Shown: positions 1-64,000 of the stretch, piece after piece
Layout of the letters: every line of letters starts with the position of its first letter
Numbering within the stretch: position 1 is the first letter of the stretch
Assembly: GCA_035255945.1 (NCBI GenBank)
Contig: DATEZA010000319.1
Span: forward strand, 1,606 to 65,605
DNA: 64,000 nt
Source of the DNA: Thermoanaerobaculia bacterium
Lineage (GTDB): Bacteria > Acidobacteriota > Thermoanaerobaculia > Gp7-AA8
Reading direction: 5' to 3'
The notes under the pieces: model-generated
The model's input: only the letters and a program-made list of their open reading frames with translations
What the model was told of the DNA's origin: nothing
The model's database searches: none
Program-made: the position numbers and the translations under genes

Positions 1-204
1 CCGGTGAAGGGAGTCGGCACCGCGCATCTCGCCGAGGTGCTGGTCAAGCAGGGACGCCGCCGTCTGACGCTTCTGCGTCTCGAGCTCGAGCCACGCGAAT
101 TGCCGCACGTCGGCATCGCGATCAAGGAGAGCAAGGGGCTGTCGAACAACGGCTCGATGACCGTCGGTTCCGTGGAGGGGAATGGCACGTACACGTTGCC
201 GTGA
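1..204 (+). CDS. 3' end of an upstream gene that runs off the window edge (partial CDS, product unknown)
   Basis: An open frame runs from the window edge to a stop at 202-204 and overlaps the next gene start by 23 nt. There is no recognisable domain. Confidence 0.2.
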   Translation, partial: PVKGVGTAHLAEVLVKQGRRRLTLLRLELEPRELPHVGIAIKESKGLSNNGSMTVGSVEGNGTYTLP

Positions 205-2587
205 CCTGTTGCTTGCGCCGCTGTTGACGCTGCTGCTCGCCGGCAGCGTCGCAGCGGCGCCTGTCATTTCTCCGCGCACTCTCGATGAGGTGCGCACGGC
301 GGCCGACCGCGGCCGCTGGCGGACCGTCGAAAGCAAAGCCGCCGAAGCGCTCCGCAGCGCAGGCGGCGCGGACGACGAGATCGTGTGGGAGCTCCGCATC
401 CGCCGCGGTGAAGCGCTGGCCAGCATGGCGCGATACGACGATTCGCGCGCCATGCTCCAGCCCGAGTTGCCCGCCCGGCTCGCGCAGAGCCGCATCGCGG
501 TCCGGCGTCTGCTCGCACTCACCGCGCTCTCGCTCTACGCAAGTGACATCGAAGCCGCGAAGCGATATGCCGAACAGGCGTACGCACTCGCCGAATCGCA
601 TCAGCCATTCCTCCTGCCGAATGCGCTGCTCTATCGCTCGGCTCTCACTCGTGACTCCGATCCCTTGCTGCGCCGCGCGCTGCAACTCGCCAAGAAGAAC
701 GGCAATGAATTCGCGGAGCTCAACATCCTCCAACGCATCGCACGCGCCCGAGTTCTCAGCGGCCATCATTACGTCGAAGCGATTCACGAATACGAATCGC
801 TGCTGAAGCGCGCCCGGTCCCTCGGCTACGACGGTCTCGAGCTGAAGATCGAAGGCGAGCTCGCGTGGGCGCTTCGCGCGATCGGCGATTTCGAGCAGGC
901 GACGCCGCATCTCGAGCGCGCGATGCAGATGAGCGAACGCACCGGCGCGATCCTCGACCGCCTCACGTTCGTCATCAACCTCGGCAACAACGCATTCGAT
1001 CGAGACGATCTGGCGACCGCCGAGCATTACTACCGCATCGCGTACGAGCAGGGAAAGCCGGTGCAGCATCGGCAGCTCGGATTCGTGCTGCACAACCTCG
1101 CGTCGATCATGATCGAGTCGGGCCGCTACGACGAAGCGCGGCGGCTGGCGGCGGAGGCTGAGGCCTTCAAGAAGAAGCTGGGTGATGACGAGTCGCTGCT
1201 CCTCACGCGAATTCTGGATTCGCGTATCGCGGCCGAGACCGGCGATTACGAGACCGCTCGCAAGATCGCCGAAGACATCGCGAAGGCCACGAAAAAGGCC
1301 GCCACGCGCTGGCAGGCGCAGGTGCAGATGGGAATCGTCTACGCGGCCGCCAAGCGCAACGACGAAGCCGATCAGCAGTTCCGCAACGCGCTCACCACGC
1401 TCCGCTTGGCGCGGGCGGAGATCAAGGAAGAACCTCTGCGCCTGTCGTTCAACAACGAAGCGGGCGAGTACCTCAACGAATATCTCGACTTCCTGATCCG
1501 CCTGCATCGCGACGACGATGCGCTGCGCGTCGTCGAATCCCTCCAGGCGCAAACACTGGAAGAAGGACTCGGGATCAAATCGAGCCGCGATCCGAAGACG
1601 ATCGCCCGCGACACAGGCGCAACGATTCTCGACTACCGCCTCGGCAAAAAGCATTCGTACGTCTGGACCATCACGCCCGATTCGATCAAGGCCGCGACGC
1701 TTCCGCCGCGCAGCACGATTCACCGCACGATCGATACGTACGTTCGCGATCTGGTCGGTCCCGCGGGCGGCAGCATGTCGCGCGGCGCCGAGCTCTATCG
1801 CATGCTCGTCGAGCCATCGGGCGTGCGCACCGGCCGCGTGATCGTGATCCCGGACGGCCGCCTCAACGTCCTCAATCTCGAAACGCTCGTCGTGCCCGCT
1901 CCGAAGCCGCACTACTGGATCGAGGACGTCGTGCTGCGCAATGCGCCGTCGCTGCAGCTGCTCGCGCGCGAGCCGCAGACGGAACGCGCCGCGCAGTCGG
2001 CGCTCGTGATCGGCAACGCGCCGCAAGTCGATCCTGCGTATCCCGCGCTGCCGAATGCCGGCCACGAGATCGCCGTCGTCGCGAAGCGGTTCAGCCGCGC
2101 CGTCGTGCTCGCCGGACCGAAAGCGACGCCTGCCGCGTATCGCGCCGCATCGCCGGAAACGTTCGATGTCATTCACTTCGTCGCGCACGGCGATGCGACG
2201 ATCGAGAACCCGTTCGACTCCGCCGTGATCCTCGGCCGCGATGCGAGCGGCTACAAACTCTCGGCGAGCGACATCATCGGGCAATCGATCACGGCCCGGC
2301 TCGTCACCCTCTCCAGCTGTTATGGCGCGGGGAAGCGGACGTACGTCGGCGAAGGATTGGTCGGCCTCGCCTGGGCGTTCGTGCGCGCCGGCGCGCAGCA
2401 GGTCATCGCCGCGGTGTGGGAAGTCAACGACGCCGCCACGCCCGAGCTGATGGACGCGCTCTACGCGAGCATGAACGCCGGGCGCGATCCGGCAACCGCA
2501 CTCCGCGACGCGAAACTGAAACTGATCCGCACGAAAGGGCTGAAGCCGAAGTACTGGGCGCCATTCGTCCTCTACTCGGGCATGTGA
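182..2587 (+). CDS. TPR-repeat protein with a C-terminal CHAT (caspase-like peptidase) domain and an N-terminal signal peptide
   Basis: The 801-aa product starts with a signal-like N-terminus (MARTRCRDLLLAPLLTLLLAGSVAAAP). Its N-terminal two thirds are helical TPR-like repeats. The C-terminus carries CHAT hallmarks: HFVAHGD (His), LSSCYGAG (Cys) and a terminal KYWAPFVLYSG motif. A paralogue lies at 21693-23660. Confidence 0.75.
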   Translation: MARTRCRDLLLAPLLTLLLAGSVAAAPVISPRTLDEVRTAADRGRWRTVESKAAEALRSAGGADDEIVWELRIRRGEALASMARYDDSRAMLQPELPARLAQSRIAVRRLLALTALSLYASDIEAAKRYAEQAYALAESHQPFLLPNALLYRSALTRDSDPLLRRALQLAKKNGNEFAELNILQRIARARVLSGHHYVEAIHEYESLLKRARSLGYDGLELKIEGELAWALRAIGDFEQATPHLERAMQMSERTGAILDRLTFVINLGNNAFDRDDLATAEHYYRIAYEQGKPVQHRQLGFVLHNLASIMIESGRYDEARRLAAEAEAFKKKLGDDESLLLTRILDSRIAAETGDYETARKIAEDIAKATKKAATRWQAQVQMGIVYAAAKRNDEADQQFRNALTTLRLARAEIKEEPLRLSFNNEAGEYLNEYLDFLIRLHRDDDALRVVESLQAQTLEEGLGIKSSRDPKTIARDTGATILDYRLGKKHSYVWTITPDSIKAATLPPRSTIHRTIDTYVRDLVGPAGGSMSRGAELYRMLVEPSGVRTGRVIVIPDGRLNVLNLETLVVPAPKPHYWIEDVVLRNAPSLQLLAREPQTERAAQSALVIGNAPQVDPAYPALPNAGHEIAVVAKRFSRAVVLAGPKATPAAYRAASPETFDVIHFVAHGDATIENPFDSAVILGRDASGYKLSASDIIGQSITARLVTLSSCYGAGKRTYVGEGLVGLAWAFVRAGAQQVIAAVWEVNDAATPELMDALYASMNAGRDPATALRDAKLKLIRTKGLKPKYWAPFVLYSGM

Positions 2588-2615
2588 TCGCCTCCCGAAA
2601 CGTTCTCACTTCGAC

Positions 2616-5366
2616 ATGCCCACTCGCACCATCGCGATCCGCGGCGCACGGACTCACAACCTCAAGAACGTCAACGTCGAGATCCCGCAGCGCCAGCTGA
2701 CGGTCATCACCGGTCCGTCCGGCTCCGGAAAGTCGTCGCTTGCGTTCAACACGCTGTACGCCGAAGGTCAGCGACGCTTCGTCGAATCGATGTCGACGTA
2801 CGTGCGGCAGTTCCTGGAGCGGATCGATCGTCCCGACGTGGACGAGATCGACGGAATCCTGCCGGCGATCGCGATCGAACAGAAGAACTCGGTGAAGAAC
2901 GCGCGCTCCACCGTCGCGACCGCCACCGAGCTCGCCGATCACATCCGTCTCTTCATGACGTATTGCGGCGAGACGTGGTGCGCCGACTGCCAGACGAAAG
3001 TGCGCAAGGAATCGCCGGAGTCGATCACCCGCGAGATTGCATCGACGCTCGCGGACAAGCGCGTCGTCGTGCTCGCGCCCGTCTTCTTCGAAGCGGCGAA
3101 TCGCAGCGAAGTGCTCGTGCAGCTGATCAAAGCGGGCTACTTCCGCGCATGGATCAACGGCGCGGTTGCCGATCTGAAGGAAGTGGAGACCGACGGCTTC
3201 ACGTCGCTCGAGATCGTCATCACGCGGCTGCGCGTCGATGAAGAGAAGCGCTTGCAGATCACCGAAGCGATCGAGCAGGCGTTCGAGATCTCCAAGGGCA
3301 CCGTGAACGTGCTCGAAGAGACCGAGGAAGGCTGGCACTCGCATCGATTCACATCGCGCTTCGCGTGCAACAAGTGCGGGAACGAGTTCATCGAGCCGAC
3401 GCCGCACCTCTTCTCCTTCAACTCGCCCCTCGGCGCGTGCACGGTCTGCCAGGGCTACGGCCGGATCATCGGCATCGACATGGAGAAAGTGATTCCGAAT
3501 CGCGCGCTGCGGCTCGACGAGCAGCCGATCGCGCCGTGGAACTCGGCCGGTTACGAAGACTGCTACGAAGACCTCGAGAAGGCTTCGAAGAAGTACGGCC
3601 TGCGGCTCAATGTACCGATCAATCAGCTCACGCCCGCGGAGTGGGAGCTGCTCTACAACGGCCGCAGCAAGTGGTACGGCATCAAAGGCTTTTTCGACTG
3701 GCTGGAGACGAAGAAGTACAAGATCCACGTCCGCGTGAAGCTGGCGAAGTACCGCAGCTACGAGCCGTGTCCCGACTGCCACGGCTCGCGATTGAAGAGC
3801 GCGGCGAACAACGTGAAGTTCCGCGACCTCTCGATTGCGCAGCTCTTCGCGATGGATGTGAAAACGGCGCGGCGATTCTGGGAGTACCTCCCGCTCGACC
3901 GCCACGAGGAAGCGATCGCCGGACATCTCCGCCGCGAGATCGTCAACAGGTTGACCTATCTCGACGAAGTCGGATTGTCGTACCTCACGCTCGATCGCCA
4001 GACGCGCACGCTGTCCGGCGGCGAGGCGCAGCGCATCAACCTCGCGGCGGCACTCGGATCGTCGCTGACCGAGACGATGTACGTGATCGACGAGCCGACG
4101 GTCGGCCTGCACGCGCGCGACAGCGAACGGCTGCTCGCGGTGCTCAAGCGCCTGCGCAATGCGGGGAACACGGTGATCGTGGTGGAGCACGATCCAACGA
4201 TCATCGCCGGCGCGGATCACAACATTGAGATCGGGCCGGGGGCGGGGGAGTACGGCGGAGAGATTCAATATGTGGGGAAGCCGCGCGCTGTGGACAACGG
4301 GTCCTTCGCCGTCGTTGCGGCTCAGGATGACACCTCGTCGGGACACATCAAGATCCGTAACGCGCGCGAGCACAACCTCAAAGGCGTCGACGTCACGATC
4401 CCTCTCGGCAAACTCGTCGCGCTCACCGGCGTCTCGGGCTCGGGTAAATCGACACTCATCCGCAACTGCCTGTTCAATCGCTACCAGCGCGACGTCCGGG
4501 GCACGAACGGTCTCGATGTCGGTAAGAGCGAGCTCGAAGGGACGGAGCTGATCTACGACATGGAGTTCGTCGATCAGTCGCCGATCGGCCGCTCCTCGCG
4601 CTCCAATCCCGCGACCTACATCAAGGTCTGGGACGACGTCCGCAAACTCATGTCCGAGACCACCGGCGCGAAGCTCAACGGCGTCACCGCCGGCATGTTC
4701 TCGTTCAACACGGAAGGCGGACGCTGCGAAACGTGCGAAGGCGCCGGCACGGTGAAGATCGACATGCAGTTCCTCGCAGACGTCGAAGTGATCTGCGAGA
4801 AGTGCAACGGCCGCCGCTTCGGCGAGCAGGTGATGAAGGTCCGGTACAAAGGTAAAGATGTTGACCAGATCCTGAATCTCACCGTCGACGAAGCGACGAA
4901 GTTCTTCATCGACAAGCGCGGTGTCCTCAAGAAGCTCGCCTCGCTCCGCTCCGTCGGCCTCGGTTACCTCCGCCTCGGACAATCAACCGACTCGCTCTCC
5001 GGCGGCGAAGCGCAGCGGCTCAAGCTCGCGTCGTTCCTCGCGGAATCCGCAGCGAAAGCGAACGAGAACGGCGGACGCCTTTTCCTCTTCGACGAACCGA
5101 CGACCGGCCTCGCGGCAACCGATGTCGCGCAGCTCATCACCACCTTCCGCGATCTCCTCGACCGCGGCAACTCCGTGCTGGTGATCGAGCACAACCTGCA
5201 GCTGATCGAAGCCGCGGATTACGTGATCGATCTCGGTCCGGAGGGAGGCGACGGAGGCGGCGAGGTGGTCGCAGTCGGGACGCCGGAGGAGATCGCGGCG
5301 AATCCGCGATCGATCACCGGACGGTATCTCGCGGCGTCAGCGACGATTCGCAGCGTGTCATCCTGA
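2616..5366 (+). CDS. uvrA: Excinuclease ABC subunit A (UvrA)
   Basis: The 916-aa product has the N-terminus [33 protein letters not shown]. It carries two ABC ATPase modules (LSGGEAQR twice) and zinc-finger cysteine clusters. Confidence 0.95.
4280..4330 (+). repeat. In-frame copy of one arm of the GTCATCCTGAGC-type inverted-repeat element, inside the uvrA coding sequence
   Basis: About 52 nt (ccgcgcgctgtggacaacgggtccttcgccgtcgttgcggctcaggatgacac) match the right arm of the element at 5395-5452 with only a few mismatches. The segment encodes [11 protein letters not shown] in the UvrA inter-module linker. Confidence 0.6.
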
Positions 5367-5452
5367 GGTGCGAAGACACCGAAGGACCCGTGACTTCACA
5401 CGCTGCGCGCTCACGTTACGGGTCCTTCGCCGTCTTCGCGGCTCAGGATGAC
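5357..5452. repeat. Family-A dispersed inverted-repeat element (termini GTCATCCTGAGC ... GCTCAGGATGAC), about 96 bp
   Basis: Arms of about 38 bp (gtcatcctgaggtgcgaagacaccgaaggacccgtgac / gttacgggtccttcgccgtcttcgcggctcaggatgac) flank a short centre. The left arm supplies the uvrA stop codon (gtg tca tcc tga = VSS*). Confidence 0.8.
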
Positions 5453-5463
5453 AAAATCACGAC

Positions 5464-5940
5464 GTGAACATCCTCGCCATCACCGGCAGTCTCCGCTCCG
5501 CATCAAAGAACACGCAACTCCTCCGCGCACTCGCCGCACTCGATCCATCGATCACGCTCTACGAAAAAATCGGCGAGCTTCCGCACTTCAACTCCGATGT
5601 CGACGACGCCGGCGCACCGCAGCCGGTGCTCGATTACCGCGAGCAACTTCGCGCAGCCGGCCTCGTCGTCATCTCGTCGCCCGAATACGCGCACGGCGTT
5701 CCGGGCGTGATGAAGAACGCGCTCGACTGGGTGGTCGGCAGCGGCGAGCTGATCGACAAGCCGATCGTGCTGATCAACACGTCGGCCGCATCGAAATTCG
5801 TGATCCCGCAGCTCGCGGAGACGCTGACGGTCATGTCTGCAAAAGTGGTCAAAACGTGCACGATATGGCCGCTCGTGGAGACAGAGTTGCGGGCCCTCAT
5901 CGAGCAGATTCACGCCGAAATGACCGCTCGTTCCGTGTAA
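5464..5940 (+). CDS. NAD(P)H-dependent FMN reductase family protein
   Basis: The 158-aa product begins (GTG)NILAITGSLRSASKNTQLLRALA and contains SSPEYAHGVPGVMKNALDW, a pattern typical of the NADPH-dependent FMN reductase / flavodoxin-like fold. Confidence 0.7.
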   Translation: MNILAITGSLRSASKNTQLLRALAALDPSITLYEKIGELPHFNSDVDDAGAPQPVLDYREQLRAAGLVVISSPEYAHGVPGVMKNALDWVVGSGELIDKPIVLINTSAASKFVIPQLAETLTVMSAKVVKTCTIWPLVETELRALIEQIHAEMTARSV

Positions 5941-6025
5941 CGACCGCTCGTTCTCGGCGGCGCGGAAAGTGCACACTTCCGGGTGCTAAAATGGCCCGCC
6001 CACCAGGAAGTTTCAGGAGAACTGC

Positions 6026-8425
<2,400 letters not shown>

Positions 8426-8432
8426 TGACGAC

Positions 8433-8461
8433 GGCCCGCTTCGGCGGGCCGTTTCGTTTTT
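8433..8461 (+). terminator. Rho-independent terminator downstream of the OPT transporter gene
   Basis: A GGCCCGC-TTCG-GCGGGCC stem-loop is followed by GTTTCGTTTTT, starting 8 nt after the stop codon. Confidence 0.7.
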
Positions 8462-8491
8462 GGGCGTATCCTTTAGAGACTTCGTCCACTT

Positions 8492-11400
8492 ATGGAGTTC
8501 TTTGTCTGGCTGCTCGCAACGGTGCTCGGTGTCATCGCGCTCGTTTCCGCGAAAGACGCGAAAAGACGCGCGACCAGCGCCGAGGATGAAACGCAGCATC
8601 TGCGCATCGCGCTGGAGAACCTCGGGAAGCGTGTAGCGGAGCTGCGGAAGATGGTGCAGGAGCCACGCGCCGAGCCGGTAGCTCCCGCGCCTGCGCCGCC
8701 GCCGCCACCTGAACCGGAACCCGTGCCCGAATCGGTGCCCGTGCCCATTCCGGAGCCTGTTTTCGTTGCGCCGGAGCCGGAACCTGTTCCAGTTCCGGAG
8801 CCGGTGGTCATCGAACCTCCACCTCCTCCGCCGCCCCCACCACCCATCACACCCCCCAAACCCGCCGCACCGGCGTTCGATTGGGAGAGCTTCATCGGCG
8901 TCAAACTCTTCGCGGCGATCGCCGGCATCGCGCTGGTGCTCGCGGCGATCTTCTTCCTCAAATACTCCGTCGAGCACGGCTGGCTGCGTCCGCCGGTGCG
9001 GGCGGCGATCGGACTGCTCACCGGCGCGGTGCTGATCTGGATCTGCGAGCTGCGCATCGCACGCGACTACAAAGCGACGGCGAACTCGATGCATGGCGCC
9101 GGCATCGCCATCCTCTACGCCACGCTCTTCGCGATGTACGCGCGGTGGCATCTCATCGTCGCGCTCTTCGCGTTCGGGATGATGATCCTGGTGACCGCGG
9201 TCGCGGTCTGGCTCTCGATCCGCCGCGAGTCCGTCTTCATCGCACTCCTCGGACTCCTCGGCGGCTTCGCCACGCCATGGCTCCTCTCGACCAACGAGAA
9301 CAAGCCGATCGGACTCTTCTCGTACCTGCTGCTGCTCAACGTCGGACTCGCGGTCGTCGCGTGGCGCCGCCGCTGGACGTCGCTCAGCATCGTCAGCCTG
9401 ATCTTCACCGCGATTTATCAGTGGGGCTGGATCAGCAAGTTCCTCACCGCTTCGCAGCTCCCGCTCGCAGCCGGAATCTTCATCGTTTTCGCGATGGCCG
9501 GCGCGGCGTCGCTCTGGGTTCGCCGCCGTGACGACGGCCAGCAGCGCACGTTCGACACCGCCGCGATCGCCGCTGCGATCCTGCCGCTGCTCTTCGCAAT
9601 CTTCACTGCCGCCGTTCCCGCGTACGGCTCGCATTACAACGTGCTGTTCGGATTCCTGCTGATCGTCGTCGCGGGACTTGCCGCGATCGCGATCATGCGC
9701 GGTCCCGCGTGGCTGCATCTCGTCGGCGGACTCACGACGCTGCTGGTGTTCGCGATCTGGCGTGGCACGTCGTTCACGCCGCTCGCATGGCCGGCGATCC
9801 TCGCCTGGATCGTCGCGTTCTTCGCGCTCTACCTCGGCACCGGCACGCGCTTCCGCACCACCGCCGTCTACACCGCGCCAGCGCTGCTCTTCATGTTCCC
9901 GACCCTCGTCGCGGCGAACGACTTCACCTCATCGCCCGGCCTCATCTTCACCGTCCTCTTCGTGTTGCTCGCCGCCGCCGCGATCTACGCGATCCGCTAC
10001 GAAAACGGCATCGTCTACTTCCTCGCCGCGTTCTGCGCGATCGCGACGGAAGGCATCTGGTCCTCCCGCTTCCTCACGCACGAGCGGCTGCTGCAGGCGC
10101 TCGCGATCTACGCAATCTTCGCGATCTTCTTCCTCGGCGTGCCGATCCTCGCGCGGCGCTTCAACAAGCAGCTGAAGCCCGCCGGCGCACTCACCGCGCT
10201 CGTGCTCCTCAGCATCGGCATGCTGTTCTTCCTAGACGGCGGCCGCATCGCCGACGCGTCGCTGTGGGGACTCGCTCTCCTGCTCGCGATCCTCAACGCC
10301 GGCGCGATGCTCGAAGCGCGGCTCATCCGCACGCCGCTGATGTCGATCATGGCCGCGGTGTTGTCGTGGGTCGTGATCGGCGTCTGGTGGGGCGCCGCGA
10401 CGATCGAAATTTCGCTCATGCCTGCGCTGATGGTGGTCGGCGTATTCGGCGTGCTGATCGTGGCCGGCAACGTGCTCGCCAGCCGTCACTCCGGCGACGC
10501 GTCGAGCTTCGAAGGAAGTACGTACCTCGGTCTCGCCGGACATCTGTTCCTGCTCTTCGTCGCATCGCAGAAATCGCTCGCTTTCCCGCCGTGGACAGTG
10601 TTCGCGATTCTCGGGCTACTCGATCTCGCGATCGGCGTCGCCGCGATTTACCTCAAGCGCGAAAAGCTGATGACCGCCGCCATCGCCGCATCACAACTCG
10701 TGCTGCTCGTGTGGGCGACGCAATCGACCGTGCTGCCGTGGCCGAACGTCGCGCTGGGGATGATCGTCGCGATCGTGTTGTTCGCGATGATCTGGTTCTT
10801 CGTCGATCGGCGGTTCGGCGTTGCGGTGATCGCCGGTGTGTTCATCGGACAATTCGCGTGCGTCGTCGCGGGCCTCGACGCGCACCTTTACGCGACTCTG
10901 CTGATCGCACACGCGCTGCTGATCGTGGCGCTGATGGTGGTCGCGTGGATCACCGGGCAGCACAAGGTTCTGCCGGTCGCGGCGATCGTCGGCGCGGTCG
11001 CCACCGCCGCCGCAAACCTCCCGGCCTGGCAGCAACAACTCACGTTCGCCGCCGTGATCTACGCGCTCTTCCTCGCGTATCCGCTGCTCCTCGGCAGGCG
11101 CGCGAAGCAGTCGCTCGCGCCGTATCTCGCCGCCGTTTTCGCCAGCGCGATGTTCTTCGGCTTCGCCTATCACGCGCTCCGCGTCGGCGGTTACGAACCG
11201 TACATCGGCGCGCTGCCCGTCGTGCAGGCGATCCTGATGCTCGTCCTTCTGTGGCGGTTGCTGGTGTGGGACCGCCCAGCCCGCGGTCTCGCCGGCGAGT
11301 CGCCGGCGCCACGCATGCTCTCGCGGCTCGCACTCGTCGCCGCGACGGTCCTCGGCTTCATCACGCTCGCCATTCCGCTGCAGCTCGACAAGGAGTGGAT

Positions 11401-12040
11401 CACGATCGCCTGGGCGCTCGAAGGCGCGGCGCTGATCTGGCTCTTCCACCGCATCCCGCATCGCGGTCTGCTGATGTGGGGCGGCGGATTGCTCGCCGTC
11501 GTCTTCACGCGACTCGTGCTCAACCCTTCGGTGCTCGAGTATCACGCGCGCTCCGCAACGCGCGTTCTCAACTGGTACCTGTACACATACGCCGTCTGCG
11601 CGATTTCGATGTACGTCGCCGGCTATCTCTTTCCGCGCACGACGAAATGGATCGTCGCCGCGCTCAACGTCGCAGGCACCGTGCTGCTCTTCCTGCTCGT
11701 CAACATCGAGATCGCCGACTACTACTCGGCCGGCTCATCGCTCACCTTCAATTTCTGGTCGGCACCGCTCGCGCAGGTGCTGTCGTACACGATCTGGTGG
11801 GCGATCTTCGCGATCGCGATGCTCATCACCGGCATCGTGCTGCATCAGCGCGCGGTGCGTGTCGCGGCGATCGTGCTGCTCTCCGTCACGATCATGAAGT
11901 GCTTCCTCCTCGACCTCTCGCACCTCGGCGGCCTCTATCGCGTCGGCTCGCTGCTCGGCCTCGCCGCATCGCTCGTGCTCGTCGGATTGCTGTTGCAGAA
12001 GTTCGTCCTTCGCAAGGCGGCGGAGACGAGCGCGGCATGA
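8492..12040 (+). CDS. DUF2339-like giant membrane protein with an N-terminal TM helix, coiled coil and proline-rich spacer followed by about 30 TM helices
   Basis: The 1182-aa product has a proline-rich stretch PAPAPPPPPEPEPVPESVPVPIPEP...PPPPPPPPPP, then many hydrophobic helices. The architecture is typical of DUF2339 proteins. Its stop overlaps the next gene start (ATGA). Confidence 0.65.
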   Translation: MEFFVWLLATVLGVIALVSAKDAKRRATSAEDETQHLRIALENLGKRVAELRKMVQEPRAEPVAPAPAPPPPPEPEPVPESVPVPIPEPVFVAPEPEPVPVPEPVVIEPPPPPPPPPPITPPKPAAPAFDWESFIGVKLFAAIAGIALVLAAIFFLKYSVEHGWLRPPVRAAIGLLTGAVLIWICELRIARDYKATANSMHGAGIAILYATLFAMYARWHLIVALFAFGMMILVTAVAVWLSIRRESVFIALLGLLGGFATPWLLSTNENKPIGLFSYLLLLNVGLAVVAWRRRWTSLSIVSLIFTAIYQWGWISKFLTASQLPLAAGIFIVFAMAGAASLWVRRRDDGQQRTFDTAAIAAAILPLLFAIFTAAVPAYGSHYNVLFGFLLIVVAGLAAIAIMRGPAWLHLVGGLTTLLVFAIWRGTSFTPLAWPAILAWIVAFFALYLGTGTRFRTTAVYTAPALLFMFPTLVAANDFTSSPGLIFTVLFVLLAAAAIYAIRYENGIVYFLAAFCAIATEGIWSSRFLTHERLLQALAIYAIFAIFFLGVPILARRFNKQLKPAGALTALVLLSIGMLFFLDGGRIADASLWGLALLLAILNAGAMLEARLIRTPLMSIMAAVLSWVVIGVWWGAATIEISLMPALMVVGVFGVLIVAGNVLASRHSGDASSFEGSTYLGLAGHLFLLFVASQKSLAFPPWTVFAILGLLDLAIGVAAIYLKREKLMTAAIAASQLVLLVWATQSTVLPWPNVALGMIVAIVLFAMIWFFVDRRFGVAVIAGVFIGQFACVVAGLDAHLYATLLIAHALLIVALMVVAWITGQHKVLPVAAIVGAVATAAANLPAWQQQLTFAAVIYALFLAYPLLLGRRAKQSLAPYLAAVFASAMFFGFAYHALRVGGYEPYIGALPVVQAILMLVLLWRLLVWDRPARGLAGESPAPRMLSRLALVAATVLGFITLAIPLQLDKEWITIAWALEGAALIWLFHRIPHRGLLMWGGGLLAVVFTRLVLNPSVLEYHARSATRVLNWYLYTYAVCAISMYVAGYLFPRTTKWIVAALNVAGTVLLFLLVNIEIADYYSAGSSLTFNFWSAPLAQVLSYTIWWAIFAIAMLITGIVLHQRAVRVAAIVLLSVTIMKCFLLDLSHLGGLYRVGSLLGLAASLVLVGLLLQKFVLRKAAETSAA

Positions 12041-13914
12041 TCGCGATTCTGTTCGCCGCATTGCTGACACGCACGATCACTCCCGCGAACACAGGTCCGA
12101 ATCGCATCGATCCAGACGTCGAGCTCCTCGCCCACGCGCGGCCCGACCTCGGCGATCTGCGGCTCATCGACGCGAGCGGCCACGAAGTGCCGTACCTCGT
12201 GATCGCGCCCGCGTCGCACGATCCGAACTGGCTCGACGGCCGCGTGCTCCCGATCGCGAAAACCAAAACGACCTCCGGCTTCGAGCTCGACCTCGGCGCC
12301 GTGCACTCCATCGATCGCATCCGCATCGACGGCATCGCGACGCCGTTCCTTAAACGCGCGCAACTCGAAGGGAGCGGCGATCGCACGCACTGGACGATGC
12401 TCGCCGCCGACGCCACCGTCTTCGATCTTCCCGACGAAAAGCTGAAGAACGTCGAGATCGCGTTCGAGCCCGGCGACTATCGCTATCTGCGCATCACGTG
12501 GAACGATCGCAACAGCGCAGTCGTCACGAACGCCGGCGAAGTCTCCGCGCGACTCCACGATTCCAACACGCCGTCCGAGCCGGCGCGCGTACCGCTCGCG
12601 TTCCGCAAGATCTCGAGCGAGCCGCAGAAGTCGCGCTATCACATCACGCTGCCCGGCGCGCAGCTGCCGATCGCCGCAATCGAAGCGGCCGTGACGAACG
12701 GCGAAGTGTTCCGCGAAGCGTCGGTCTACGAGCCGCATCTCGAAAACGGCCGCATCCTTCCGCAGCTCCTCGGCACATCGACGCTCAAACGCGCGGAGCG
12801 CTTCGGCGGCGTCGCAGCCGACATGGCGGTGAAGATCGCACATCCGGGCGGCGTCGATCTCGAGCTCGTCGTCGACGACAGCAACAATCCGCCGCTTGCG
12901 CTCACCAGCATCGACGCGAAGCTCGCGCCGCTGCCCTGGATCTGGTTCGAAAGCGCCGACGGAGCACCGATCACCGCGCGCTACGGCGATCCGCAAACCA
13001 CCGCGCCGCGGTACGACCTCGAGGCCTCGCGCTCGACGATTGCGAAGAGCTCACCGCCCGTCGCGCGTTGGGAAGGCGTTGCTCATCCGACGAACGTCCC
13101 GCAGGAGACGACGACCATCGCATCGTTCCGCGGCGCGACGGTCGATCGCAACGACTTCCGCTGGGCACGTGCGATCCCGAGCTCGCCCGCGGGCGTCACG
13201 CGACTCGCGCTCGATGCCGATGTGCTCTCGCACAGCCGCAGCATCGCGGACGTGCGCATCGTCGACGAGAAAGACCAGCAGATCCCGTACATCGCCGAAT
13301 ATCCGGCGTCGCCGCTCACGCTCGCGCTGAAAGTCCCGGAGCGTGCGGCCGACGGGAAGAGCTCGCGGTATTCGTTCGAGCTGCCGTACGACACGCTGCC
13401 CGAGGGCTCGCGCATCGTGTTCACGACCTCGGCGCATGTGTTCGAGCGCGCGGTCACGCTGCGCAAACCGGCGGATGAGAGTCATGGCCGCGAGCCGGCG
13501 ACGATCGACAGCGCGACGTGGAGCAGCAATCAGCCCGAGGTCGCGCCGCCGGTGCTCGTGTTCGGCCTGCCGCGCGCGAAGCATGTCGAGCTGCTCGTCG
13601 ACGAAGGGGACAACGCGCCGCTGCCGCTCACCTCGGCGACGATCGAGATGCCGGCCGTCGCGCTGCGCTTCTACAACTCCGGAGCTCCGCTCACGCTGCT
13701 GTACGGCAATGCGCGCGCCTCGGCGCCGCAATACGATCTCGCGCTGCTCGCGCCGCGCGTCCTGGGCGAGCCGGCGCACGACGTGATGCTCGGCGCGATG
13801 ACTGGGCCCGGTGCGGAGCCCGGCTCCGTCGACGCAAAGATTTTCTGGCTCGCACTCGCGCTCGCAACGGTCATCCTGCTCGCGATCCTCGCGCGCCTCG
13901 TGCGCTCCCGCTAA
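12037..13914 (+). CDS. DUF3999-like protein (N-terminal signal/anchor, large periplasmic beta-rich region, C-terminal TM anchor)
   Basis: The 625-aa product starts at an ATG overlapping the DUF2339 stop. Its C-terminus is hydrophobic (IFWLALALATVILLAILARLV). DUF3999 is a recurrent partner gene of DUF2339. Confidence 0.55.
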   Translation: MIAILFAALLTRTITPANTGPNRIDPDVELLAHARPDLGDLRLIDASGHEVPYLVIAPASHDPNWLDGRVLPIAKTKTTSGFELDLGAVHSIDRIRIDGIATPFLKRAQLEGSGDRTHWTMLAADATVFDLPDEKLKNVEIAFEPGDYRYLRITWNDRNSAVVTNAGEVSARLHDSNTPSEPARVPLAFRKISSEPQKSRYHITLPGAQLPIAAIEAAVTNGEVFREASVYEPHLENGRILPQLLGTSTLKRAERFGGVAADMAVKIAHPGGVDLELVVDDSNNPPLALTSIDAKLAPLPWIWFESADGAPITARYGDPQTTAPRYDLEASRSTIAKSSPPVARWEGVAHPTNVPQETTTIASFRGATVDRNDFRWARAIPSSPAGVTRLALDADVLSHSRSIADVRIVDEKDQQIPYIAEYPASPLTLALKVPERAADGKSSRYSFELPYDTLPEGSRIVFTTSAHVFERAVTLRKPADESHGREPATIDSATWSSNQPEVAPPVLVFGLPRAKHVELLVDEGDNAPLPLTSATIEMPAVALRFYNSGAPLTLLYGNARASAPQYDLALLAPRVLGEPAHDVMLGAMTGPGAEPGSVDAKIFWLALALATVILLAILARLVRSR

Positions 13915-14296
13915 GGAGCGCGGACGTCTCGTCCGCAGTCGCTGCGCGTCTCGCGCGGCGACTTTATGCCCGTGCTCCGCAGGACACCACGTAGTCGCGA
14001 TGCGGCGACTTACCTGCGTGCCAGGCGAGACGCCTGACACGTGCGGGCAAGATGCCCGCGCTCCGAGGGACACCACGTCGTCGCGATGCGGCGCGCGGCT
14101 CGTGCGCTCACGCTGTGGAGCGCGGACGTCTCGTCCGCAGTCGCTGCGCGTCTCGCGCGGCGACTTTATGCCCGTGCTCCGCAGGACACCACGCGGTCGC
14201 TATTCGGCGACTTACCTGCGTGCCAGGCGAGACGCCTGACACGTGCGGGCAAGATGCCCGCGCTCCGCGGGACACCACGTCGTCGCGATGCGGCGC
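13893..14296. repeat. Tandem duplication (2 x 202 bp) that includes the 3' end of the DUF3999 gene; each unit holds two copies of a 43-bp sub-repeat
   Basis: The unit starting ggagcgcggacgtctcgtccgcagtcgctgcgcg at 13915 recurs at 14117. The sub-repeat atgcccg(t/c)gctccg..ggacaccacg..gtcgcgatgcggcg occurs four times, near 13955, 14050, 14157 and 14252. Confidence 0.8.
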
Positions 14297-14577
14297 GCGG
14301 ACCATTTCGGAAACGCGCGGGTCAGCCAGACGTAGCCGAGCATCAGCACATTCATCGCGACGACGAGCGCGATCGAGTCGAAGCGCGACATCAGCGGCAC
14401 ATGCGCCGCGGGCCAGCGAATGAGCAACGCGTCGACGCCGGCGACGAGCAGCAGTTGCGAGATGTCGCGGAACAGTGCGCGGCGGCGTGCGCGGCGGATC
14501 GCCGGCCGCGGGTCGCAATGAACGACCGGCGGGCAGCCGCGATGGGAGATGCCGGGGAGCAGTTCAGATCGGGGCAT
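14212..14577 (-). CDS. Hypothetical small hydrophobic protein (speculative)
   Basis: The 121-aa ORF has a hydrophobic core (LLLVAGVDALLIRW...IALVVAMNVLMLGYVWL). Its 3' end runs into the tandem repeat. It could be a spurious ORF in GC-rich DNA. Confidence 0.2.
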   Translation of the reverse strand: MPRSELLPGISHRGCPPVVHCDPRPAIRRARRRALFRDISQLLLVAGVDALLIRWPAAHVPLMSRFDSIALVVAMNVLMLGYVWLTRAFPKWSARRIATTWCPAERGHLARTCQASRLARR

Positions 14578-14645
14578 CGCACCCGGTGCAGCAACCGGGT
14601 GCGTCCGATTATTTCAAATAACTGTTCAGCTTACCGCGATTGGGA

Positions 14646-14722
14646 GGCCCTCATCCGGCCTTCGGCCACCTTCTCCCCGCAAGCGGGGCGAAGGTCAATG
14701 GTGCCGAAGGCGGGTGAGGGGC
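14646..14722. repeat. Family-B hairpin element (core TCTCCCCGCAAGCGGGGCGAAGG flanked by imperfect outer inverted repeats)
   Basis: ggccctcatccggccttcggccacc ... ccccgcaagcgggg ... ggtgccgaaggcgggtgaggggc is followed by TTTT. It abuts the stop of the minus-strand gene 14726-15988 and probably acts as a terminator. Confidence 0.75.
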
Positions 14723-14725
14723 TTT

Positions 14726-15988
14726 TCACCGCATCCGAATGGTCTGCCCGATGTAGTCTCCGTCCGCGTCCCGGTACGCCTTCACCACCACCGCATCTCC
14801 TTTTTTCAGCTTGTCCGCAGTGGTGTGCGTCCCGGCCTTCTGTCTCACGACGAAGTCATCCGTAACATAGATGTGGAACTGCGCACCGGTCTTCGATTCG
14901 GTCACGATCAGCGTCGGCCCATTCGTCAGCGTGTCGCTCACCGTTCCCCAGATCGTCGCCACCGCGAGCACTGCGGGCGGCGCGACTACCGGCCCGGGCG
15001 TCGGACCCGGCAGCGAGTTGTCGTTCGCGTCGACGAACCGCACGGTCGTCGCGGATAACAGATCGGGAGTCGAGCCGAACGAGCCGGTGATCGTCACGCG
15101 ATCGCCTGCCTGCACGTCGCGCGCGCGGATGCGGGCACCGCTCGCGTCGTACGCATTCGTCAGGTCGACACGTACTTCGCCGCGTCCGGTATCGACGCGC
15201 ACCATCTCCGTCGCGCGATCGATGCGCGTGATCCGGCCTTCGACCTGGGTCACGCTGCGCGTCGTGCCGCCCTCCTGAATGCTCCGCACCACTTCCATCG
15301 AGCGCGCCGTCACTTCACCGCCGGTGGTCGAGGTCGACTGCGGCTCGATGCGCACTCGATCGCCGATCTCGAGGTTGCTGATCTGATACGTCTGACCGCC
15401 GTAGAACACTGGCGTGTTGCGCGTCGCGCGGATGGTCATCATCTCGCGGCGATCGGTCTCCACCACGACGCGTCCTTCGTCCGCATTCACCTGCCGCACG
15501 ACGCCTTCGACGCGGCCGTAGACCGTGACATCGGACGCCGAAGGCGCGGTGGTCGGCGTCGAGATCGTGTTCGGCGGACGCGTGTCGCCGACGCCGGTCG
15601 GGCCCGCAGGAACGCTGCGGCCGAGGAGCGTGACGAATTCCGCGCCGATGGCGTGATTGCCGCGGCCGATGCCGCGCACCTCCACGCGGTCGCCGAGCCG
15701 AAGATTGCTGAAGCCTTTGGTGCCGACGAAGATCTCCGGCTGGCCGTTGATGACGCCGCCGAAGCCGTTGTACTGCGTCGACACGGTATCGGCGATGACC
15801 GGAACACGCATGTGGATGTCGTTGTCGGGCGAGAGTTGGAACCGGCTCGCCCCTTCCTCGATGTCGACGATGGAGCCGACGATCGATCCGCGGGCGCCTT
15901 CGCCGACGTCCGACGCTGTCCGCCACTGAGGACTACTTTGTCCGAAAGCGGACAGAGCGAGCACGCAGAGCACGAGGATTCGTCTCAT
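14726..15988 (-). CDS. Secreted protein with tandem beta-rich repeats (DUF5666-like)
   Basis: The start was chosen at MRRILVLCVLALSAFGQSS (a signal peptide) with an AGGAGG Shine-Dalgarno 6 nt upstream. Recurrent GDRVxVxG / GRVxxV motifs suggest about five repeated domains. Confidence 0.6.
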   Translation of the reverse strand: MRRILVLCVLALSAFGQSSPQWRTASDVGEGARGSIVGSIVDIEEGASRFQLSPDNDIHMRVPVIADTVSTQYNGFGGVINGQPEIFVGTKGFSNLRLGDRVEVRGIGRGNHAIGAEFVTLLGRSVPAGPTGVGDTRPPNTISTPTTAPSASDVTVYGRVEGVVRQVNADEGRVVVETDRREMMTIRATRNTPVFYGGQTYQISNLEIGDRVRIEPQSTSTTGGEVTARSMEVVRSIQEGGTTRSVTQVEGRITRIDRATEMVRVDTGRGEVRVDLTNAYDASGARIRARDVQAGDRVTITGSFGSTPDLLSATTVRFVDANDNSLPGPTPGPVVAPPAVLAVATIWGTVSDTLTNGPTLIVTESKTGAQFHIYVTDDFVVRQKAGTHTTADKLKKGDAVVVKAYRDADGDYIGQTIRMR

Positions 15989-16029
15989 GAAAACCTCCTG
16001 AATAGCAGTAAGCACGCCTATCGCGTTGT

Positions 16030-16124
16030 GTCATTCCGAGCCGCGAAGACGGTCGAGGAATCCCCTGCCGAAGCACGATGAGCGCTCCGTCGGCAGGGGA
16101 TTCCTCGACTTCGCTCGGAATGAC
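16030..16124. repeat. Family-A inverted-repeat element (variant termini GTCATTCCGAGC ... GCTCGGAATGAC)
   Basis: Arms of about 45 bp (gtcattccgagccgcgaagacggtcgaggaatcccctgccgaag / cgtcggcaggggattcctcgacttcgctcggaatgac) lie between the guaD stop and the start of the secreted repeat protein. Confidence 0.75.
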
Positions 16125-16131
16125 ACGATCA

Positions 16132-17442
16132 TCATCGCGCCGCGACTTTTCGTCCCGCAATCCACGCCTCACGTACGACGCGATCGTCACCCATGAAGAT
16201 TAGACCGGCCAGGAGGTCTTCAAGTGACGATGCCCGGTCGCTGCGCATCGAAATGAGCGGCGTGGCGTGCAGGTCGAGGACGATAAAATCGGCCGATTTT
16301 CCCGCTTCGATGCTCCCCGTTTCCTTGTCCAGCGACAACGCGCGCGCGCCGCCGAGGGTCGCCAGATACCAGAGCTGAAACGGACTGAGCGACACGCCCT
16401 GCACGATCTGCACTTTGTACGCGTCGGCCATCGCGGTGAGCATCGACGGTGTCGTTCCAGCGCCGATGTCGCTGCCGAGCCCCACCCCGACGCCTGCCTT
16501 CAGCACGCGGAACAGCGGGAAGAGGCCGCTGCCGAGGAACAGGTTCGAGTTCGGACAGTGCGAGATGCGCGAGCGGCGCTGGCTCAGCAGATCGAGCTCT
16601 TCGTCGCTGAGGTAGACGCCATGTGCGAGCACGGTTTTCTCGTCGAGCAGGCCGTAGTCGTCGTACACATCCGCGTACTCGGCCTCGGCGAAGAGCTGCT
16701 GCACCCAGAGCACTTCGTTGCGATTCTCGGAGATGTGCGTGTGGACGTACGCGTCAGGGAACTCGCGCTTGAGATCGCCGGCGAAGCGAAGCAGCTCCGG
16801 CGTCGATGTCGGCGCGAAACGGGGCGTGATCGCGTAACGGAGCAGTCCGCGGTTATGCCATTTCGTCAGCAGCTCGCGGCTCTGGTCGTACGACGTGCGC
16901 GGATCCTCCAGAAGAAAATCGGGCGCGTTACGATCCATCATGTTTTTGCCGATAATTCCGCGGAAACCGCGGCGTTCGGCCTCGGCGAAGAAGATCTCGG
17001 TCGCTTCGTAGTGGATGGTCGAGAAGATCAGAGCGCAGAGCGTGCCGTTGCGCAGCAGCTCGTCGAAGAACAAGCGCGCGATCACTTCCGCGTGCTTCGG
17101 ATCCGCGAACTTCGCCTCGGTCGGAAACGTGTAGCGGTTCAGCCACTGCAGCAGATCGCCGCCGTACGAGCCGATCATCTCGAGCTGCGGCGCGTGCAGA
17201 TGCGTGTCGAAGAAGCCGGGCGAGATCAGCGCGTGACGGCCGAGGTCGGTGACTTCGCCTTCGGGACGATCGTTCCAGTCGCCGGCGCCGGCGATCCGTC
17301 CGTCATCAACAGCGAGGTACCCGTCTTCGTATGTGCGATAGGAGCTCGCGATGTCGCCCGACGCGAACGGATCGGACAGAGGCGTAAAGATCCGCGAGCG
17401 GAAAATCTGCACGGGCGAATTGTACGCGGTGCTCTGACACAC
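16132..17442 (-). CDS. guaD: Guanine deaminase (amidohydrolase superfamily)
   Basis: The 436-aa product has metal-binding motifs (FFDTHLHAPQ, HTHISEN, HCPNSN, GLGSDIGAG) and a size and pattern typical of GuaD. Confidence 0.6.
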   Translation of the reverse strand: MCQSTAYNSPVQIFRSRIFTPLSDPFASGDIASSYRTYEDGYLAVDDGRIAGAGDWNDRPEGEVTDLGRHALISPGFFDTHLHAPQLEMIGSYGGDLLQWLNRYTFPTEAKFADPKHAEVIARLFFDELLRNGTLCALIFSTIHYEATEIFFAEAERRGFRGIIGKNMMDRNAPDFLLEDPRTSYDQSRELLTKWHNRGLLRYAITPRFAPTSTPELLRFAGDLKREFPDAYVHTHISENRNEVLWVQQLFAEAEYADVYDDYGLLDEKTVLAHGVYLSDEELDLLSQRRSRISHCPNSNLFLGSGLFPLFRVLKAGVGVGLGSDIGAGTTPSMLTAMADAYKVQIVQGVSLSPFQLWYLATLGGARALSLDKETGSIEAGKSADFIVLDLHATPLISMRSDRASSLEDLLAGLIFMGDDRVVREAWIAGRKVAAR

Positions 17443-17446
17443 GGGT

Positions 17447-17543
17447 TTCGGCGGCGCAACGTCGCCTCCGGTCTATTTTCCGGGCGCGAATGCAAGCATT
17501 CGTGCCCGGGCGCGTGGCGACCGGAGGCGACGGTGCGCCGCCG
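17447..17543. repeat. Long near-perfect hairpin (about 25-bp outer arms plus nested inner arms) between the TPR-TlpA stop and the guaD start
   Basis: The arm cggcggcgcaacgtcgcctccggtc pairs with gaccggaggcgacggtgcgccgccg (1 mismatch). An inner pair is gggcgcgaatgc / gcattcgtgccc. Confidence 0.65.
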
Positions 17544-17549
17544 AGACGT

Positions 17550-19481
17550 TCACTTTCTCAAGACGTCAATTCGCCAGCTGAATTGGTCGACGAGCTTTTC
17601 CGTCCACCCTTCTTTTTTGAAGGCGATGCGTCCTTGCGGATCGAGGAACCAGGTGGTCGGGTATGCGAGCACGCCCGATCGATGCGCCCAGCCATCGTCG
17701 AGAAGGACCGTGAAATCGTAGTGATTGTCTGTCATCCATTGACGCACGATGGACGGATCGCCGTCCGTGTCGACGGTCACAATCCGCACCCGATCGTCGT
17801 CCGCATAGCGCTTCGCAAGCTTCACGATGTCGGGCATTTCCTTCACGCACCAGCCGCACCAGACGCCCCAGAAATTCACAACCGCGACCTTGCCCTTCAA
17901 ATCGGCAAGCGAGAGCGTGCGGCCGTCGAGTGTCTTCAGACGGAACTCGGGAGCACGCACCGGTTTCGCGATGCGCGACTCGAGCACGCGCTGCTTGCTC
18001 GCCGCCGTTCCGTTCGAATCGACACGCACGAGATACGCATCGAAGCCGGCGAGCGTCTTGTGCTTGCGTCGATAGAGCGCTTCGAGCGCGGCGCGATTCG
18101 GATTCACGCCGTTCGTCTGCAGAGCTAATCCCTCGCGGTAGAGCTGCTCCGCCTCGGTGATCTGCTTCTCTGCTTCATACGTCCGCGCGAGGTGGTAGAC
18201 GATCGCCGCGCTCTCCGGATAGAGCTCGCGCGCGGCGAGGATCTCCTTCTGCGCCGCGCTCGTGTTGCCGCGCGCGAGCCAGACCCAGCCGAGCGTGTCG
18301 TGCACCATGCCGCGAAGGTACCGCTCCATACGCTCGCGGGACTCCGGCGGGTCGTTCTGAAATCCGAGCAGATAGCGCTCGTTGAGATCGATCAACCTGC
18401 GCGCGACACGATCGGCGTAAACGAGGTCGAGCTTGCGGTCGGTGAGCTTCTGCACGGCGGAAGAAAGCTGCGGCACGTAGTTGACCGTCAGCGGAATGTT
18501 GTGCACCAGCGCGACGAGCCGCGCATCGTCCTTTTCATCGCGCAACAGCACCGAGCTGGCGGTGGCGATGGCATCCGGATCGCGGCGGTACGGGTAATCG
18601 AGCACGTCGCGCCACGTCGCGTTCGACTTCGCGCGCGACATCAGCACGGTCAACGCCTGCGCGCTCGCCGGCGCTTCGCGCAGGATGCGGTCCTGCACCT
18701 CGCACATACGATCGTTCATCTTCAGCTGCTGATAGCCGCGCGCGGCGAGCGACAACACGTACGGATCGCCATCCGAATCGCGAATCCATGCTTCCAGCTC
18801 GGCGGCATTCGGGAGTTGCAGCGCCATGACATAACGCGACAGCTTCGCGGCGCTCTCGAGCAACGGCTTCGCTTCATCGCGACGCCGAATCTGTTTCAGC
18901 ATCGAGCCGAGACGGTTAAGCGCGGCGATGTTCGACGGATCGATTTTCAGCGCTTCGCGATACGCCGCGATGGCCGGCTCGTCCTGCAGCATCTCGCCCT
19001 TCGCCACCCACACCCGCGCGCTCGGCGGAACCGCGTCGAGCAGGCGCATGGCGGCGTCGTGCTCGGCGATGCTGTTCAGCGCAACCGCGCGCGCGATGAC
19101 CAGCGCTTCATCCGTTTCGGATGCGAGCTTCTCCGCGGCGAGCTTGTTGTCGTCGAAGTGATCGAGATCCTCCCGATACTCATGAGCGATGGCGAACCAG
19201 GTCCATGCGCTCTCCGGATGCGTCGCGCGCATCTCCTCCGCGAGGCGCGTGGCTTCGAGGTCATCGATGTGCTGCAGATTCCGGATGAACCAGGCGTGCT
19301 GTTCGTCGGACGCCCCATCGGCGGCGGCGGAAAAATCAAACCTCTCGTATGCCTGCTGCTGCAAGGTAGTGGTCGTGGTGGTGTAGGGCAAGCTCTCAGC
19401 TTGCCCCTGTGACAAGCTGAGAGACGATGACAAGCTGAGAGCTTGTCCTACACTGGCGGCTAGGAAGAAAAGCGCAAGCAT
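17550..19481 (-). CDS. Exported TPR-repeat protein fused to a C-terminal TlpA/ResA-like thioredoxin domain (WCGWC active site)
   Basis: The start was chosen at MLALFFLAASVGQA (a signal peptide). A central helical TPR region is followed by a C-terminal VAVVNFWGVWCGWCVKEMP thiol-disulfide oxidoreductase motif. Confidence 0.65.
   Translation of the reverse strand: MLALFFLAASVGQALSLSSSLSLSQGQAESLPYTTTTTTLQQQAYERFDFSAAADGASDEQHAWFIRNLQHIDDLEATRLAEEMRATHPESAWTWFAIAHEYREDLDHFDDNKLAAEKLASETDEALVIARAVALNSIAEHDAAMRLLDAVPPSARVWVAKGEMLQDEPAIAAYREALKIDPSNIAALNRLGSMLKQIRRRDEAKPLLESAAKLSRYVMALQLPNAAELEAWIRDSDGDPYVLSLAARGYQQLKMNDRMCEVQDRILREAPASAQALTVLMSRAKSNATWRDVLDYPYRRDPDAIATASSVLLRDEKDDARLVALVHNIPLTVNYVPQLSSAVQKLTDRKLDLVYADRVARRLIDLNERYLLGFQNDPPESRERMERYLRGMVHDTLGWVWLARGNTSAAQKEILAARELYPESAAIVYHLARTYEAEKQITEAEQLYREGLALQTNGVNPNRAALEALYRRKHKTLAGFDAYLVRVDSNGTAASKQRVLESRIAKPVRAPEFRLKTLDGRTLSLADLKGKVAVVNFWGVWCGWCVKEMPDIVKLAKRYADDDRVRIVTVDTDGDPSIVRQWMTDNHYDFTVLLDDGWAHRSGVLAYPTTWFLDPQGRIAFKKEGWTEKLVDQFSWRIDVLRK
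19381..19452. repeat. Nested palindromic cluster inside the 5' coding region of the TPR-TlpA gene
   Basis: gggcaagctctcagcttgccc and gacaagctgagagcttgtc are perfect hairpins (8-9 bp stems), flanked by gtgtagggcaagct / agcttgtcctacac. They encode the low-complexity peptide GQALSLSSSLSLSQGQAESLP. Confidence 0.7.
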
Positions 19482-19495
19482 GGCTTCGCAGACGT

Positions 19496-20467
19496 GTGGA
19501 CGTGTCGCATTATTACCTGCCTGTGCCCGTAGGACTGGACCCCCAGCTCGAAGCGCTCGTCGCCGCACGCAACGAGTCGCAGCGCGCAATCGCGATCGAG
19601 CAATTGCTCACGGAAGTCGCCGATCCGGTGATTCGCAGGAGTTTGTTCCATCGCCTCGGCACGCGCGAGCCGGAGCTCGATGACATCCGCGGCGGCGTGA
19701 TGCTGCGACTGGTCCGCAAGCTCGATGAGCTGCAGCGCGGCGCGAGCGAGCCGATCGGCAGCTTCGCCGATTACGTCGCGATCGTGACATTCCACGCTGC
19801 GGACGACTTTCTCCGCCGCAAGCAGCCGCAGCGGGCTCTGCTGTCGAATCGCATTCGCTATGTGCTCACGCACGATGCACGCTTCGCGCTCTGGCAGATC
19901 GAGCGCGAGCTGGTGTGCGGCCTGGCGAAGTGGCGCGATCGTCCGGCGCGCCCGCGCCCGCTCGATCCGGCGGATGTCGAGGAGCGTCAGCTCGCCGACT
20001 CGCTCGACCGCATCTTCAAACGCAGCGGCGGACCGTTGCCGTTTCAGGAAGTCGTCGTGCTCTTCGCATCGGCATCGGCCTCGGAGATCAATCTGTCGAT
20101 CGAGGACGTCGATCTGCACGAGCTCGCGCCGTCCGCATTCGAGCAGCTCGCGTCGAAGCAGACCGCGGAGCACCTGTGGCGCGAGATCGAGCAGCTCCCG
20201 CCCCGGCAACGCGCCGCGCTGCTGCTCAACCTGCGCGAAGTAGGGGGCGGCAGCGCGATTCCGTTGGTGACGGTGACGGGACTGGCAACTTCGGATCGGA
20301 TCGCGGAGCTGGTCGGCATTCCGGCCGGGGAGTTGGCCTCAATCTGGAACCAGCTGCCCCTCGACGACAACACCATCGCCTCGCGCCTCGGCGCGACGCG
20401 GCAGCAAGTCATCAATCTCCGGAAGTGCGCCCGGGAGCGGCTGGCCAGGCGCCTTTCGAAACGGTAA
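19496..20467 (+). CDS. ECF-like sigma-70 family sigma factor with an extended inter-domain linker
   Basis: The 323-aa product has a region-2-like segment (DIRGGVMLRLVRKLDEL...FADYVAIVTFHAADDFLRRK) and a region-4 HTH (RQRAALLLNLRE...TIASRLGATRQQVINLRKCARERL). The start is uncertain because it lies only 14 nt from the divergent gene. Confidence 0.55.
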   Translation: MDVSHYYLPVPVGLDPQLEALVAARNESQRAIAIEQLLTEVADPVIRRSLFHRLGTREPELDDIRGGVMLRLVRKLDELQRGASEPIGSFADYVAIVTFHAADDFLRRKQPQRALLSNRIRYVLTHDARFALWQIERELVCGLAKWRDRPARPRPLDPADVEERQLADSLDRIFKRSGGPLPFQEVVVLFASASASEINLSIEDVDLHELAPSAFEQLASKQTAEHLWREIEQLPPRQRAALLLNLREVGGGSAIPLVTVTGLATSDRIAELVGIPAGELASIWNQLPLDDNTIASRLGATRQQVINLRKCARERLARRLSKR

Positions 20468-20502
20468 TCAAAGCCGGGCGCACGCGTCTTTGTGAGGTGA
20501 CC

Positions 20503-21480
20503 ATGAACACGGACGAGAAGGAACGGCAGGCGCTGGTACAGGCGCTGGTCGCGGAGCTTTCGGCCGCCGAGCCGCTCCATCTCGACTACGAGCTGATCGA
20601 GGCGTACGTCGACGGGCGCTGCGACCTGATCGATCAGGAGATCGTCTCCTCGCATGCCGCGATGTGCCCGATGTGCGGCCGGGAAGTGCGGGATCTGCAG
20701 ACATTTGCGGCCCAGCACCGGCGTCCGCGCCGGAACTGGCTGCCGCTCGCCGCGGCGGCGATCGCCGCCTGCCTCATTCTCGCCATTCTTCCGCTGCTCC
20801 GTCCTTCCGCAACGGTGCTTTCGCTCCACGACGGCAATCGGGAAGTGCGGCTCACGAAAGACGGGCAGCTCTCCGGCATCAGCGGTCTGACCATCGACGA
20901 CGAGCGGCGGATCGCGAACGCCTTGCGCAGCGGCATGGTCGGGATCCCGCCGAACGCCGCGCAGCTCGCAAAAACGGGCGAGGCGCTGCGCTCGACATTC
21001 CCCGCCACGCCATCAGCGTTCGAGCCGCTGGCCCCGATCGGATGCATCATCGTCAGCGACAGGCCGACCTTCGAATGGACCGCCGTTCCCGGAGCTCTCT
21101 ATCGCGTGGAAGTTTTCTCCGACCACTTCCGTCCGGTCGCGGACAGCGGTCCGATCGACGAAACGCGGTGGACCACGCCGCAGCCACTCGCGCGCGGCAC
21201 GACGTACGTCTGGCAAGTGACGGCGCTGCTCGACACAGTCGAAACGACGTCACCGGCGCCGCCGGCCCCCGAGGCTCGGTTCGCGGTGTTGGACGCGGCG
21301 AACGCGCAGGAGATCGCGCGACTCGAGCTGGTGCAGCCGCGTTCGCATCTCGCGCTGGGCGTGGCGTACGCCTCAGCGGGTGTGACGGCGGAAGCGGAGC
21401 GCGAGCTGCAGGAGCTGGCGAACGAAAATCGCGGCTCGGCCGATGCGCAGCGCTTGTTGCAATCGTTGCGCTCGCACTGA
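20503..21480 (+). CDS. Zinc-binding (ZAS-type HxxxCxxC) transmembrane anti-sigma factor with a periplasmic C-terminal domain
   Basis: The start MNTDEKERQ is preceded by GAGG. The product has the HAAMCPMC motif, a single TM helix (WLPLAAAAIAACLILAILPLL) and a C-terminal domain of about 230 aa. Confidence 0.7.
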   Translation: MNTDEKERQALVQALVAELSAAEPLHLDYELIEAYVDGRCDLIDQEIVSSHAAMCPMCGREVRDLQTFAAQHRRPRRNWLPLAAAAIAACLILAILPLLRPSATVLSLHDGNREVRLTKDGQLSGISGLTIDDERRIANALRSGMVGIPPNAAQLAKTGEALRSTFPATPSAFEPLAPIGCIIVSDRPTFEWTAVPGALYRVEVFSDHFRPVADSGPIDETRWTTPQPLARGTTYVWQVTALLDTVETTSPAPPAPEARFAVLDAANAQEIARLELVQPRSHLALGVAYASAGVTAEAERELQELANENRGSADAQRLLQSLRSH

Positions 21481-21482
21481 GC

Positions 21483-21540
21483 GGCCCTCATCCGGCCTTC
21501 GGCCACCTTCTCCCCGCTGCGCGGGGCGAAGGCCAGGGGC
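21483..21540. repeat. Family-B hairpin element, truncated copy
   Basis: ggccctcatccggccttcggccaccttctccccgctgcgcggggcgaagg lies immediately after the anti-sigma stop codon. Confidence 0.7.
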
Positions 21541-21692
21541 GAGCGCTCGCTGCACACGCCATCGACCTCACAAACCAAAATCGCATCGATGAAGCTGCAT
21601 CCGTCGCATTCGACGCGCGCGTTGCCGCTCTCGCATGCAATGACCTGATCGGCGTTGCGCGTGCGGCGGACGCGCAGGGCGTCGTCGCGCGC

Positions 21693-23660
21693 ATGCGCAA
21701 CGATGCTGATGCCGCGCTCGACTACACGAGCGAAGCGCTCGCACTCGGCGAGTTCGCGCACGACACCTTCACGATCGCGCGCGCATGGAGCGATCTCGGC
21801 CGCATCTACTTCGATCTGCTCGAAGACTACGACGCAGCGCTCGCCGCGTATCAGCGCAGTCTCGCGATCAATCCCTCCGATTCGCGCGTGCTGAACAACC
21901 TCGGCAACCTCGCGCGCGCCGAGGGCGACTTCCGCAATGCGATCGCGTACTACAAGCGGAGCGGTGCGGCGGCGAAGAAGGCGAAGGATCGGTATGGCGA
22001 GATCAGCGCGGAGCACAACATCGGACTGGTGTACACGCAGCAGAACGATCCAGCCGCGGCGCTCTTGCATCTGCGACGCGCTCTCGCGATGGATCGCTCG
22101 GCGCGCACGCTGCTGTCGATCTCGGAGGCGGAGCGCGCACTCGGCAACGACGCCGCGGCGTTGCGCGATCTGCGCCGCGCGCGTGCTGCGTCGAAAGATG
22201 ATCTGACGCTTGCGACGATCCTGTTGCGCGAAGGCGATCTGCGGCTCGACCGGCACGATCTCGCCGGCGCAGCGCGCGCGTTCGATCAGAGCATTCGCCT
22301 CGCGCCGACGCCGGCCGCGCTGACGTATCGCGCGCGGTTGCGCCTCGCGCAGAAGCGATACGCGGATGCAGCGTCAATCGCGATCGATGCGGCGAATCGC
22401 GCGAACGATCCCGACACGATCGCGCACGCGCAGTCGATCGCGGGGCAGGCGTATCGCGCGTTGCACAATCGCGACGCGGCGAAACGCGCGTTCAGCGCGG
22501 CGATCGATGCGATCGAGCGCGAACGGCGGCAGGTCGCGGGCGGCGCGGAGTCGCGCGAGCGTTCGTTCGAAGCGAAGGTCTATCCGTATCTCGCGATGGT
22601 CGATCTGCTCGCAGAATCGAACGACGCGCGAGGCGCGCTCGAATACGCGGAGCGCGCGAAGGGACGCGTGCTCGTCGACGTGCTGCAGGGTCGCATCAGC
22701 GTGCCGGCGTTTCGTCTGCAACTGCCCGAGGAAGGCGACGCGATTCTCGAATACGCGGTGAGCGATTCCGCGCTGTACGCGTTCGTCGTCACGCGCGAGG
22801 GCGTGCGCGAGTTCACCACTGTGATTCCGCGCGCGGAGCTCGCCGCGGTCTGCAATCGTTTCGCGAGCGAGCTCGCCAGCCGCAATCTCGCGTTCCGCCG
22901 CACCGCGCGGCATCTGTGGGATCTGCTGCTGGAGCCGGAAGCGCCGCTGCTGCGCGGGAAGAAACGGATTTGCATCGTGCCGGATTCGGAGCTCTGGCGC
23001 GTGCCGTTCCAGGCGCTGATCGATCCGAGCGATCGCTACGTCGCCGACGATGCGGCGATTTTTTATGCGCCGTCGATCGCGGCAATAAGGCCCGGTGTAC
23101 GACAAGCTCTCAGCTTGTCGCCTCTCATCGTCGCCATGCCCGAAGCGCGCAGCGAAGCCGAACAGATCGCCGCGATCTATGCGCCTCGCGCGCATGTCGA
23201 GATCGATGCACGCGAGCAGCTCGTCAAAGACGCCGCGCCGCGTTACGACATCCTCCACTTCGCAACGCACGGCGTGTTCGACGACGACGCGCCGCTCTCC
23301 TCGTACCTCGTGTTCGGACGCGGACGGCTCGAGGCGCGCGAGATGATGTCGATGCACCTCAACGCGCAGCTCGTCGTGCTCTCCGCGTGTCAGACGGCGA
23401 TGGGACGACCCGCGCCGGGCGAAGGGATCATCGGCATGTCGTGGGCGCTGTTCGTCGCCGGCTGTCCGACGATGGTCGCGAGCGAATGGAAAGTCGAGGC
23501 GACGAGCACGTCGGCGATGATGGTCGCGTTCCATCGCAATGTCGCGCAACGCGGGATGTCACCGGCGGAAGCGCTGCGCGCGGCGCAACTCGATGTGCGC
23601 AGGCATTACGAGCATCCGTTTTACTGGGCGTCGTTCGTCGTGTTGGGGCGGGGGTGGTGA
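21693..23660 (+). CDS. TPR-CHAT protein (paralogue of 182-2587); the N-terminus is possibly truncated or uses a non-canonical start
   Basis: The first ATG lies after the family-B element. The open frame continues upstream with protein-like sequence but no ATG/GTG/TTG. The C-terminus has HFATHG, LSACQTA and HPFYWASFVVLGRG CHAT motifs. Confidence 0.6.
   Translation: MRNDADAALDYTSEALALGEFAHDTFTIARAWSDLGRIYFDLLEDYDAALAAYQRSLAINPSDSRVLNNLGNLARAEGDFRNAIAYYKRSGAAAKKAKDRYGEISAEHNIGLVYTQQNDPAAALLHLRRALAMDRSARTLLSISEAERALGNDAAALRDLRRARAASKDDLTLATILLREGDLRLDRHDLAGAARAFDQSIRLAPTPAALTYRARLRLAQKRYADAASIAIDAANRANDPDTIAHAQSIAGQAYRALHNRDAAKRAFSAAIDAIERERRQVAGGAESRERSFEAKVYPYLAMVDLLAESNDARGALEYAERAKGRVLVDVLQGRISVPAFRLQLPEEGDAILEYAVSDSALYAFVVTREGVREFTTVIPRAELAAVCNRFASELASRNLAFRRTARHLWDLLLEPEAPLLRGKKRICIVPDSELWRVPFQALIDPSDRYVADDAAIFYAPSIAAIRPGVRQALSLSPLIVAMPEARSEAEQIAAIYAPRAHVEIDAREQLVKDAAPRYDILHFATHGVFDDDAPLSSYLVFGRGRLEAREMMSMHLNAQLVVLSACQTAMGRPAPGEGIIGMSWALFVAGCPTMVASEWKVEATSTSAMMVAFHRNVAQRGMSPAEALRAAQLDVRRHYEHPFYWASFVVLGRGW
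23094..23121. repeat. Second copy of the palindromic caagctctcagcttg element, in-frame inside the TPR-CHAT coding sequence
   Basis: ggtgtacgacaagctctcagcttgtcgcc parallels ggtgtagggcaagctctcagcttgcccc at 19380. It encodes RQALSLS. Confidence 0.65.
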
Positions 23661-23667
23661 TTGACGC

Positions 23668-23712
23668 GAGCCCCTCACCCCTGACCCCTCTCCCCGCAAG
23701 CGGGGCGAGGGG
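23668..23712. repeat. Family-B hairpin element, variant copy
   Basis: gcccctcacccctgacccctctccccgcaagcggggcgaggggg lies between the convergent genes ending at 23660 and 23715. Confidence 0.7.
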
Positions 23713-23714
23713 GA

Positions 23715-24341
23715 CTATTTCCGGATCGGTTCCAGCTCGTTCGGGGCGAGCGGCTGGCCGAGGGTGGACTTCATCGCGCCGGAGATCGAGGCGAACGGCG
23801 AGGTTGCCGGACCGGTCCCGCCGCGCTGCGCTTCGAACTTGTTCGCCAGCTGGAACGATGCGACGAAGCGCTTGAAGTCGTCCATCGCATTGCGCGACTC
23901 CGACGCGTACTGAATCGTGTAGATGCGATTCAGCGCCGCGAGGTAGCCCTCGACGTACATGACCTTCCCGTTCTTGTCGATGCGGGTGTACGAGTAGGTG
24001 TACGACGGAAAGATCGGCGACGTGGTGCGCATCGTGTGGAACTCGCCGATGTGAAAGCCCGCCGCCTCGGCATCGAAGCGCAGCGTCGTCTGCACCGCGT
24101 ACAGCAGATGCTCGTCGACCTTGAAGTTGCCGGTCGGCGTCACGGTGATCGAAAAACGCTCGCCGTGCGGATCGCTCACGTACAGGACGCCGTCGTACTC
24201 GCCGAGCTCCTTGTGAGCGACGGTGCTCCACTTCCAGTCGGACGCCGGCGTCGCGATCGAAAAATTCAGATCGCGATCGGTGAAGCGGTCCTGCGCGGTC
24301 AGCGATGTGGCGAAGAGGAGCAGCGCAATCAGGTTTCGCAT
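23715..24341 (-). CDS. Hypothetical secreted protein
   Basis: The 208-aa product begins with a signal peptide (MRNLIALLLFATSLTAQD). It has no recognisable domain. Confidence 0.45.
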   Translation of the reverse strand: MRNLIALLLFATSLTAQDRFTDRDLNFSIATPASDWKWSTVAHKELGEYDGVLYVSDPHGERFSITVTPTGNFKVDEHLLYAVQTTLRFDAEAAGFHIGEFHTMRTTSPIFPSYTYSYTRIDKNGKVMYVEGYLAALNRIYTIQYASESRNAMDDFKRFVASFQLANKFEAQRGGTGPATSPFASISGAMKSTLGQPLAPNELEPIRK

Positions 24342-24344
24342 GAT

Positions 24345-25283
24345 TCAGATGCCGGTCGGAATCTCTTCTTCGGGACGTTCGTCCTGCACGAGTTTGTCCA
24401 GGATGATCGCCTGATGCTTCGCGGTCACGACTTTTTCGTCGACCGTCTCGACACGCTCGAGCGCAGCAGTCAGCTCGAGCGAGCTCCGTTCCACCGCTTC
24501 CATGAACGTCGGCTCGGAGCGCGGCAGCACGATCGGCAGCTCCGCCTGTTCCGCCGGCGCGCGGCGCCACCAGCGCTCTTCCGATTCGCGGAAGTCCTTG
24601 TTGAACATCAGCAGCGTCGGGACGATCTTCTCGTACAGCTGCGCGGTCGCGCGTACGTCTTCGAGGCAGTAGTCGGCGATCTCGCGATGCCGTCCCATGC
24701 GGTACCACATCTCGACCGAGCGGCCGTCGATGCCTTCGCTCTTCGACGTCTCGACGCCGAACGTCTTGCACGCGAGATCGAGGTTGAATTTGAACTGGCG
24801 GCTGTTCGTCGTGCCGAAGAAATTGAGCGCCTCGCGCAGATCGCAGTTCGGGTGATAGCCGTAGCGATAGCCGACGAGATCGCGCTTCGGCACGACGCCG
24901 TGAATCGCGGAACGGATCATCAGGAACGGGCCGTCGAACTGCCGTCCGTTGAAGCTGATGAAGCGCGAGTCGTCATCGAAGAACTGCCAGAACTTTTCGA
25001 GGATCTGCTTCTCGCTGCCGGAGATGTAGGTGCGCGTGTTGACGCGCTCGACGCGCAGCTCGGTCTGGCCCGGCACTTCATACAACACGCACGAGCGGCC
25101 GTCTTCGATGTTGATCACGCCGATCGCGACGATGCGGCCGCGAAATGGTGAGAGTCCGCCGGCCCGCCGCGCCTCCTCGGCATCACCGTCCGACAATCCC
25201 TTGATCAGATACTCGCGAACGTACGGGTCGAGCTCTTCCCACGGAATGCCGACGGTCTCGATGTCGATGACGAGTTTTTTCAT
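24345..25283 (-). CDS. Predicted 3'-5' exonuclease related to the PolB exonuclease domain (RNase H-like fold)
   Basis: The 312-aa product begins MKKLVIDIETVGIP, an Exo I-type acidic motif. Its overall pattern resembles COG3298-type proteins. Confidence 0.5.
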   Translation of the reverse strand: MKKLVIDIETVGIPWEELDPYVREYLIKGLSDGDAEEARRAGGLSPFRGRIVAIGVINIEDGRSCVLYEVPGQTELRVERVNTRTYISGSEKQILEKFWQFFDDDSRFISFNGRQFDGPFLMIRSAIHGVVPKRDLVGYRYGYHPNCDLREALNFFGTTNSRQFKFNLDLACKTFGVETSKSEGIDGRSVEMWYRMGRHREIADYCLEDVRATAQLYEKIVPTLLMFNKDFRESEERWWRRAPAEQAELPIVLPRSEPTFMEAVERSSLELTAALERVETVDEKVVTAKHQAIILDKLVQDERPEEEIPTGI

Positions 25284-25472
25284 GATGGGCGCGTGCGTGC
25301 AATTTTATGACAGCGCACGCGCCCCGATGATTCCGGGTGCAGAGTCCGGATAGCAGCCGCTACCGGAGCGCGGGCCTCCGGCCCGCAGTCGGCGGCCGTC
25401 TCGGCCGGCGACAGGTTTTCGCGATCAGGCGAGACGCCCAATCGCTGCGGCCGGGACGGCCGCGCTCCGTGC

Positions 25473-28051
<2,579 letters not shown>

Positions 28052-28052
<1 letters not shown>

Positions 28053-29143
28053 TGGTTTCAACGACGTTCGTCGCCGCACCGCCGAAGGAGCTCGTCTTCG
28101 ATGACGGCTTTCGCTTCACGCACGGTCAGGTCATCAAACCGTTCACCGTCCGCTACGAGACGTTCGGCGAGCTGAACGCCGACAAATCGAACGCGATCCT
28201 CGTCTGTCACGCGCTCTCCGCGAGCGCGCACGCGGCGGGCAGGTACACCGACAGCGATGACGAGCGGCCGGGCTGGTGGGATGGACTGATCGGCTACGGC
28301 AAAGGGATCGATCTCGAGAAGTACTTCGTGATCTGCGCGAATCTGCCCGGCTCGTGCTACGGGACGACGGCGCCGAAGTCGATCGATCCGGAGAGCGGCA
28401 ACGCGTACGGCTCGAGCTATCCCTGGCCGACGATCGAAGACATGGTGCATTCGCAGAAGCAGCTGCTCGATCGGCTCGGCATCACGCATCTGCACGCGAT
28501 CGCCGGCGGTTCGCTCGGCGGGATGCAGGTGCTGATGTGGGCCGCTCTCTATCCCGACTTCGCGGACTCCATCATCGCGATGTGCAGCGGTCCGGCCGTG
28601 CCGGTGCTCGGCATCGCGTGGCACATCATCGGCCGCAAGATCATCGAGAGCGACACGCGTTTTCACGGTGGCGATTACTACGACAAGCCCGATCCGCTGC
28701 GCGGCCTGGAAGTCGCGCGCATGGTCGGCCACATGACGTACCTCTCCGCGCAGGCGCTGCAGACGAAGTTCGGGCGCCGCCGCCGCGGCAACACGCGGCA
28801 GTTCGAGATCGATTCGTACTTCGAGTACCAGGGAAAGAAATTCGCATCGCAGTACGACGCGAACTCGTACATCCGCGTGCAGGCGGCGATGGACGAGATG
28901 GACCTCGAGGAGCAGTTCGGATCGCTGCAGGCGGCGTTCGCGAAGTGGCGCGGACGCACGCTGATCATTTCGTTCGACACCGACTGGCTCTTTCCGCAGC
29001 TCGAATCGGAGCGCGTCGCGTCGGCGCTCCGCTCGCTCGGCGTGCACGTGCAGCACGAGCGGATGACGTCGCCGAACGGCCACGATTCGTTCCTGATCGA
29101 TTACGATCTCATCACGCCACCCGTTCGCGAATTCCTCAGCTGA
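28052..29143 (+). CDS. metX: Homoserine O-acetyltransferase
   Basis: The 363-aa alpha/beta hydrolase has the nucleophile motif GGSLGGMQ, and its N-terminal region matches the MetX pattern. Confidence 0.85.
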
Positions 29144-29949
29144 TGATCGTCCCCGGCGCTCGCTTTGGCCTTCATCTGCATGTGCACTCGCTGCGCAGCG
29201 GAGACGATCGCGACCTCGGTCCGACCGAGTCGCGCGTCGAGATCGTGGGCGACGTGATGGTTTCGACGCATGAAGGTGCGCTCGTCGCGCAGCACGTCGA
29301 CAAGAACCTGCAGCGCATCGGTACGCCGGTGGTGATCAGTCCCGCGGTCTGGTTCTATCGCTCACTCGGATTCGCGGAGTTCTCCGTGTCGCCGCGCACG
29401 CTGGTGTACGCGACACCGGCGGCCGAGGGACACGCGACGTGGTTGGATCGAAGCGGTGCGATCGTCGGAACGATCGGGCCAAACGATGCTCGCGGCGGAC
29501 GCATCTCGCGCGATGGCCGCCACATCACGATGCCGGTGATGGATGCGGCGCACGGAACGGCTGACGCCTGGATCGCCGACATCTCACGCGCTTCGGCGGT
29601 GAAGGTGACGAATACACCATGGTCGGAAGGCTCTCCGCTGCTCTCGCCCGACGGGCAGTTCCTCGCTTACTCCGGCGAGCCGGATGGTCCGCCGCACATC
29701 TTCATGCAATCGCTCGGCGGAACACCGCAGGCGGTAACCGCGGTGCGCGGCATTCAGTACCTCAACGACTGGTCGCCCGACGGCACGACGCTGTTGTTCC
29801 GCGAGCTCGATCCGAAGACGAACATCGATCTCTGGACCGTGGCGGCGCGTCCGAATTCGCAACCGGTGCCGCTGCTGCGCACGCCGTTCAACGAGACGAA
29901 CGGCCGGCGACATCAAGACCGGACGGAGAGTGGAATGACTTCGAGGTGA
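29144..29949 (+). CDS. WD40-like (PD40/TolB-type) beta-propeller repeat protein, possibly C-terminally truncated
   Basis: The 268-aa product has PD40 repeats (SPDGQFLAYSG, WSPDGTTLLF). Its odd charged C-terminus ends just before a family-A element. The start ATG overlaps the metX stop. Confidence 0.45.
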
Positions 29950-29956
29950 CGGCCTC

Positions 29957-30051
29957 GTCATCCCGAGCGTAAGTCGAGGGACCTGGGGTGCGGGTGGCAC
30001 GATCAACGCGCCACACGCCCTCCCGGGTCCCTCGACTACGCTCGGGATGAC
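29957..30051. repeat. Family-A inverted-repeat element (termini GTCATCCCGAGC ... GCTCGGGATGAC)
   Basis: The arms gtcatcccgagcgtaagtcgagggacc / ggtccctcgactacgctcgggatgac flank a GC-rich centre. Confidence 0.75.
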
Positions 30052-30144
30052 GCTTACCGGATGGCAATCGGTTCCTGGTCGCGCGCCGTCTTTCCGGACC
30101 GGAAATGCGTCCGCTCAGCGCGGTGATCAACTGGCGCGAGCTGC

Positions 30145-31578
30145 TCAATCAGCAGGCGAAGTAGCGTTCTCGAATTCGCGCAATCGCTGCTCGAACCGCC
30201 ATTGTTCGCGCGCTTTCGCACTTTTTTTGATCAGTGCATCGCAGGCATTGCCGCACGCGTACGACGCGTATTCGCCGTTCGTCCAGAGGCTCGCGCCTTC
30301 GAGAAACGAGTACTGCAGGCTGTTGCGCGCGATGCGTTTCAACTCGCGGTATCCGAGGTTGTGCTCTTCGGCGGCGCGTTGAAACTCGGTCGTGAGATCG
30401 CCGCGCGAGACGCCGGGATCGTCGGTCGCGAGCACGACCGGTACGTGGTTCTGCAGGTAAAGACGCAGCGGATGATTCGCGCCTTTCACGCCGAGGATCA
30501 CGTCGTTGCTGGTGAGGCAGATCTCGACGGCGACGCCGCGTGACGACATCGTGCGCAGCAGCTCCGGCATGTTCGTTTCGCGCGCGACATCGACGCCGTG
30601 TCCGATCCGCTCCGCCTTCGCGATCATCACCGTATCGCGAATGTGATTGCGCAAGCCCTCGGGCGGCACGAGTCCCGGCGCGAGCTCGCCGGCGTGCGCG
30701 GTGAGCCGCACGGTCGGATAGAGCGGGCGGAGATACGCGAACATCTCCATCTGGTCGTCGAAGTTTTTCATCGACGCGTATCCGTCTTCGGGCATGACGG
30801 GATTGAGTCCGACGACGCGCGGATCGGCGCCCGCCAGCTCGAACGCGATGACGAGCTCCGAGAAAAACTGTTCGCGCGGAATGCCGCGGTGGACCTGCAC
30901 GAGGTAGCGAATCGTCGTGTTCGGACTCGCTTTGTGTGCTGCTGCATCGATCTGATCGAGATTCCTGCTCGAGAACGCGACGATCTCCGGGACCTTGCCG
31001 CTTTTCAGCAGCGCATCGCGCATCTCGGCGAACGAGGCGCCGGGCGTGAGAGTGGCGCCGAATCGCGCGGCGGCGCCGGAGCCGGCATCGAAAAGCGATT
31101 CGAGGTAGTCGACGTTCTCCGATGCGAAGCGCGTCGCGACGTTGGCGAGCATCTCGGGGACGTGTCGCGCGCTCACTGCGCGGAACTTGGTGAACGTGGC
31201 GAAGAAGTGATCGTGACCGTTGTCCGCCGCCGGATGGAAGTTGCGCATCGAAAGCGCGTCGATCAGCTGCGAGCGGAGCGCGTCGTTCATCGACTTCGCC
31301 GGCACGAGGCCGTGCGGCTCATCGCACGGTGGATTCGCGATCGTCAGCTGCGCCTTGTCAATGCAGAGGCCGTCCTGCATCGCCCAGTCGAGATAGGTCT
31401 CCGCGTACACGGCTCCGGAAAGATGCTCGTGCAGATCGCCGCCCTTCGGCATCGCCTCCAGAAATCGGCGGAGGAGGAGGGGATTGATGCGGATCTGGTC
31501 GAAGCGGTGCGCGGTGCCGGCTTCATCCGCGAAGACGCTTGTTGCGACGAGAAGGATCAGGAGGATGCGAAGACGCAT
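30145..31578 (-). CDS. Adenosine deaminase family protein with a signal peptide
   Basis: The 477-aa product starts MRLRILLILLVATSVFA. It has the HEHLSGA metal-binding motif, HAGE and ATDDPGVSRGDL motifs of the adenosine/AMP deaminase fold. Confidence 0.65.
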   Translation of the reverse strand: MRLRILLILLVATSVFADEAGTAHRFDQIRINPLLLRRFLEAMPKGGDLHEHLSGAVYAETYLDWAMQDGLCIDKAQLTIANPPCDEPHGLVPAKSMNDALRSQLIDALSMRNFHPAADNGHDHFFATFTKFRAVSARHVPEMLANVATRFASENVDYLESLFDAGSGAAARFGATLTPGASFAEMRDALLKSGKVPEIVAFSSRNLDQIDAAAHKASPNTTIRYLVQVHRGIPREQFFSELVIAFELAGADPRVVGLNPVMPEDGYASMKNFDDQMEMFAYLRPLYPTVRLTAHAGELAPGLVPPEGLRNHIRDTVMIAKAERIGHGVDVARETNMPELLRTMSSRGVAVEICLTSNDVILGVKGANHPLRLYLQNHVPVVLATDDPGVSRGDLTTEFQRAAEEHNLGYRELKRIARNSLQYSFLEGASLWTNGEYASYACGNACDALIKKSAKAREQWRFEQRLREFENATSPAD

Positions 31579-31587
31579 CCGCGCAGT

Positions 31588-34011
31588 TTAAGCCGCGCCC
31601 TCGCCTTCGATCGGCGCTTTGTAGTCGCACTCCGCGTTGTTGCAGTACTCGATGTGCCCTTCGCGCTTCGTCGTCTTCTCGAGGAGATACGGCGCGCCGC
31701 ATTTCGGACACGGCTTGTTCAGCGGACGATTGTTCAGCGCGAACTCGCACTTCGGGTAACGCGAGCAGGAGTAGAAGATGCCGCGGCGCGAGCGGCGCTC
31801 GACGAGCTCACCTTCGCCGCACTGCGGGCACTTCACACCGGTCGGCTTGGGAGGCGTCGACTTGCCGCCGCCGATCTTGCGGATGTTCTTGCAGTCGGGA
31901 TAACCGGAGCACGAGTAGAACGGGCCGTAACGGCCGCTCTTGAGCACCATCTCCTTGCCGCAGTTCTCGCACGGCGGCTGCGGCTCGGTCGGGATGTTCG
32001 CCTTCATCAGGCGCGGATCCTTCGTGTTCTTGCAGTCGGGGTAACCGGTGCAGGCGTAGAACTGGCCGAAGCGCGAGCGCTTGAGCTGCATCGGCTTGCC
32101 GCATTTGTCGCAGATGATCTCTTCGCCCTCGGTCGCGACTTCCGCTGCGTCCCCCTTCGCCATCTCCTTCGTCGTCTTGCACTCGGGATAGTTGGAGCAG
32201 GCGAGGAACTCGCCGAAGCGTCCGAACTTGATCACCATCGGCGATCCGCAGTTCTCGCACTTCTCTTCCGTTTCGAGGCCCGTGCCCTTCACCGACTGCA
32301 TCTCTTTCTCGGCGCGGGCGAGATCGGTCGTGAACTTCGCGGAGAACTCGCGCATCAGCGCGGTCCACTCGATCTGGCCCTCTTCGACTTCGTCGAGCTC
32401 CTCTTCGAGACGCGCGGTGTAGGTCTCGTCGATGATGTCGCCGAACGACTGCTTGAGCAGCTTCGAGATCAGCACGCCGAGCTGCGTCGGAAAGAACTTG
32501 CCCTCGTGCTTGTAGGTGTAGTCGCGGGTCTGGATGGTGGTGAGGATCTGGCCGTACGTCGACGGACGGCCGATGCCGTTCTCTTCCAGCGCTTTCACCA
32601 GCGTCGCTTCGGTGTAGCGCGGCGGAGGCTGCGTGAAGTTCTGCTTCGTGTCGAGATTGAGCAGCTCGAGCACGTCGCCTTCGTTCATCGGCGGCAGCGC
32701 CTTGTCGTTCTCCGGCTTCTCCTCGTCATCTTCATCGCCCGCCGGCTCCTGGAAGACGGCGAGGTAACCGGCGAACTTGAGCACTTCGCCCGACGCACGG
32801 AAGGTGTAGTTGCCGTTGCGGATGTCGGCGTCGGTGACGTCGAACAGGGCCGGCTTCATCTGCGACGCGACGAAGCGGTCCCAGATCATCTTGTAGATGT
32901 TGAACTCTTCCCTGGTCAGGAAGTCCTTGATCGCTTCCGGCTCGAACTCGGTCGACGTGGGGCGGATCGCCTCGTGCGCTTCCTGCGCCTGTGCAGCTTT
33001 TTTGACCTTATAAACGTTCGGCTTTTCGGGAAGGATATCGGCGCCGTATTTCGTGCCGATATATTGTCTAACTTCGCCGAGTGCGTCGTCGGAGATGCGG
33101 ACCGAGTCGGTACGCATGTAGCTGATCAGTCCGACCAGTCCGTGCGGTCCGAGCTCCTTGCCCTCGTACAGCTTCTGGGCGATCGACATCGTCCGCTTCA
33201 CGGGGTACTTGTAGCGGTTGTACGCGGCGCGCTGCAGCGTCGAGGTGATGAAGGGCGGCGCCGCGGACTGGCGCTTTTCCTTGCGTGCGATCGTGTCGAC
33301 GACGAACTTCCCGCCCTTGACCGCGCTCTCTATCTGACGCGCGATCGTCTCGTTCGAAACGTCGGCTTTCTTGCCTTCGACCTTCGTCAGCTTGGCAATG
33401 AACGGCGGCGGAGTCTGCGCCGCGAGCTTCGCCGCGAACGTCCAGTACTCCTCGGGGACGAACGCTTTGATGTCGTCCTCGCGGTCCGTGATCATCTTCA
33501 GCGCGACCGATTGCACGCGTCCCGCGGAGAGACCGCGGCGGACTTTGTCCCACAGCAGCGGCGAGATCTTGTAGCCGACCAGGCGATCGAGCACACGGCG
33601 CGCCTGCTGGGCGTTGACCTTGTTCATGTCGATCTCGCCCGGATTCTCCATCGCCTTCTTCACCGCGTTCTTGGTGATCTCGTGGAAGAGCACGCGGCGG
33701 ACTTTTTTGGAGTCGGTGCCGAGGAGCGACATCACATGCCAGCCGATCGCTTCGCCTTCGCGATCAGGGTCCGACGCGATGTAGATCGTTTCCGCTTTCT
33801 TCGCGGCGGCTTTGAGCTCGCTCACGACTTTCTCTTTGCCTTCGAGGATTTCGTACTTCGGCTCAAAGGTCTCCTCGTCGACACCGAGCTCGCTCTTCGG
33901 CAGGTCGCGCACGTGACCGACCGAGGCCTTCACGATGTAGTCCTTGCCGATGAACTTGTTGATGGTCTTCGCTTTCGCGGGAGACTCGACGATGACGAGA
34001 TTTCTGGCCAT
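31588..34011 (-). CDS. topA: DNA topoisomerase I with C-terminal zinc-ribbon repeats
   Basis: The start was chosen at MARNLVIVESPAKAKTINKF (Toprim). The product has the active-site region and four C-terminal CxxC...CxxC ribbons. Confidence 0.9.
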   Translation of the reverse strand: MARNLVIVESPAKAKTINKFIGKDYIVKASVGHVRDLPKSELGVDEETFEPKYEILEGKEKVVSELKAAAKKAETIYIASDPDREGEAIGWHVMSLLGTDSKKVRRVLFHEITKNAVKKAMENPGEIDMNKVNAQQARRVLDRLVGYKISPLLWDKVRRGLSAGRVQSVALKMITDREDDIKAFVPEEYWTFAAKLAAQTPPPFIAKLTKVEGKKADVSNETIARQIESAVKGGKFVVDTIARKEKRQSAAPPFITSTLQRAAYNRYKYPVKRTMSIAQKLYEGKELGPHGLVGLISYMRTDSVRISDDALGEVRQYIGTKYGADILPEKPNVYKVKKAAQAQEAHEAIRPTSTEFEPEAIKDFLTREEFNIYKMIWDRFVASQMKPALFDVTDADIRNGNYTFRASGEVLKFAGYLAVFQEPAGDEDDEEKPENDKALPPMNEGDVLELLNLDTKQNFTQPPPRYTEATLVKALEENGIGRPSTYGQILTTIQTRDYTYKHEGKFFPTQLGVLISKLLKQSFGDIIDETYTARLEEELDEVEEGQIEWTALMREFSAKFTTDLARAEKEMQSVKGTGLETEEKCENCGSPMVIKFGRFGEFLACSNYPECKTTKEMAKGDAAEVATEGEEIICDKCGKPMQLKRSRFGQFYACTGYPDCKNTKDPRLMKANIPTEPQPPCENCGKEMVLKSGRYGPFYSCSGYPDCKNIRKIGGGKSTPPKPTGVKCPQCGEGELVERRSRRGIFYSCSRYPKCEFALNNRPLNKPCPKCGAPYLLEKTTKREGHIEYCNNAECDYKAPIEGEGAA

Positions 34012-34114
34012 AGCGGAACGCCGAACTGCGCGGCGGACACTCGAAATTCCTCGCGCGCGCATGATGCGCGAGAGCGACGGACCATATCAGAGGCCACTCT
34101 GGCGCGCAAAAAAC

Positions 34115-34744
34115 CTACGCCGTGTAGACGATTCGAAAAGCGGCCTGCGCGCCGGGAGGACAGTCCTCGATCGGCTCGAAACTGATGCCGACGAGCGACT
34201 CCGCGGCGTCGCGCACCGCCTTCGTCACCAGGATCTCGTGCGCCTTCGCGATGTCCTCACCGAGCTTCGACGCGGCGTTCACTTCCGCGCCGAACACGTC
34301 CGCATCGCCGATGCGCAGCACGCGTCCGAATCCGAGTCCTACGCAGAGCAGCACGTGCTCCTGCGGTATGCGCGCGGCGTTGTAGCGCATCGTCGTTTGC
34401 TGCATCTCGATCGATGCGCGGATCGCCTTCTGCACGTTGCGAAAGATGACGAAGAAGCTGTCGCCTTCGACTTTCAGCAGGATGCCGTCGTGCTTCTCGA
34501 TGACCGGAATCAGGACTCTCTCCGACTCGTAGATCGTCTGGAGAAAATGGATGATCCCGAATTCGGCGACGTTGCGTGAGAAGCCGGCGAGATCGGTGGC
34601 CATGATGCACCACTCCTCGCCGAACAGATCCCAGATGCGCTGATCGATCGCCTCGCGATCGGCCGCCGCTTCGATGCGCTCCTCGATCAGTTTTTCGAGC
34701 CGGTCTTCAGAAGCGCCGTGAACGATGCGACGGCGGAAAGTCAT
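34115..34744 (-). CDS. Class III adenylate/guanylate cyclase catalytic-domain protein
   Basis: The 209-aa product has CHD motifs: IMATDLAGFS and LKVEGDSFFVIF. Confidence 0.7.
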   Translation of the reverse strand: MTFRRRIVHGASEDRLEKLIEERIEAAADREAIDQRIWDLFGEEWCIMATDLAGFSRNVAEFGIIHFLQTIYESERVLIPVIEKHDGILLKVEGDSFFVIFRNVQKAIRASIEMQQTTMRYNAARIPQEHVLLCVGLGFGRVLRIGDADVFGAEVNAASKLGEDIAKAHEILVTKAVRDAAESLVGISFEPIEDCPPGAQAAFRIVYTA

Positions 34745-34795
34745 GGTTACGCGGTTGCGAGGCTACGCGGTTGCGGGGTGGGCGATACCGCGCAA

Positions 34796-36166
34796 CTACT
34801 CCTCATCGTCCGCGCCCGCCGCTTTGTACTTCTTCGTCTTGTTGTAGAGCGTCTTGTACGAGATGCCGAGGATTTCGGCGGTCTTGCGGCGATCGCCGTC
34901 GGTCATGTTGAGCGTCTCTTCGATGACGATACGCTCGACCTCTTCCATCGGCTGACCGAGCGGAATCTGCACCGCGTTCCGCGCGCGGCGCTTGCGCGCG
35001 CCGAGGAGTTTGTCCGGGAGACACTCGACCGTGAGCGTGTCGCTGCGCGCCATGATGAACGCGCGGTTCATCACGTTGCGCAGCTCGCGCACGTTGCCCT
35101 GCCACTCGTACGCCTGCAGCGCCTCGATGAACTCCTGGTCGATGTTCTCGACCTTCTTGTCCTCGGTCTCGTTCAGCTTCTGCAGGAAGAAGTGCGCGAA
35201 GAGCGGGATGTCTTCGAGACGCTCCCGCAGCGGCGGCACTTCGATGGGGAAGACGTTGAGGCGGTAGTAGAGATCCTCGCGCATGCGGCCGTCCTGAATC
35301 GCTTTCTGCGGATCGCGATTCGAGGCGGCGATGATGCGTGCGTCGATGTTGATCTCGTCGTTGCCGCCGACGCGGCGGAACTTGCCCTCTTCGAGCACGC
35401 GCAGCAGTTTGACCTGCAGCTCGATCGGCATTTCGGTGATTTCGTCGAGGAACACCGTGCCGCCCTTCGCGGTCTCGAAGTAGCCCTCGCGGCGTTTGAT
35501 CGCGTTCGTGAATGCGCCTTTTTCGTGTCCGAAGATCTCGGACTCGATCAGCGTCGGCGAGATCGCGCCGCAGTTGAATGCGATGAACGGCTTATTGCGG
35601 CGGCGGGAGAGCGAGTGGATCGTGTTGGCGACGACTTCCTTGCCCGATCCCGACTCACCGACGATGAACACGTTCGCGTCGGTGTTCGCGACCATCTCGA
35701 TTTCTTCGAAGAGCTTCTGCATCCGCGGCGATTTGCCGACCAGATGTCCGAGGGCTCCCATCTTCTGCAGCTGACGACGAAGCTCGAGGATTTCCTGCTT
35801 CATCATCTGCTTGTCTTCGATCGACTTCAGGATGACCTGCAGTCGCGGCAGATCGACCGGCTTCGTGACGTAGTCTTCGGCGCCGACCTTCAGCGCCCTG
35901 ACCGCCGAGTCGACCGTGGCGTGTCCGGTGAGGATGATGACGGAGACGTCGGAGTACTGCTCCTTGATGCGATGCAGCAGATCGAGGCCCGAGCCGTCGG
36001 GCAACTTCAGATCGACGATCGCGACGTCGGGCACGAGCTTGGAGATTGCCGCCCACCCGGCTTTCACCGAGTCCGCGAGCTCCGGCTCGTAGCCCCACTC
36101 CTCGACGACATCGGCCATCCCCGCGCTGGTTGCGCGGTCATCATCAACGATCAAAACTCGTTTCAT
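34796..36166 (-). CDS. Sigma-54-dependent response regulator (NtrC family)
   Basis: The product has a REC domain (VLIVDDD...D54), an AAA+ domain (GESGSGKE, the [15 protein letters not shown] region including GAFTNA) and a C-terminal Fis-type HTH. Confidence 0.9.
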
Positions 36167-36828
36167 CGTTCTCCCGTGGAAAAGGACAGCCGCAAGCTGA
36201 CCTTATCACTTTCCTGCCACGCATTCAGCTCGCCGCCGTAGGTTTCGGCGATGAGTCTGGCGGTCGCGAGTGAGAGGTCAGGATTGCCGGCCGGATCTGT
36301 GTAGTAGAACTTGAAAATCTTCGTAAGCTCGAAATCATCGGTGACCGGATTTCCAGTCACAGTGATCCGAAATTCACGTGCATCGTGTTCAGCCGTTGCT
36401 GCGCGCTCGCCTGACGCAAGCACTTTTGCCGCACCGTCGAAGAACATCTTCACCGCCTGCCGGATTCTCGATTCGTGCGCAGGAATGATGGCCGGTCCGG
36501 CAACCTCGAGCGTGTAGCCGGCGGCCTGTGCAGCATCGATGAGGAGCGGTGCGAGATCGAGCGCCGCCGGTGCTTCGTCGTTTTTCGGCGGCGTCGATAA
36601 CAAAAAAAAGCAGTCGAAGATGCGGGCCATGCGACGGAGCTCGGTCTCGATCGCGAGCGCGTATGCGATGAGCTTCTCGTCATCGCTGCCGTCGGTCAGT
36701 TTGCGGACTCGCATCCGCAGCAGCTCGAGATTGAGCACGGCGACATTGAGCGGCGTTTTCAGATCGTGCGCCGTGTCGCTACTGCGCCTGAAATTTGCGC
36801 GTGCGAATTGTTCGAGCCAGGAGTCCAA
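36163..36828 (-). CDS. Sensor-less cytoplasmic histidine kinase (HisKA + HATPase)
   Basis: The 221-aa product has the H-box SDTAHDLKTPLN and a C-terminal ATPase-like region. Its stop overlaps the regulator start (ATGA). Confidence 0.65.
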   Translation of the reverse strand: MDSWLEQFARANFRRSSDTAHDLKTPLNVAVLNLELLRMRVRKLTDGSDDEKLIAYALAIETELRRMARIFDCFFLLSTPPKNDEAPAALDLAPLLIDAAQAAGYTLEVAGPAIIPAHESRIRQAVKMFFDGAAKVLASGERAATAEHDAREFRITVTGNPVTDDFELTKIFKFYYTDPAGNPDLSLATARLIAETYGGELNAWQESDKVSLRLSFSTGER

Positions 36829-36864
36829 TTTGACTCCACCTAATGCAAGGAAGAGGCCGGTGCC

Positions 36865-37281
36865 CTACCGGCCGTGATGCACGTTGATCAGTGCAATCGA
36901 TTCTTCCAGCTTGCCTTCGACCACCGTGAACTCCGGATCATGCGACGAGAGGTACGCGAGCTCTTTCTCCGCTTCGAGACGCTCGCGCTCCGCAGCCGCT
37001 GCATCGATCTCGCTCGGCAGAATGCCGCGCTCCGCGAGCACGATGACGCGATCGGGCAGGACCTCCGCGAAGCCCCACGACAACACCATCCGTTCGAGCT
37101 TGCCGCCGGTGCGATACCGCATCTCGCCGATGCGCAATGTGGTCAGCAGCGGAGTGTGCCCTGGCAGAACGCCGATCTCGCCGTCCGTTGCCGGAAGCAC
37201 CACTTCGTCCGCTTCGGTGTCGATGATCTTCCGCTCGCGCGTGACCACCGTGAGGTTGATCTTGGTCGGGAGGTCCGCCAT
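36865..37281 (-). CDS. atpC: ATP synthase F1 epsilon subunit
   Basis: The 138-aa product begins MADLPTKINLTVVTRER...LPGHTPLLT. Confidence 0.85.
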   Translation of the reverse strand: MADLPTKINLTVVTRERKIIDTEADEVVLPATDGEIGVLPGHTPLLTTLRIGEMRYRTGGKLERMVLSWGFAEVLPDRVIVLAERGILPSEIDAAAAERERLEAEKELAYLSSHDPEFTVVEGKLEESIALINVHHGR

Positions 37282-37291
37282 CGGAGTTTCC

Positions 37292-39615
<2,324 letters not shown>

Positions 39616-39621
39616 GTTCGC

Positions 39622-41160
<1,539 letters not shown>

Positions 41161-41202
41161 ATGGTCTCCGTTAATTGGCCGTGAAACTGATTACGAATTT
41201 GT

Positions 41203-41736
41203 TCACGCTAACGACGCTCGGAATTTGTTGATTTTGCCGGCGACAGACGCGTCCCAGATCTCGCTTCCGACCTGAGCCACGAATCCGCCGAGCAGCGTCG
41301 GATCGGTGGTCAGCTGCAGCTCGACTTTCTTGCCCAGCTTCTTCTCCAGCGTCTGCCGGAGCTCGTTCTGTTCGTCCTGGTTGAGCGCATGCGCGGTGCG
41401 GACATCGGCAACCGCGATCTGCAGCGCGTCATTGACGTACTGCACGAGTGCATCGTTGATCGCGCCGAGGTCGTTGATTCGGTGGTTGCGGATCAGGACG
41501 TCGAGGACCTTCACCGCGAGATCGGAAAGACCGAGCCGCTTTGCGATCTCGGCGGTGACTTTCGTCTTCGCGTCAGACTCAAATCCGGGATTGGCGTAAA
41601 AGTCCTGCAGCTCGACCGACTTGGCGCGCTGCGCATCGAACTGCTCGAGTTGCTGGCGAAGCTCGTTCGCCGCGGCGGGCGAGCCGGTGACATCCATGAT
41701 CGCGCGGGCGTACGGGCGGGCGAAGCGGCGAATCAT
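41203..41736 (-). CDS. atpH: ATP synthase F1 delta subunit (OSCP)
   Basis: The 177-aa product has the position and pattern of the delta subunit and overlaps atpF by 4 nt. Confidence 0.8.
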   Translation of the reverse strand: MIRRFARPYARAIMDVTGSPAAANELRQQLEQFDAQRAKSVELQDFYANPGFESDAKTKVTAEIAKRLGLSDLAVKVLDVLIRNHRINDLGAINDALVQYVNDALQIAVADVRTAHALNQDEQNELRQTLEKKLGKKVELQLTTDPTLLGGFVAQVGSEIWDASVAGKINKFRASLA

Positions 41737-42374
41737 CGAACGGTCTCCAGTTCTTTGACGCTCTCGCTGAACAGCTTGTGGCGATCGGCGTCATTGATCC
41801 GCTCGCGCAGCAGCGCTTCGGCGCGCTCGCTCGCGAGCTCGCCGGCGTATTCGGTCAGGTCGTGCCGCGCGCGCTTGAGTTTGTTGTCGACTTCGTTGCG
41901 TGCCGCCGTGAGGATCTTCTGCGCTTCCGCTTCGGCCGCGGCGATCAGCTCGCGCTTCTGCCGCTCGCCTTCCGCCTCGGCACGCTCCCGGATCGCGCGC
42001 AGCTCGTCTTCGATTTGTGCGAGCCGCGTCTGAATGTCGGTTGCGAGTTGGTCGGCTTTCGCACGACGATCGCGCGCTTCGTCCGCTGCGCGGCGAATCT
42101 GTTCGCTTCGTGCCGCGAATGCGTTCTTGATCGGGCCGCCGATCAGCCATCCGAGGACGCCGAGGAACACGAGCATGTTCGCCAGCTTGAGGATCCACGC
42201 CGGGATTCCGAAGTAGGCCTTCGGCGCTTCGTGACCTTCCCCGTGCTCTTCGCCCGGATGCGCAACTTTGTGAGCGGCCTTCTCGCTGCCATGCGCGACA
42301 TCGTTCGCGTTCTGCTGCGCGAAGAGCGGCGCGGCAACGACAAGAAGAATGAGGAGGAGCAGGAGCTTCCGCAT
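41733..42374 (-). CDS. atpF: ATP synthase Fo subunit b
   Basis: The 213-aa product has an N-terminal hydrophobic segment and then a long charged coiled coil. Confidence 0.75.
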   Translation of the reverse strand: MRKLLLLLILLVVAAPLFAQQNANDVAHGSEKAAHKVAHPGEEHGEGHEAPKAYFGIPAWILKLANMLVFLGVLGWLIGGPIKNAFAARSEQIRRAADEARDRRAKADQLATDIQTRLAQIEDELRAIRERAEAEGERQKRELIAAAEAEAQKILTAARNEVDNKLKRARHDLTEYAGELASERAEALLRERINDADRHKLFSESVKELETVR

Positions 42375-42808
42375 CAGACCGCCCTCCCGAGAATTCGCTG
42401 CGCTGCTTCGCGAGCGAGCGATTCGGACTCGCTCACGATCTTCTCGCGGGCGGCCTGCACGTCGCGGCTGAGATGCTCGTCTGCGTCGGCGACGACGGCC
42501 TTCGCATCCGCATTCGTTTTGTCGATCATCGACTGACGCTGGGCCGCCGCCTCGCCGCGGTAGTGCTCGCGAACCTGCGCCGCATCGCGCTTTGCCGTGT
42601 GCAGACGCGATTCGATGTCGGCGGTTGCGGAGGTGAATCGGGCAAGCGCTTCTTCGTGGAGACGGTCTGCGGTCGTCGTTTCCGTCTCACGCGCTTCGAG
42701 CACGTCGTTGATCGGCTTGAGGAAGAACTTCCGCACGATCAGGTAATTCAAAAAGAAGATCACCATGATCGCGGGCAGAGACAGATCGGGCGTTAGATTG
42801 ATTTGCAT
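42374..42808 (-). CDS. ATP synthase Fo subunit b' (second b-type subunit)
   Basis: The 144-aa product has one N-terminal TM helix (LSLPAIMVIFFLNYLIVRKFFL) followed by a coiled coil, directly upstream of atpF. Confidence 0.7.
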   Translation of the reverse strand: MQINLTPDLSLPAIMVIFFLNYLIVRKFFLKPINDVLEARETETTTADRLHEEALARFTSATADIESRLHTAKRDAAQVREHYRGEAAAQRQSMIDKTNADAKAVVADADEHLSRDVQAAREKIVSESESLAREAAQRILGRAV

Positions 42809-42936
42809 AGCTCACAGGAGTCAGACGACTTTGGCGGCGTGCGGCGGGCTCGGCAACAACGGTGCGCGCTGCCCCAAAGTTGCGGCTATATACCACAAGG
42901 AAACAACGCTGTCACGAGGGCGGTTGACCACTCCGC

Positions 42937-43512
42937 GTGGCGGACGAAACCTACAAACGGATCCTATCCCGGGCCGACGAGTTCTTCGACTCCGTGATGC
43001 AGTCGCAGCCCCAGAGCCTGCAGTGCGGCCGCGGCTGTTCCCTCTGTTGTTACGGCCTGTTCGAGATTGGCGCAGCGGATGTTGCGGTGATTGCGGATGG
43101 CCTGTCGAAGCTGAATCCCGCGCGTCGCGACATGATCATCCGGCGCGCGGTCGACATCGTCGCGTCGAGCCGCCATCCCAACCTGCGCGAGTGCTCGCCG
43201 ATCGAGAAGGACGAGTTCTTCGAGCGCACAGCATCGACACCCTGTCCGAATCTCGACGACAGCGGCTTGTGCATGATCTACGAGCATCGCCCGCTCGTCT
43301 GCCGCACGTTCGGACTCCCGCTGCGCGACGGCGCGCGCTACATCGGCGACGTGTGCGAGCTGAACTTCGAAGAGGCGACGATCGACGAAAAGGAATCAGC
43401 CGCGTGGGATCTGCAGTGGGAGGACGCGCTCGGACCGGAAGACGAGTACACGATTCCGGAGGCGATCATCCTCGCGGCGCGCATGCGGAGCTGGCTACGC
43501 GTGTCATCCTGA
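42937..43512 (+). CDS. YkgJ-family cysteine-cluster (putative Fe/Zn-chelating) protein
   Basis: The 191-aa product has CGRGCSLCC and later CxxxC...C motifs. Its stop codon lies within the left arm of the family-A element (VSS*). Confidence 0.65.
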   Translation: MADETYKRILSRADEFFDSVMQSQPQSLQCGRGCSLCCYGLFEIGAADVAVIADGLSKLNPARRDMIIRRAVDIVASSRHPNLRECSPIEKDEFFERTASTPCPNLDDSGLCMIYEHRPLVCRTFGLPLRDGARYIGDVCELNFEEATIDEKESAAWDLQWEDALGPEDEYTIPEAIILAARMRSWLRVSS

Positions 43513-43587
43513 GCTGCGGAGACGGCGAAGGACCCGTTGATCGCGCTCGAGTCACGGTTCTTCGCGCTCTGCGGCGCTCAGGATGAC
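43503..43587. repeat. Family-A inverted-repeat element between convergent genes
   Basis: gtcatcctgagctgcggagacggcgaaggacccgt ... tcacggttcttcgcgctctgcggcgctcaggatgac. Both arms supply stop codons: for ykgJ on the plus strand and for the bactofilin gene on the minus strand. Confidence 0.8.
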
Positions 43588-43958
43588 ACCTTCAGATTCG
43601 CGACGTTGCCGCCCTTCGACTTCTCGCCCATCACGCAATTGCCCTGAAAAATCGCCCCTTCTTCGATGATGAGCGCCGGCGTGTCGATATCGCTGTAGAC
43701 CTTTCCGTTGCGGTGAATCTCGACGCGCTGGTCGGCGACGATCTTTCCGATGACGGTGCCGCTGATGGCGACGCGGCCGACGTGAATGTCACCTTCGATC
43801 TGCGCGCTCTCGCCGACGATGAGCTCATTCTTCGATGTGATCCGGCCGTTGAACCGCCCGTCGATCCGCATCGTGTCCTCGAACTCGAGCTCTCCTTTGA
43901 ATAGTGAGCCGCGATCGAGGAATCCGTTCAGTTCACCGCTCTTGCCCTTCGTCGTCAT
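43578..43958 (-). CDS. Bactofilin (DUF583 cytoskeletal polymer)
   Basis: The 126-aa product has beta-helical repeats (GRFNGRITSKNELIVGESAQIEGDIHVGRVAISGTVIGKIVAD). It overlaps the parB stop by 4 nt and ends VSS* inside the family-A element. Confidence 0.8.
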   Translation of the reverse strand: MTTKGKSGELNGFLDRGSLFKGELEFEDTMRIDGRFNGRITSKNELIVGESAQIEGDIHVGRVAISGTVIGKIVADQRVEIHRNGKVYSDIDTPALIIEEGAIFQGNCVMGEKSKGGNVANLKVSS

Positions 43959-44836
43959 CGTTTTCTCCCCATCAGATCGTCAAACAAGCGGATCAGATCT
44001 TCTTCGCTGGCAAAGCGGATGTGAATCACGCCGCCGCGGCGCTTGCGGTTTATTTCTACTTTTGTTCGTAAAGTCTTTTGCAGTTTTTCCTCGGCGTCGC
44101 GCGTGAAGACGTCCTTCTCTTTTTCCTTCTTCTCGACCCTTTGCGGCGAGCTCTCCGAGGCGAGCATCTCCGTCTGGCGGACATTGAGGTTGCGCTTCAC
44201 CACGCGGTCAGCGAGCGCCTCCTGCTTCTTCGGCGACTCCACCGCGAGAAGCGCGCGCGCGTGCCCCATCGACAGCTGTCCGGAGGCGAGCAGCTTTTTT
44301 ACGGTATCCGGCAACTTCAATAGCCTCAAGAAGTTAGCGACGGTCGAGCGCTCTTTCCCGACCTGTTTCGAGATCTCTTCCTGTGTGAGACCGAACTCCT
44401 CGTGTAATTGATGGTAGGCAAGCGCTTCTTCGATCGGGTTCAGGTCCTCGCGCTGGATATTTTCGATAAGCGCGATCTGGAGCGCGTCGCCCTCGCCCAT
44501 CATTTCTTTGACCACGACCGGAACCGTCGTCAGCCCGGCCTTCTGCGCGGCGCGGTAGCGGCGCTCGCCGGCGATCAGCTTGTAGCGATCGCCTGCGCGC
44601 GTCACGACGAGCGGCTGAACAATCCCGTGTTGTCTGACCGATCGCGCGAGCTCTTCGATCGACGCCTCGTTGAATGTCTTGCGAGGCTGGTACGGGTTCG
44701 GCGCGATCTGGTCCAGCGCGAGCTCCATCAGGCCGGCGCTCGGCACGGCTGGCGTTTGCGACGCTTCGGCCGGGCGCTGCGGGATGAGAGCGCCAAGGCC
44801 GCGGCCGAGGACTTTCTTATGATTCACCTCATCCAC
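43955..44836 (-). CDS. parB: Chromosome partitioning protein ParB
   Basis: The 293-aa product has the ParB-box motifs KVLGRGLGALI and YKLIAGERRYRAAQKAG, plus an HTH. Confidence 0.9.
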   Translation of the reverse strand: MDEVNHKKVLGRGLGALIPQRPAEASQTPAVPSAGLMELALDQIAPNPYQPRKTFNEASIEELARSVRQHGIVQPLVVTRAGDRYKLIAGERRYRAAQKAGLTTVPVVVKEMMGEGDALQIALIENIQREDLNPIEEALAYHQLHEEFGLTQEEISKQVGKERSTVANFLRLLKLPDTVKKLLASGQLSMGHARALLAVESPKKQEALADRVVKRNLNVRQTEMLASESSPQRVEKKEKEKDVFTRDAEEKLQKTLRTKVEINRKRRGGVIHIRFASEEDLIRLFDDLMGRKR

Positions 44837-44837
44837 C

Positions 44838-45608
44838 TCAGATCACGTTCTCCGCGCGTTGGATGAATTCCTTCGCGAGGTTGATGTACGCCTCGCTGCC
44901 GCGCGAGCGAATGTCGTACAGGATAATCGGTTTACCGAACGAGGGCGCTTCGCCCAGGCGGACGTTGCGAGGGATGATCGTCTCGTAGACCTTGCCCTCG
45001 AAATGCGTCCGCACCTCTTCCGCGACCTGCTTCGCGAGGTTCATGCGATCGTCGTACATCGTCAGCACGATGCCTTCCATTTCGAGCCCGGGGTTGAGCA
45101 GATCGCGCACGCGCTCGACGGTGTTGACGAGCTGCGAGATCCCTTCGAGCGCGAAGTATTCACACTGCATGGGGACGAGCACGGAGTTCGCGGCAGTCAG
45201 TCCGTTGACGGTGAGAAGGCCGAGGGATGGCGGCGAATCGAGCAGGACGTAATCGAATTCGCCGTTGATGTCCTGCAGTGCACGGCGGAGGTGAAACTCG
45301 CGACCGATCGCATCGCTCAGCTCGAGCTCCGCTCCGACAAGATCGACGGCCGAAGGCGCAATAAAGAATGTAGGAAGCTCGGTCTCCCGGATCACTTCCC
45401 GAATCTTCATCCCCTCAGTGAGGACGTTGTACATCGACTTCTCTTCGTTCTTGCTGATGCCGACGCCGGAGGTGGCGTTGGCCTGCGGATCGAGGTCGAC
45501 GACGAGCACTTTGCGCTCACAGGCCGCGAGCGAGGCTCCGAGGTTGATGGCGGTGGTGGTCTTGCCGACGCCACCTTTCTGATTCACGAGCGAGACGATC
45601 TTCGTCAT
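44838..45608 (-). CDS. parA: Chromosome partitioning ATPase ParA/Soj
   Basis: The start was chosen at MTKIVSLVNQKGGVGKTTT (deviant Walker A). It forms an ATGA overlap with the rsmG stop. Confidence 0.9.
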   Translation of the reverse strand: MTKIVSLVNQKGGVGKTTTAINLGASLAACERKVLVVDLDPQANATSGVGISKNEEKSMYNVLTEGMKIREVIRETELPTFFIAPSAVDLVGAELELSDAIGREFHLRRALQDINGEFDYVLLDSPPSLGLLTVNGLTAANSVLVPMQCEYFALEGISQLVNTVERVRDLLNPGLEMEGIVLTMYDDRMNLAKQVAEEVRTHFEGKVYETIIPRNVRLGEAPSFGKPIILYDIRSRGSEAYINLAKEFIQRAENVI

Positions 45609-46168
45609 TCTGCTGTTCCACGTGGAACGTTCAATGTGACGAGGAAGTTGGATTCGCCGCGCGGCAGCCGGAAGACTTCCCCTCTCTCGAATCCACCCAA
45701 TTCCGGCACGTCCGGCGAGCCCTGGAACAGCGCCACGCGGGCGCCCCTCGCCAAATGCGGCCCGAGCGACGGTACCCACTCCTCGGGATTTCCGACTGCG
45801 CGTGAAATGACGAGGGAGAACTCCAATTCAGGTGGGAACCGCGCCAGAGCGCGCGCCAATCTATCACCGTAAACTCGCGCGTTCAATCCGCATTCACGCA
45901 CGACATGCTTCAAAAATGCCCATTTTTTCTGGTCCGCTTCGACGAGATGAAACGTGGCGGCGGGCGAAGCGATCGCCATCGGAATCGCCGGAAGACCGCC
46001 GCCGGAACCGAAGTCGAGCACGTCGCCGGACGGTTTCAGGATCTCCGCGGCGGCCAGCGCTTCGGCGATGTGATCGTCGAGATGCTCCTTCGCTTCCGGC
46101 CCGATCAGGTTGATCTTCTCGTTCCAGGTGAGGAGAAGGCGTTGATAAACGCTAATCAGCGGATTCAT
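45605..46168 (-). CDS. rsmG: 16S rRNA m7G527 methyltransferase RsmG (GidB)
   Basis: The 187-aa product has the SAM-binding motif DFGSGGGLPAIP. Confidence 0.85.
   Translation of the reverse strand: MNPLISVYQRLLLTWNEKINLIGPEAKEHLDDHIAEALAAAEILKPSGDVLDFGSGGGLPAIPMAIASPAATFHLVEADQKKWAFLKHVVRECGLNARVYGDRLARALARFPPELEFSLVISRAVGNPEEWVPSLGPHLARGARVALFQGSPDVPELGGFERGEVFRLPRGESNFLVTLNVPRGTAE
45614..45629. promoter_or_regulatory. parS-like centromere site TGTTCCACGTGGAACG, located in the last codons of rsmG and 6 nt upstream of the parA ATG
   Basis: The core GTTCCACGTGGAAC is a perfect 14-bp palindrome. The 16-mer differs from the Bacillus subtilis parS (TGTTCCACGTGAAACA) at two positions. Confidence 0.55.
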
Positions 46169-48033
46169 CGAGCTTCAACGCCGCGACGGAGGTGCAAGCG
46201 GAGGATCGCGATGGCTGCCGGCGTGACGCCCGGAATGCGACCCGCCTGTCCGAGCGACGCCGGCCGCACGTGCGACAACTTCTCCGTCATCTCGCGCGAA
46301 AGCCCGGGCAGCGAGTAAGTCATCGTCGATGGAATCCGCAGCTCTTCGTCCGCCACGAGCTTCGCCGCCTCGCGCTGCTGGCGATCGATGTAGCCGGAGT
46401 AGCGAAGGTTGCTGACGACCCCTTCCCGCTCCTCCTCGCTGAGCTCCACAAATGCCTCGCTCACCTCCGGCAGCACCTCGGCCGCTGCGGCGATGAACGC
46501 GTCGACATCGAAATCGGGCCGCTGCATGAGCTTTGCGACCGTCGCTTTTTCGCTGAGCGCGATGCCCGCAGTTGCCAGCCAGGCGATTGTTTCGCGATCC
46601 GGAGTGAGGGCGGTTTGCGCGATGGTGCGTGCCCGGTGCATGCGCGCGATCCGTGCCTCGACGCGACGCTTCCGCTCGTCGTCGAGGATGCGGAGACGCT
46701 CGGCGATCGGCGTCAGCCGCTCGTAGACGGAGTCGCAGCCGAGAAGCAGCCGGTGCTCCGCGCGGCTGGTGAACATCCGATATGGCTCTTCCGTGCCGAG
46801 GGTGACGAGATCGTCGATCATGACGCCGGCGTAGGCTTCGTCACGGCGGAGGATCAGCGGAGCTTCACCGCGCACGAACTGCAGCGCGTTGATGCCGGCG
46901 ATCAGACCCTGCGCAGCGGCTTCTTCGTATCCCGACGTACCGTTGATCTGACCGGCGAGGAAGAGACCGTCGACACCGCGCACCTGCAGCGTCGGATCGA
47001 GCTGCTCCGGGTTCACGAAGTCGTACTCGACTGCGTAGCCGTAGCGGGCGATCGTCGAGTGCTCGAAGCCGGGCAACGAACGGACGACGCCGTCCTGCAC
47101 GTCTGGCGGCAACGAGGTCGAGATGCCGTTGAGGTAGAGCCAGGGGTGCTCGAGGCCTTCCGGCTCGACGAACACCTGGTGCCGTTCTTTGTCCGCGAAT
47201 CGAACGACTTTGTCCTCGATCGACGGGCAGTAGCGCGGACCGGTGGCCTTGATCTGGCCCGAGTACATCGGCGCGCGATGAAGGTTCGCGCGGATCAGTT
47301 CGTGCGCGAAGGCCGAGGTGTACGTCAGATGACAGAGCACTTGGGGCTGCGGGAGCGTATCGGTGAGGATCGAGAACGGTCGCGGCTGCGCGTCACCGGG
47401 GGCTTCGTTCAGCTTCGAGAAGTCGACGGTATTGCGTGCGACGCGTGGAGGGGTTCCGGTCTTCAGGCGGCCGAGCTGGAGGCCGAACGCGCGGAGCGAA
47501 TCTGATAGACCTTCCGCGGACGGCTCGCCGAAGCGGCCGCCGCGAGTCTTTGCTTCGCCCGAATGCATGAGCGCGTGGAGGAAGGTGCCGGTGGTGATGA
47601 CCACGGCGTTCGATTCGAGGACGGTTCCGTCGCCGAGGGTTACACGCATGCCGCGCGAGACATCAGTCACCGAACCTTCGATGATCGTGAGGTTCGGCTC
47701 GTCTTCGAGGATCGATCGCACTGCGTTCGCGTAGAGGTCGCGATCGCATTGTGCGCGCGGTCCCTGCACCGCGGGTCCCTTGGAGCGGTTCAGCACTTTG
47801 AATTGGATGCCGGCGCGATCGGTCGCTTCGCCCATCAAGCCGCCGAGAGCGTCGATTTCCTTGACCAGGTTGCCCTTCGCCAAGCCGCCGATCGCCGGAT
47901 TGCACGACATCCGACCGATCGCGTCGCGCAGCATTGTGATCATCGCGACGCGGGCTCCGCCGCGGGCGCAGACGCGCGCGGCCTCCGCACCTGCGTGGCC
48001 GCCGCCGATCACGATCACGTCGAAACGGGTCAT
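46165..48033 (-). CDS. mnmG: tRNA uridine 5-carboxymethylaminomethyl modification enzyme MnmG (GidA)
   Basis: The 622-aa product has the FAD-binding N-terminus MTRFDVIVIGGGHAGAEAA. Confidence 0.95.
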   Translation of the reverse strand: MTRFDVIVIGGGHAGAEAARVCARGGARVAMITMLRDAIGRMSCNPAIGGLAKGNLVKEIDALGGLMGEATDRAGIQFKVLNRSKGPAVQGPRAQCDRDLYANAVRSILEDEPNLTIIEGSVTDVSRGMRVTLGDGTVLESNAVVITTGTFLHALMHSGEAKTRGGRFGEPSAEGLSDSLRAFGLQLGRLKTGTPPRVARNTVDFSKLNEAPGDAQPRPFSILTDTLPQPQVLCHLTYTSAFAHELIRANLHRAPMYSGQIKATGPRYCPSIEDKVVRFADKERHQVFVEPEGLEHPWLYLNGISTSLPPDVQDGVVRSLPGFEHSTIARYGYAVEYDFVNPEQLDPTLQVRGVDGLFLAGQINGTSGYEEAAAQGLIAGINALQFVRGEAPLILRRDEAYAGVMIDDLVTLGTEEPYRMFTSRAEHRLLLGCDSVYERLTPIAERLRILDDERKRRVEARIARMHRARTIAQTALTPDRETIAWLATAGIALSEKATVAKLMQRPDFDVDAFIAAAAEVLPEVSEAFVELSEEEREGVVSNLRYSGYIDRQQREAAKLVADEELRIPSTMTYSLPGLSREMTEKLSHVRPASLGQAGRIPGVTPAAIAILRLHLRRGVEAR

Positions 48034-48048
48034 GTTCCACGTGGAACA
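48033..48048. promoter_or_regulatory. parS-like centromere site TGTTCCACGTGGAACA, a perfect 16-bp palindrome abutting the mnmG start codon
   Basis: This is identical to the 45615-45628 core. Its first T is the last base of the mnmG start codon (CAT on the plus strand). Confidence 0.55.
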
Positions 48049-48063
48049 GACACGGCTGCGACT

Positions 48064-49374
48064 CTACTTCCCAATGCAGAATTTGTGGAATATTTCTGTA
48101 AATACGTCATCGTGTGTGATCGCGCCGGTGAGGAGTGCAAGTGCGTTCGACGCACGGTAGAGGTCGACGAGCACGAGTTGTTCATCGTGCTCATCCATCA
48201 ATGAAGTCCGCGCTGCAATCAAAGCGGACTCGGCTTCCCCGACCGCAATCCGCTGCCGGTCGTTGACGAGCACGGCCGATGCTTCCGGTGCGGCGAACTC
48301 TTCGCGCACGATCGCATCGAGTTTCGCGAGCAGCTCATCAATGCCGGTATTTGCAGGGACACTGATTCCGATCTGCCCTGCCGGCGCGGCTGCGAGATCG
48401 ATCTTCGTGTAGACGCGAACCGTCAACGTGTCGAACGACTCCGGCTCGACGGGCGCCGTCGCATCAATCAGATAAAGAATGATGTCGGCGCGCCGCGCCG
48501 CTTCGCGCGCTCGTTCGACGCCGATGCCTTCAACGACATCGTCCGACTCGCGCAAGCCCGCGGTGTCGGCGAGCGTCACCGGCAGTCCGCCGATCTCGAT
48601 CGTCTCGCGCACGATGTCGCGCGTCGTGCCGGGGATCGGCGTCACGATCGCGCGCTCGCTGCCCACCAGGCGATTCAGCAGCGTCGACTTGCCCGCGTTC
48701 GGACGACCGAGGATCACGGCGTCGAGCCCGCGGGTGGTGGCCCGGCCGCGGCGGAACGTGTCGCCAAGTTCGCGCGTCGATGCCACCGCTTCATCGATCC
48801 GGCGCAGCGCATCGTCGCGCGTGATGAACTCGTACCCTTCTTCGCTGAAATCGAGCGCCGCTTCGAGTCGCGAGATTACGTGCAGCAGCGTTTCGCGAAT
48901 CGACGATGCGGTTCGTGAGAGCGAGCCTTCGAGATTCGACAATGACAGCTTCGCCTGCAATGGCGTGCGCGCATTGATCAGATCCGCGACCGATTCCGCC
49001 TGCACGAGATCGAGCTTGCCGTTCAGCACCGCGCGCTCGGTGAACTCCCCCGGCTCCGCCATGCGCGCACCGAGATCGACCGCCGCTTCGATCACCCGCT
49101 GCACGAGAAGCGGATTGCCGTGCAGCGTCAGCTCCACGAGATCGTTACCGGTGAACGATCGCGGCGCGACGTAGCGAATCGCCACGCATTCGTCGAGCAG
49201 TTCGCCTTTGTGCTGAAGATGCACGAAGGCGGCGTGACGCTCATCCGGAAGTGTGCCGGAAAGCGATTGCAGAATTGCAGATGAAAGCGGACCGTCGATG
49301 CGGACGATCGCGAGCGCGCTGCGGCCGACCGGCGTCGCCGGAGCGACGATCGTGCCGGCCGGTACGCTGGTCAC
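48064..49374 (-). CDS. mnmE: tRNA modification GTPase MnmE (TrmE)
   Basis: The 436-aa product has G-domain motifs ([19 protein letters not shown]) and the C-terminal CIGK motif. Confidence 0.95.
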
Positions 49375-50255
49375 GACTCGGAAGCCGCGCGGCGGATGAT
49401 TGCCACGCGCTTGAAGAATCCTTCGCCGCGCGATTCGGTGGTCACGTCGGCGTCATCGCGCAGCGTCATGTGCACGATGCGGCGCTCGATCGGACTCATC
49501 GCCGGCAGCAGGAACTCGCGGCCGTCCTCGCGCACGCGATCCGCGATCTCGTGCGCGCGCTGCTCGAGATCTTCGACGCGGCGGCCCTTGAAGTTCTCGC
49601 AATCGAGCTCGATGTCTTTCTCGACTCTGCGTCCGGTCAGCGACTTGTTCGCCAGTACCTGCACCGCATCGAGCAGCTCGCCGTTACGATCGATCATGCG
49701 CCGGCCGTCGGAGCCGTAGAGCCGCACGTGCACCTGCGTGTCGTTTTCCTCCGTGCGAACAGCGAGGTTCAGCTTTGCGAGAGAAAGTACTTGTTCGCAC
49801 CAGGTCCGAACCGCACCCGCCGTCTCCGACTCGGGACCCTGCTCCGGAATCTCGATCGCATCCGCGAACTGCGCGAAATCGCCCGGCTGCAGCGAATCGC
49901 GATCGGCGTCTTCATCGTCGTACTCGCGGCGGCGGCGACGGCCTCCGCGTGCGGGGCGTGAATCGCGTGACGAACCGGCACGATTGCCGGAACGTCCGCC
50001 GCCAGCGCCGCGTGGTCCACGTTCGCGCCGCGGCGGCGCAGCGGGACCCGCTTCGGCGACGGCAGCAACCGGCTGCGGAGGCGGTTCCGTCGCGTTCTCG
50101 TTCACTTCCGCCTCGATGATGACGCGCTTCACGCCGCCGAGGAATCCACGTTTCTCGGTGAGCACGGCGTGACGCAGCTTGTACCGCTCCACGCCGAACG
50201 TTTCAGCGGCGTGGTTCAGCGCTTCTTCGACATTCTTTCCTTCGAATCGCTGCAT
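49371..50255 (-). CDS. jag: RNA-binding protein Jag/KhpB (KH + R3H domains)
   Basis: The 294-aa product has N-terminal Jag_N-like and C-terminal R3H-like (ERRIVHMTLRDD) regions, in the conserved position after yidC. Confidence 0.75.
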   Translation of the reverse strand: MQRFEGKNVEEALNHAAETFGVERYKLRHAVLTEKRGFLGGVKRVIIEAEVNENATEPPPQPVAAVAEAGPAAPPRRERGPRGAGGGRSGNRAGSSRDSRPARGGRRRRREYDDEDADRDSLQPGDFAQFADAIEIPEQGPESETAGAVRTWCEQVLSLAKLNLAVRTEENDTQVHVRLYGSDGRRMIDRNGELLDAVQVLANKSLTGRRVEKDIELDCENFKGRRVEDLEQRAHEIADRVREDGREFLLPAMSPIERRIVHMTLRDDADVTTESRGEGFFKRVAIIRRAASES

Positions 50256-50265
50256 CGGCTCCTCG

Positions 50266-51927
50266 TTACGAAGGCTGTTCGCTGGGATGATCTTTCCACC
50301 ATTTATTCATGATCAACTGCTGAATGATGGAAAGGATATTTTGCACGAGCCAGTAAATCACGAGACCGCTCGGCAGCTCCTTGAAGAAGAAGCCGAAGAG
50401 GAGCGGCATGATCATGAACATGCGGCGCTGCGCAGGATCGACCGTGGTCGGCGTCAGCGTCTGCTGGACGAACATCGTGATGGTCATCAGGATCGGCGTG
50501 ATGTAGTACGGATCCTTGGTCGACAGATCGTGGATCCACCAGATGAATGGCGCGCCGCGCAGCTCGATCGCGCGTGACAGCAGGCCGTAGAAGCCCCAGA
50601 AAATCGGGAGCTGCAGCACCATCGGAAGGCACCCGCCCATCGGGTTCACGCCCTCCGTCTGATACAGCTTCATTACGTCCATGTTCATCTTCTGGCGCTG
50701 CTCGGGATCCGACTTCGCCTTCTTGTACCGCGACTTGATCGCCTCGACCTTCGGCTGCAGTTTCTGCATCTTGCGCATCGAGACGATGCTCTTGTGCTGC
50801 AACGGGTAGAGCACGATTTTGATGAGGATCGTGAGGACGATGATCGCGAAGCCCCAGTTGTGGGTCCAGGTGTTGATCCATTTCAGGGCGGTGAGGAAGA
50901 AGCGCGCGATCACGCCGAACGTGCCGAATTGGAGGGTGCGCTCGAGGCCGTATTTATCGACGACGCCGGTGTCTTTCGGACCGAAGAATGCGCTGCCGGA
51001 GACGACACCGTCCGGAGTCGCGTTCAGCGCGGCGTAGAGCTCGTGGCGCTTCTCGTTCTTCGCGCCGGTTTCCTCGACGCGACTCAACACGGCGCCACTC
51101 GCCTTCTCCGGCTTGAGGACCGAAAGGAAGTAGTTGTCTTCGATGCCGATGAATTGCGTGTCGGCGCCGTACGTCGCGAACGGATCGGCCTTGTCGCGCT
51201 TGATCAGCTTGAGACTGTCGTCGCGCTGCACGACCGCATCGCCGGTGATCGTCAGCTGGCTTTGTCCTTCATCTGCTTCGAGTGTGCGAATGCCGGGGCC
51301 GATCGCGACGCGGTACGGCATCGCCGGATTCACGGCGACCGCGAAGTGGAACATGTACTCGGGACCGACGCGGAACGTCTTCGACGCCGCGACACCGTTG
51401 TTTGCGTACTTGTAATCAATGATGGTCGTCTGGCCGTCGCGCGACTCCGTCACCTGCCAGAGCGCGGCATTGAGGCGATCGGCGACCGGCCTGTTCTGCG
51501 CGACGATGGCGAACGGGTAATCGATGCGTCCCGCGGCACGCGCCTTCACCAGATCGACATGACCGCCGCTCTTCGTGCGATAGCCCTTCAACTGGAAGGA
51601 AGTCAGCTCGGCGCCGCGATTCGAGAAGACGACGATGAAGTCGGGCGTCTCGATCCGGGTGTTCTCTTCGGCACTCGCGCCGATGTTCGCAACGATGGTC
51701 GTAGCGGCAACCGCCGGTTGCGGCGCAACTGCGGGAGGCGCGGCGGGTGCCGTGGTGGTGTTCGACGTCGTAGTCGCGGCGCTCGTCGAAGTCGTGCCGG
51801 TCGTCGATGTTGCGGTGACCGGTGCTTTCTTCGGAACGAACTGTGGAAACAGCCTCGGCGCGATCAGAGAGTAGCCGTAAAGGATCGCGAACGAGAGCAG
51901 AACGGCGATGAAGATTCGTTTTTCCAT
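50266..51927 (-). CDS. yidC: Membrane protein insertase YidC
   Basis: The 553-aa product has N-terminal TM and periplasmic domains and a C-terminal 5-TM core (GGCLPMVLQLPIFWGFY). Confidence 0.9.
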   Translation of the reverse strand: MEKRIFIAVLLSFAILYGYSLIAPRLFPQFVPKKAPVTATSTTGTTSTSAATTTSNTTTAPAAPPAVAPQPAVAATTIVANIGASAEENTRIETPDFIVVFSNRGAELTSFQLKGYRTKSGGHVDLVKARAAGRIDYPFAIVAQNRPVADRLNAALWQVTESRDGQTTIIDYKYANNGVAASKTFRVGPEYMFHFAVAVNPAMPYRVAIGPGIRTLEADEGQSQLTITGDAVVQRDDSLKLIKRDKADPFATYGADTQFIGIEDNYFLSVLKPEKASGAVLSRVEETGAKNEKRHELYAALNATPDGVVSGSAFFGPKDTGVVDKYGLERTLQFGTFGVIARFFLTALKWINTWTHNWGFAIIVLTILIKIVLYPLQHKSIVSMRKMQKLQPKVEAIKSRYKKAKSDPEQRQKMNMDVMKLYQTEGVNPMGGCLPMVLQLPIFWGFYGLLSRAIELRGAPFIWWIHDLSTKDPYYITPILMTITMFVQQTLTPTTVDPAQRRMFMIMPLLFGFFFKELPSGLVIYWLVQNILSIIQQLIMNKWWKDHPSEQPS

Positions 51928-51930
51928 TCG

Positions 51931-52140
51931 TCAGGGAACGGGGTCCCAACCTCCCGGATTGAACGGGTGGCAGTGGGAGAGCCGGCGCACGCCGAGCCAT
52001 CCACCGCGGATCAATCCGTATTTTTCGATCGCCTGCATCATGTAGATCGAGCAGGTCGGCTCGAATCGGCACATCGGCGGCAGCAAAGGAGAGATGAATC
52101 GCTTGTAGAAGCGGAGCAGGAGGAGAGCGACCACACGCAT
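51931..52140 (-). CDS. yidD: Membrane protein insertion efficiency factor YidD
   Basis: The 69-aa product matches the YidD pattern: [31 protein letters not shown]. Confidence 0.85.
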
Positions 52141-52150
52141 TGGGGGAGAC

Positions 52151-52516
52151 TCACTCCGCGGCGCTCATCACGACCCGGCGCAGGACTTTGGCGAGGTCTG
52201 CGCTGTAGTCGGGAAAGGTTGCGCCGGCCGCATTCGGCTTCACATTCACGACGACGTCGACCATGCGGGAGTCGAGGCCGAGCGGCTCGCGCTGCTGCCG
52301 GTAGACCTCGCGCGTCCAGCGTTTGAGACGGTTGCGGACGTTGGCTTTTCCGATTTTCTTCGTCGCGGTAATGCCGATCCGCGAATGCGGCAAGCCGTTG
52401 CCGGCGAAGAAGACGACCGCATATCGGGAAAAGATTTTTCGGCCCGTTTCGTAAACCCGAAGAAACTCGCGACGTTTCGCCAGCCTCTTCTCTTTTGGGA
52501 GGGCGGCGTCGGTCAC
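52151..52516 (-). CDS. rnpA: Ribonuclease P protein component
   Basis: The 121-aa basic protein sits in the conserved rpmH-rnpA arrangement. Confidence 0.85.
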
Positions 52517-52523
52517 GAGATGA

Positions 52524-52658
52524 CTAGACCGCCAGGCGCTTGCGGCCTTTGCGGCGACGGCGCGAGAGCACCGCCTGACCGTCTTTCGTGCGCATGCGGA
52601 CGAGGAAGCCGTGCGTGCGCTTGCGGCGGCGGTTGTTCGGCTGAAAAGTTCGCTTCAT
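52524..52658 (-). CDS. rpmH: 50S ribosomal protein L34
   Basis: Manual translation of the minus strand gives [44 protein letters not shown] (44 aa). It is absent from the ORF track because it is too short. Confidence 0.9.
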
Positions 52659-52837
52659 TTAAGTAACCCCTTGAAAAGACAGCGTCAAAGAAAGCGCTGA
52701 GTATAGTCACCGCCCTCAGGATGGTCAAATTCAGGGCGGAAAGCATGCGCGCAAACTGGTCGAAACTCGACCTTATTCCAGTGATGGACAGGCGGGTTTC
52801 GCTGTCGTACACTCGCAGGCCCATCAAAAGGGCAGAG

Positions 52838-52868
52838 ATTTCCACAACTGTGGAAAACTTGTGGATTC
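52838..52868. promoter_or_regulatory. Cluster of three DnaA boxes in the dnaA promoter region
   Basis: atTTCCACA (52838-52846), TTTTCCACA (reverse strand, 52849-52857, a perfect TTWTNCACA) and gAATCCACA (reverse strand, 52860-52868). Confidence 0.7.
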
Positions 52869-52898
52869 TCAAAGAGATAGCTCCAGTCCCTCTCCCCC

Positions 52899-54206
52899 AT
52901 GAACGTCTGGAATCAGCTCCTCAGCAAGATCGAGCAAACCATTGACCGGACGGACTATGAAACGTGGTTCGCTCCGACGCGGTTTCTCGCTCGACGTGGC
53001 GATACGATCGATATCGGCATTCCGACGCAGAAGCATGTCGATGCCGTCCGCGACCGGTTCGGCTCACAAATTCGCGAGCTCCTGAACGAGCTCTCGTCGC
53101 CCGAGCGCGTGCAGGTCCACTTCGTCATCGAAGCGGCGGATGACGACCTCCCGATGATCACGCAACAGCCTCCGCGCGACGAGATGCCGTCGTCGACGTT
53201 CAACCAGCGCTACAGTTTCTCGACATTCGTCGTCGGCAGCTCGAATCAGCTCGCGTACGCCGCGGCGCTCTCGATCGCCGAAAACCCGTCCGGTTCGTTC
53301 AATCCCCTCTTTATTTATGGCGGTGCCGGCCTCGGCAAGACCCATCTGATCCAGGCGGTCGGTCAAAAGGTCCGCGAAAAAGATCCACGGAAGAAGGTCG
53401 TCTACATGTCGGCCGAAACCTTCGTGACCGATCTCATCACGTCGATCCGCTACGACCGCATGAACGCGTTCCGCGAGCGCTACCGCACGCTCGACGCGCT
53501 CCTGCTCGACGACATCCAGTTCTTTGCCGGCAAGGAGCGCACGCAGGAAGAGTTCTTCCACACGTTCAACGCGCTGCACGAAGCGCAGAAGCAGATCGTG
53601 TTCACCTCGGACGCTCAGCCGAAAGACATCCCCACGCTTGAAGAGCGCCTCCGATCACGATTCGAATGGGGCCTGATCGCAGACATTCAGGCTCCCGATC
53701 TCGAGACGAAGGTGGCGATCCTTCGCAAGAAAGCGGAAGAACGGAAGATCGATCTTCCGCAGGACGTCGCGATCTTCATCGCGGAGCGCGTGCGCTCGAA
53801 CATCCGCGAGCTCGAAGGACATCTGAACCGCGTCGCCGCGTACTCATCGCTCGCCGGTCATCCGATCACCGTCGATCTCGCGAAGGAAGCGCTGAAGGAT
53901 CTGCTGTCGAAAGAGAACAAGCCGATCACCGGACAGGAGATCCAGAAAGTCGTCGCCGCGCATTACGGCATCAAGGTCGCGGATCTGAAGTCGAAATCGA
54001 ACGCGCGGCCGATCGCGTACCCGCGCCAGGTCGCGATGTACATGTGCAAGCACCTCACCGATCTTTCGTATCCGGAGATCGGAAAGCTTTTCAACAACAA
54101 GCATCACTCGACCGTCATGTATTCGGTCGACAAGATCGATCAACTGATGCAGGACGATCCGCAGCTCGCGCGCACGATCGACATGCTCACGAAGCAGTTC
54201 CGGTAA
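52899..54206 (+). CDS. dnaA: Chromosomal replication initiator DnaA
   Basis: The 435-aa product has an AAA+ domain (GGAGLGKTHL) and the C-terminal DNA-binding signature. Confidence 0.97.
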   Translation: MNVWNQLLSKIEQTIDRTDYETWFAPTRFLARRGDTIDIGIPTQKHVDAVRDRFGSQIRELLNELSSPERVQVHFVIEAADDDLPMITQQPPRDEMPSSTFNQRYSFSTFVVGSSNQLAYAAALSIAENPSGSFNPLFIYGGAGLGKTHLIQAVGQKVREKDPRKKVVYMSAETFVTDLITSIRYDRMNAFRERYRTLDALLLDDIQFFAGKERTQEEFFHTFNALHEAQKQIVFTSDAQPKDIPTLEERLRSRFEWGLIADIQAPDLETKVAILRKKAEERKIDLPQDVAIFIAERVRSNIRELEGHLNRVAAYSSLAGHPITVDLAKEALKDLLSKENKPITGQEIQKVVAAHYGIKVADLKSKSNARPIAYPRQVAMYMCKHLTDLSYPEIGKLFNNKHHSTVMYSVDKIDQLMQDDPQLARTIDMLTKQFR

Positions 54207-54446
54207 TCCTGCGGAAAGCAGAAACGAAAACCTGCGGATGAAAAACAGCGCGGCCTCGACATGGTCCGAAACTGCGGAAAATGCTGAGCTTTTCCGGTGT
54301 TTTTCCGCGTCGAAACCCGCAGGTTCGATACGAGTAGAACTGCTATACTTTCGAAACCTTTGCAGCAAGTCCGAGCGTTTTCCGCACGGTTCTACTGCTA
54401 CTACCACAAAAGATAAATAGAGCTTAGGTTCTGAAGGAAGAAGGCA
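54207..54446. other. Candidate oriC: dnaA-dnaN intergenic region with repeated TTTTCCGCA-type DnaA-box-like motifs and an AT-rich stretch next to dnaN
   Basis: TGCGGAAA/TTTTCCGC-type 9-mers sit at 54210, 54233, 54273, 54291, 54301 and 54378. The AT-rich segment ccacaaaagataaatagagcttaggttctgaagg lies at 54404-54437. Confidence 0.5.
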
Positions 54447-55576
54447 ATGGAGCTGACAGTCGGAAAAGCTGATCTTCAGAAGGAGTTGCAGCTTTGCCAG
54501 GGGGTCGTCGAAAAGCGATCGACGATTCCAATTCTCTCGAACGTGCTGCTCAAAGCCGCCGACGGAAAGCTCCAGGTTGCAGCGACCGATCTCGACGTCA
54601 CGATCCTCACTTCCTGCTCCGCGAAGATCACTACTCCCGGCGGCGTCACGCTCGAAGCGCGCCGCTTGTTCGACATCGTGCGCAGCCTTCCGGATGACGA
54701 CGTTCACATCGCGCTCCAGGAAAACAACCAGATGCTGATCGAGTCGGGCACGGCGAAGTTCCGCCTCCTCGGTCTCCCCGCCGAGGATTACCCGACGCTG
54801 CCGACCGTGAACGTGACCGAGGGCTACACGATCCCACTCGATGAACTGAAGACGATGGTCGCGAAAGTGAAGTTCGCGATCACGCACGAAGAGACGCGTT
54901 TTCAGCTCAACGGCGCGCTGCTGAAAATGCAGCCGCAGAAGATGGAGATGGTCGCGACCGACGGCCATCGCATGGCGCTGATCAACTTCCCGTACGCCAC
55001 CGGCGGCAACGGTCGCACGAAGGGCAATGACCTCACGATCCTCATTCCGCGCAAAGCGCTCGATGAGATCCTGCGGCTCGAAGCAGGCGAAGACGGCACG
55101 GTGAAGTTCGGCGTTTCGGACAACCAGCTCTTCTTCGATGCCGCCGATCGCCGCCTGATGGCGCGCATGATCGATGTCAACTTCCCGAACTACATGGAAG
55201 TCATCTCGCGCGATAACGATCGTCACGTGATGGTCGATCGCGAGCGGCTGCTGTCGACGATCAAACGCATCTCGCTCGTCGCGAACGAGCGTACGCGCGC
55301 GGTCCGCTTCGATTTCGCGCCGGGCAAGCTGACGGTGTCGTCGACGAATCCGGAGCTCGGCGATGCACGCGAGACCGTTCCCATCGACTACGCCGGCCAG
55401 CCGTTCTTCGTCGGACTCAATGCGGCGTACGTGATGGACTTCCTCAGCGCGACCGATACGCCGAGCGTTTCGCTCGACCTGAAGGACGAGAACAGCCAGT
55501 GCATCGGGCGTCCGGCATCGACGGCGGAAGATCTGCCGTACGACTACCTCTACGTCGTGATGCCGATGCGGCTGGC

Positions 55577-55580
<4 letters not shown>
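54447..55580 (+). CDS. dnaN: DNA polymerase III beta sliding clamp
   Basis: The 377-aa product begins MELTVGKADLQKELQLCQGVVEKRSTIPILSNVLL. Confidence 0.95.
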
Positions 55581-59157
<3,577 letters not shown>

Positions 59158-59164
59158 CCCAGGT

Positions 59165-59202
59165 GTCATCCTGAGCCGCGCAGACGGCGAGGGACCCGTC
59201 AG
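59165..59202. repeat. Family-A element, left arm only (degenerate copy) in the gyrB-gyrA spacer
   Basis: gtcatcctgagccgcgcagacggcgagggacccgtcag. No matching right arm follows. Confidence 0.6.
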
Positions 59203-59243
59203 TCGAGCGGGCTGCCGTTTCAGGTCACGGACACGTTATAAAA

Positions 59244-61838
59244 ATGGCCGATTCTGATTACACGCAATTCAACGATCAAAAACTGCCCGTAAACATCGAA
59301 GACGAGATGCGCAAGTCGTATCTCGACTACGCGATGTCGGTCATCATCGGCCGCGCGCTTCCCGATGTCCGCGACGGCCTCAAGCCCGTCCATCGCCGCA
59401 TCCTCTACGGCATGTACGAGCAGGGGAACACCGCCGGCCGCGCGTACAAGAAGTCGGCGCGCATCGTCGGCGACGTGATGGGCAAGTACCACCCGCACGG
59501 CGATTCGGCGATCTACGACTCGGTCGTGCGCATGGCGCAGGAATTCTCCATGCGCTACATGCTGGTCGACGGGCAGGGGAACTTCGGCTCGCTCGACGGC
59601 GACAACCCCGCGGCGATGCGCTACACCGAGGTCCGTCTCACGCGGCTCGCCGAAGAGCTGATGCGGGACGACATCGACAAGGAAACGGTCGACTGGGTCC
59701 CGAACTACGACGGCACCGAGCGCGAGCCGTCGGTGCTGCCCGCGAAGTTCCCCAACCTGCTCGTGAACGGCTCTTCCGGCATTGCGGTCGGCATGGCCAC
59801 GAACATCCCGCCGCACAACCTCGGCGAAGTGATCGACGCCGTGTTGATGATGATCGACAACCCGAAGTCGACGGTGAAGGAGCTGATGACCGTCATGCCC
59901 GGCCCCGATTTCCCGACGGCCGGCTTCATTCACGGCATCGACGGAATCCGCCAGGCGTACGAGACCGGCCGCGGCATCATCCAGGTCCGCGCCCGCGCGA
60001 TCATCGAAGAATCGAAGAAGCAGGACAAGCAGCAGATCGTCGTGACGGAAGTTCCGTACATGACGAACAAGGCGCGCCTGCAGGAAAAAATCGCGGAGCT
60101 GGTGAAGGACAAGCGGATCGAAGGCATCACCGACATCCGCGACGAATCGGACCGCGAAGGCATTCGCGTCGTCATCGAGCTGAAGCGCGGCGAAATTGCC
60201 GAGGTCGTGCTGAACAACCTCTATTCGCAGACGCAGATGCAGACGACGTTCGGCATCATCTTCCTGGCGATCGTCAACAACAAGCCCGAGGTGATGGAGC
60301 TCCCCACGATGCTCCGTCACTTCGTCGAGCATCGGAAAGAGATCGTCGTCCGCCGCACGCGCTTCGAATTGCGCAAGGCGCAAGAGCGCGCTCATATCCT
60401 CGAGGGGCTGGTCAAAGCGCTCGATCGCCTCGACGAAGTGATCGCGTTGATCCGCTCCGCGAAGACGCCGCCGGAAGCGAAAGAAGGCCTCGTCTCGAAG
60501 TTCGAGTTCAGCGAAGTGCAGGCGCAGGCGATCCTCGAAATGCGGCTGCAGCGACTCACTGGACTCGAGCGCGACAAGATCGTGCAGGAGTACGAGGAAG
60601 TTCTCGCGCTCATCGCGAAACTGAAAGAGATCCTCGCGTCCGAGAAGCTCGTGCTCGACATCATTTCGACCGAGCTGCACGAGATCAAAGAGCAGTACGG
60701 CGACAAGCGCCGCACCGAGATCATCCCCGATGCCGGCGACATCACGATCGAGGACATGATCGCCGACGAAGACATGGTCATCACCGTGTCGCGCGGCGGC
60801 TACATCAAGCGCTCGCCGCTGTCGCTCTATCGTTCGCAGCGCCGCGGCGGCAAAGGCCGCATCGGCATGCAGACGAAGGAAGAGGACATCGTCGAGCACC
60901 TCTTCGTCGCGAGCGCGCATTCGTACGTGCTGGTGTTCACGGACAAAGGCCGGCTGTACTGGCTGAAGGTGCACCAGATTCCGGAAGTCGCGTCGAACGC
61001 GCGCGGCAAGGCGATCGTGAACCTGCTGCAGGTCGAGCAGGGCGAGAACGTCCGCGCGCTGCTGACGGTCAAGGACTTCACCGAAGCGAAGTACGTCGTG
61101 ATGGCGACGCGCGCCGGCAAGATCAAGAAGACCGAGCTCGAGTCGTTCTCGAACGTGCGGGCAAGCGGCATCATTGCCATCGACATCAACGAAGGCGACG
61201 ATCTCTACGCCGTGCGTCTGTCCGACGGCAACAGCGAAGTCTTCGTCGGCACGCACAACGGCCGCGCGATCCGCTTCCACGAATCGGATGTGCGTCCGAT
61301 GGGACGCGGCGCGGCCGGCGTGAAAGCGATCACGCTGCGCGGCGACGATCACGTCGTCGAGATGGATGTGCTGCCGGCGTCGAACGAAGTCGCAGCACCG
61401 GAAGACGCGGTCGTCGAAGAAGCCGAGAGCGAGTCGGACGAGGAAGTGATCGACACCACCGACACGCGCGGCCAGATGCTCACCGTCACCGAAAAAGGTT
61501 TCGGCAAGCGGACCCCGGTCTCGATGTACCGCCTGCAGAGCCGCGGCGGCACGGGCGTGATCAACATCAAGATCACCGAGAAGAACGGCAAGGTCGCGGG
61601 CATCGCGCACGTCGTCGGCGACGAACAGATCCTGCTCATCACCGAGCAGGGGATGATCATTCGCACGAACGTCGCCGATCTCCGTCCGATGGGGCGCTCG
61701 ACGCAGGGCGTGCGCGTGATCAATCTCGACGAGAACGATCGCGTCGTCGCCGCTGTCAAAGTCGTGTCTGAAGGTGAAGAGACTGAAAGCCTGACGCCGC
61801 CTGATTCGCCGACGCCCGATGAAGAGCCGGTGCAATAA
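59244..61838 (+). CDS. gyrA: DNA gyrase subunit A
   Basis: The 864-aa product has the active-site region [10 protein letters not shown] and C-terminal beta-pinwheel repeats. Confidence 0.97.
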
Positions 61839-61845
61839 TCATCCG

Positions 61846-62127
61846 ATGCTGAAAATGTCGCGCGAGCGGGTCAACCAGCTCGCGCGCGATCTTCTCGAAG
61901 TGCTGACGCGCGCGCAGTCGGTCGTCCTGCTCAAGGATCGCGAGGCCGTGCGTCAGGCGATCGCGCATGCGCTCGATGACGAGCTGCGTCGCGAGCAAGA
62001 GCGCGAGGAGAACGTCCGCCGCAAGGTCGCGACGATCAAGAAGCCGCCCGCGCCGGGATCAACAGAGTACGAGCAACTTTTCCGCAAATTGCTGGAAGAG
62101 GAGCACGTGCGCGAAGGGCTCGAATAA
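61846..62127 (+). CDS. DUF507-like small protein
   Basis: The start was chosen at MLKMSRERVNQLARDLLE, after the gyrA stop. This family is commonly found downstream of gyrA. Confidence 0.55.
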   Translation: MLKMSRERVNQLARDLLEVLTRAQSVVLLKDREAVRQAIAHALDDELRREQEREENVRRKVATIKKPPAPGSTEYEQLFRKLLEEEHVREGLE

Positions 62128-62137
62128 GCCGTAACGG

Positions 62138-62398
62138 CTAGTTCGGCTCTTCGTCCGGCTCACTCATCATGCGGCGCCAGCGCTGCGCCTTCATCCGTTC
62201 GAACACGCCGCCGCCGTTCCCCGCCGGAATCCAGCTGTTGCCGCCGCACTTCGGGCAGCGTCCCCGAAAGGCGATGTTCTTCCCGCAGTCCGGACAGATG
62301 ATCACGAGCGAGTGCGACAGCTCGAGCTTCTGCTCTCCCTCGGTGTCCAGACTGTTCAGGAAAGATGCGAGGTTCGTGAACGTATCTTCGAGGGCCAT
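62138..62398 (-). CDS. Small zinc-ribbon protein
   Basis: The product (about 86 aa) has two CxxC pairs (CPDCGKN...CPKCGG). Confidence 0.4.
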   Translation of the reverse strand: MALEDTFTNLASFLNSLDTEGEQKLELSHSLVIICPDCGKNIAFRGRCPKCGGNSWIPAGNGGGVFERMKAQRWRRMMSEPDEEPN

Positions 62399-62439
62399 GC
62401 TACTTCTCACGAACCCTCAAACTGCACACGCCATGCCGG

Positions 62440-63930
62440 TCAGATCCGCATCACGTCGAATTGCTCGTGATGCAGCGAGTCATCCGGCTTGAACACCAGA
62501 TGGATGCCGAGGTTGCGCTCGGTTTCCTCGAAGATCGGATCGCCCGGTTGCATCGATGAATAGACCACCGGATTCACGCGCACGATCACGTCCTGGCCTT
62601 CGTGCAGATCGCGCAGCTTCATCAGCTCGCGCCAGATCTCGAGCGCGATCGTCGTGTTCGATTTGATCCGTCCCGAGCCCGCGCAGTACGGACACGCCTG
62701 CGTCAGCGAGCGCTCCAGCGATTGCCGCACACGTTTGCGCGTCATCTCGATCAGGCCGAACTCCGAGATCTGCAGGATCTTCGTCTTCGACCGATCCTTC
62801 TTGATCTCGTTCTCCAGCGTTTCGAAAAGGCGCGCGCGATTCTGCGGCTCCTCCATGTCGATGAAGTCGAGGACGATGATGCCGCCGAGGTCGCGGAGAC
62901 GGATCTGGCGAACGATCTCTTTCGCTGCTTCGAGATTCGTGCGGAACACCGTCTCTTCGAGATTGCGCTTGCCGACGTATTTGCCCGTGTTCACGTCGAT
63001 CGCGACGAGCGCTTCGGTCTGATTGATGACGATGTAGCCGCCCGACTTCAGCCAGACCTTCGACTTCAGCGCCTTGGCGATCTCCGGCTCGATCCCGAAC
63101 TCGTCGAAGATCGGCTCTTCGCGGCGGAACAACCGGACGCGCGGCACGAGAATCGGCTGGATCTGATCGAGGAACTCGACGATGCGCTGGTACTGATCGA
63201 CCGAATCGACCCATACGCTCTTGAACTCCGGCGAGAGCACGTCGCGGATGGTGCGCAGGACGAGATCGAGATCGTGATGAATCGCCGTCGGTGCCGACAC
63301 TTTCTCCGCGCGGCGCCGGATCTGATCCCACAGATCGGTGAGGTACTTCAGATCGGCGCGGAACTCGTCTTCATTGCGTTCCTCGCCCGCGGTGCGCACG
63401 ATGAATCCGCCGGTGCCGTGCGGCCGGATCGTTTCGAGCATGTCCTTCAAGCGCTGCCGCTCCGCTTCGTTTTCGATGCGGCGCGACACGCCGATGTGAT
63501 TCACCGTCGGCATGTAGACGAGGAAGCGTCCGGGCAGCGTGATGTGGCTCGTGATACGCGCGCCTTTGCCGGCGATCGTGTCCTTCGACACCTGCACCAC
63601 GATCTCCTGTCCCTCGCGCAGCAGATCCGAGATCGATGCCTCGGGACGCTGCGGAACTTCATCGAGGTGCAGCTCGTCGTTCGATTCGTCGAAGTCCTCG
63701 AGGTCTTCGATGACATCGGAAACGTACAGGAATGCGTCGCGTTCGAGCCCGAGGTCGACGAAGGCGGACTGCATGCCGGGGAGGACTTTGGTGACGCGGC
63801 CTTTGTAGATGTTGCCGACGATCGTTCGGTGCCGCGTCCGCTCGACCCACAGCTCGACGACCTGGCCTTCGTCGAGAACGGCGATGCGCGACTCGTGCTT
63901 CGTTGCGTTGATCACGATCTCGCGCGACAT
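62440..63930 (-). CDS. rng: Ribonuclease G (RNase E/G family)
   Basis: The 496-aa product has an S1 domain (NIYKGRVTKVLPGMQSAFVDLG) and the catalytic DNase I-like region. Its size fits RNase G rather than RNase E. Confidence 0.85.
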   Translation of the reverse strand: MSREIVINATKHESRIAVLDEGQVVELWVERTRHRTIVGNIYKGRVTKVLPGMQSAFVDLGLERDAFLYVSDVIEDLEDFDESNDELHLDEVPQRPEASISDLLREGQEIVVQVSKDTIAGKGARITSHITLPGRFLVYMPTVNHIGVSRRIENEAERQRLKDMLETIRPHGTGGFIVRTAGEERNEDEFRADLKYLTDLWDQIRRRAEKVSAPTAIHHDLDLVLRTIRDVLSPEFKSVWVDSVDQYQRIVEFLDQIQPILVPRVRLFRREEPIFDEFGIEPEIAKALKSKVWLKSGGYIVINQTEALVAIDVNTGKYVGKRNLEETVFRTNLEAAKEIVRQIRLRDLGGIIVLDFIDMEEPQNRARLFETLENEIKKDRSKTKILQISEFGLIEMTRKRVRQSLERSLTQACPYCAGSGRIKSNTTIALEIWRELMKLRDLHEGQDVIVRVNPVVYSSMQPGDPIFEETERNLGIHLVFKPDDSLHHEQFDVMRI

Positions 63931-64000
63931 GTCTGCCGCGGATTGTAGTCTGTGCGCCTGTCCTACATGTGAGCGAGCCGCGCGATCTTCGTCTCAGCCT

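Follow-up and report, generated by a model that had tools for sequence, protein, structure and literature searches.

A 64-kb stretch of DNA from a Thermoanaerobaculia bacterium (below, "the window" is this whole stretch) contains several inverted repeats of about 95 bp that lie next to gene ends, and the initial annotation described them as MITE- or REP-like terminator elements. We asked what kind of repeat this is, and how it comes to provide the last codons of several genes. In our view the repeats are probably REP-type elements of the CGTC/TGTC-tagged REP superfamily, arranged mostly as inverted dimers with their tags pointing outward.

Copies of the repeat in the window

The motif GTCATCCTGAGC, allowing at most one mismatch, matches the window 8 times where 0.55 matches are expected, and none of 100 shuffles reaches 8. 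A covariance model of the repeat unit, trained on other genomes and then run on the window, found exactly ten units with E-values between 8e-7 and 4.5e-4. The next match (17727-17763, E = 0.11) was rejected as an eleventh unit; it lies within coding sequence and is probably due to chance. In a GC-rich genome with many inverted repeats, one could imagine that the copies are palindromes produced by chance or convergence, or artefacts of assembly, unrelated in origin. The motif excess and ten model matches with E < 5e-4 speak against this, as does an identical 24-nt core at more than 120 genome loci (isolates included) and on more than 120 viral contigs. That the unit arises in metagenome assembly is contradicted by its presence in isolates of Hymenobacter, Mucilaginibacter, Luteimonas and Reyranella; Hymenobacter profundi and Luteimonas cucumeris are among these carriers. 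We therefore regard this explanation as extremely improbable, and the repeat family as real.

The ten units make up four tag-outward inverted dimers (8 units) and 2 singletons. Dimer 1 (5356..5453; model units 5353-5392 on the plus and 5417-5456 on the minus strand) lies in the gap between uvrA and an FMN-reductase gene. Dimer 2, of the GTCATTCCGAGC type, is found at 16028..16126 (units 16026-16066, plus, and 16095-16128, minus), 7 nt from the stop of a minus-strand amidohydrolase gene (16132-16134), and the next minus-strand gene starts at about 15988. Dimer 3 (29956..30052; units 29953-29987, plus, and 30022-30055, minus) has an arm without TGA because it is of the GTCATCCCGAGC type; its neighbours are the convergent genes of a PD40-repeat protein (stop 29947-29949, 7 nt off) and of an adenosine-deaminase-like protein (end 30145). 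Dimer 4 (43501..43589; units 43499-43538, plus, and 43552-43591, minus) occupies the entire gap between the convergent genes of a YkgJ-like protein (42937-43512, plus) and a bactofilin (43578-43958, minus). One singleton (59161-59200, plus, E 4.5e-4) is located in the 86-nt gyrB-gyrA intergenic region and the other (4296-4335, minus, E 1.5e-6) in frame within uvrA.

The family is thus dispersed, as had been noted, but the two copies previously listed as partial or embedded are complete single units and not truncated ones. All six sites are either intragenic or in a tandem or convergent gap near a 3' end. The observation that copies lie 3' of genes holds as well, but since two dimers out of four, as well as the gyrB/gyrA singleton, are placed between tandem genes, these are at the same time 5' of the following gene.

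The four dimers are predicted to fold as long hairpins, with energies of -50 to -84 kcal/mol and z-scores of -6 to -12.6 (dimer 1, -70.3 kcal/mol, z -11.5; dimer 2, -71 to -74 kcal/mol; dimer 3, -83.7 kcal/mol, z -12.6). The stability expected of them is there, but the T-tract typical of terminators is absent from both strands at every copy, and a terminator scan passes over all of them while picking up a canonical terminator at 8430-8453. The label of terminator is not supported.

The hairpin unit and related repeat families

The 10 copies in the 64-kb window have the consensus YGTC-ATYCY-GA-GC-GNA-GC-GA-RGRAT-C, which forms one stem-loop, about 27 nt long or longer, whose 5' side bears an unpaired YGTC tag; all ten have this tag. 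The stem has 9 positions, made up of ATYCY/RGRAT, two tandem G.A pairs and a GC/GC clamp, and is closed by a GNA triloop or by a longer, variable apical insert. The N of the GNA loop is unconstrained (A 43, C 42, T 20, G 14). On the 3' side of the stem, at least 90% of units have C at position +1, and T usually comes next. In 256 arms the tag position -1 is T in 191 (75%), C in 42 (16%), G in 14 and A in 9, while the invariance of the GTC is not independent evidence, since GTC belonged to the search pattern.

Stem pairing was assessed in 279 arms from 120 loci plus the window. Covariation of the two variable stem positions is seen in 261 of them (CT/AG 109, CC/GG 68, TT/AA 47, TC/GA 37). Pair 10-26 is CG in 70 and UA in 42 of 115 distinct canonical units, pair 12-24 is UA in 83 and CG in 31, A-T opens the stem in 85 and T-A follows in all 115. 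The covariation score of these units is reached by none of 500 shuffles, and it collapses when the register is slid. Moreover, the arms are of unlike type in 52 of 128 dimers, each arm nonetheless pairing with itself; in 39 of the 46 unlike-arm dimers that could be scored, the internal pairing of both arms is perfect. The conserved object is the hairpin within each arm, rather than the long inverted repeat. The initial description as inverted repeats of about 95 bp is right as far as the inverted pairs are concerned, yet each of the supposed arms is itself a hairpin.

These results also bear on the idea of a classical MITE, that is, a deletion derivative of an insertion sequence with a DDE transposase, with terminal inverted repeats and a target-site duplication. 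Such an element could well be 85-100 bp long, with conserved inverted termini and several dispersed copies, as seen here. However, target duplications of 2-8 nt occur at about chance level at four boundary offsets in 128 copies, all of them dimers; each terminus folds on itself into a hairpin that shows covariation of its own, the arms are often of unlike type, single units stand alone, and no insertion sequence with such ends was seen in any locus. We consider a MITE very unlikely. Because the repeats have neither a target-site duplication nor a U-tract, we assign them to the REP/REPIN type rather than to classical MITEs or canonical terminators. The second half of the earlier suggestion, a REP-like family, is supported: the repeats are palindromic, dispersed and located between tandem or convergent genes.

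The closest match is the CGTC-tagged REP superfamily (Di Nocera, De Gregorio & Rocco 2013, BMC Genomics 14:522; PMC3733652), which includes Neisseria dRS3 and Rickettsia RPE-4/RPE-6. In these repeats CGTC often becomes TGTC, with CCTC as another variant, stems are 8-9 bp long and open with AT, dimers (HH) predominate while other arrangements are rare, and copies lie at most 20 bp from 3' ends, between unidirectional and convergent ORFs; a dedicated transposase is not known, and five phyla are listed (PMC3733652). The window unit likewise is a short (20-40 bp) stem-loop in many genomic copies, with an unpaired YGTC tag and a stem of about 9 positions starting with A-T and T-A. Inverted dimers are dominant (tag-outward being equated with HH by way of the R. 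conorii dimer peptides), copies are close to 3' ends or in frame within genes, and no transposase is known. Peptides from the supplement of that study appear to fit a GTCATYCC head by back-translation: SFPRKRES would correspond to GTCATTCCCGCGAAAGCGGGAATC and DPGLRRDD to the reverse complement of GTCATCCCGGCGAAGGCCGGGATC.

On the other hand, the CGTC-1 to CGTC-4 families have 4-5 nt loops and a CCA tail (PMC3733652). Compared with their text description, the window unit differs in a stem that is broken by two tandem G.A pairs (GAGC...GCGA), in its GNA triloop or long apical insert, and in having no CCA tail. The published list names five phyla; this variant is spread over at least 13, and is present in phages. 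Its peptide signatures AQDD, LRMT, PERSE and SEAK are absent from the tables of PMC3733652, a full-text literature search with unit DNA strings and encoded peptides gave nothing relevant, and Rfam, at gathering as well as permissive thresholds, returned only sub-threshold microRNA-hairpin models and AaHKsRNA41. We thus found the GNA/G.A hairpin variant neither in Rfam nor in the literature that could be searched. Proximity to 3' ends and copies in uvrA are already reported for CGTC REPs, and the donation of stop codons is likewise known for REPs, since the termini of GTAG REPs can donate them (PMC3733652).

Two further systems are similar in part. As in REPINs (Bertels & Rainey 2011), where the doublet is what replicates, the inverted pair of hairpins forms one long hairpin, singletons occur too, targets are not duplicated and the inner sequences are genus-specific, as we see for the Hymenobacter copies. 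In contrast to REPINs and their RAYTs, the tag is YGTC rather than the GTAG of Pseudomonas and Enterobacteria, and the unit keeps its sequence from phylum to phylum, while a REPIN population usually belongs to a single lineage and is passed on vertically. A RAYT is a Y1 HUH transposase whose cognate, single-copy gene is flanked by the repeats; none was seen near the units of 240 loci. Where the stem is mismatched, C.A prevails on the tag strand, equivalent to G.T on the opposite one (16 vs 4); by analogy with GTAG REPs, this bias points to the non-tag ("wrong") strand as the one that may fold. The class 3 repeats associated with TnpA(Y1), which have a CnGA foot, are found in Acidobacteria and Planctomycetes, with about 600 copies in Solibacter usitatus (Quentin et al. 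2018). They resemble the window unit in host phyla, high copy number and internal GA-type mismatches, and they begin with CnGAGC. We rejected them as the same family, as their sequence differs (CnGAGCCGCGACCGTnAGGGAGCG), the GTCAT head is missing and the hairpin is another one.

Gene ends, empty sites and scars

What does the unit do to the genes that it adjoins? It carries a TGA at positions +8 to +10, and an inverted dimer therefore has one on both strands, so that the native stop of a gene is replaced and a tail x-Ser-Ser is left. The final codons of uvrA, GTG TCA TCC and the stop TGA (5364-5366), come from the left arm of dimer 1, and the protein ends in ...IRSVSS* (the asterisk marks the stop). 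In dimer 4, each arm gives Val-Ser-Ser and a stop to whichever gene reads into it: the YkgJ-like gene stops at 43510-43512 (plus), that is, at +8 to +10 of the left unit, with the end ...WLRVSS*, and the bactofilin gene at 43578-43580 (minus), at +8 to +10 of the right unit, with ...NLKVSS*. The three donated endings that had been claimed are thus present in the sequence.

A comparison with orthologues confirms that the C-termini have been rewritten. YkgJ orthologues mostly end in ...RGWL(R)*, whereas the window protein and those of three close relatives end in ...RVSS*; the nearest UvrA relative ends in ...ATITA* and the window UvrA in ...ATIRSVSS*. The ending also recurs beyond the three window genes, as xSS*, at loci L017 and L025, on both sides of L072 and in protein P0130. 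A preferred register of insertion, on the other hand, could not be upheld. Genes entering TGA-bearing arms do so in frame b in 7 cases, in frame a in 5 and in frame c in 1, with three of the seven in frame b contributed by the window itself. The bias is weak, and it would also be expected from selection for the shortest tail.

Empty as well as filled sites could be recovered at the two junctions where the insertion site was resolved, YkgJ/bactofilin and uvrA/FMN reductase. At the empty sites L127 and L128, the YkgJ and bactofilin genes overlap by 9 nt (CTACGATGA); the filled sites are the window and L133. Two further relatives carry scars, L130 (GTCATCCTGACAC) with the tails PASS* and KVSG*, and L131 (GCCTCAGGATGAC) with the tail RASG*. 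The empty site of the uvrA/FMN-reductase junction, L134, reads GCGTGAAG, a 4-nt overlap of stop and start. These sites show that both insertions landed exactly where genes had overlapped in a compact genome, that copies of the unit are gained and lost between close relatives, and that partial deletions leave short scars in which the altered tails are kept. A metagenome scan with the UvrA C-terminus found nine close relatives; it added no empty sites because a single one, the L134/L135 contig, shared the downstream gene. Short-read contigs end at the element.

Both empty sites carry CGATGAAG or GCGTGAAG, and we considered an RTGA-adjacent DNA target. This was rejected, as there is no fixed position of TGA in the flanks of 313 arms. 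The same flanks show a weak excess of stop codons, of any kind, that start 10 nt upstream of the unit, about double the mean of nearby offsets (24 vs roughly 12).

A stable REP hairpin at a stop codon or just past it could, reportedly, stall terminating ribosomes. E. coli has REPs that are no more than 15 nt away from stop codons (Liang, Rudd & Deutscher 2015, as cited in PMC6006769). A stable hairpin at the stop is common to both cases; in the window, the stop is inside the hairpin.

The in-frame unit within uvrA (4296-4335, minus) encodes a peptide in the variable linker ahead of the second ATPase module. Peptides derived from the unit are found in the same UvrA linker of relatives (P0147, P0153, P0155, P0156, P0126, P0135 and P0158). 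Intragenic REPs in uvrA are known from Opitutus terrae and Thioalkalivibrio (PMC3733652). As in these and in the Rickettsia palindromic elements (RPE), the window unit is in frame within a coding gene, but the unit sequence and the host phylum are different.

Distribution, mobility and consequences

We find the unit in at least 13 phyla, among them Acidobacteriota, Verrucomicrobiota, Planctomycetota, Chloroflexota, Gemmatimonadota, Nitrospirota, Patescibacteria and Firmicutes, with candidate-phyla-radiation bacteria included, and also on phage contigs and plasmids. Carrier loci have about 62 extra units per Mb. According to a home-made heuristic gene caller, 55 copies are in tandem, 25 in convergent and 13 in divergent contexts, so the proposed bias towards gene 3' ends is real but moderate. 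Viral loci seeded by single units contain 38 tag-outward (+-), 6 tag-inward (-+) and 21 same-strand pairs. Arrays of units exist as well (e.g. L076, which by inspection has no adjoining transposase-like ORF), and copies are found in both orientations and in coding sequence.

Potentially, the unit could be a structured RNA that the host selects in 3' UTRs as a stabiliser, a terminator without U-tract or an sRNA precursor, with a host factor binding to it and mobility being secondary. The very stable hairpins, the covarying stem and the conservation of primary sequence across phyla would be expected then, and so would the preference for tandem and convergent gaps near stops and the excess of stops 10 nt upstream; AaHKsRNA41, an sRNA family in Rfam, resembles the unit in its consensus, with a match below threshold (40.8 vs 97 bits). 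It is harder to reconcile with presence and absence differing among close relatives at one site, with scars left behind, and with copies in both orientations, in coding sequence, in arrays, in the 13 divergent gaps and in phage genomes. There is also no U-tract, and no Rfam family matches at threshold. Altogether, we see a host RNA element as rather unlikely.

For the REP-type reading, we suggest that the units spread by a single-strand-DNA mechanism, perhaps like that of HUH/Y1 transposases (RAYT-like) or a similar one, without target duplication. Surviving copies may be those least harmful to the flanking genes, for example at gene boundaries where a short tail is added, and at the RNA level the hairpin would probably act as a 3' stabiliser or barrier and not as a canonical terminator. 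Clustering the ORFs within 1.2 kb of units at 240 loci (120 genome and 120 viral) revealed no transposase or other associated gene; the recurring clusters are only phage capsid, portal and unknown proteins of related phages. A purely vertical, RAYT-like partnership does not account for the near-identity of the unit across at least 13 phyla. It is conceivable, if doubtful, that the YGTC/GAGC-GNA-GCGA hairpin is an undescribed domain-wide REP family which has a horizontally mobile enzyme and favours stop-codon junctions.

As regards annotation, translated units account for many of the short "hypothetical proteins" and unusual C-terminal tails of soil and metagenome assemblies, typical tails being ...VSS*, ...VIPSVARDLGG... 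and ...FAQDD..., and contigs break at the element. The YkgJ/bactofilin junction is a clean natural case in which a palindromic insert separates two overlapping genes and gives both the same new ending, and the scars in relatives are a record of the insertion history. If there is such a domain-wide family, it would be a systematic editor of C-termini (xSS*) and of permissive linkers like that of UvrA. The family is a good substrate for asking what mobilises CGTC/TGTC REPs, and why a 27-nt hairpin is near-identical across phyla.

The repeat unit and its copies

In the window, which comes from a Thermoanaerobaculia bacterium (Acidobacteriota), the motif GTCATCCTGAGC occurs eight times when at most one mismatch is allowed, against a chance expectation of 0.55. 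Site reading and an inverted-repeat scan confirmed four long imperfect palindromes, which the scan places at 5356-5453 (between uvrA and an FMN reductase gene), 16028-16126 (between the genes of an amidohydrolase and a hypothetical protein), 29956-30052 (between those of a PD40-repeat and an adenosine-deaminase-like protein) and 43501-43589 (between those of a YkgJ-like protein and a bactofilin). Gene identities were confirmed with Pfam or PDB matches. The folding energies of the four palindromes range from -50 to -84 kcal/mol (z = -6 to -12.6). Two further copies are one-sided: one on the forward strand at about 59161-59200, between gyrB (56734-59157) and gyrA (59244-61838), where the stretch 59163-59230 folds no better than its shuffles, and one on the reverse strand inside uvrA (4296-4335). 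The region 36000-62000 is a replication-origin neighbourhood, with the ATP synthase operon, YkgJ, bactofilin, parB, parA, rsmG, mnmG, mnmE, jag, yidC, yidD, rnpA and rpmH, then dnaA (52899-54206), gyrB and gyrA.

A covariance model trained solely on copies from other genomes recovered exactly ten units in the window (E from 8e-7 to 4.5e-4; the next match has E = 0.11), so the list of copies in the initial annotation is complete and its coordinates are correct to within a few bases. What had been taken for partial copies are complete singletons and not fragments of an element of about 95 bp.

Across copies from other genomes only the outer 25-27 nt are conserved, (Y)GTC ATYCY GA GC GNA GC GA RGRAT C. 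Within-arm covariation between the two Y and the two R positions holds in 261 of 279 arms. In a set of 115 different canonical units, base pair 10-26 is CG in 70 and UA in 42, and pair 12-24 is UA in 83 and CG in 31; the covariation score was matched in none of 500 shuffles and collapses in slid registers. The N of the loop is unconstrained, and the apex accepts inserted mini-hairpins (in the window, GAG-CCG-CGAAGA-CGG-CGA). In 52 of 128 dimers the arms differ in type, which leaves mismatches within the long hairpin of the dimer, and 39 of the 46 scorable mixed-type dimers pair perfectly within both arms. From this and the within-arm covariation, the conserved object is the hairpin unit with its 5' YGTC tag; two of these units, inverted with their tags outward, make up the element of about 95 bp. 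The inner sequence is common within a genus, as in the Hymenobacter copies, but not between phyla. In viral loci seeded with single units, pairs are tag-outward 38 times, tag-inward 6 times and on the same strand 21 times. Stem mismatches are mainly C.A on the tag strand, that is, G.T on the opposite one (16 vs 4), a hint that folding takes place in the non-tag strand or its RNA.

The element had been described as a MITE/REP-like terminator. The hairpin units, the YGTC tag and the inverted dimers agree with its REP-like nature. The MITE label is wrong, as the flanks of the 128 dimers hold no target-site duplication and it is the hairpin of each arm that is conserved. Neither is the terminator label supported: no copy is followed by a T-tract, and a terminator scan that flags a textbook terminator at 8430-8453 flags none of them.

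Gene junctions and donated stop codons

The history of an insertion can be followed at the YkgJ/bactofilin junction. In relatives without the element (L127, L128/L129) the two convergent genes share a 9-nt overlap, TGG CTA CGA TGA, whose CTA, read on the opposite strand, is the stop of the bactofilin gene. At the filled sites, in the window and in a further genome (L133), the dimer sits exactly at the former overlap, and both genes stop at the TGA of unit positions +8 to +10, one per strand; the stop can be used from both strands because the dimer is a palindrome. The proteins of the window end in ...WLRVSS* and ...NLKVSS*. The native C-terminus in a set of 120 YkgJ homologues is ...ARMRGWL(R)*, the ...RVSS* end is confined to the window and three close relatives, and a few others end in ...RASG*, ...PASS* or ...TGLSS*. 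Two more loci, L130 (2017-2040; tails PASS*/KVSG*) and L131 (1160-1180; tail RASG*), keep just 13-nt remnants, GTCATCCTGACAC and GCCTCAGGATGAC, that still change the last residues of both proteins. To judge from their sequence, they are consistent with scars left where the inner part of the palindrome was deleted between short direct repeats. Among close relatives, copies are both gained and lost, and they leave scars.

UvrA ends in ...IRSVSS* in the window and in ...ATITA* in its closest relative (L134/L135, 93% identity), in which the uvrA TGA overlaps the GTG with which the FMN-reductase gene begins (GCGTGAAG); the dimer and 11 nt keep the two genes apart in the window. The claim that the element rewrites C-termini was right, since orthologues without it keep their native ends, as were the three stop codons assigned to it (uvrA, YkgJ-like, bactofilin).

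The element has inserted at overlapping gene junctions and donates stop codons on both strands. Both resolved insertions hit junctions with zero intergenic DNA, where it must provide the stop, and this explains why the stop lies inside the unit at 3 of 7 unit ends facing a gene 3' end in the window; in the 120 other loci listed this holds for about 4-9 of some 90-114 such ends. The preferred insertion register was overstated. The xSS* ending does recur elsewhere (L017, L025, both sides of L072, the UvrA protein P0130), but other frames are seen too (e.g. protein P0140 ends in ...VIPSVARDLGGRAAR*), and genes enter TGA-bearing arms in frame b seven times, a five times and c once. So weak a bias would equally arise if selection favoured the shortest tail. 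Position -1 is T in 75% and C in 16%; flank composition reveals no fixed DNA target, its sole signal being an approximately two-fold excess of any stop codon beginning 10 nt upstream.

The copy inside uvrA is in frame and encodes 13 residues in the linker before the second ATPase module, where solved UvrA structures have a different, longer segment. Among the UvrAs of related Thermoanaerobaculia the linker is hypervariable, with recurrent unit-derived peptides (GSFAVSAAQDDS, VIPSAEEREGS...GSFAVSAAQDD, CHPERS...AVRDDT, CHPEREGS...FAVSAPQDDT, ...SARDD... and ...SSLRLGMT), which makes it a tolerated landing site for the unit, much as Di Nocera et al. (2013, PMC3733652) describe for other phyla, where REPs interrupt the uvrA genes of Opitutus terrae and Thioalkalivibrio. 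The uvrA of L134 (1-2064) is split into two overlapping gene calls (1-1258 and 1201-2064), which suggests a frameshift or assembly error near the linker.

Distribution and relation to known repeats

Searching a single genome per species for GTCATYCYGAGC-N45-75-GCTCRGRATGAC gave at least 120 loci. By record titles, the matches listed span at least 13 phyla: Acidobacteriota (about 32 loci), Verrucomicrobiota (about 21), Bacteroidota (about 18, with Hymenobacter and Mucilaginibacter isolates), Proteobacteria (with Luteimonas and Reyranella isolates), Chloroflexota, Planctomycetota, Gemmatimonadota, Nitrospirota, Patescibacteria, Firmicutes, Desulfobacterota, Bdellovibrionota and Abditibacteriota. 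The canonical 24-nt unit is also found in more than 120 IMG/VR viral contigs (L215-L334 being the matches listed), several with capsid and portal genes nearby, and on plasmids (H1-H12) of Planktothrix, Gloeothece, Nostoc, Hymenobacter, Granulicella and Phocaeicola. In a Burkholderiaceae MAG (L076, 2380-2940) at least five dimers, with degenerate half-units interspersed, are arrayed in about 600 bp, resembling the CGTC elements described as 'grouped' in Neisseria and Wolbachia. Independent short-read assemblies of one locus (L002-L004, L006, L132) end precisely at the element or within it, as is typical of a multicopy repeat splitting the assembly graph.

Di Nocera et al. (2013) recognise two superfamilies of REPs, tagged GTAG and CGTC. 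They note that termini of GTAG REPs can donate stop codons. As they describe, CGTC REPs often have the tag changed to TGTC, have stems of 8-9 bp starting with A-T residues, are predominantly dimers (termed HH), lie between unidirectional and convergent ORFs, frequently within 20 bp of 3' ends, have no dedicated transposase and can occur in frame inside genes. Three peptides of its supplement (SFPRKRES, DPGLRRDD, VIAGLDPAIH) match the GTCATYCC head by inferred back-translation. Unlike the CGTC REPs described there, our unit has G.A pairs in tandem, its loop is a GNA triloop and its tail is not CCA; the peptides typical of it are absent from the tables of the paper. On these shared traits and differences, compared through descriptions and supplement peptides, we place the element in the CGTC/TGTC-tagged REP superfamily, as a new family or member with a REPIN-like organisation. 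A full-text search of the searchable literature gave no match to the unit sequence, and Rfam has no family for it. Class 3 of the Y1-transposase repeats ('CnGA foot', about 600 copies in Solibacter usitatus; Quentin et al. 2018) was rejected, its sequence being different.

Other repeats occur in the window. An unrelated REP-like family of GGAGCGCGGRC-N5-GYCCGC... units in inverted dimers lies at 13915-14266, where a dimer-bearing module of about 202 bp is tandemly duplicated directly after a 1401-aa ORF ending at 13914, and at 25364-25469. With a GTAG-tagged REP dimer at 19381-19453 (GTGTAGGGCAAGCTCTCAGCTTGC ... GACAAGCTGAGAGCTTGTCCTACAC), the window holds three distinct REP-type families. An inverted repeat unrelated to the YGTC units (17445-17547; 29-nt arms, 93% complementary, 45 nt between) lies just upstream of the amidohydrolase gene start.

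The unit may be mobilised as a hairpin of single-stranded DNA, by an enzyme of the HUH/Y1 type or of another kind; among ORFs within 1.2 kb of units at the 120 genome and 120 viral loci listed, we found no gene for such an enzyme. At L045 (749-834), a locus from another genome, Rfam gives 40.8 bits for AaHKsRNA41, an Aggregatibacter small RNA, below the 97-bit threshold; its consensus, GCUGAGCUUGCCGAAGCAUC...GAUGGUUCGGCAAGCUCAGC, resembles a dimer of the unit. This sub-threshold match suggests that a palindrome related to the unit is transcribed in Pasteurellaceae and, with the closeness to stop codons, hints that the hairpin could act as a stabiliser or barrier at the RNA level. A broader reading, in which the REP family is domain-wide, prefers junctions at stop codons and is moved by an as yet unknown enzyme, we consider rather improbable. 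REPs that lie near 3' ends, donate stop codons or sit inside uvrA are, as a class, already published; the novelty may lie in this particular family and in how widely it occurs among phyla and phages, and the empty, filled and scarred sites of the overlapping convergent YkgJ/bactofilin pair provide a clean illustration.

Follow-up and report, generated by a model that had tools for sequence, protein, structure and literature searches.

A repeat arm carried in frame by uvrA of a Thermoanaerobaculia genome lies in a linker that different repeat families occupy across the clade

The linker between the two ABC modules of uvrA in a Thermoanaerobaculia genome carries, in frame, one arm of a palindromic repeat, here called family A, which is dispersed through the surrounding DNA. 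The arm is confined to one lineage, and across the clade many different repeat families are found in the same linker, which turns over from one to another, a point that the original prediction had missed. The arm is probably (about 80%) the tolerated remnant of an in-frame insertion of REP type, situated in a spacer that repeats invade, in which they lose arms and in which they are overwritten. In the window's genome it most likely just encodes 12 tolerated linker residues. The window is the whole stretch of 64,000 nucleotides that was analysed; it was compared with 165 uvrA loci from Thermoanaerobaculia, comprising 135 distinct genes and 144 unique linkers. The window's genome is denoted W, and the orthologous uvrA loci bear L-numbers.

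The uvrA gene and its inter-module linker

The features of the window that concern uvrA and family A are as follows.

2616..5366, plus strand: uvrA, 916 amino acids, class I architecture (open reading frame and translation)
4281..4346, plus strand: hypervariable inter-module linker of uvrA (lowest conservation, 72 DNA clusters)
4297..4334, plus strand: solo right arm of a family-A palindromic repeat, in frame (34/36 to 5418-5453)
5356..5453: complete family-A element between uvrA and the FMN-reductase gene (arms 5356-5394 and 5415-5453)
5364..5366, plus strand: TGA stop of uvrA, contributed by the element's left terminus (GTG TCA TCC TGA), as read from the sequence
43501..43589: second complete family-A element, between convergent open reading frames, with palindromic arms similar to those of 5356-5453
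59161..59199, minus strand: extragenic solo arm of family A (pattern match)

The encoded protein aligns over its full length with Geobacillus UvrA 2R6F (E=7e-231) and with 3PIH (E=1e-220). Precomputed Pfam assignments comprise UvrA_inter and UvrA_DNA-bind (PF17760, PF17755) plus two ABC modules, and the class I complement of two ABC ATPase modules, zinc modules, UvrB-binding domain and insertion/DNA-binding domain is present. Alignment with 2R6F shows that the canonical C-terminal helix of module I (TPEE..NP.SLTGQYL) is missing and that a short variable linker stands in place of this longer segment; a motif of the same type is retained at the end of module II.

Across the 165 orthologues this linker is the least conserved 15-residue window of UvrA, with a top-residue frequency of 0.21 against 0.48 for the next lowest, which agrees with the earlier suggestion that an insertion would be plausible here. 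The accompanying description of the linker as length-variable holds for a few orthologues, which reach up to 156 nt, but most measure 60-75 nt and it is chiefly the sequence that is hypervariable. In an AF2 model, linker residues 559-573 are coil with pLDDT below 50; little weight is given to this, since the whole model is poor (mean pLDDT 67, pTM 0.37). The reading frame is open across the linker in 165 of 166 genes, which carry various repeats, and in the window's uvrA it stays open through the repeat arm.

A solo arm of family A in the linker

Positions 4297-4332 (ACGGGTCCTTCGCCGTCGTTGCGGCTCAGGATGACA) are identical to 5418-5453 at 34 of 36 positions without a gap, and the element-derived stretch extends over 36-38 nt (4297-4334), with the family terminus GATGACAC at its end. 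The in-frame copy within uvrA that had been predicted is thus real, and the intergenic arm, read in the same frame, does encode GSFAVFAAQDD. The match had been put at about 52 nt, which is too long: the upstream extension costs a 1-nt gap and gains only GCYGCGCGCT, which represents conserved Pro-Arg-Ala codons found also in orthologues without the arm (L081, L084) and is, judging by these codons, coincidental.

A search with a 34-nt arm pattern, allowing up to three mismatches, found four sites in the window, at 4299, 5420, 43502 and 59164, and none in 100 dinucleotide-preserving shuffles used as control, which argues against chance similarity. An assembly artefact might be considered, as the window is a contig of a metagenome-assembled genome and repeats are known to cause chimeric joins in assemblies. 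The site nonetheless leaves the reading frame intact, two contigs are on record with the identical protein, and assemblies made independently from different samples show the same arrangement (L082 from JGI, L083 from ENA, and L117). The likelihood that the arm results from chance or from contigs joined at a repeat is accordingly negligible. The left (partner) arm was not found in uvrA, and the linker RNA of the window's gene has no unusual structure (z=+0.59) and no hairpin.

The complete element at 5356-5453 has arms of 39 nt which are 87% complementary and form a near-perfect hairpin (DNA fold -42 kcal/mol, z=-10). This element contributes a stop codon to uvrA, and the one at 43501 gives the open reading frame 42937-43512 an identical V-S-S-stop ending. 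Both complete elements form the stem-loop expected of the REP/REPIN type, the uvrA copy being single-armed. Five family-A arms occur in the 64-kb window, four of them extragenic or at the 3' ends of open reading frames, and 32 were counted in 2.65 Mb of related loci, a dispersed and mainly extragenic distribution like that of REPs. The solo arm at 59161-59199 shows that half elements occur outside genes too. No Rfam family reached its gathering score in the window; searched by E-value, 4200-5560 produced nothing but plant and animal miRNA-precursor models scoring far below threshold, located on the hairpin.

Close relatives and the downstream element

Among close relatives the arm is shared only by L082, L083 and L117. 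The closest orthologues carry unrelated sequence in the same place, so that the segment, as an alignment of orthologues was expected to reveal, is lineage-specific: L081 has a GTACGACAAGCTCTCAGCTTG-type unit, L084 and L086 a palindrome of the form CCCTCTCCCGC...GCGGGCGAGGGG, and L087-89 and L001 a GTAGGACAGGCG hairpin. The nearest relatives differ from W by about 10% of nucleotides in the flanks. Their linkers are exactly 66 nt long, as in W, yet unrelated in sequence, which simple insertion and deletion would not predict; length selection or replacement of the sequence as a patch is needed to account for it. The peptide does not present itself as a feature of genomes that lack the repeat family: L007 and L020, which share it, hold family A outside uvrA. 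It is shared too by L082, L083, L117 and L036, and in the DNA sampled from these loci no family A was found outside uvrA.

One route to the linker copy, raised in the original prediction as recombination between the gene and its downstream element, would be that the arm was copied by gene conversion or recombination from the gene's own 3' flanking repeat. Strand and orientation are the same for the two sequences, which are separated by 1.1 kb, and their 34/36 match is consistent with such an exchange. However, the uvrA arm is equally distant from the copies in the window, matching 5418, 43537rc and 59199rc at 33-34 of 38 positions each, with the downstream copy no closer than the elements at 43501 and 59161. 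In L082, L083 and L117 the arm occupies identical codon positions, yet the repeat 3' of uvrA belongs to another family. The downstream insertion is moreover itself recent, as L081 and L084 keep an empty site in which the uvrA stop codon overlaps the GTG start of the next gene, and the additional upstream similarity consists of the conserved Pro-Arg-Ala codons noted above. Copying from the downstream element is therefore highly improbable, and the link between it and the linker arm was dropped after the comparison with L081, L082 and L084. The junction between uvrA and the FMN-reductase gene also holds different repeat types among relatives, although short-lived synteny restricted this comparison to 11 loci.

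Occupancy and turnover of the linker across the clade

Six repeat loci in the window match the linkers of other orthologues. The repeat elements of other types than family A are as follows.

14648..14694, plus strand: repeat copy of another family (CCCTCATCCGGCCTTCGGCCACCTTCTCCCCGC...), which forms the uvrA linker in L017, L143 and L102
16028..16115: related element (GTCATTCCGAGC...GCTCGGAATGAC), with a match in the linker of L095
19381..19453: GTGTAGGGCAAGCTCTCAGCTTG-type hairpin element, a type present in the uvrA linker of the closest relative, L081
29956..30052: related palindromic element (CGTCATCCCGAGCG...GCTCGGGATGACG), a type which forms the uvrA linker in L008, L051 and L116

Further copies of the CCCTCATCCGGCCTTCGGCCACCTTCTCCCCGC family lie at 21485-21517 and 23671-23712, and the linker of L081 matches a sister copy of the GTGTAGGGCAAGCTCTCAGCTTG-type element, at 23097-23118, at 22 of 22 positions.

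The association extends to the whole set of orthologues. With all UvrA-like DNA masked, and with control segments of the same length kept inside the true gene, 52 of 160 linkers matched DNA outside uvrA-like sequence as against 62 of 1512 controls (odds ratio 11, p=3e-26). Linkers are also more strongly folded than controls (MFE per nt -0.448 versus -0.311, p=5e-34). Strong hairpins (z<-2) are present in 47% of the 144 unique linkers, and 78 of these 144 have a hairpin, an outside match or both. Although the linkers make up only 0.44% of the 2.65 Mb, they contain 30 of its 411 strong hairpins, a 16.6-fold enrichment; no such hairpins were found in the other variable loops of UvrA. The linkers of the 135 distinct genes fall into 72 DNA clusters that cannot be aligned with one another, corresponding to at least 85 changes on the gene tree. 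Where linker pairs can be aligned, their rate of divergence is about 0.7 times that of fourfold-degenerate sites, and many decay at close to the synonymous rate (L084/L086, L028/L029 and L012/L096).

Origin and maintenance of the arm

The most probable sequence of events is that a family-A REP-like palindrome entered the spacer between the two ABC modules in frame and that its partner arm was later lost. The spacer would behave like extragenic space within a gene, the encoded peptide being almost unconstrained. Palindromic repeats of many families would land in it, selection would retain only linkers that keep the frame, contain no stop codon and stay within a tolerable length, and the hairpins would afterwards be reduced to one arm or decay through near-neutral substitution, to be overwritten by other elements. 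As no clearly repeat-free linker occurs among the orthologues, we infer the insertion from family membership and not from a pair of before and after states; the order of events (insertion, then loss of an arm), neutrality and the mechanism of transposition are likewise inferred. With only one arm present, a whole element may never have inserted in uvrA.

The comparison of W with L082 places a limit on this account. Their arms differ at 4 of 37 positions, compared with 11 of 29 in the rest of the linker and 0.33 at fourfold sites (binomial P=0.002), so plain neutral decay of one old insertion is an incomplete description. Besides neutral decay, re-insertion, ectopic gene conversion or constraint at the nucleotide level must act on the arm. 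It is quite possible, if not the favoured solution, that W and L082 share one old insertion which has been kept family-like by ectopic gene conversion from other family-A copies. The two arms agree in register, orientation, frame and linker length, the differences between them fall on a codon that is polymorphic among the family-A copies of the window (GTT, TCC, TTC, TGC), and the linker outside the arm has diverged at the neutral rate. Conversely, a tract of 36-38 nt is short for homologous conversion, and neither a conversion tract nor a donor can be identified in these data. Independent or repeated insertion under length selection may instead explain the resemblance, and would do so within the main reading.

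The prediction of domestication, under which the peptide would have acquired a role, belongs to a wider set of functional explanations: the arm, or a repeat or hairpin in this place generally, might serve as a domesticated linker peptide, might form an mRNA hairpin at which translation pauses between the two ABC modules, might be bound by a REP-binding protein or might modulate the activity of UvrA. Modulation of repair-gene activity by intragenic REPs has been put forward as a speculation by Di Nocera et al. (PMC3733652), who reported REPs in DNA-repair genes of other phyla. The far more frequent occupation of the linker than of other DNA by hairpin repeats would fit a function, as would the conservation of the W/L082 arm beyond the neutral rate, synonymous positions included, and the single orientation and frame of all the family-A linker copies. 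Yet sister lineages freely replace the peptide with unrelated sequence, about half of the linkers, the window's included, have no hairpin, and many alignable pairs decay at roughly the synonymous rate. Conservation at synonymous positions in fact argues against selection on the peptide, and fresh draws from a conserved pool of repeats fit the data at least equally well. A function of the arm or hairpin is thus improbable, and nothing suggests that the peptide was domesticated. What stands of the earlier interpretation is an in-frame, lineage-specific arm of a dispersed repeat in a tolerant part of UvrA; domestication and recombination with the downstream element do not.

The insertion and overwriting favoured here leave one feature unexplained, which counts against them: the seven family-A linker copies, without exception, share one orientation and one frame. 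It is conceivable, though rather unlikely, that the spacer is a landing pad, either because repeats are directed to it, for example into or beside an existing hairpin, so that one repeat draws the next, or because DNA or RNA with a hairpin there is favoured, which might make translation pause between the modules or bind a factor that recognises repeats. If so, the near-constant occupancy of the linker, the dozens of families that overwrite one another in it, the unvarying orientation and frame of the family-A arms and their excess conservation would reflect a mechanism and not mere tolerance.

Relation to known repeats

In-frame REPs in genes, uvrA included, have been published before, as RPEs in Rickettsia and by Di Nocera and colleagues. 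The latter described intragenic REPs tagged with GTAG or CGTC which lie wholly inside open reading frames and keep the frame, singly or as dimers, and which encode about 7-30 residues (Di Nocera, De Gregorio and Rocco 2013, BMC Genomics 14:522; PMC3733652). Many reside in DNA-repair genes, among them uvrA (Oter_2709, with REPs reported at 638-644 and 1601-1623, and Oter_3168 of Opitutus terrae, Tgr7_1444 of Thioalkalivibrio); REP termini also provide stop codons to flanking open reading frames, and tolerance in flexible linkers was proposed (PMC3733652). In genes of the same function the REPs were mostly at different sites, recB of two Xanthomonas species being the exception (PMC3733652). Short in-frame palindromic repeats in uvrA and a repeat terminus serving as stop codon are common to both studies. 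The host phylum differs, however, being here the Acidobacteriota (class Thermoanaerobaculia), and whereas the earlier study dealt with single genomes, the present one follows a single site through some 165 orthologues and dozens of unrelated families. The termini may differ as well: those of family A read (C)GTGTCATCC, which is not a GTAG or CGTC tag in the strict sense. The element at 29956, a related one, begins with CGTCATCC, and other linker families (L087, L001) start with GTAGGACAGG.

RPEs, as far as they are described in PMC10969869 and PMC3733652, are selfish palindromes found in frame in apparently functional genes, whose products they extend by a peptide segment where this is tolerated (Ogata et al. 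2000, Science 290:347). On the same descriptions they are about 100-150 bp long, restricted to Rickettsia and scattered over many genes, unlike the single site in the uvrA linker. Insertion into open reading frames that stay intact is seen likewise in the uvrA arm and in 165 of 166 orthologues. The likeness is claimed for behaviour only, the host being a Thermoanaerobaculia metagenome-assembled genome. We know of no single site reported as repeatedly overwritten by different families.

REPINs are hairpin doublets dispersed through a genome (Bertels and Rainey 2011, PMC3116915), and the REPORTH study found conserved extragenic sites that hold different repeat types in related genomes, which was read as overwriting of REPINs (10.1101/2024.10.14.618302). 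The same pattern is seen in the uvrA linker and at the uvrA/FMN-reductase junction. The REPORTH sites are extragenic, however, whereas the linker lies inside an intact open reading frame and is filtered for frame. No RAYT-like transposase gene was found by a crude motif scan (HUH...Y(3-5)NP regex) of all six frames of the window and the 165 loci, which cover 2.65 Mb and a small part of each genome.

MITEs are defined by terminal inverted repeats and target-site duplications. The family-A arms act as inverted termini, but at 5356-5453, the sole insertion for which an empty site is available (L081/L084), no clear target-site duplication is evident, and the filled site has about 10 extra non-palindromic bases at its right. 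ERIC and other MITEs with open frames are described, in the account given in PMC10969869, as fusing in frame to host open reading frames (Delihas 2007). Family A resembles them as a small mobile in-frame repeat; the families and hosts differ.

Implications

A literature search returned no relevant report of an intragenic REP hotspot, and what seems new is that one coding site has been persistently overwritten throughout the clade. The linker offers a natural, deeply sampled record of the entry, decay and replacement of REP-type repeats at one orthologous site. Its position within an intact gene means that the survivors are filtered for reading frame, and from such a record the rates of insertion, arm loss and overwriting become measurable and the targeting of existing hairpins by repeats becomes testable. 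The published link between REPs and DNA-repair genes is thereby extended to another phylum with far denser sampling.

The linker also shows that selfish DNA can encode nearly the whole of one segment in a well-conserved repair protein. Linker peptides such as RHPLPAERGEG are translated repeats and not protein motifs, and can lead alignments, domain calls and the search for lineage-specific inserts astray.

Some further candidates were set aside. Apparent UvrA paralogues in the flanks were explained by one half of the gene matching the other. L007:1860, L011:4041 and L026:5492, considered as intragenic hairpins, are intergenic, upstream of a HAD-type gene, and read through by spurious open reading frames. 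A generic scan for hairpins within long spanning open reading frames was noisy, most 16-bp matches being due to chance, and only a few cases were accepted.

A family-A arm in the UvrA linker

The source of the window is a MAG of the Thermoanaerobaculia (Acidobacteriota), and NCBI gives this name to the source of an identical protein. The spacer between the two ABC modules of its UvrA, hereafter the linker, is encoded at 4281-4346. The gene and the window copies of family A, a dispersed palindromic repeat, are as follows.

2616-5366, + strand: uvrA, a 916-aa ORF
5356-5453: imperfect palindrome of family A, with arms of 39 nt that are 87% complementary (DNA fold z=-10); right arm 5415-5453
43501-43589: family A, complete copy
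59161-59199: family A, solo arm
16028-16115: related variant
29956-30052: related variant

Window positions 4297-4332, inside uvrA, agree with 5418-5453, in the right arm of the element at 5356-5453, at 34 of 36 bases. When a 34-nt arm pattern was searched for with as many as three mismatches allowed, the window gave four hits and 100 shuffled versions gave zero. This confirms that an arm copy is present in uvrA, although the match is shorter than the roughly 52 nt of the original prediction: the element-derived stretch covers only 36-38 nt (4297-4334) and terminates in the family terminus, GATGACAC. Extension to 52 nt requires a gap and gains only GCYGCGCGCT, the conserved Pro-Arg-Ala codons, which orthologues lacking the arm also have. 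Read in the frame of uvrA, the arm encodes 12 residues, and the intergenic arm does give GSFAVFAAQDD in that frame, as had been stated. In uvrA the arm stands alone and forms no hairpin. The interpretation originally placed on it is only partly supported, as set out below.

Lineage specificity and the downstream element

Thousands of orthologues were recovered by protein search, and the 120 best of them (79-100% identical, 900-941 aa) are conserved throughout except for an unalignable stretch after GPGAGExGG..Y.G.PR and before a conserved 13-residue motif. Among 15-residue windows of a 69-sequence alignment, conservation is lowest at the linker (top-residue frequency 0.21) and next lowest at the C-terminal tail (0.48). 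DNA was compared at 165 orthologous loci (handles beginning with L), from 80 species-representative genomes, 80 metagenome contigs and five contigs of the three closest proteins. The nearest relatives differ from the window by about 10% of flanking nucleotides and form a near-trichotomy. The same arm occupies the same codons in L082, L083 and L117. The arm is lineage-specific, because other repeats lie at the linker of L081 (GGCCCGGCTCTCAGCCGGCC...CAAGCTGAGAGCTTGTCGTAC, a type that the window has at 19381-19453 and 23097-23118) and of the next clades out, L084/L086 (a CCCTCTCCCGC...GCGGGCGAGGGG palindrome) and L087-89/L001 (a GTAGGACAGGCG...CGCCTGTCCTAC hairpin). Among genomes with a checkable same-locus copy (L007 and L020), none carries the peptide without the repeat family, since both hold family A elsewhere.

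The alternative first proposed, recombination between the gene and its own downstream element, lacks support: all window copies are equally distant from the uvrA arm, L082 has the arm yet a different repeat family downstream of uvrA, and L081 and L084 have no downstream element. For the same reasons the element at 5356-5453 is a separate, recent insertion. Its left terminus, GTG TCA TCC TGA, supplies the last codons and TGA stop of uvrA (5356-5366), and the ORF at 42937-43512 has an identical V-S-S-stop ending from the family-A left terminus at 43501-43512. In L081 and L084 the stop codon of uvrA and the GTG start of an FMN-reductase gene overlap, so the insertion has uncoupled the two genes. 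The repeat that follows uvrA in L082, ahead of the next gene, is of the type seen in the window at 13915-14266, a composite palindromic unit, GGAGCGCGGACGTCTCGTCCGCA...GCGGGCAAGATGCCCGCGCTCC, in two tandem copies about 202 nt apart.

Repeat occupancy of the linker across the clade

Four measurements show that the linker is a recurrent home for palindromic repeats. With all UvrA-like DNA masked in the 2.65 Mb of fetched sequence (blastn-short, E<1e-3), 52 of 160 linkers match DNA outside uvrA, whereas only 62 of 1512 controls, segments of equal length taken from these genes, do so (odds ratio 11, p=3e-26); linkers of other orthologues match six different window loci. Folding energy per nucleotide is lower in linkers than in controls (-0.448 versus -0.311; Mann-Whitney p=5e-34), with z<-2 in 47% of 144 unique linkers, and many are near-perfect stems of 20-33 bp belonging to clearly distinct families. 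A hairpin, an outside match or both are present in at least 78 of the 144, a lower bound since about 20 kb per genome was covered. The linkers fall into 72 mutually unalignable DNA clusters among 135 distinct genes, and at least 85 changes of linker state are needed on the tree of flanking protein sequence. Finally, linkers hold 30 of 411 strong hairpins in 0.44% of the DNA, a 16.6-fold enrichment; two other variable UvrA loops have essentially none.

Of 166 genes, 165 keep an open frame across the linker. The remaining one, L160, matches L086 over the roughly 220 nt aligned around the linker, save for one C lost from a C-run of the linker repeat (about 3010), which frameshifts the second half of uvrA; the loss reflects either misassembly at the repeat or a genuine inactivating mutation.

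Tolerance, decay and probable renewal

The alignment of the window's UvrA with the Geobacillus and Thermotoga proteins of known crystal structure runs over the full length, except that a short linker stands where they have a canonical 36-residue segment. At window positions 4230-4350 (about residues 540-577) the canonical helix closing the first ATPase module (TPEEV. type in 2R6F) is missing from the whole clade; module II still ends in the corresponding motif. The repeat-prone linker occupies the place of the module-I helix and the canonical linker. An AlphaFold model from the clade alignment, poor overall (mean pLDDT 67), places residues 559-573 as coil (pLDDT <50) between two strands.

In orthologue pairs with alignable linkers, linker difference is about 0.7 times fourfold-site divergence, several pairs being at parity, which indicates near-neutral decay. 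Some members of the 'PSSLSDSFG' clade have the full GGGACGAGGGA...TCCCTCGTCCC hairpin and others one arm only, and arm loss is therefore a common fate and the state seen in the window. Some linkers contain several arms and reach up to 156 nt (L039, L116, L138); these look like intermediates in which an element inserted next to an older one.

Plain neutral decay does not fit every case. Between the window and L082 the arm differs at 4 of 37 positions and the remaining linker at 11 of 29, and divergence at fourfold sites is 0.33 (binomial P=0.002). Of the four arm differences, three fall in a single codon that also varies among window family-A copies, and the arm's other synonymous positions are identical. 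The same excess conservation is seen in the distant arm carriers L007, L020 and L036, and the 'RGEG' family (L105/L143) shows 3.5% linker divergence against 40% at fourfold sites. Selection on the peptide does not account for this conservation, which includes synonymous positions. Comparison of the copies suggests that the linker repeatedly receives sequence from a conserved pool of repeats, by either re-insertion or ectopic conversion. Two further features do not fit simple neutral decay either: the seven family-A linker copies are all alike in orientation and frame, and in the four closest lineages the linkers, unrelated in sequence, are each exactly 66 nt long.

The arm is probably a remnant of selfish DNA, tolerated within a spacer repeatedly re-used by repeats (probability about 0.8). 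A functional or targeted role for linker repeats is unlikely, but would be the more interesting outcome.

Relation to known intragenic repeats

In-frame palindromic repeats within genes are established, the Rickettsia palindromic elements being the classic case (reviewed in PMC10969869). Di Nocera et al. 2013 (PMC3733652) describe intragenic GTAG/CGTC REPs in many species, many of them located in genes for replication and repair, among which are uvrA of Opitutus terrae and of Thioalkalivibrio, and indicate that the ends of REPs can contribute stop codons and that inserts may be tolerated in flexible linkers. Extragenic conserved-space REPINs replaced, or 'overwritten', by other REPIN types are described in a recent preprint (10.1101/2024.10.14.618302). 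The window's arm is therefore a further instance of in-frame intragenic palindromic repeats. In the literature searched, no description was found of an intragenic site with dozens of unrelated families, class-level conservation and turnover at about 10% divergence. Structure and dispersion support membership of family A in the REP class, its terminal tag GATGACAC departing from a strict GTAG or CGTC; no REP-associated transposase (RAYT) was found by a crude motif scan of the small part of each genome covered.

Other intragenic repeats

Within the ORF at 20664-23660, a TPR-CHAT protein gene, a 22-nt unit (GTACGACAAGCTCTCAGCTTGTC, 7-bp stem) at 23097-23118 occurs unchanged within the uvrA linker of L081. 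The unit is in frame (VRQALSLS), sits just upstream of an HFATHG motif and may be a second in-frame repeat insertion in the window. A second in-frame uvrA site occurs in one lineage only (L077, 3867-3966), where a complete GTTCCTCGGAG-type hairpin (EAVPRSSSGSSGSSEGRQSAEELRGAPRNSEEPV) follows ...NVNVLE in the loop equivalent to EETEEGW of the window's protein. In-frame palindromic repeats also lie within long candidate ORFs of related genomes (L007 4240-4355, L020 2951-3010, L078 10053-10133, and L042 15458-15591 and 20030-20095), and intragenic repeats in the clade therefore extend beyond uvrA. These include family A in a candidate membrane-protein ORF (…CHPEPAKRGEGP…GSFAVFAAQDD…) and other families in ORFs resembling DUF2339 and DUF3999 by position. 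The 3' end of uvrA has also been reshaped by abutting elements, because 23 of 148 C-terminal tails match repeats elsewhere; some orthologues, for example L001 and L008, end in repeat-derived peptides (…HPERSEGSRNGAERIVL*, …RAQDDGSPL…).

What the first reader, a model, noticed from the sequence alone, without database searches (positions are those of the whole stretch)
19381..23660. ECF sigma factor / zinc anti-sigma factor / TPR-CHAT caspase-like protein module with a divergent TPR-thioredoxin gene
Three genes lie in a row on the plus strand. The first encodes an extended ECF-like sigma factor. The second encodes a membrane anti-sigma factor carrying the redox-sensitive HxxxCxxC zinc motif and a periplasmic domain of about 230 aa. 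The third encodes a TPR-CHAT protein. CHAT domains are caspase-fold proteases. Regulated proteolysis of an anti-sigma factor is the canonical way ECF sigma factors are released. A TPR-CHAT protease that acts on a partner which then modulates an RpoE-type sigma factor is already known from type III-E CRISPR Craspase systems. The arrangement here suggests a stand-alone protease-gated sigma/anti-sigma switch that does not depend on CRISPR. The divergent neighbour is an exported TPR-TlpA thiol-disulfide oxidoreductase, which fits a thiol/redox envelope-stress regulon. I cannot tell from sequence whether the CHAT protein cleaves the anti-sigma factor or a target of the regulon.
Basis: partly seen in the sequence, partly recalled or inferred. 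Interest (0 to 1): 0.8.

Follow-up and report, generated by a model that had tools for sequence, protein, structure and literature searches.

The report
Split sigma/anti-sigma/caspase-like protease signalling module
A soil Acidobacteria genome carries a conserved three-gene set (an unusual sigma factor, its membrane anti-sigma factor and a caspase-like TPR-CHAT protein) that looks like a split version of the recently described Myxococcus DdvS/DdvA switch, so the idea that a caspase-like protease releases a sigma factor could be tested with protease and substrate as separate proteins.

Summary
Three co-directional genes encode:
- a divergent 323-aa ECF-type sigma factor;
- a single-pass zinc (HHCC) anti-sigma factor with a 225-aa outer domain;
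- a TPR-CHAT protein with an intact His/Cys dyad.

The trio is not a chance adjacency. Of 60 informative related loci across Acidobacteriota, 46-47 have a CHAT gene directly beside the sigma/anti-sigma pair.

The closest known system is Myxococcus DdvS/DdvA, not Craspase. DdvA is the best solved-structure match of the anti-sigma zinc domain. It is also the best-superposing match of the TPR-CHAT model. In DdvA the two parts are fused; here they are separate genes. Outside the window's own clade, 96 of 107 CHAT partners have a signal-peptide-like N-terminus, which suggests export.

A bipartite ECF-type motif, GGTAAT-N16-CGTC, lies at the sigma/anti-sigma junction and just upstream of the divergent TlpA-like gene. 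This predicts that both are sigma-dependent. The TlpA gene is, however, a variable neighbour.

Cleavage of the anti-sigma factor by CHAT is inferred, not shown.

One anomaly remains. In this clade the CHAT reading frame has no canonical start codon for its conserved N-terminus.

Verdict: a new split variant of a known kind, of moderate to high interest.

The parts
19496..20467 (+). Divergent, extended ECF-type sigma factor (323 aa; alternative starts are GTG 19502 or GTG 19523). It has a long sigma2-sigma4 linker and an insertion of about 40 aa inside region 4.
   Evidence: TIGR02937 E=1.4e-7 over profile positions 5-165. All 24 family members hit TIGR02937. Sigma70_r2 is hit by 9 of 24 members and region-4 models by 4 of 24. 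Alignment A1 shows the insertions. The family comprises 1505 50%-identity clusters at E<=1e-30.
20463..20488 (+). ECF-type promoter-like motif GGTAAT-N16-CGTC. It overlaps the sigma stop codon and ends 14 nt before the anti-sigma ATG.
   Evidence: Exact motif found at this position. The window has 3 matches against 0.13 expected, and 0 of 100 shuffles reach 3. The same position is occupied in L081, L083, L085, L086, L087, L001 and L003. Allowing up to 1 mismatch, 16 of the 80 loci carry the motif at the sigma stop. The spacing peaks sharply at N16.
20503..21480 (+). Single-pass zinc-binding (ZAS, HHCC) anti-sigma factor. The cytoplasmic domain is residues 1-72. The zinc ligands are H26, H51, C55 and C58, at nt 20578, 20653, 20665 and 20674. 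The transmembrane helix is residues 80-99 (nt 20740-20799). The outer domain is residues 100-325: a small alpha/beta part, an FN3/Ig-like sandwich and four TPR-like helices.
21483..21538 (+). Hairpin-forming (REP-like) sequence. It accounts for a 36-nt in-frame insertion at the anti-sigma/CHAT junction, relative to L081 and L083.
   Evidence: DNA alignment A2 shows gaps of 12 and 24 nt in the relatives. Inverted repeat at 21494-21504 / 21524-21534. Other hairpin-like insertions occupy the same junction in L086 and L087.
21477..23660 (+). TPR-CHAT (caspase-fold) protein. Conserved coding sequence begins at or before about 21540. The annotated start, ATG 21693, gives 655 aa. The CHAT domain spans about 22896-23648. 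The catalytic His579 is at 23268 and Cys619 at 23388 (numbering from 21534).
   Evidence: Pfam CHAT E=1.8e-60 plus TPR models. The dyad is invariant in A4. The AF2 model has pLDDT 89. Foldseek top hits are Csx29, DdvA and separase. dN/dS is 0.15-0.27 for the 47 codons from 21558, almost all of them upstream of ATG 21693. The only start-like codon near the junction is CTG 21477, which overlaps the TGA stop.
19491..19517 (-). Second promoter-like motif, GGTAAT-N17-CGTC, on the minus strand. It ends 9 nt before the ATG of the TlpA-like gene.
   Evidence: Equivalent minus-strand motifs, followed by GGAGG and an ATG, lie upstream of the divergent TonB-dependent-receptor gene in L083 and L085. In L083 this gene is followed by the TlpA-like gene.
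17550..19481 (-). Exported TPR plus TlpA/ResA-like thiol-disulfide oxidoreductase (WCGWC at nt 17847-17861). It is a probable but variable regulon member.
   Evidence: AhpC-TSA E=1.8e-20, Redoxin E=3.2e-17, ResA NF002854 E=2.3e-21. CxxC coordinates. The gene is present in L003, L083 and L084. It is absent from L081, L082, L086, L087 and the P0253 locus.

Best explanation
This is a three-component trans-envelope signalling module, and a split form of the Myxococcus DdvS/DdvA system.

Proposed mechanism:
1. The ECF-type sigma factor is held at the inner membrane by the cytoplasmic zinc (HHCC) domain of the anti-sigma factor.
2. The FN3-plus-TPR-like outer domain of the anti-sigma factor pairs with a separately encoded TPR-CHAT protein, which is exported in most family members.
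3. On an unknown envelope signal, the CHAT His/Cys protease cuts the outer domain of the anti-sigma factor (a site-1 cut).
4. This exposes the remainder to intramembrane (RseP-type) and cytoplasmic proteolysis, and the sigma factor is freed.
5. The free sigma factor transcribes from GGTAAT-N16-CGTC promoters. In this window these drive the anti-sigma-CHAT operon (negative feedback) and the divergent TlpA-like oxidoreductase gene.

Shown here: the domain identities, the conserved linkage, the similarity to DdvA, signal peptides in most partners, and the promoter-like motif with its positions.

Inferred: physical pairing, cleavage of the anti-sigma factor, use of a site-2 protease, and recognition of the motif by this sigma factor.
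For: Linkage:
- A CHAT gene lies directly next to the sigma/anti-sigma pair in 46-47 of 60 informative loci. These span Thermoanaerobaculia, Blastocatellia/Pyrinomonadaceae, Vicinamibacteria and others.
- The CHAT gene is co-directional in 16 loci, convergent in 25 and directly upstream of sigma in 5. The association therefore survives rearrangement.

Similarity to DdvA:
- The anti-sigma family profile finds DdvA as its best PDB match, over the ZAS domain and transmembrane region.
- Among the top Foldseek hits of the CHAT model, DdvA has the highest TM-score (0.54) and identity (18%).
- PMC11506125 shows that removing the TPR-CHAT domain of DdvA makes it an RseP substrate, and proposes CHAT as the site-1 protease.

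Location and catalytic competence:
- 96 of 107 called CHAT homologues outside the window clade have a signal-peptide-like N-terminus. That places them on the same side of the membrane as the 225-aa outer domain of the anti-sigma factor.
- The catalytic dyad is invariant.

Promoter motif:
- The spacing peaks at N16 (24 of 55 exact hits).
- The motif is enriched more than 100-fold at the sigma stop and is also found upstream of sigma.
- The window has 3 matches against 0.13 expected.
Against: - No cleavage, binding or transcription data exist. Even for DdvA, CHAT activity has not been demonstrated.
- Seven informative loci, mostly Bryobacteraceae/Solibacteraceae, have the sigma/anti-sigma pair but no CHAT gene within 10 kb. 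CHAT is therefore not always adjacent.
- The AF2 model of the anti-sigma factor shows no long flexible juxtamembrane linker of the kind proposed as the cut site in DdvA. The only candidate is the Pro-rich stretch at about residues 164-174.
- In the window's own clade the CHAT gene has no canonical start and no called signal peptide (0 of 11). Its export here is uncertain.
- Convergent CHAT genes lack the motif (2 of 30). CHAT is therefore not uniformly co-regulated.
Confidence: 0.45

Rival explanations
1. The TPR-CHAT protein is an output of the sigma factor, not its regulator. In this reading it is an exported effector protease acting on other envelope or foreign proteins. It sits next to the pair only because it is co-transcribed or co-inherited.
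For: - In the window clade and other Thermoanaerobaculia, the CHAT gene lies downstream of the anti-sigma gene, behind the sigma-type promoter-like motif.
- Other genes behind such motifs are variable exported proteins: a TlpA-like protein, a TonB-dependent receptor, and unknown exported proteins in L040.
- CHAT domains serve as effectors in other conflict systems. This last point rests on general knowledge only.
Against: - Outputs vary from locus to locus, whereas CHAT is the one constant neighbour across classes and orientations.
- Convergent CHAT genes lack the motif (2 of 30).
- The only characterised relative, DdvA, has the TPR-CHAT as part of the anti-sigma factor itself.
Confidence: 0.2
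2. The TPR-CHAT protein is a non-proteolytic co-sensor or scaffold. Its TPR array binds a periplasmic ligand and the outer domain of the anti-sigma factor. The anti-sigma factor is then inactivated by another protease or by a conformational change. Any CHAT activity is directed at other substrates, or at itself.
For: - DdvA catalytic-dyad mutants behave like wild type in the resting state, and its dyad is misaligned.
- TPR and FN3 domains are generic protein-binding modules.
Against: His579 and Cys619 are invariant in all 40 aligned homologues. This argues that catalysis is under selection.
Confidence: 0.2
3. The switch is a cytoplasmic thiol/redox sensor of the RsrA/ChrR type. Oxidation of the zinc site releases the sigma factor, and the TlpA-like oxidoreductase is the response. 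CHAT plays no part in signalling.
For: - A complete HHCC ligand set with ChrR-like H-25-H spacing.
- ChrR is the second-best PDB match.
- The TlpA-like gene lies behind the promoter-like motif.
Against: - The large conserved outer domain and the conserved CHAT partner would be left unexplained.
- The TlpA-like gene is missing from most syntenic relatives.
- Many ZAS proteins are not redox-sensitive (established knowledge).
Confidence: 0.1
4. In this particular genome and its near relatives the module is degenerating. The CHAT gene has lost its start codon and signal peptide, so it is either poorly translated or made as a cytoplasmic, non-functional remnant.
For: - No ATG, GTG or TTG occurs in frame between the anti-sigma gene and ATG 21693.
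- Gene callers give 0 of 11 clade members a hydrophobic N-terminus.
- Hairpin elements have inserted at the junction.
Against: - The reading frame of about 2.1 kb is intact in six genomes that are 63-100% identical.
- Four indels at the junction all keep the frame.
- dN/dS is 0.15-0.27 upstream of the annotated ATG.
- The catalytic dyad is kept.
Confidence: 0.1

Closest known systems
DdvS/DdvA of Myxococcus xanthus: an ECF sigma factor with a transmembrane ZAS anti-sigma factor that carries a periplasmic TPR-CHAT domain (PMC11506125; PDB 8ROT, 8RW5, 8RLZ)
   Same: - An ECF-type sigma factor is paired with a single-pass zinc anti-sigma factor.
- A TPR-CHAT unit with a conserved His/Cys dyad is present.
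- DdvA is the best PDB match of the anti-sigma profile.
- DdvA is the best-superposing top match of the CHAT model.
- The proposed logic is the same: CHAT acts as site-1 protease ahead of RseP.
   Different: - Here the anti-sigma factor and the TPR-CHAT are two separate genes.
- The anti-sigma factor has its own FN3-plus-TPR-like outer domain, where DdvA has a flexible linker and scaffold.
- The sigma factor is 323 aa, with a long linker and a region-4 insertion.
- The phylum is Acidobacteriota. DdvA-like fusions were reported only in Myxococcota and one Comamonas.
- No CBASS or CRISPR genes lie nearby.
- Whether this CHAT domain lacks the three-helix motif that is missing in DdvA was not determined.
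Type III-E Craspase: Cas7-11 with Csx29 TPR-CHAT, Csx30 and a CASP-sigma/RpoE (PMC10028731)
   Same: - The TPR-CHAT fold. Csx29 is the top Foldseek hit by E-value and a weak NCBIfam hit (NF041237, E=1.2e-4).
- A protease is genetically linked to an ECF-type sigma factor.
   Different: - Craspase is cytoplasmic and RNA-guided. It cleaves Csx30, not a membrane ZAS anti-sigma factor.
- No cas genes are present here.
- Sequence identity to Csx29 is only 12-13%.
Canonical regulated intramembrane proteolysis of anti-sigma factors (RseA/DegS/RseP, RsiW/PrsW/RasP, RsiV)
   Same: A single-pass anti-sigma factor with an outer domain that is presumed to block site-2 cleavage until a site-1 cut is made.
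   Different: The candidate site-1 protease would be a caspase-fold cysteine protease with a TPR sensor array, encoded in the same module. In the canonical systems it is a serine or metalloprotease, or signal peptidase.
ECF54 (Actinobacteria), whose conserved gene context includes proteins with carboxypeptidase, subtilase and CHAT domains (PMC8999054, citing Huang 2015 and Casas-Pastor 2021)
   Same: A CHAT-domain gene has been noted in the conserved neighbourhood of an ECF group, and control by proteolysis has been proposed.
   Different: ECF54 has no anti-sigma factor and belongs to a different phylum. The family here always has a ZAS anti-sigma factor, and its sigma factor has a different architecture. 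The relationship of this sigma factor to ECF54 was not tested.
ChrR/RsrA/RslA-type ZAS anti-sigma factors
   Same: The H-x3-C-x2-C motif plus an upstream His ligand. ChrR and RslA are among the PDB hits of the profile.
   Different: This protein is membrane-anchored and has a large FN3/TPR outer domain, with no cupin domain. Redox sensitivity is unknown.

Membership tests
ECF (group 4) sigma-70 family | Sigma region 2 and region 4 domains | tested here: met
   TIGR02937 aligns residues 36-320 to profile positions 5-165 at E=1.4e-7, below the curated cut-off. All 24 family members hit it, best E=5e-12. Sigma70_r2 is hit by 9 of 24 members, and Sigma70_r4 or r4_2 by 4 of 24. The window protein on its own fails the Pfam thresholds.
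ECF (group 4) sigma-70 family | Minimal two-domain architecture of about 170-220 aa with a short linker | tested here: not met
   The protein is 323 aa. It has a conserved segment of about 100 aa between regions 2 and 4, and an insertion of about 40 aa inside region 4 (alignment A1). Neither the single sequence nor the family profile finds any solved sigma factor.
ECF (group 4) sigma-70 family | Cognate anti-sigma factor encoded next to it, and an ECF-type bipartite promoter at its own locus | tested here: met
   An anti-sigma homologue lies immediately downstream in 75 of 80 loci. The GGTAAT-N16-CGTC motif is found upstream of sigma or at the sigma/anti-sigma junction. Recognition of the motif by this sigma factor is inferred.
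ZAS (zf-HC2) anti-sigma factors | H-x3-C-x2-C motif plus a fourth upstream ligand | tested here: met
   H26, H51, C55 and C58 are each conserved in at least 90% of 51 homologues. PF13490 is hit by 40 of 51 homologues. The window protein is sub-threshold (E=0.002).
ZAS (zf-HC2) anti-sigma factors | Binds and inhibits its sigma factor; binds zinc | not testable with these tools
   No multimer prediction or experiment was available.
CHAT / caspase-fold (clan CD) peptidases | CHAT domain with the catalytic His-Cys dyad | tested here: met
   PF12770 E=1.8e-60. H579 (in HFATHG) and C619 (in LSACQT) are invariant in 40 sequences. The fold matches Csx29, DdvA and separase.
CHAT / caspase-fold (clan CD) peptidases | Peptidase activity | not testable with these tools
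   Requires biochemistry.
DdvS/DdvA-type TPR-CHAT anti-sigma systems | ZAS domain, transmembrane helix and TPR-CHAT in one polypeptide | tested here: not met
   The genes are separate, with a stop codon at 21478-21480, and the CHAT frame is offset by -1. They are separate ORFs in all related loci inspected.
DdvS/DdvA-type TPR-CHAT anti-sigma systems | Homology of both the ZAS domain and the TPR-CHAT unit to DdvA | tested here: met
   Profile A3 against the PDB gives 8rot_B at E=2.4e-4 and 8rlz_A at E=9e-4 as the best hits. Foldseek gives 8rot_A at E=3e-15, TM 0.54, 18% identity. The CHAT sequence alone does not find DdvA with phmmer.
DdvS/DdvA-type TPR-CHAT anti-sigma systems | TPR-CHAT located in the periplasm | tested here: inconclusive
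   A signal-peptide-like N-terminus is present in 96 of 107 homologues outside the window clade, but in 0 of 11 as called inside it. A hydrophobic stretch is readable in the -1 frame across the anti-sigma stop, but it has no start codon.
DdvS/DdvA-type TPR-CHAT anti-sigma systems | Controls an adjacent antiviral defence island (CBASS/CRISPR) | tested here: not met
   The neighbours are housekeeping or envelope genes. PADLOC gives no hit for the sigma or anti-sigma factor. The DdvA paper notes that only a subset of DdvA-like pairs lie near defence genes.
Type III-E Craspase | Association with Cas7-11/gRAMP and a CRISPR array; Csx30 substrate | tested here: not met
   No cas-like genes lie within about 7 kb in the window or in the syntenic loci L081-L087. 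The match to NF041237 is far below its cut-off (21 against 300 bits).
TlpA/ResA-like thiol-disulfide oxidoreductases (divergent gene) | Thioredoxin fold with a CxxC motif, and export | tested here: met
   AhpC-TSA, Redoxin and ResA hits. The WCGWC motif and a hydrophobic N-terminus, MLALFFLAAS.

The most novel reading that the evidence does not exclude
An exported caspase-fold TPR-CHAT protein may be the dedicated, trans-acting site-1 protease, or an obligate co-receptor, for a whole unclassified family of extended ECF-like sigma factors. That family has about 1500-2800 clusters at 50% identity and several paralogues per genome in Acidobacteriota. It would be a natural split counterpart of DdvA, in which protease and substrate are separate proteins.

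A rarer sub-case has a probability of about 0.05-0.1. In the window's clade the CHAT protein would be made by non-canonical initiation or recoding from inside the 3' end of the anti-sigma gene, so that synthesis of the two proteins is coupled.
Probability: 0.35. Interest if true: 0.75.

Novelty: new variant of a known kind. Interest (0 to 1): 0.62.

Why it matters
DdvA is so far the only characterised anti-sigma factor with a TPR-CHAT domain. Its proposed self-cleavage could not be demonstrated, because the signal is unknown and protease and substrate are one chain.

In the family found here the two are separate proteins. Cleavage, binding and specificity could therefore be tested by simple co-expression and by swapping paralogous pairs.

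The finding also does three other things:
- It extends the link between caspase-like proteases and sigma factors from Myxococcota to a major soil phylum.
- It defines a sigma family that standard Pfam models mostly miss: only 9 of 24 aligned members hit Sigma70_r2 and 4 of 24 a region-4 model.
- It supplies a candidate promoter motif for mapping the family's regulons.

Tried and rejected
- **Sigma factor against the PDB.** Neither the single sequence nor the profile gave a hit. The sigma assignment therefore rests on TIGR02937, Pfam hits in relatives and the promoter motif.
- **CHAT sequence against the PDB.** The full protein found only TPR proteins. The CHAT domain alone gave only weak Csx29 hits (E about 0.3). 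DdvA appeared only by fold comparison.
- **PADLOC.** No defence-system assignment for the sigma or anti-sigma factor. A defence-island reading is rejected for this locus.
- **Sigma-type motif upstream of convergent CHAT genes.** Found in only 2 of 30.
- **Exported proteins behind a third motif in L040.** They have no Pfam hits and no relatives in the other loci. I rejected them as a fourth conserved module component.
- **Canonical or near-cognate start, or an X_XXY_YYZ slippery site, for the signal-peptide-like stretch in the CHAT frame.** By inspection, none is conserved in the six clade members. An out-of-frame ATG at 21443 is present in only 4 of the 6.
- **Casas-Pastor 2021.** The main text does not mention CHAT, and no supplementary files were held.
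- **A simple REP family search in the window** with the hairpin core gave only the local copy.

Full report
**What is there**

Between 19.4 and 23.7 kb the plus strand carries three consecutive reading frames, and the minus strand carries a divergent gene. NCBI records for identical proteins assign the source to a Thermoanaerobaculia (Acidobacteriota) metagenome-assembled genome.

Gene 1 (19496-20467, 323 aa) has no Pfam hit at E<=0.01. It aligns end to end with TIGR02937 sigma70-ECF at E=1.4e-7. That is 31 bits, below the 42.9-bit cut-off. An alignment of 24 relatives shows the following:
- a region-2-like block;
- a conserved extra segment of about 100 aa;
- a region 4 split by an insertion of about 40 aa that itself looks like a helix-turn-helix.

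All 24 members hit TIGR02937, with a best E of 5e-12. Nine hit Sigma70_r2 and four hit a region-4 model. No solved sigma factor is found by sequence or by profile. The protein is therefore a divergent, extended ECF-type sigma factor, not a textbook one.

A full-library profile search finds only 2768 clusters at 50% identity at E<=1e-3, and 1505 at E<=1e-30. The family is discrete.

Gene 2 (20503-21480, 325 aa) has H26, H51, C55 and C58. Each is conserved in at least 90% of 51 homologues. PF13490 zf-HC2 is sub-threshold in the window protein but is hit by 40 of 51 homologues. The AF2 model (pLDDT 92) shows the following:
- a helical N-terminal domain;
- a transmembrane helix at residues 80-99, preceded by RRPRR;
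- an outer domain of about 225 aa.

Gene 3 is a TPR-CHAT protein, with PF12770 at E=1.8e-60. His579 and Cys619 are invariant in 40 sequences. The AF2 model (pLDDT 89) has a long TPR superhelix followed by a caspase-like alpha/beta domain.

The divergent gene (17550-19481, minus strand) is an exported TPR plus TlpA/ResA-like oxidoreductase with a WCGWC motif.

**Is the arrangement more than chance?**

A pattern scan of one genome per species found 412 relatives of the sigma factor. Eighty loci were kept, and nearly all are Acidobacteriota MAGs. I searched their six-frame ORFs with the window proteins. This found an anti-sigma homologue directly downstream of sigma in 75 of 80 loci.

Sixty loci have an anti-sigma gene and enough flanking sequence to judge. 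Their CHAT-domain genes are distributed as follows (L033 misses my distance cut-off by 10 nt):

| Position of the CHAT gene | Loci |
|---|---|
| Directly downstream, co-directional | 16 |
| Directly downstream, convergent | 25 |
| Directly upstream of sigma | 5 |
| Elsewhere within 10 kb | 7 (includes L033, which is in fact adjacent) |
| None | 7 (mostly Bryobacteraceae/Solibacteraceae) |

Several genomes hold three or four such modules on different contigs. The linkage survives changes of orientation and class-level divergence. The trio is therefore a functional unit.

The TlpA-like gene is not part of that unit. In syntenic relatives of the window the divergent neighbour of sigma is one of two things:
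- an amidohydrolase, in L081, L082, L086, L087 and the P0253 locus;
- a TonB-dependent-receptor gene, followed in L083 and L084 by the TlpA-like gene. In L085 the sequence beyond the receptor gene is cut off by the end of the locus.

**Where the proteins sit**

Full-length CHAT partners usually begin with a Sec-type signal peptide. Their start codon overlaps or closely follows the anti-sigma stop. An example is L002, with cTGATG and the N-terminus MRAIALAICTLLAAPFVFAQT. Many then have a SnoaL-like domain before the TPRs.

By a simple hydrophobicity test, 96 of 107 called homologues outside the window clade have such an N-terminus. In the family at large, the protease therefore shares the periplasm with the outer domain of the anti-sigma factor.

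**A promoter-like motif**

A search for bipartite words upstream of the sigma genes gave GGTAAT-N-CGTC. Across all loci the exact motif has a sharp spacing optimum at N16: 24 of 55 hits, against 1-5 at every other spacing from 10 to 22.

Allowing one mismatch, the background is 0.043 hits per kb. Against that background:
- 16 loci have the motif within -25 to +50 nt of the sigma stop;
- 9 loci have it within 150 nt upstream of sigma.

In the window, GGTAATN{15,17}CGTC occurs three times against 0.13 expected, and 0 of 100 shuffles reach three. All three sites lie inside this module:
- 20463-20488 (+). It overlaps the sigma stop codon and ends 14 nt before the anti-sigma ATG. The same site is present in L081, L083, L085, L086 and L087.
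- 19491-19517 (-). It ends 9 nt before the TlpA ATG. L083 and L085 have equivalent sites, followed by GGAGG and an ATG, in front of the divergent receptor gene.
- 18593-18618 (+). It lies antisense inside the TlpA gene and is unexplained.

The shape of the motif, with CGTC at -10 and a 16-nt spacer, is that of ECF promoters (established knowledge). That this sigma factor reads it is an inference. If it does, then the anti-sigma-CHAT operon and the TlpA-like gene are sigma-dependent here.

Convergent CHAT genes do not carry the motif (2 of 30). Genes behind additional motifs, as in L040, are unrelated exported proteins without family hits. The outputs therefore look variable and envelope-directed.

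**Comparison with known systems**

The literature search found Myxococcus DdvS/DdvA (PMC11506125). DdvA is a single-pass ZAS anti-sigma factor whose periplasmic part is a TPR-CHAT domain. Removing that domain makes DdvA an RseP substrate. The authors propose signal-induced CHAT self-cleavage as the site-1 step, but they could not trigger it. They report DdvA-like proteins only in Myxococcota and one Comamonas.

Two independent comparisons tie the present module to DdvA:
- The anti-sigma family profile finds DdvA as its best solved relative (8rot_B E=2.4e-4, 8rlz_A E=9e-4), ahead of ChrR, RslA and RsiW.
- The Foldseek top hits of the CHAT model are Csx29, DdvA and separase. Among the top matches DdvA has the best TM-score (0.54) and identity (18%, against 12-13% for Csx29).

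It is cytoplasmic and Cas7-11-bound, and it cleaves Csx30. No cas genes occur here.

A CHAT gene in the context of an ECF group has also been noted for actinobacterial ECF54, which lacks an anti-sigma factor (PMC8999054). I found no description of a split anti-sigma/TPR-CHAT module.

**Most likely mechanism and its rivals**

The best-supported reading is a split DdvA-type switch. The exported TPR-CHAT protein pairs with the anti-sigma outer domain. On a signal it cuts that domain. Intramembrane proteolysis then frees the sigma factor, which transcribes from GGTAAT-N16-CGTC promoters. I rate the three-part functional unit and its kinship with DdvA as very likely (about 0.8). I rate the specific site-1 cleavage step at about 0.45.

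The rivals are:
- CHAT as a mere output effector (0.2);
- CHAT as a non-proteolytic co-sensor (0.2);
- a purely cytoplasmic redox ZAS switch (0.1);
- decay of the module in this clade (0.1).

Points against the main model:
- Seven loci lack a nearby CHAT gene.
- The anti-sigma model has no long flexible juxtamembrane linker.
- There are no biochemical data anywhere, DdvA included.

**An unresolved anomaly in this window**

NCBI calls the CHAT protein from ATG 21693, giving 655 aa (P0241). The 47 codons from 21558, almost all of them upstream of that ATG, are conserved at protein level, with dN/dS of 0.15-0.27 against three relatives. They align with the mature N-terminus of orthologues that carry signal peptides.

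In the CHAT frame there is no ATG, GTG or TTG between the anti-sigma gene and 21693. The only start-like codon is CTG 21477, which overlaps the TGA stop.

In all six clade members the frame stays open across the anti-sigma stop. In the -1 frame of the anti-sigma 3' end it reads a signal-peptide-like stretch. Examples are ERKSRLGRCAALVAIVALALS in the window and ...ALVAVVALALSAFAQPDP in L081.

The six junctions are 15, 15, 18, 27, 49 and 52 codons long. The differences come from independent hairpin-element insertions. All six are in frame and free of stops.

Three readings remain open: non-canonical initiation, recoding, or loss of export. By inspection I saw no conserved slippery heptamer.

**Verdict**

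The module is a new split variant of a recently described kind. It is widespread in a major soil phylum, it has a candidate promoter motif, and it offers an experimentally convenient separation of protease and substrate.

Noticed in passing
window 21420-21700; L081 8900-9140; L083 8890-9050; L085 3780-4000; L086 3680-4000; L087 4900-5100: The CHAT reading frame lacks a canonical start for its conserved N-terminus. It stays open across the anti-sigma stop and reads a signal-peptide-like stretch in the -1 frame of the anti-sigma 3' end. The only start-like codon is CTG 21477, which overlaps the TGA. The annotated ATG 21693 lies about 50 conserved codons too far downstream (dN/dS 0.15-0.27).
   Followed up: partly
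window 21483-21538; L086 about 3740-3860; L087 about 4965-5090: GC-rich hairpin (REP-like) elements have inserted independently at the same anti-sigma/CHAT junction in three relatives. Each insertion is in frame and has no stop codons, so the elements appear to be translated as part of the CHAT N-terminal region.
   Followed up: partly
window 19381-19453: A 73-nt near-perfect palindrome (23-nt arms, 96% complementary, plus an inner 11-nt pair and a 14-nt direct repeat) lies in frame inside the 5' end of the TlpA-like gene. It adds about 30 residues (VGQALSLSSSLSLSQGQAESLPYTTTTTT) that are absent from the L083 orthologue.
   Followed up: partly
window 18593-18618 (+): A third exact GGTAAT-N16-CGTC match lies antisense inside the TlpA-like coding region. 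It could be a chance match or an antisense promoter.
   Followed up: no
window 20200-20400 (sigma residues about 245-290): Region 4 of the sigma factor carries a conserved insertion of about 40 aa (GGGSAIPLVTVTGLATSDRIAELVGIPAGELASIWNQLPLDD). It resembles a second helix-turn-helix. Five relatives hit HTH_Crp_2. A conserved segment of about 100 aa (NRIRYVLTHDARFALW...) also lies between regions 2 and 4. Neither fold was determined.
   Followed up: no
alignment A3 (anti-sigma homologues such as P0148 and P0155, 360-440 aa): Many longer anti-sigma homologues carry two tandem ZAS-like H-x3-C-x2-C motifs. ChrR matches the first and DdvA the second. The window protein keeps only the second.
   Followed up: no
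L020, L022, L036, L040, L043, L058 and others; P0281, P0310, P0334, P0336: In Blastocatellia/Pyrinomonadaceae the CHAT partners have a SnoaL_3/NTF2-like domain between the signal peptide and the TPRs. This domain type is otherwise known as a C-terminal extension of some ECF sigma factors.
   Followed up: no
L083 2087-6946; L085 1-1830; window 17550-19517: A cassette lies between the amidohydrolase gene and the sigma gene. It consists of a CarboxypepD_reg-Plug TonB-dependent-receptor gene followed by the TlpA-like gene, and it is present, partial or absent among close relatives. When present it sits behind the same promoter-like motif. In the window only the TlpA-like gene remains, with the motif 9 nt from its ATG.
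   Followed up: partly
window 23715-25283 (-): An exported 208-aa protein with no family hit, and a PolB-like 3'-5' exonuclease (DNA_pol_B_exo2), lie convergent to the CHAT gene. They are syntenic in L002, L003 and L081-L087. This is probably plain synteny rather than part of the module.
   Followed up: partly

Follow-up and report, generated by a model that had tools for sequence, protein, structure and literature searches.

The window considered here (the whole analysed stretch of DNA, 64 kb, from an uncultured member of the Thermoanaerobaculia, Acidobacteriota) contains the gene order rpmH-rnpA-yidD-yidC-jag-mnmE-mnmG-rsmG-parA-parB, divergent from dnaA-dnaN-recF-gyrB, and is a classic origin region. 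The genes mnmE, mnmG, rsmG, parA and parB are all encoded on the minus strand, and the genes of the operon overlap as ATGA/GTGA (the parA ATG and the rsmG TGA, for example, overlap as ATGA). Two copies of a palindrome, which we regard as candidate parS sites, are placed within this cluster. The relevant features are:

43578-43958, minus strand: bactofilin gene (PF04519 at 3.6e-29), overlapping the end of parB
43955-44836, minus strand: parB (ParB_N, HTH_ParB and ParB_C; TIGR00180 above cutoff), a predicted parS-binding, CTP-dependent clamp
44838-45608, minus strand: parA, encoding a partition ATPase of the Walker type, 256 aa long when translated from the ATG at 45608 (AAA_31, CbiA and ParA/MinD family models)
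45605-46168, minus strand: rsmG (gidB; PF02527; TIGR00138 at E=4e-27 and 95.0 bits, just under its 99.5-bit cutoff)
45614-45629, no strand assigned: candidate parS copy 1, plus strand TGTTCCACGTGGAACG, gene strand CGTTCCACGTGGAACA, exact match
46165-48033, minus strand: mnmG (gidA; TIGR00136, 762 bits), its start codon fused to candidate parS copy 2
48033-48048, no strand assigned: candidate parS copy 2, 16-mer TGTTCCACGTGGAACA, palindromic throughout, exact match
48064-49374, minus strand: mnmE (NF003661, 396 bits)
52659-52898, plus strand: rpmH-dnaA intergenic region, together with dnaA a marker of the replication-origin region
52899-54206, plus strand: dnaA (TIGR00362, 555 bits)

The two palindromic sites are 4.85 kb and 7.27 kb distant from the start of dnaA, and the DnaA-box consensus TTTTCCACA is present once in the rpmH-dnaA gap (52849-52857), a count that is not above chance. 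A cognate ParA/ParB pair is encoded immediately downstream of the sites: ParA carries a deviant Walker A motif (KGGVGKT) and has the same length call in the relatives (255-256 aa), while the motifs LGRGL and GERRYRA are located in ParB at residues 10 and 90, respectively (the roles of the N-terminal ParA-stimulating peptide and of the CTP-binding GERRxRA box are reviewed in PMC7022226). The PDB matches of ParB (E=1e-55 to 2e-56) include ParB of M. xanthus, Spo0J of B. subtilis and the ParB-parS complex of Caulobacter. Furthermore, alignment to 6T1F equates its parS-specificity R/G residues (R163 and G191) with R173 and G201 of Caulobacter, which are reported to be absolutely conserved in parS-binding ParBs and altered in Noc (bioRxiv 10.1101/724823), and the Noc model scores under its own cutoff on this protein. 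The bactofilin gene, which in every relative compared follows directly on parB, may encode an accessory scaffold of the partition complex; bacM of M. xanthus occupies the same position directly downstream of parAB (PMC5703909).

Sequence, position and rarity of the palindromes

The 14-mer GTTCCACGTGGAAC occurs in two exact copies in the 64-kb window (45615-45628 and 48034-48047), 2.4 kb apart, and the initial annotation, which had placed the palindrome with its flanks at 45614-45629 and 48033-48048, is exactly right in both sequence and coordinates. Its counts of two mismatches (copy 1) and one mismatch (copy 2) to TGTTCCACGTGAAACA, the B. subtilis form that it quoted, are also correct. Judged against the consensus TGTTNCACGTGAAACA, with the CACGTG core intact, copy 2 is a perfect palindrome and copy 1 departs from it by one outer-base mismatch. 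A base-composition model of the window predicts 2.5e-4 exact copies of the 14-mer (the probability of two or more being ~3e-8). Moreover, no further match to TGTTCCACGTGGAACA or TGTTTCACGTGAAACA at up to 3 mismatches was found elsewhere in the 64 kb (0.07-0.15 such matches being expected in the window from dinucleotide shuffles), and parS-like sites were absent both from the remaining 61.6 kb of the window and, beyond two per genome, from the ~15 kb inspected in each relative. By itself, the CACGTG core is present 15 times across the window.

Both copies are set against gene starts. Copy 1 falls within the final codons of rsmG, where it encodes V-P-R-G-T of the RsmG C-terminal tail, and precedes the parA ATG by 6 nt when measured from the end of the 14-mer (the distance originally noted, which holds for the 14-mer) and by 5 nt when measured from that of the 16-mer. 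Of the 30 nt that separate mnmE from mnmG, copy 2 takes up the 3' half, 15 nt downstream of the mnmE stop codon, and it does abut the start of mnmG as had been proposed: base 48033 is shared, closing the 16-mer and also supplying the A of the mnmG ATG. The sequence upstream of this start codon, read directly, contains no Shine-Dalgarno sequence.

Conservation in relatives and likeness to known parS systems

For comparison we used the Thermoanaerobaculia loci L081-L088 (ParB identity 81-92%), of which L081 and L082 are near-identical, leaving 7 independent relatives. Each of these has exactly two sites within ~15 kb, in the same two places as the window. The parA-side 16-mer is 100% conserved in the 8 lineages (the window and the 7 relatives) as compared to 50-68% for its flanks, and rsmG reads it in two frames, the C-terminal tails of the relatives being either NVPRGT.. 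or TFHVEQ..; this 16-mer is under DNA-level purifying selection, independent of coding constraint. Its distance to the parA ATG ranges from 3 to 9 nt across the relatives. The mnmG-side site is fixed in position in all relatives, a constant 15 nt from the mnmE stop within the clade, in a setting where the 15-nt upstream spacer and the first mnmG codons diverge (a 3-codon indel included). It reads either TGTTCCACGTGGAACA or TGTTCCACGTGAAACA (the latter exactly so in four relatives), the sole variant being a change of GGAAC to GAAAC that is uncompensated in the other arm and that falls inside the known parS repertoire.

Both copies have counterparts among experimentally validated parS sequences. 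Copy 2 (TGTTCCACGTGGAACA) is identical to parS2/parS3 of P. aeruginosa and to parS of P. putida; in P. aeruginosa it represents the highest-affinity site, one copy of which suffices for segregation (PMC4368675). The plus-strand reading of copy 1 (TGTTCCACGTGGAACG) is the one given for the M. xanthus parS in a review table (PMC7022226). The P. aeruginosa site is, like the candidate sites of the window, origin-proximal, and it binds ParB with high affinity; the gene cluster of that species is also gidA-gidB-parA-parB, with an ATP synthase operon downstream. However, its four principal sites lie ~10-20 kb from parAB, outside the gid-par operon and unfused to start codons, and they are joined by six weaker ones, besides hundreds of half-sites. 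M. xanthus ParB (7BNK) is the best PDB match to the ParB of the window, with which it has the recognition helix GKERSTVAN in common, whereas its 22-24 sites (14 of which are seen in locus L008) are clustered several kb upstream of parAB, against two in the window lineage. The Spo0J parS of B. subtilis (consensus TGTTNCACGTGAAACA) is the same inverted repeat as that of the window. A pan-bacterial parS was reportedly described by Livny et al. in 2007. Sites of this B. subtilis and pan-bacterial kind are likewise located in the origin domain and often inside coding sequence, but B. subtilis has about 10 of them over the origin-proximal 20% of the chromosome, and the best known is inside spo0J itself, away from gene starts, in contrast to the gene-start positions seen here.

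The arrangement recurs outside the Acidobacteriota. Across 80 phylogenetically diverse parA loci among the matches listed (ParAs 50-60% identical to that of the window), 35 contain sites with no more than 1 mismatch to TGTTYCACGTGRAACA; 74 of the 83 sites among these matches are upstream of parA, and they cluster within 1 kb of parA and at the mnmE/mnmG and mnmG/rsmG junctions. Loci of Alphaproteobacteria and Nitrospirota (L009-L011, L031, L037, L049, L060 and L065) resemble the window in having two sites within the mnmE-mnmG-rsmG-parA cluster, often 0-30 nt from a gene start, and among the matches listed the 16-mer abuts the candidate rsmG ATG in L009, L060 and L065. The junction is nevertheless a different one (the rsmG start in these loci, the rsmG end in the window), and most of them carry the T-variant GTTTCACGTGAAAC, unlike the window.

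Regulatory, RNA-level and chance readings

The placement of the palindromes had led to the suggestion that ParB binding could influence how parA and mnmG are transcribed or translated, which our analysis does not support. As ParB binds duplex DNA, it cannot act directly on translation or on an mRNA ribosome-binding site. With regard to transcription, a scan of 43-53.5 kb with the sigma-70 consensus only gave no sigma-70-like promoter near either site or in the mnmE-parA interval (the matches were confined to the rpmH-dnaA gap, at 52.7-52.8 kb), which leaves ParB without an obvious promoter to block. Terminator-like sites were also not found by the promoter/terminator scan at or beside either palindrome, and the terminator reading and that of a ParB-repressed operator (of the type known from P. 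aeruginosa parS3/parS4 or from plasmid KorB/ParB operators) are, on this basis, unsupported. In B. subtilis, the loss of Spo0J leaves the expression of parS-adjacent genes unchanged (PMC7022226).

A regulatory role in which the parS sites would also serve as cis-regulatory operators (with ParB as a roadblock or silencer of read-through from rpmH to parB, exerting feedback on parAB and on mnmG/rsmG) has several points in its favour: the exact position is kept in all relatives despite the diverged spacer and mnmG codons, the genes neighbouring parS3/parS4 in P. aeruginosa are repressed by direct ParB-parS interaction (PMC5521831), and other phyla also set parS against gene starts, as at the candidate rsmG starts of L009, L060 and L065. 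Nonetheless, CTP-bound ParB slides off parS and a strong roadblock is not expected; the promoter scan came out empty near both sites; the spacing between the 16-mer and the parA ATG is variable; and the placement is more simply explained by the scarcity of free sequence among overlapping genes. We therefore consider such operators unlikely, while a transcriptional effect of ParB at the window sites is possible. The conserved joining of parS and the mnmG ATG hints mildly at regulation, but it is equally well explained by the few unconstrained bases of a compact operon. The more specific proposal of a clade-fixed, dual-use parS, at which ParB occupancy would physically gate transcription or coupled translation into mnmG-rsmG-parAB, appears distinctly unlikely; if true, the gating would constitute a built-in feedback by which assembly of the partition complex affects how the partition genes, and those of two translation-fidelity enzymes, are expressed.

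We also weighed the possibility that the palindromes act at the RNA level, where a start-codon hairpin in the mRNA would, with no involvement of ParB, adjust how readily translation of mnmG and parA starts. The 20-nt RNA at the mnmG start folds as a 6-bp hairpin with an energy of -7.1 kcal/mol (z = -2.85), the A of the AUG being part of it, and mnmG lacks a Shine-Dalgarno sequence. However, any DNA palindrome that is transcribed will inevitably give such a hairpin, and the 60-nt contexts fold no better than shuffles (z = -1.4 and -0.9). Supporting covariation is absent (a covariation term of 0 for the mnmG site and an unfavourable one of +0.62 for the parA site), and GTTCCACGTGAAAC, found in four relatives (4/8 sequences), introduces an uncompensated C-A mismatch into the stem. 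Since this arm change is uncompensated, the variation obeys the rules of parS and not those of base pairing. The RNA-structure hypothesis was rejected on the shuffle-like folding of the context, the lack of covariation and the uncompensated G-to-A change, and we hold it to be very improbable. The GGAAC arm was rejected as a Shine-Dalgarno sequence as well, given that it stands 3-9 nt from the parA ATG, depending on the relative, and too near the start codon in the case of mnmG.

Chance, or a target of an unrelated CACGTG-binding factor or restriction-modification system, might be entertained in view of the 15 CACGTG cores in the window, but is effectively refuted by the two exact 14-mers (P ~3e-8) and the perfect conservation of the parA-side 16-mer across relatives. 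The position of both copies in the parAB neighbourhood and the recurrence of the motif upstream of parA in many phyla (among the matches listed) also speak against it.

The sites as probable chromosomal centromeres

Taken together, these observations make it highly probable (roughly 0.9, as judged from sequence) that both palindromes belong, as chromosomal parS sites, to a canonical ParABS system of this uncultured lineage of Thermoanaerobaculia (Acidobacteriota). The initial annotation had put them forward as origin-proximal centromere candidates, a proposal that is now backed by their identity to validated sites, the adjacent ParA and ParB, the presence of dnaA 4.9-7.3 kb away and the strict conservation in relatives. 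ParB binding, clamp loading and segregation are what we infer for both sites. By analogy with better-studied members of the family, the adjacent ParB dimer would recognise each 16-bp inverted repeat via its helix-turn-helix domain, and CTP bound at the GERRxRA N-terminal domain would cause the clamp to close, leave parS and slide onto flanking DNA. Because clamps slide and the sites are 2.4 kb apart, both would nucleate one ParB-DNA complex, which would extend over the parAB operon and as far as the dnaA/oriC region, at a distance of 5-7 kb. Nucleoid-bound ParA-ATP, stimulated by the N-terminal LGRGL peptide of ParB, would then separate the duplicated origin regions; SMC loading may come next, as possibly may anchoring through the co-encoded bactofilin.

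The location of these parS sites at gene starts is best explained by the compactness of the operon, since with genes overlapping as ATGA/GTGA a 16-bp palindrome can be accommodated only in the spacer between mnmE and mnmG or in the dispensable tail of rsmG. The exact fusion of parS to an mnmG ATG without a Shine-Dalgarno sequence is more than centromere function alone would call for; were it regulatory, it would add a small new twist to ParB as a modulator of transcription.

The parS sites described here are a textbook feature, real and conserved, and not new in kind. The 16-mer kept perfectly in two protein frames shows cleanly how selection on DNA can override coding sequence, and the occurrence of parS at gene junctions of the mnmE-mnmG-rsmG-parAB cluster in many phyla is a modestly useful comparative by-product. 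As parS sites, the two palindromes would indicate where an uncultured member of the Thermoanaerobaculia has its centromere, and hence roughly its origin (their value being mainly one of annotation), and would provide this acidobacterial lineage with a minimal two-site ParABS system that uses the parS sequence of Pseudomonas and Myxococcus.

Origin region and palindromes

The par/mnm neighbourhood is a tightly packed run of minus-strand genes, with rpmH, rnpA and yidD (minus strand) upstream of the yidC-parB cluster; dnaA, together with dnaN, recF and gyrB, diverges from the rpmH-parB genes:

43578-43958, minus, bactofilin gene (PF04519), overlapping the parB stop codon
43955-44836, minus, parB
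44838-45608, minus, parA
45605-46168, minus, rsmG
46165-48033, minus, mnmG
48064-49374, minus, mnmE
49371-50255, minus, jag
50266-51927, minus, yidC
52659-52898, rpmH-dnaA gap (240 bp), with divergent promoter-like hexamers and a DnaA box
52899-54206, dnaA, divergent from the minus-strand cluster

This layout is that of a canonical bacterial origin region. The sole consensus DnaA box in the window (TTTTCCACA, 52849-52857) falls inside the rpmH-dnaA gap (52659-52898); a cluster of DnaA boxes that would mark oriC was looked for and not found. Beyond parAB and the bactofilin gene comes an F-type ATP synthase operon (39622-42808, minus strand; assigned by synteny with the called genes of relatives), which in Pseudomonas likewise follows parAB; here a convergent CxxCxxCC (PF03692) gene (42937-43512, plus strand) separates the two. 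AT skew is strongly negative (-0.16 to -0.26) at 8001-12000 and 32001-34000, and near zero across most of the window.

The 14-mer GTTCCACGTGGAAC is present in two exact copies in the 64-kb window, which with their flanks read (plus strand) ctgcTGTTCCACGTGGAACGttca at 45614-45629 (copy 1, on the parA side) and gtcaTGTTCCACGTGGAACAgaca at 48033-48048 (copy 2, at the mnmE/mnmG junction). They are separated by 2.42 kb, and the dnaA start lies 4.85 kb from copy 2 and 7.27 kb from copy 1. Scanning the whole window revealed no third site within 2 mismatches of the 14-mer, and with up to 3 mismatches allowed, TGTTCCACGTGGAACA and TGTTTCACGTGAAACA matched only the two known sites (shuffled-sequence expectation 0.07-0.15). 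Base composition predicts 2.5e-4 exact 14-mers, so that the probability of two or more is ~3e-8. These scans bear out all that the initial annotation described of the two palindromes, down to their positions and the number of mismatches that each has to the B. subtilis site.

Motif identity and cognate proteins

Compared as 16-mers with TGTTCCACGTGGAACA, which is the P. putida parS, copy 1 has 1 mismatch and copy 2 has 0. The same sequence is P. aeruginosa parS2/parS3, the highest-affinity ParB site there; one copy near oriC suffices for segregation and is also required for it (PMC4368675). TGTTCCACGTGGAACG is given as the M. xanthus parS in a review table (PMC7022226). The encoded ParB (domains ParB_N, HTH_ParB and ParB_C) passes the ParB model, stays below the Noc cutoff and aligns (E ~1e-55) to M. 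xanthus ParB, B. subtilis Spo0J and the protein of the Caulobacter ParB-parS co-crystal; it is 100% identical to a database entry labelled a Thermoanaerobaculia (Acidobacteriota) MAG protein and has more than 100 metagenomic relatives (81-99% identity). It carries LGRGL at residue 10 (the ParA-stimulating peptide) and a GERRYRA box at residue 90 (CTP-binding; roles from PMC7022226), while its R163 and G191 occupy the positions of Caulobacter R173 and G201, which Jalal et al. (bioRxiv 10.1101/724823) report to be invariant among ParBs that bind parS and replaced by Q and R in Noc. In ParA the Walker A motif is of the deviant type, KGGVGKT.

Conservation and placement of the sites

We compared eight loci from Thermoanaerobaculia relatives (L081-L088; ParB 81-92% identical), which represent seven independent lineages (L081 and L082 being near-identical). 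Synteny, including the bactofilin gene, is the same in all eight, and each locus has exactly two sites in the same two places (up to 3 mismatches, ~15 kb scanned). The parA-side 16-mer is 100% conserved, whereas in its flanks identity to the majority is 50-63%. Read on the gene strand, copy 1 is CGTTCCACGTGGAACA; it codes for V-P-R-G-T within the last seven codons of rsmG, whose TGA is overlapped by the parA ATG. Across lineages, rsmG reads the site as ..NVPRGT.. in four and as ..TFHVEQ.. (a different reading frame) in four. Since two rsmG frames run over an invariant 16-mer, what is conserved here is the DNA and not the peptide.

Copy 2 takes up the 3' half of the 30 nt between mnmE and mnmG; its sixteenth base, 48033, doubles as the A of the mnmG ATG. 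Among relatives the stretch from the mnmE stop to parS is constant in length (15 nt) and essentially random in sequence, and the first mnmG codons show a 3-codon indel; despite these diverged surroundings parS remains joined to the ATG, with a 1-nt shift in one lineage. The fusion leaves no room for a Shine-Dalgarno sequence, and mnmG has none (several neighbouring genes have GGAG), which, together with the 15-nt spacer followed by parS, implies Shine-Dalgarno-independent initiation or re-initiation after mnmE termination. A simpler account of the placement than regulation by ParB is that, because the operon genes overlap (ATGA/GTGA), free bases exist only in the spacer and in the rsmG tail, which is dispensable.

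A survey of 80 diverse parA loci found one or more sites within 1 mismatch of TGTTYCACGTGRAACA in 35 of them; 74 of the 83 survey sites are upstream of parA, mostly <1 kb away or at mnmE/mnmG and mnmG/rsmG junctions. Perfect or near-perfect parS 16-mers directly abut a candidate rsmG ATG in Bartonella (L009:4815), a Parvibaculaceae MAG (L060:5330) and a Nitrospirales MAG (L065:5293). Hugging a gene junction is thus a widespread habit of parS, not peculiar to the window. Many alphaproteobacteria have parS at both junctions. Upstream of parA, a Gemmatimonadales MAG holds the variant palindrome CGTTGCACGTGCAACA twice (L018:5922 and 5968), and an Acidobacteriaceae MAG (L062:5731-5854) holds three copies of TGTTCCCCGTGGAACA and a more degenerate fourth, with CCCGTG in place of the CACGTG core; both may be lineage-specific parS variants.

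The bactofilin gene sits directly downstream of parB in 8/8 Thermoanaerobaculia loci. In M. xanthus, bacM is likewise placed (PMC5703909) and bactofilins act as a scaffold for ParABS, a hint of a partition system linked to bactofilin in Acidobacteriota.

Regulatory and RNA-hairpin readings

The initial annotation also proposed that ParB might modulate transcription or translation of parA and mnmG. The conserved fusion of parS to the mnmG start codon is only suggestive of such regulation. Published evidence is mixed: adjacent promoters are repressed by ParB-parS3/4 in P. aeruginosa (PMC5521831), but loss of Spo0J in B. subtilis leaves parS-adjacent genes unaffected, and only small effects are seen in V. 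cholerae and S. pneumoniae (PMC7022226). A promoter scan for the sigma-70 consensus detected no promoter-like element in the mnmE-parA interval (hits in 43-53.5 kb fell only in the rpmH-dnaA gap), consistent with one long operon, and a terminator scan found no terminator-like site at either palindrome. ParB binds duplex DNA and therefore cannot act directly on a ribosome-binding site. Regulation is unsupported, and its translational form is mechanistically implausible.

That the palindromes act as mRNA hairpins at start codons fares worse: the RNA can form a 6-bp hairpin (-7.1 kcal/mol) taking in the A of AUG, but the 60-nt contexts fold no better than shuffles, alignment folding gives no supporting covariation, and the sole internal variant of the mnmG site (GGAAC to GAAAC, four lineages), uncompensated in the opposite arm, would break the stem. 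The variant gives TGTTCCACGTGAAACA, the B. subtilis form quoted in the initial annotation; site variation follows parS rules, not pairing rules.

We consider the palindromes to be canonical origin-proximal predicted parS sites of a standard ParABS system, and the centromere call made at the outset to be right, given the match to a validated sequence, the cognate ParB and ParA, the proximity to dnaA and the conservation in relatives. The pair adds to a thoroughly known kind of site.
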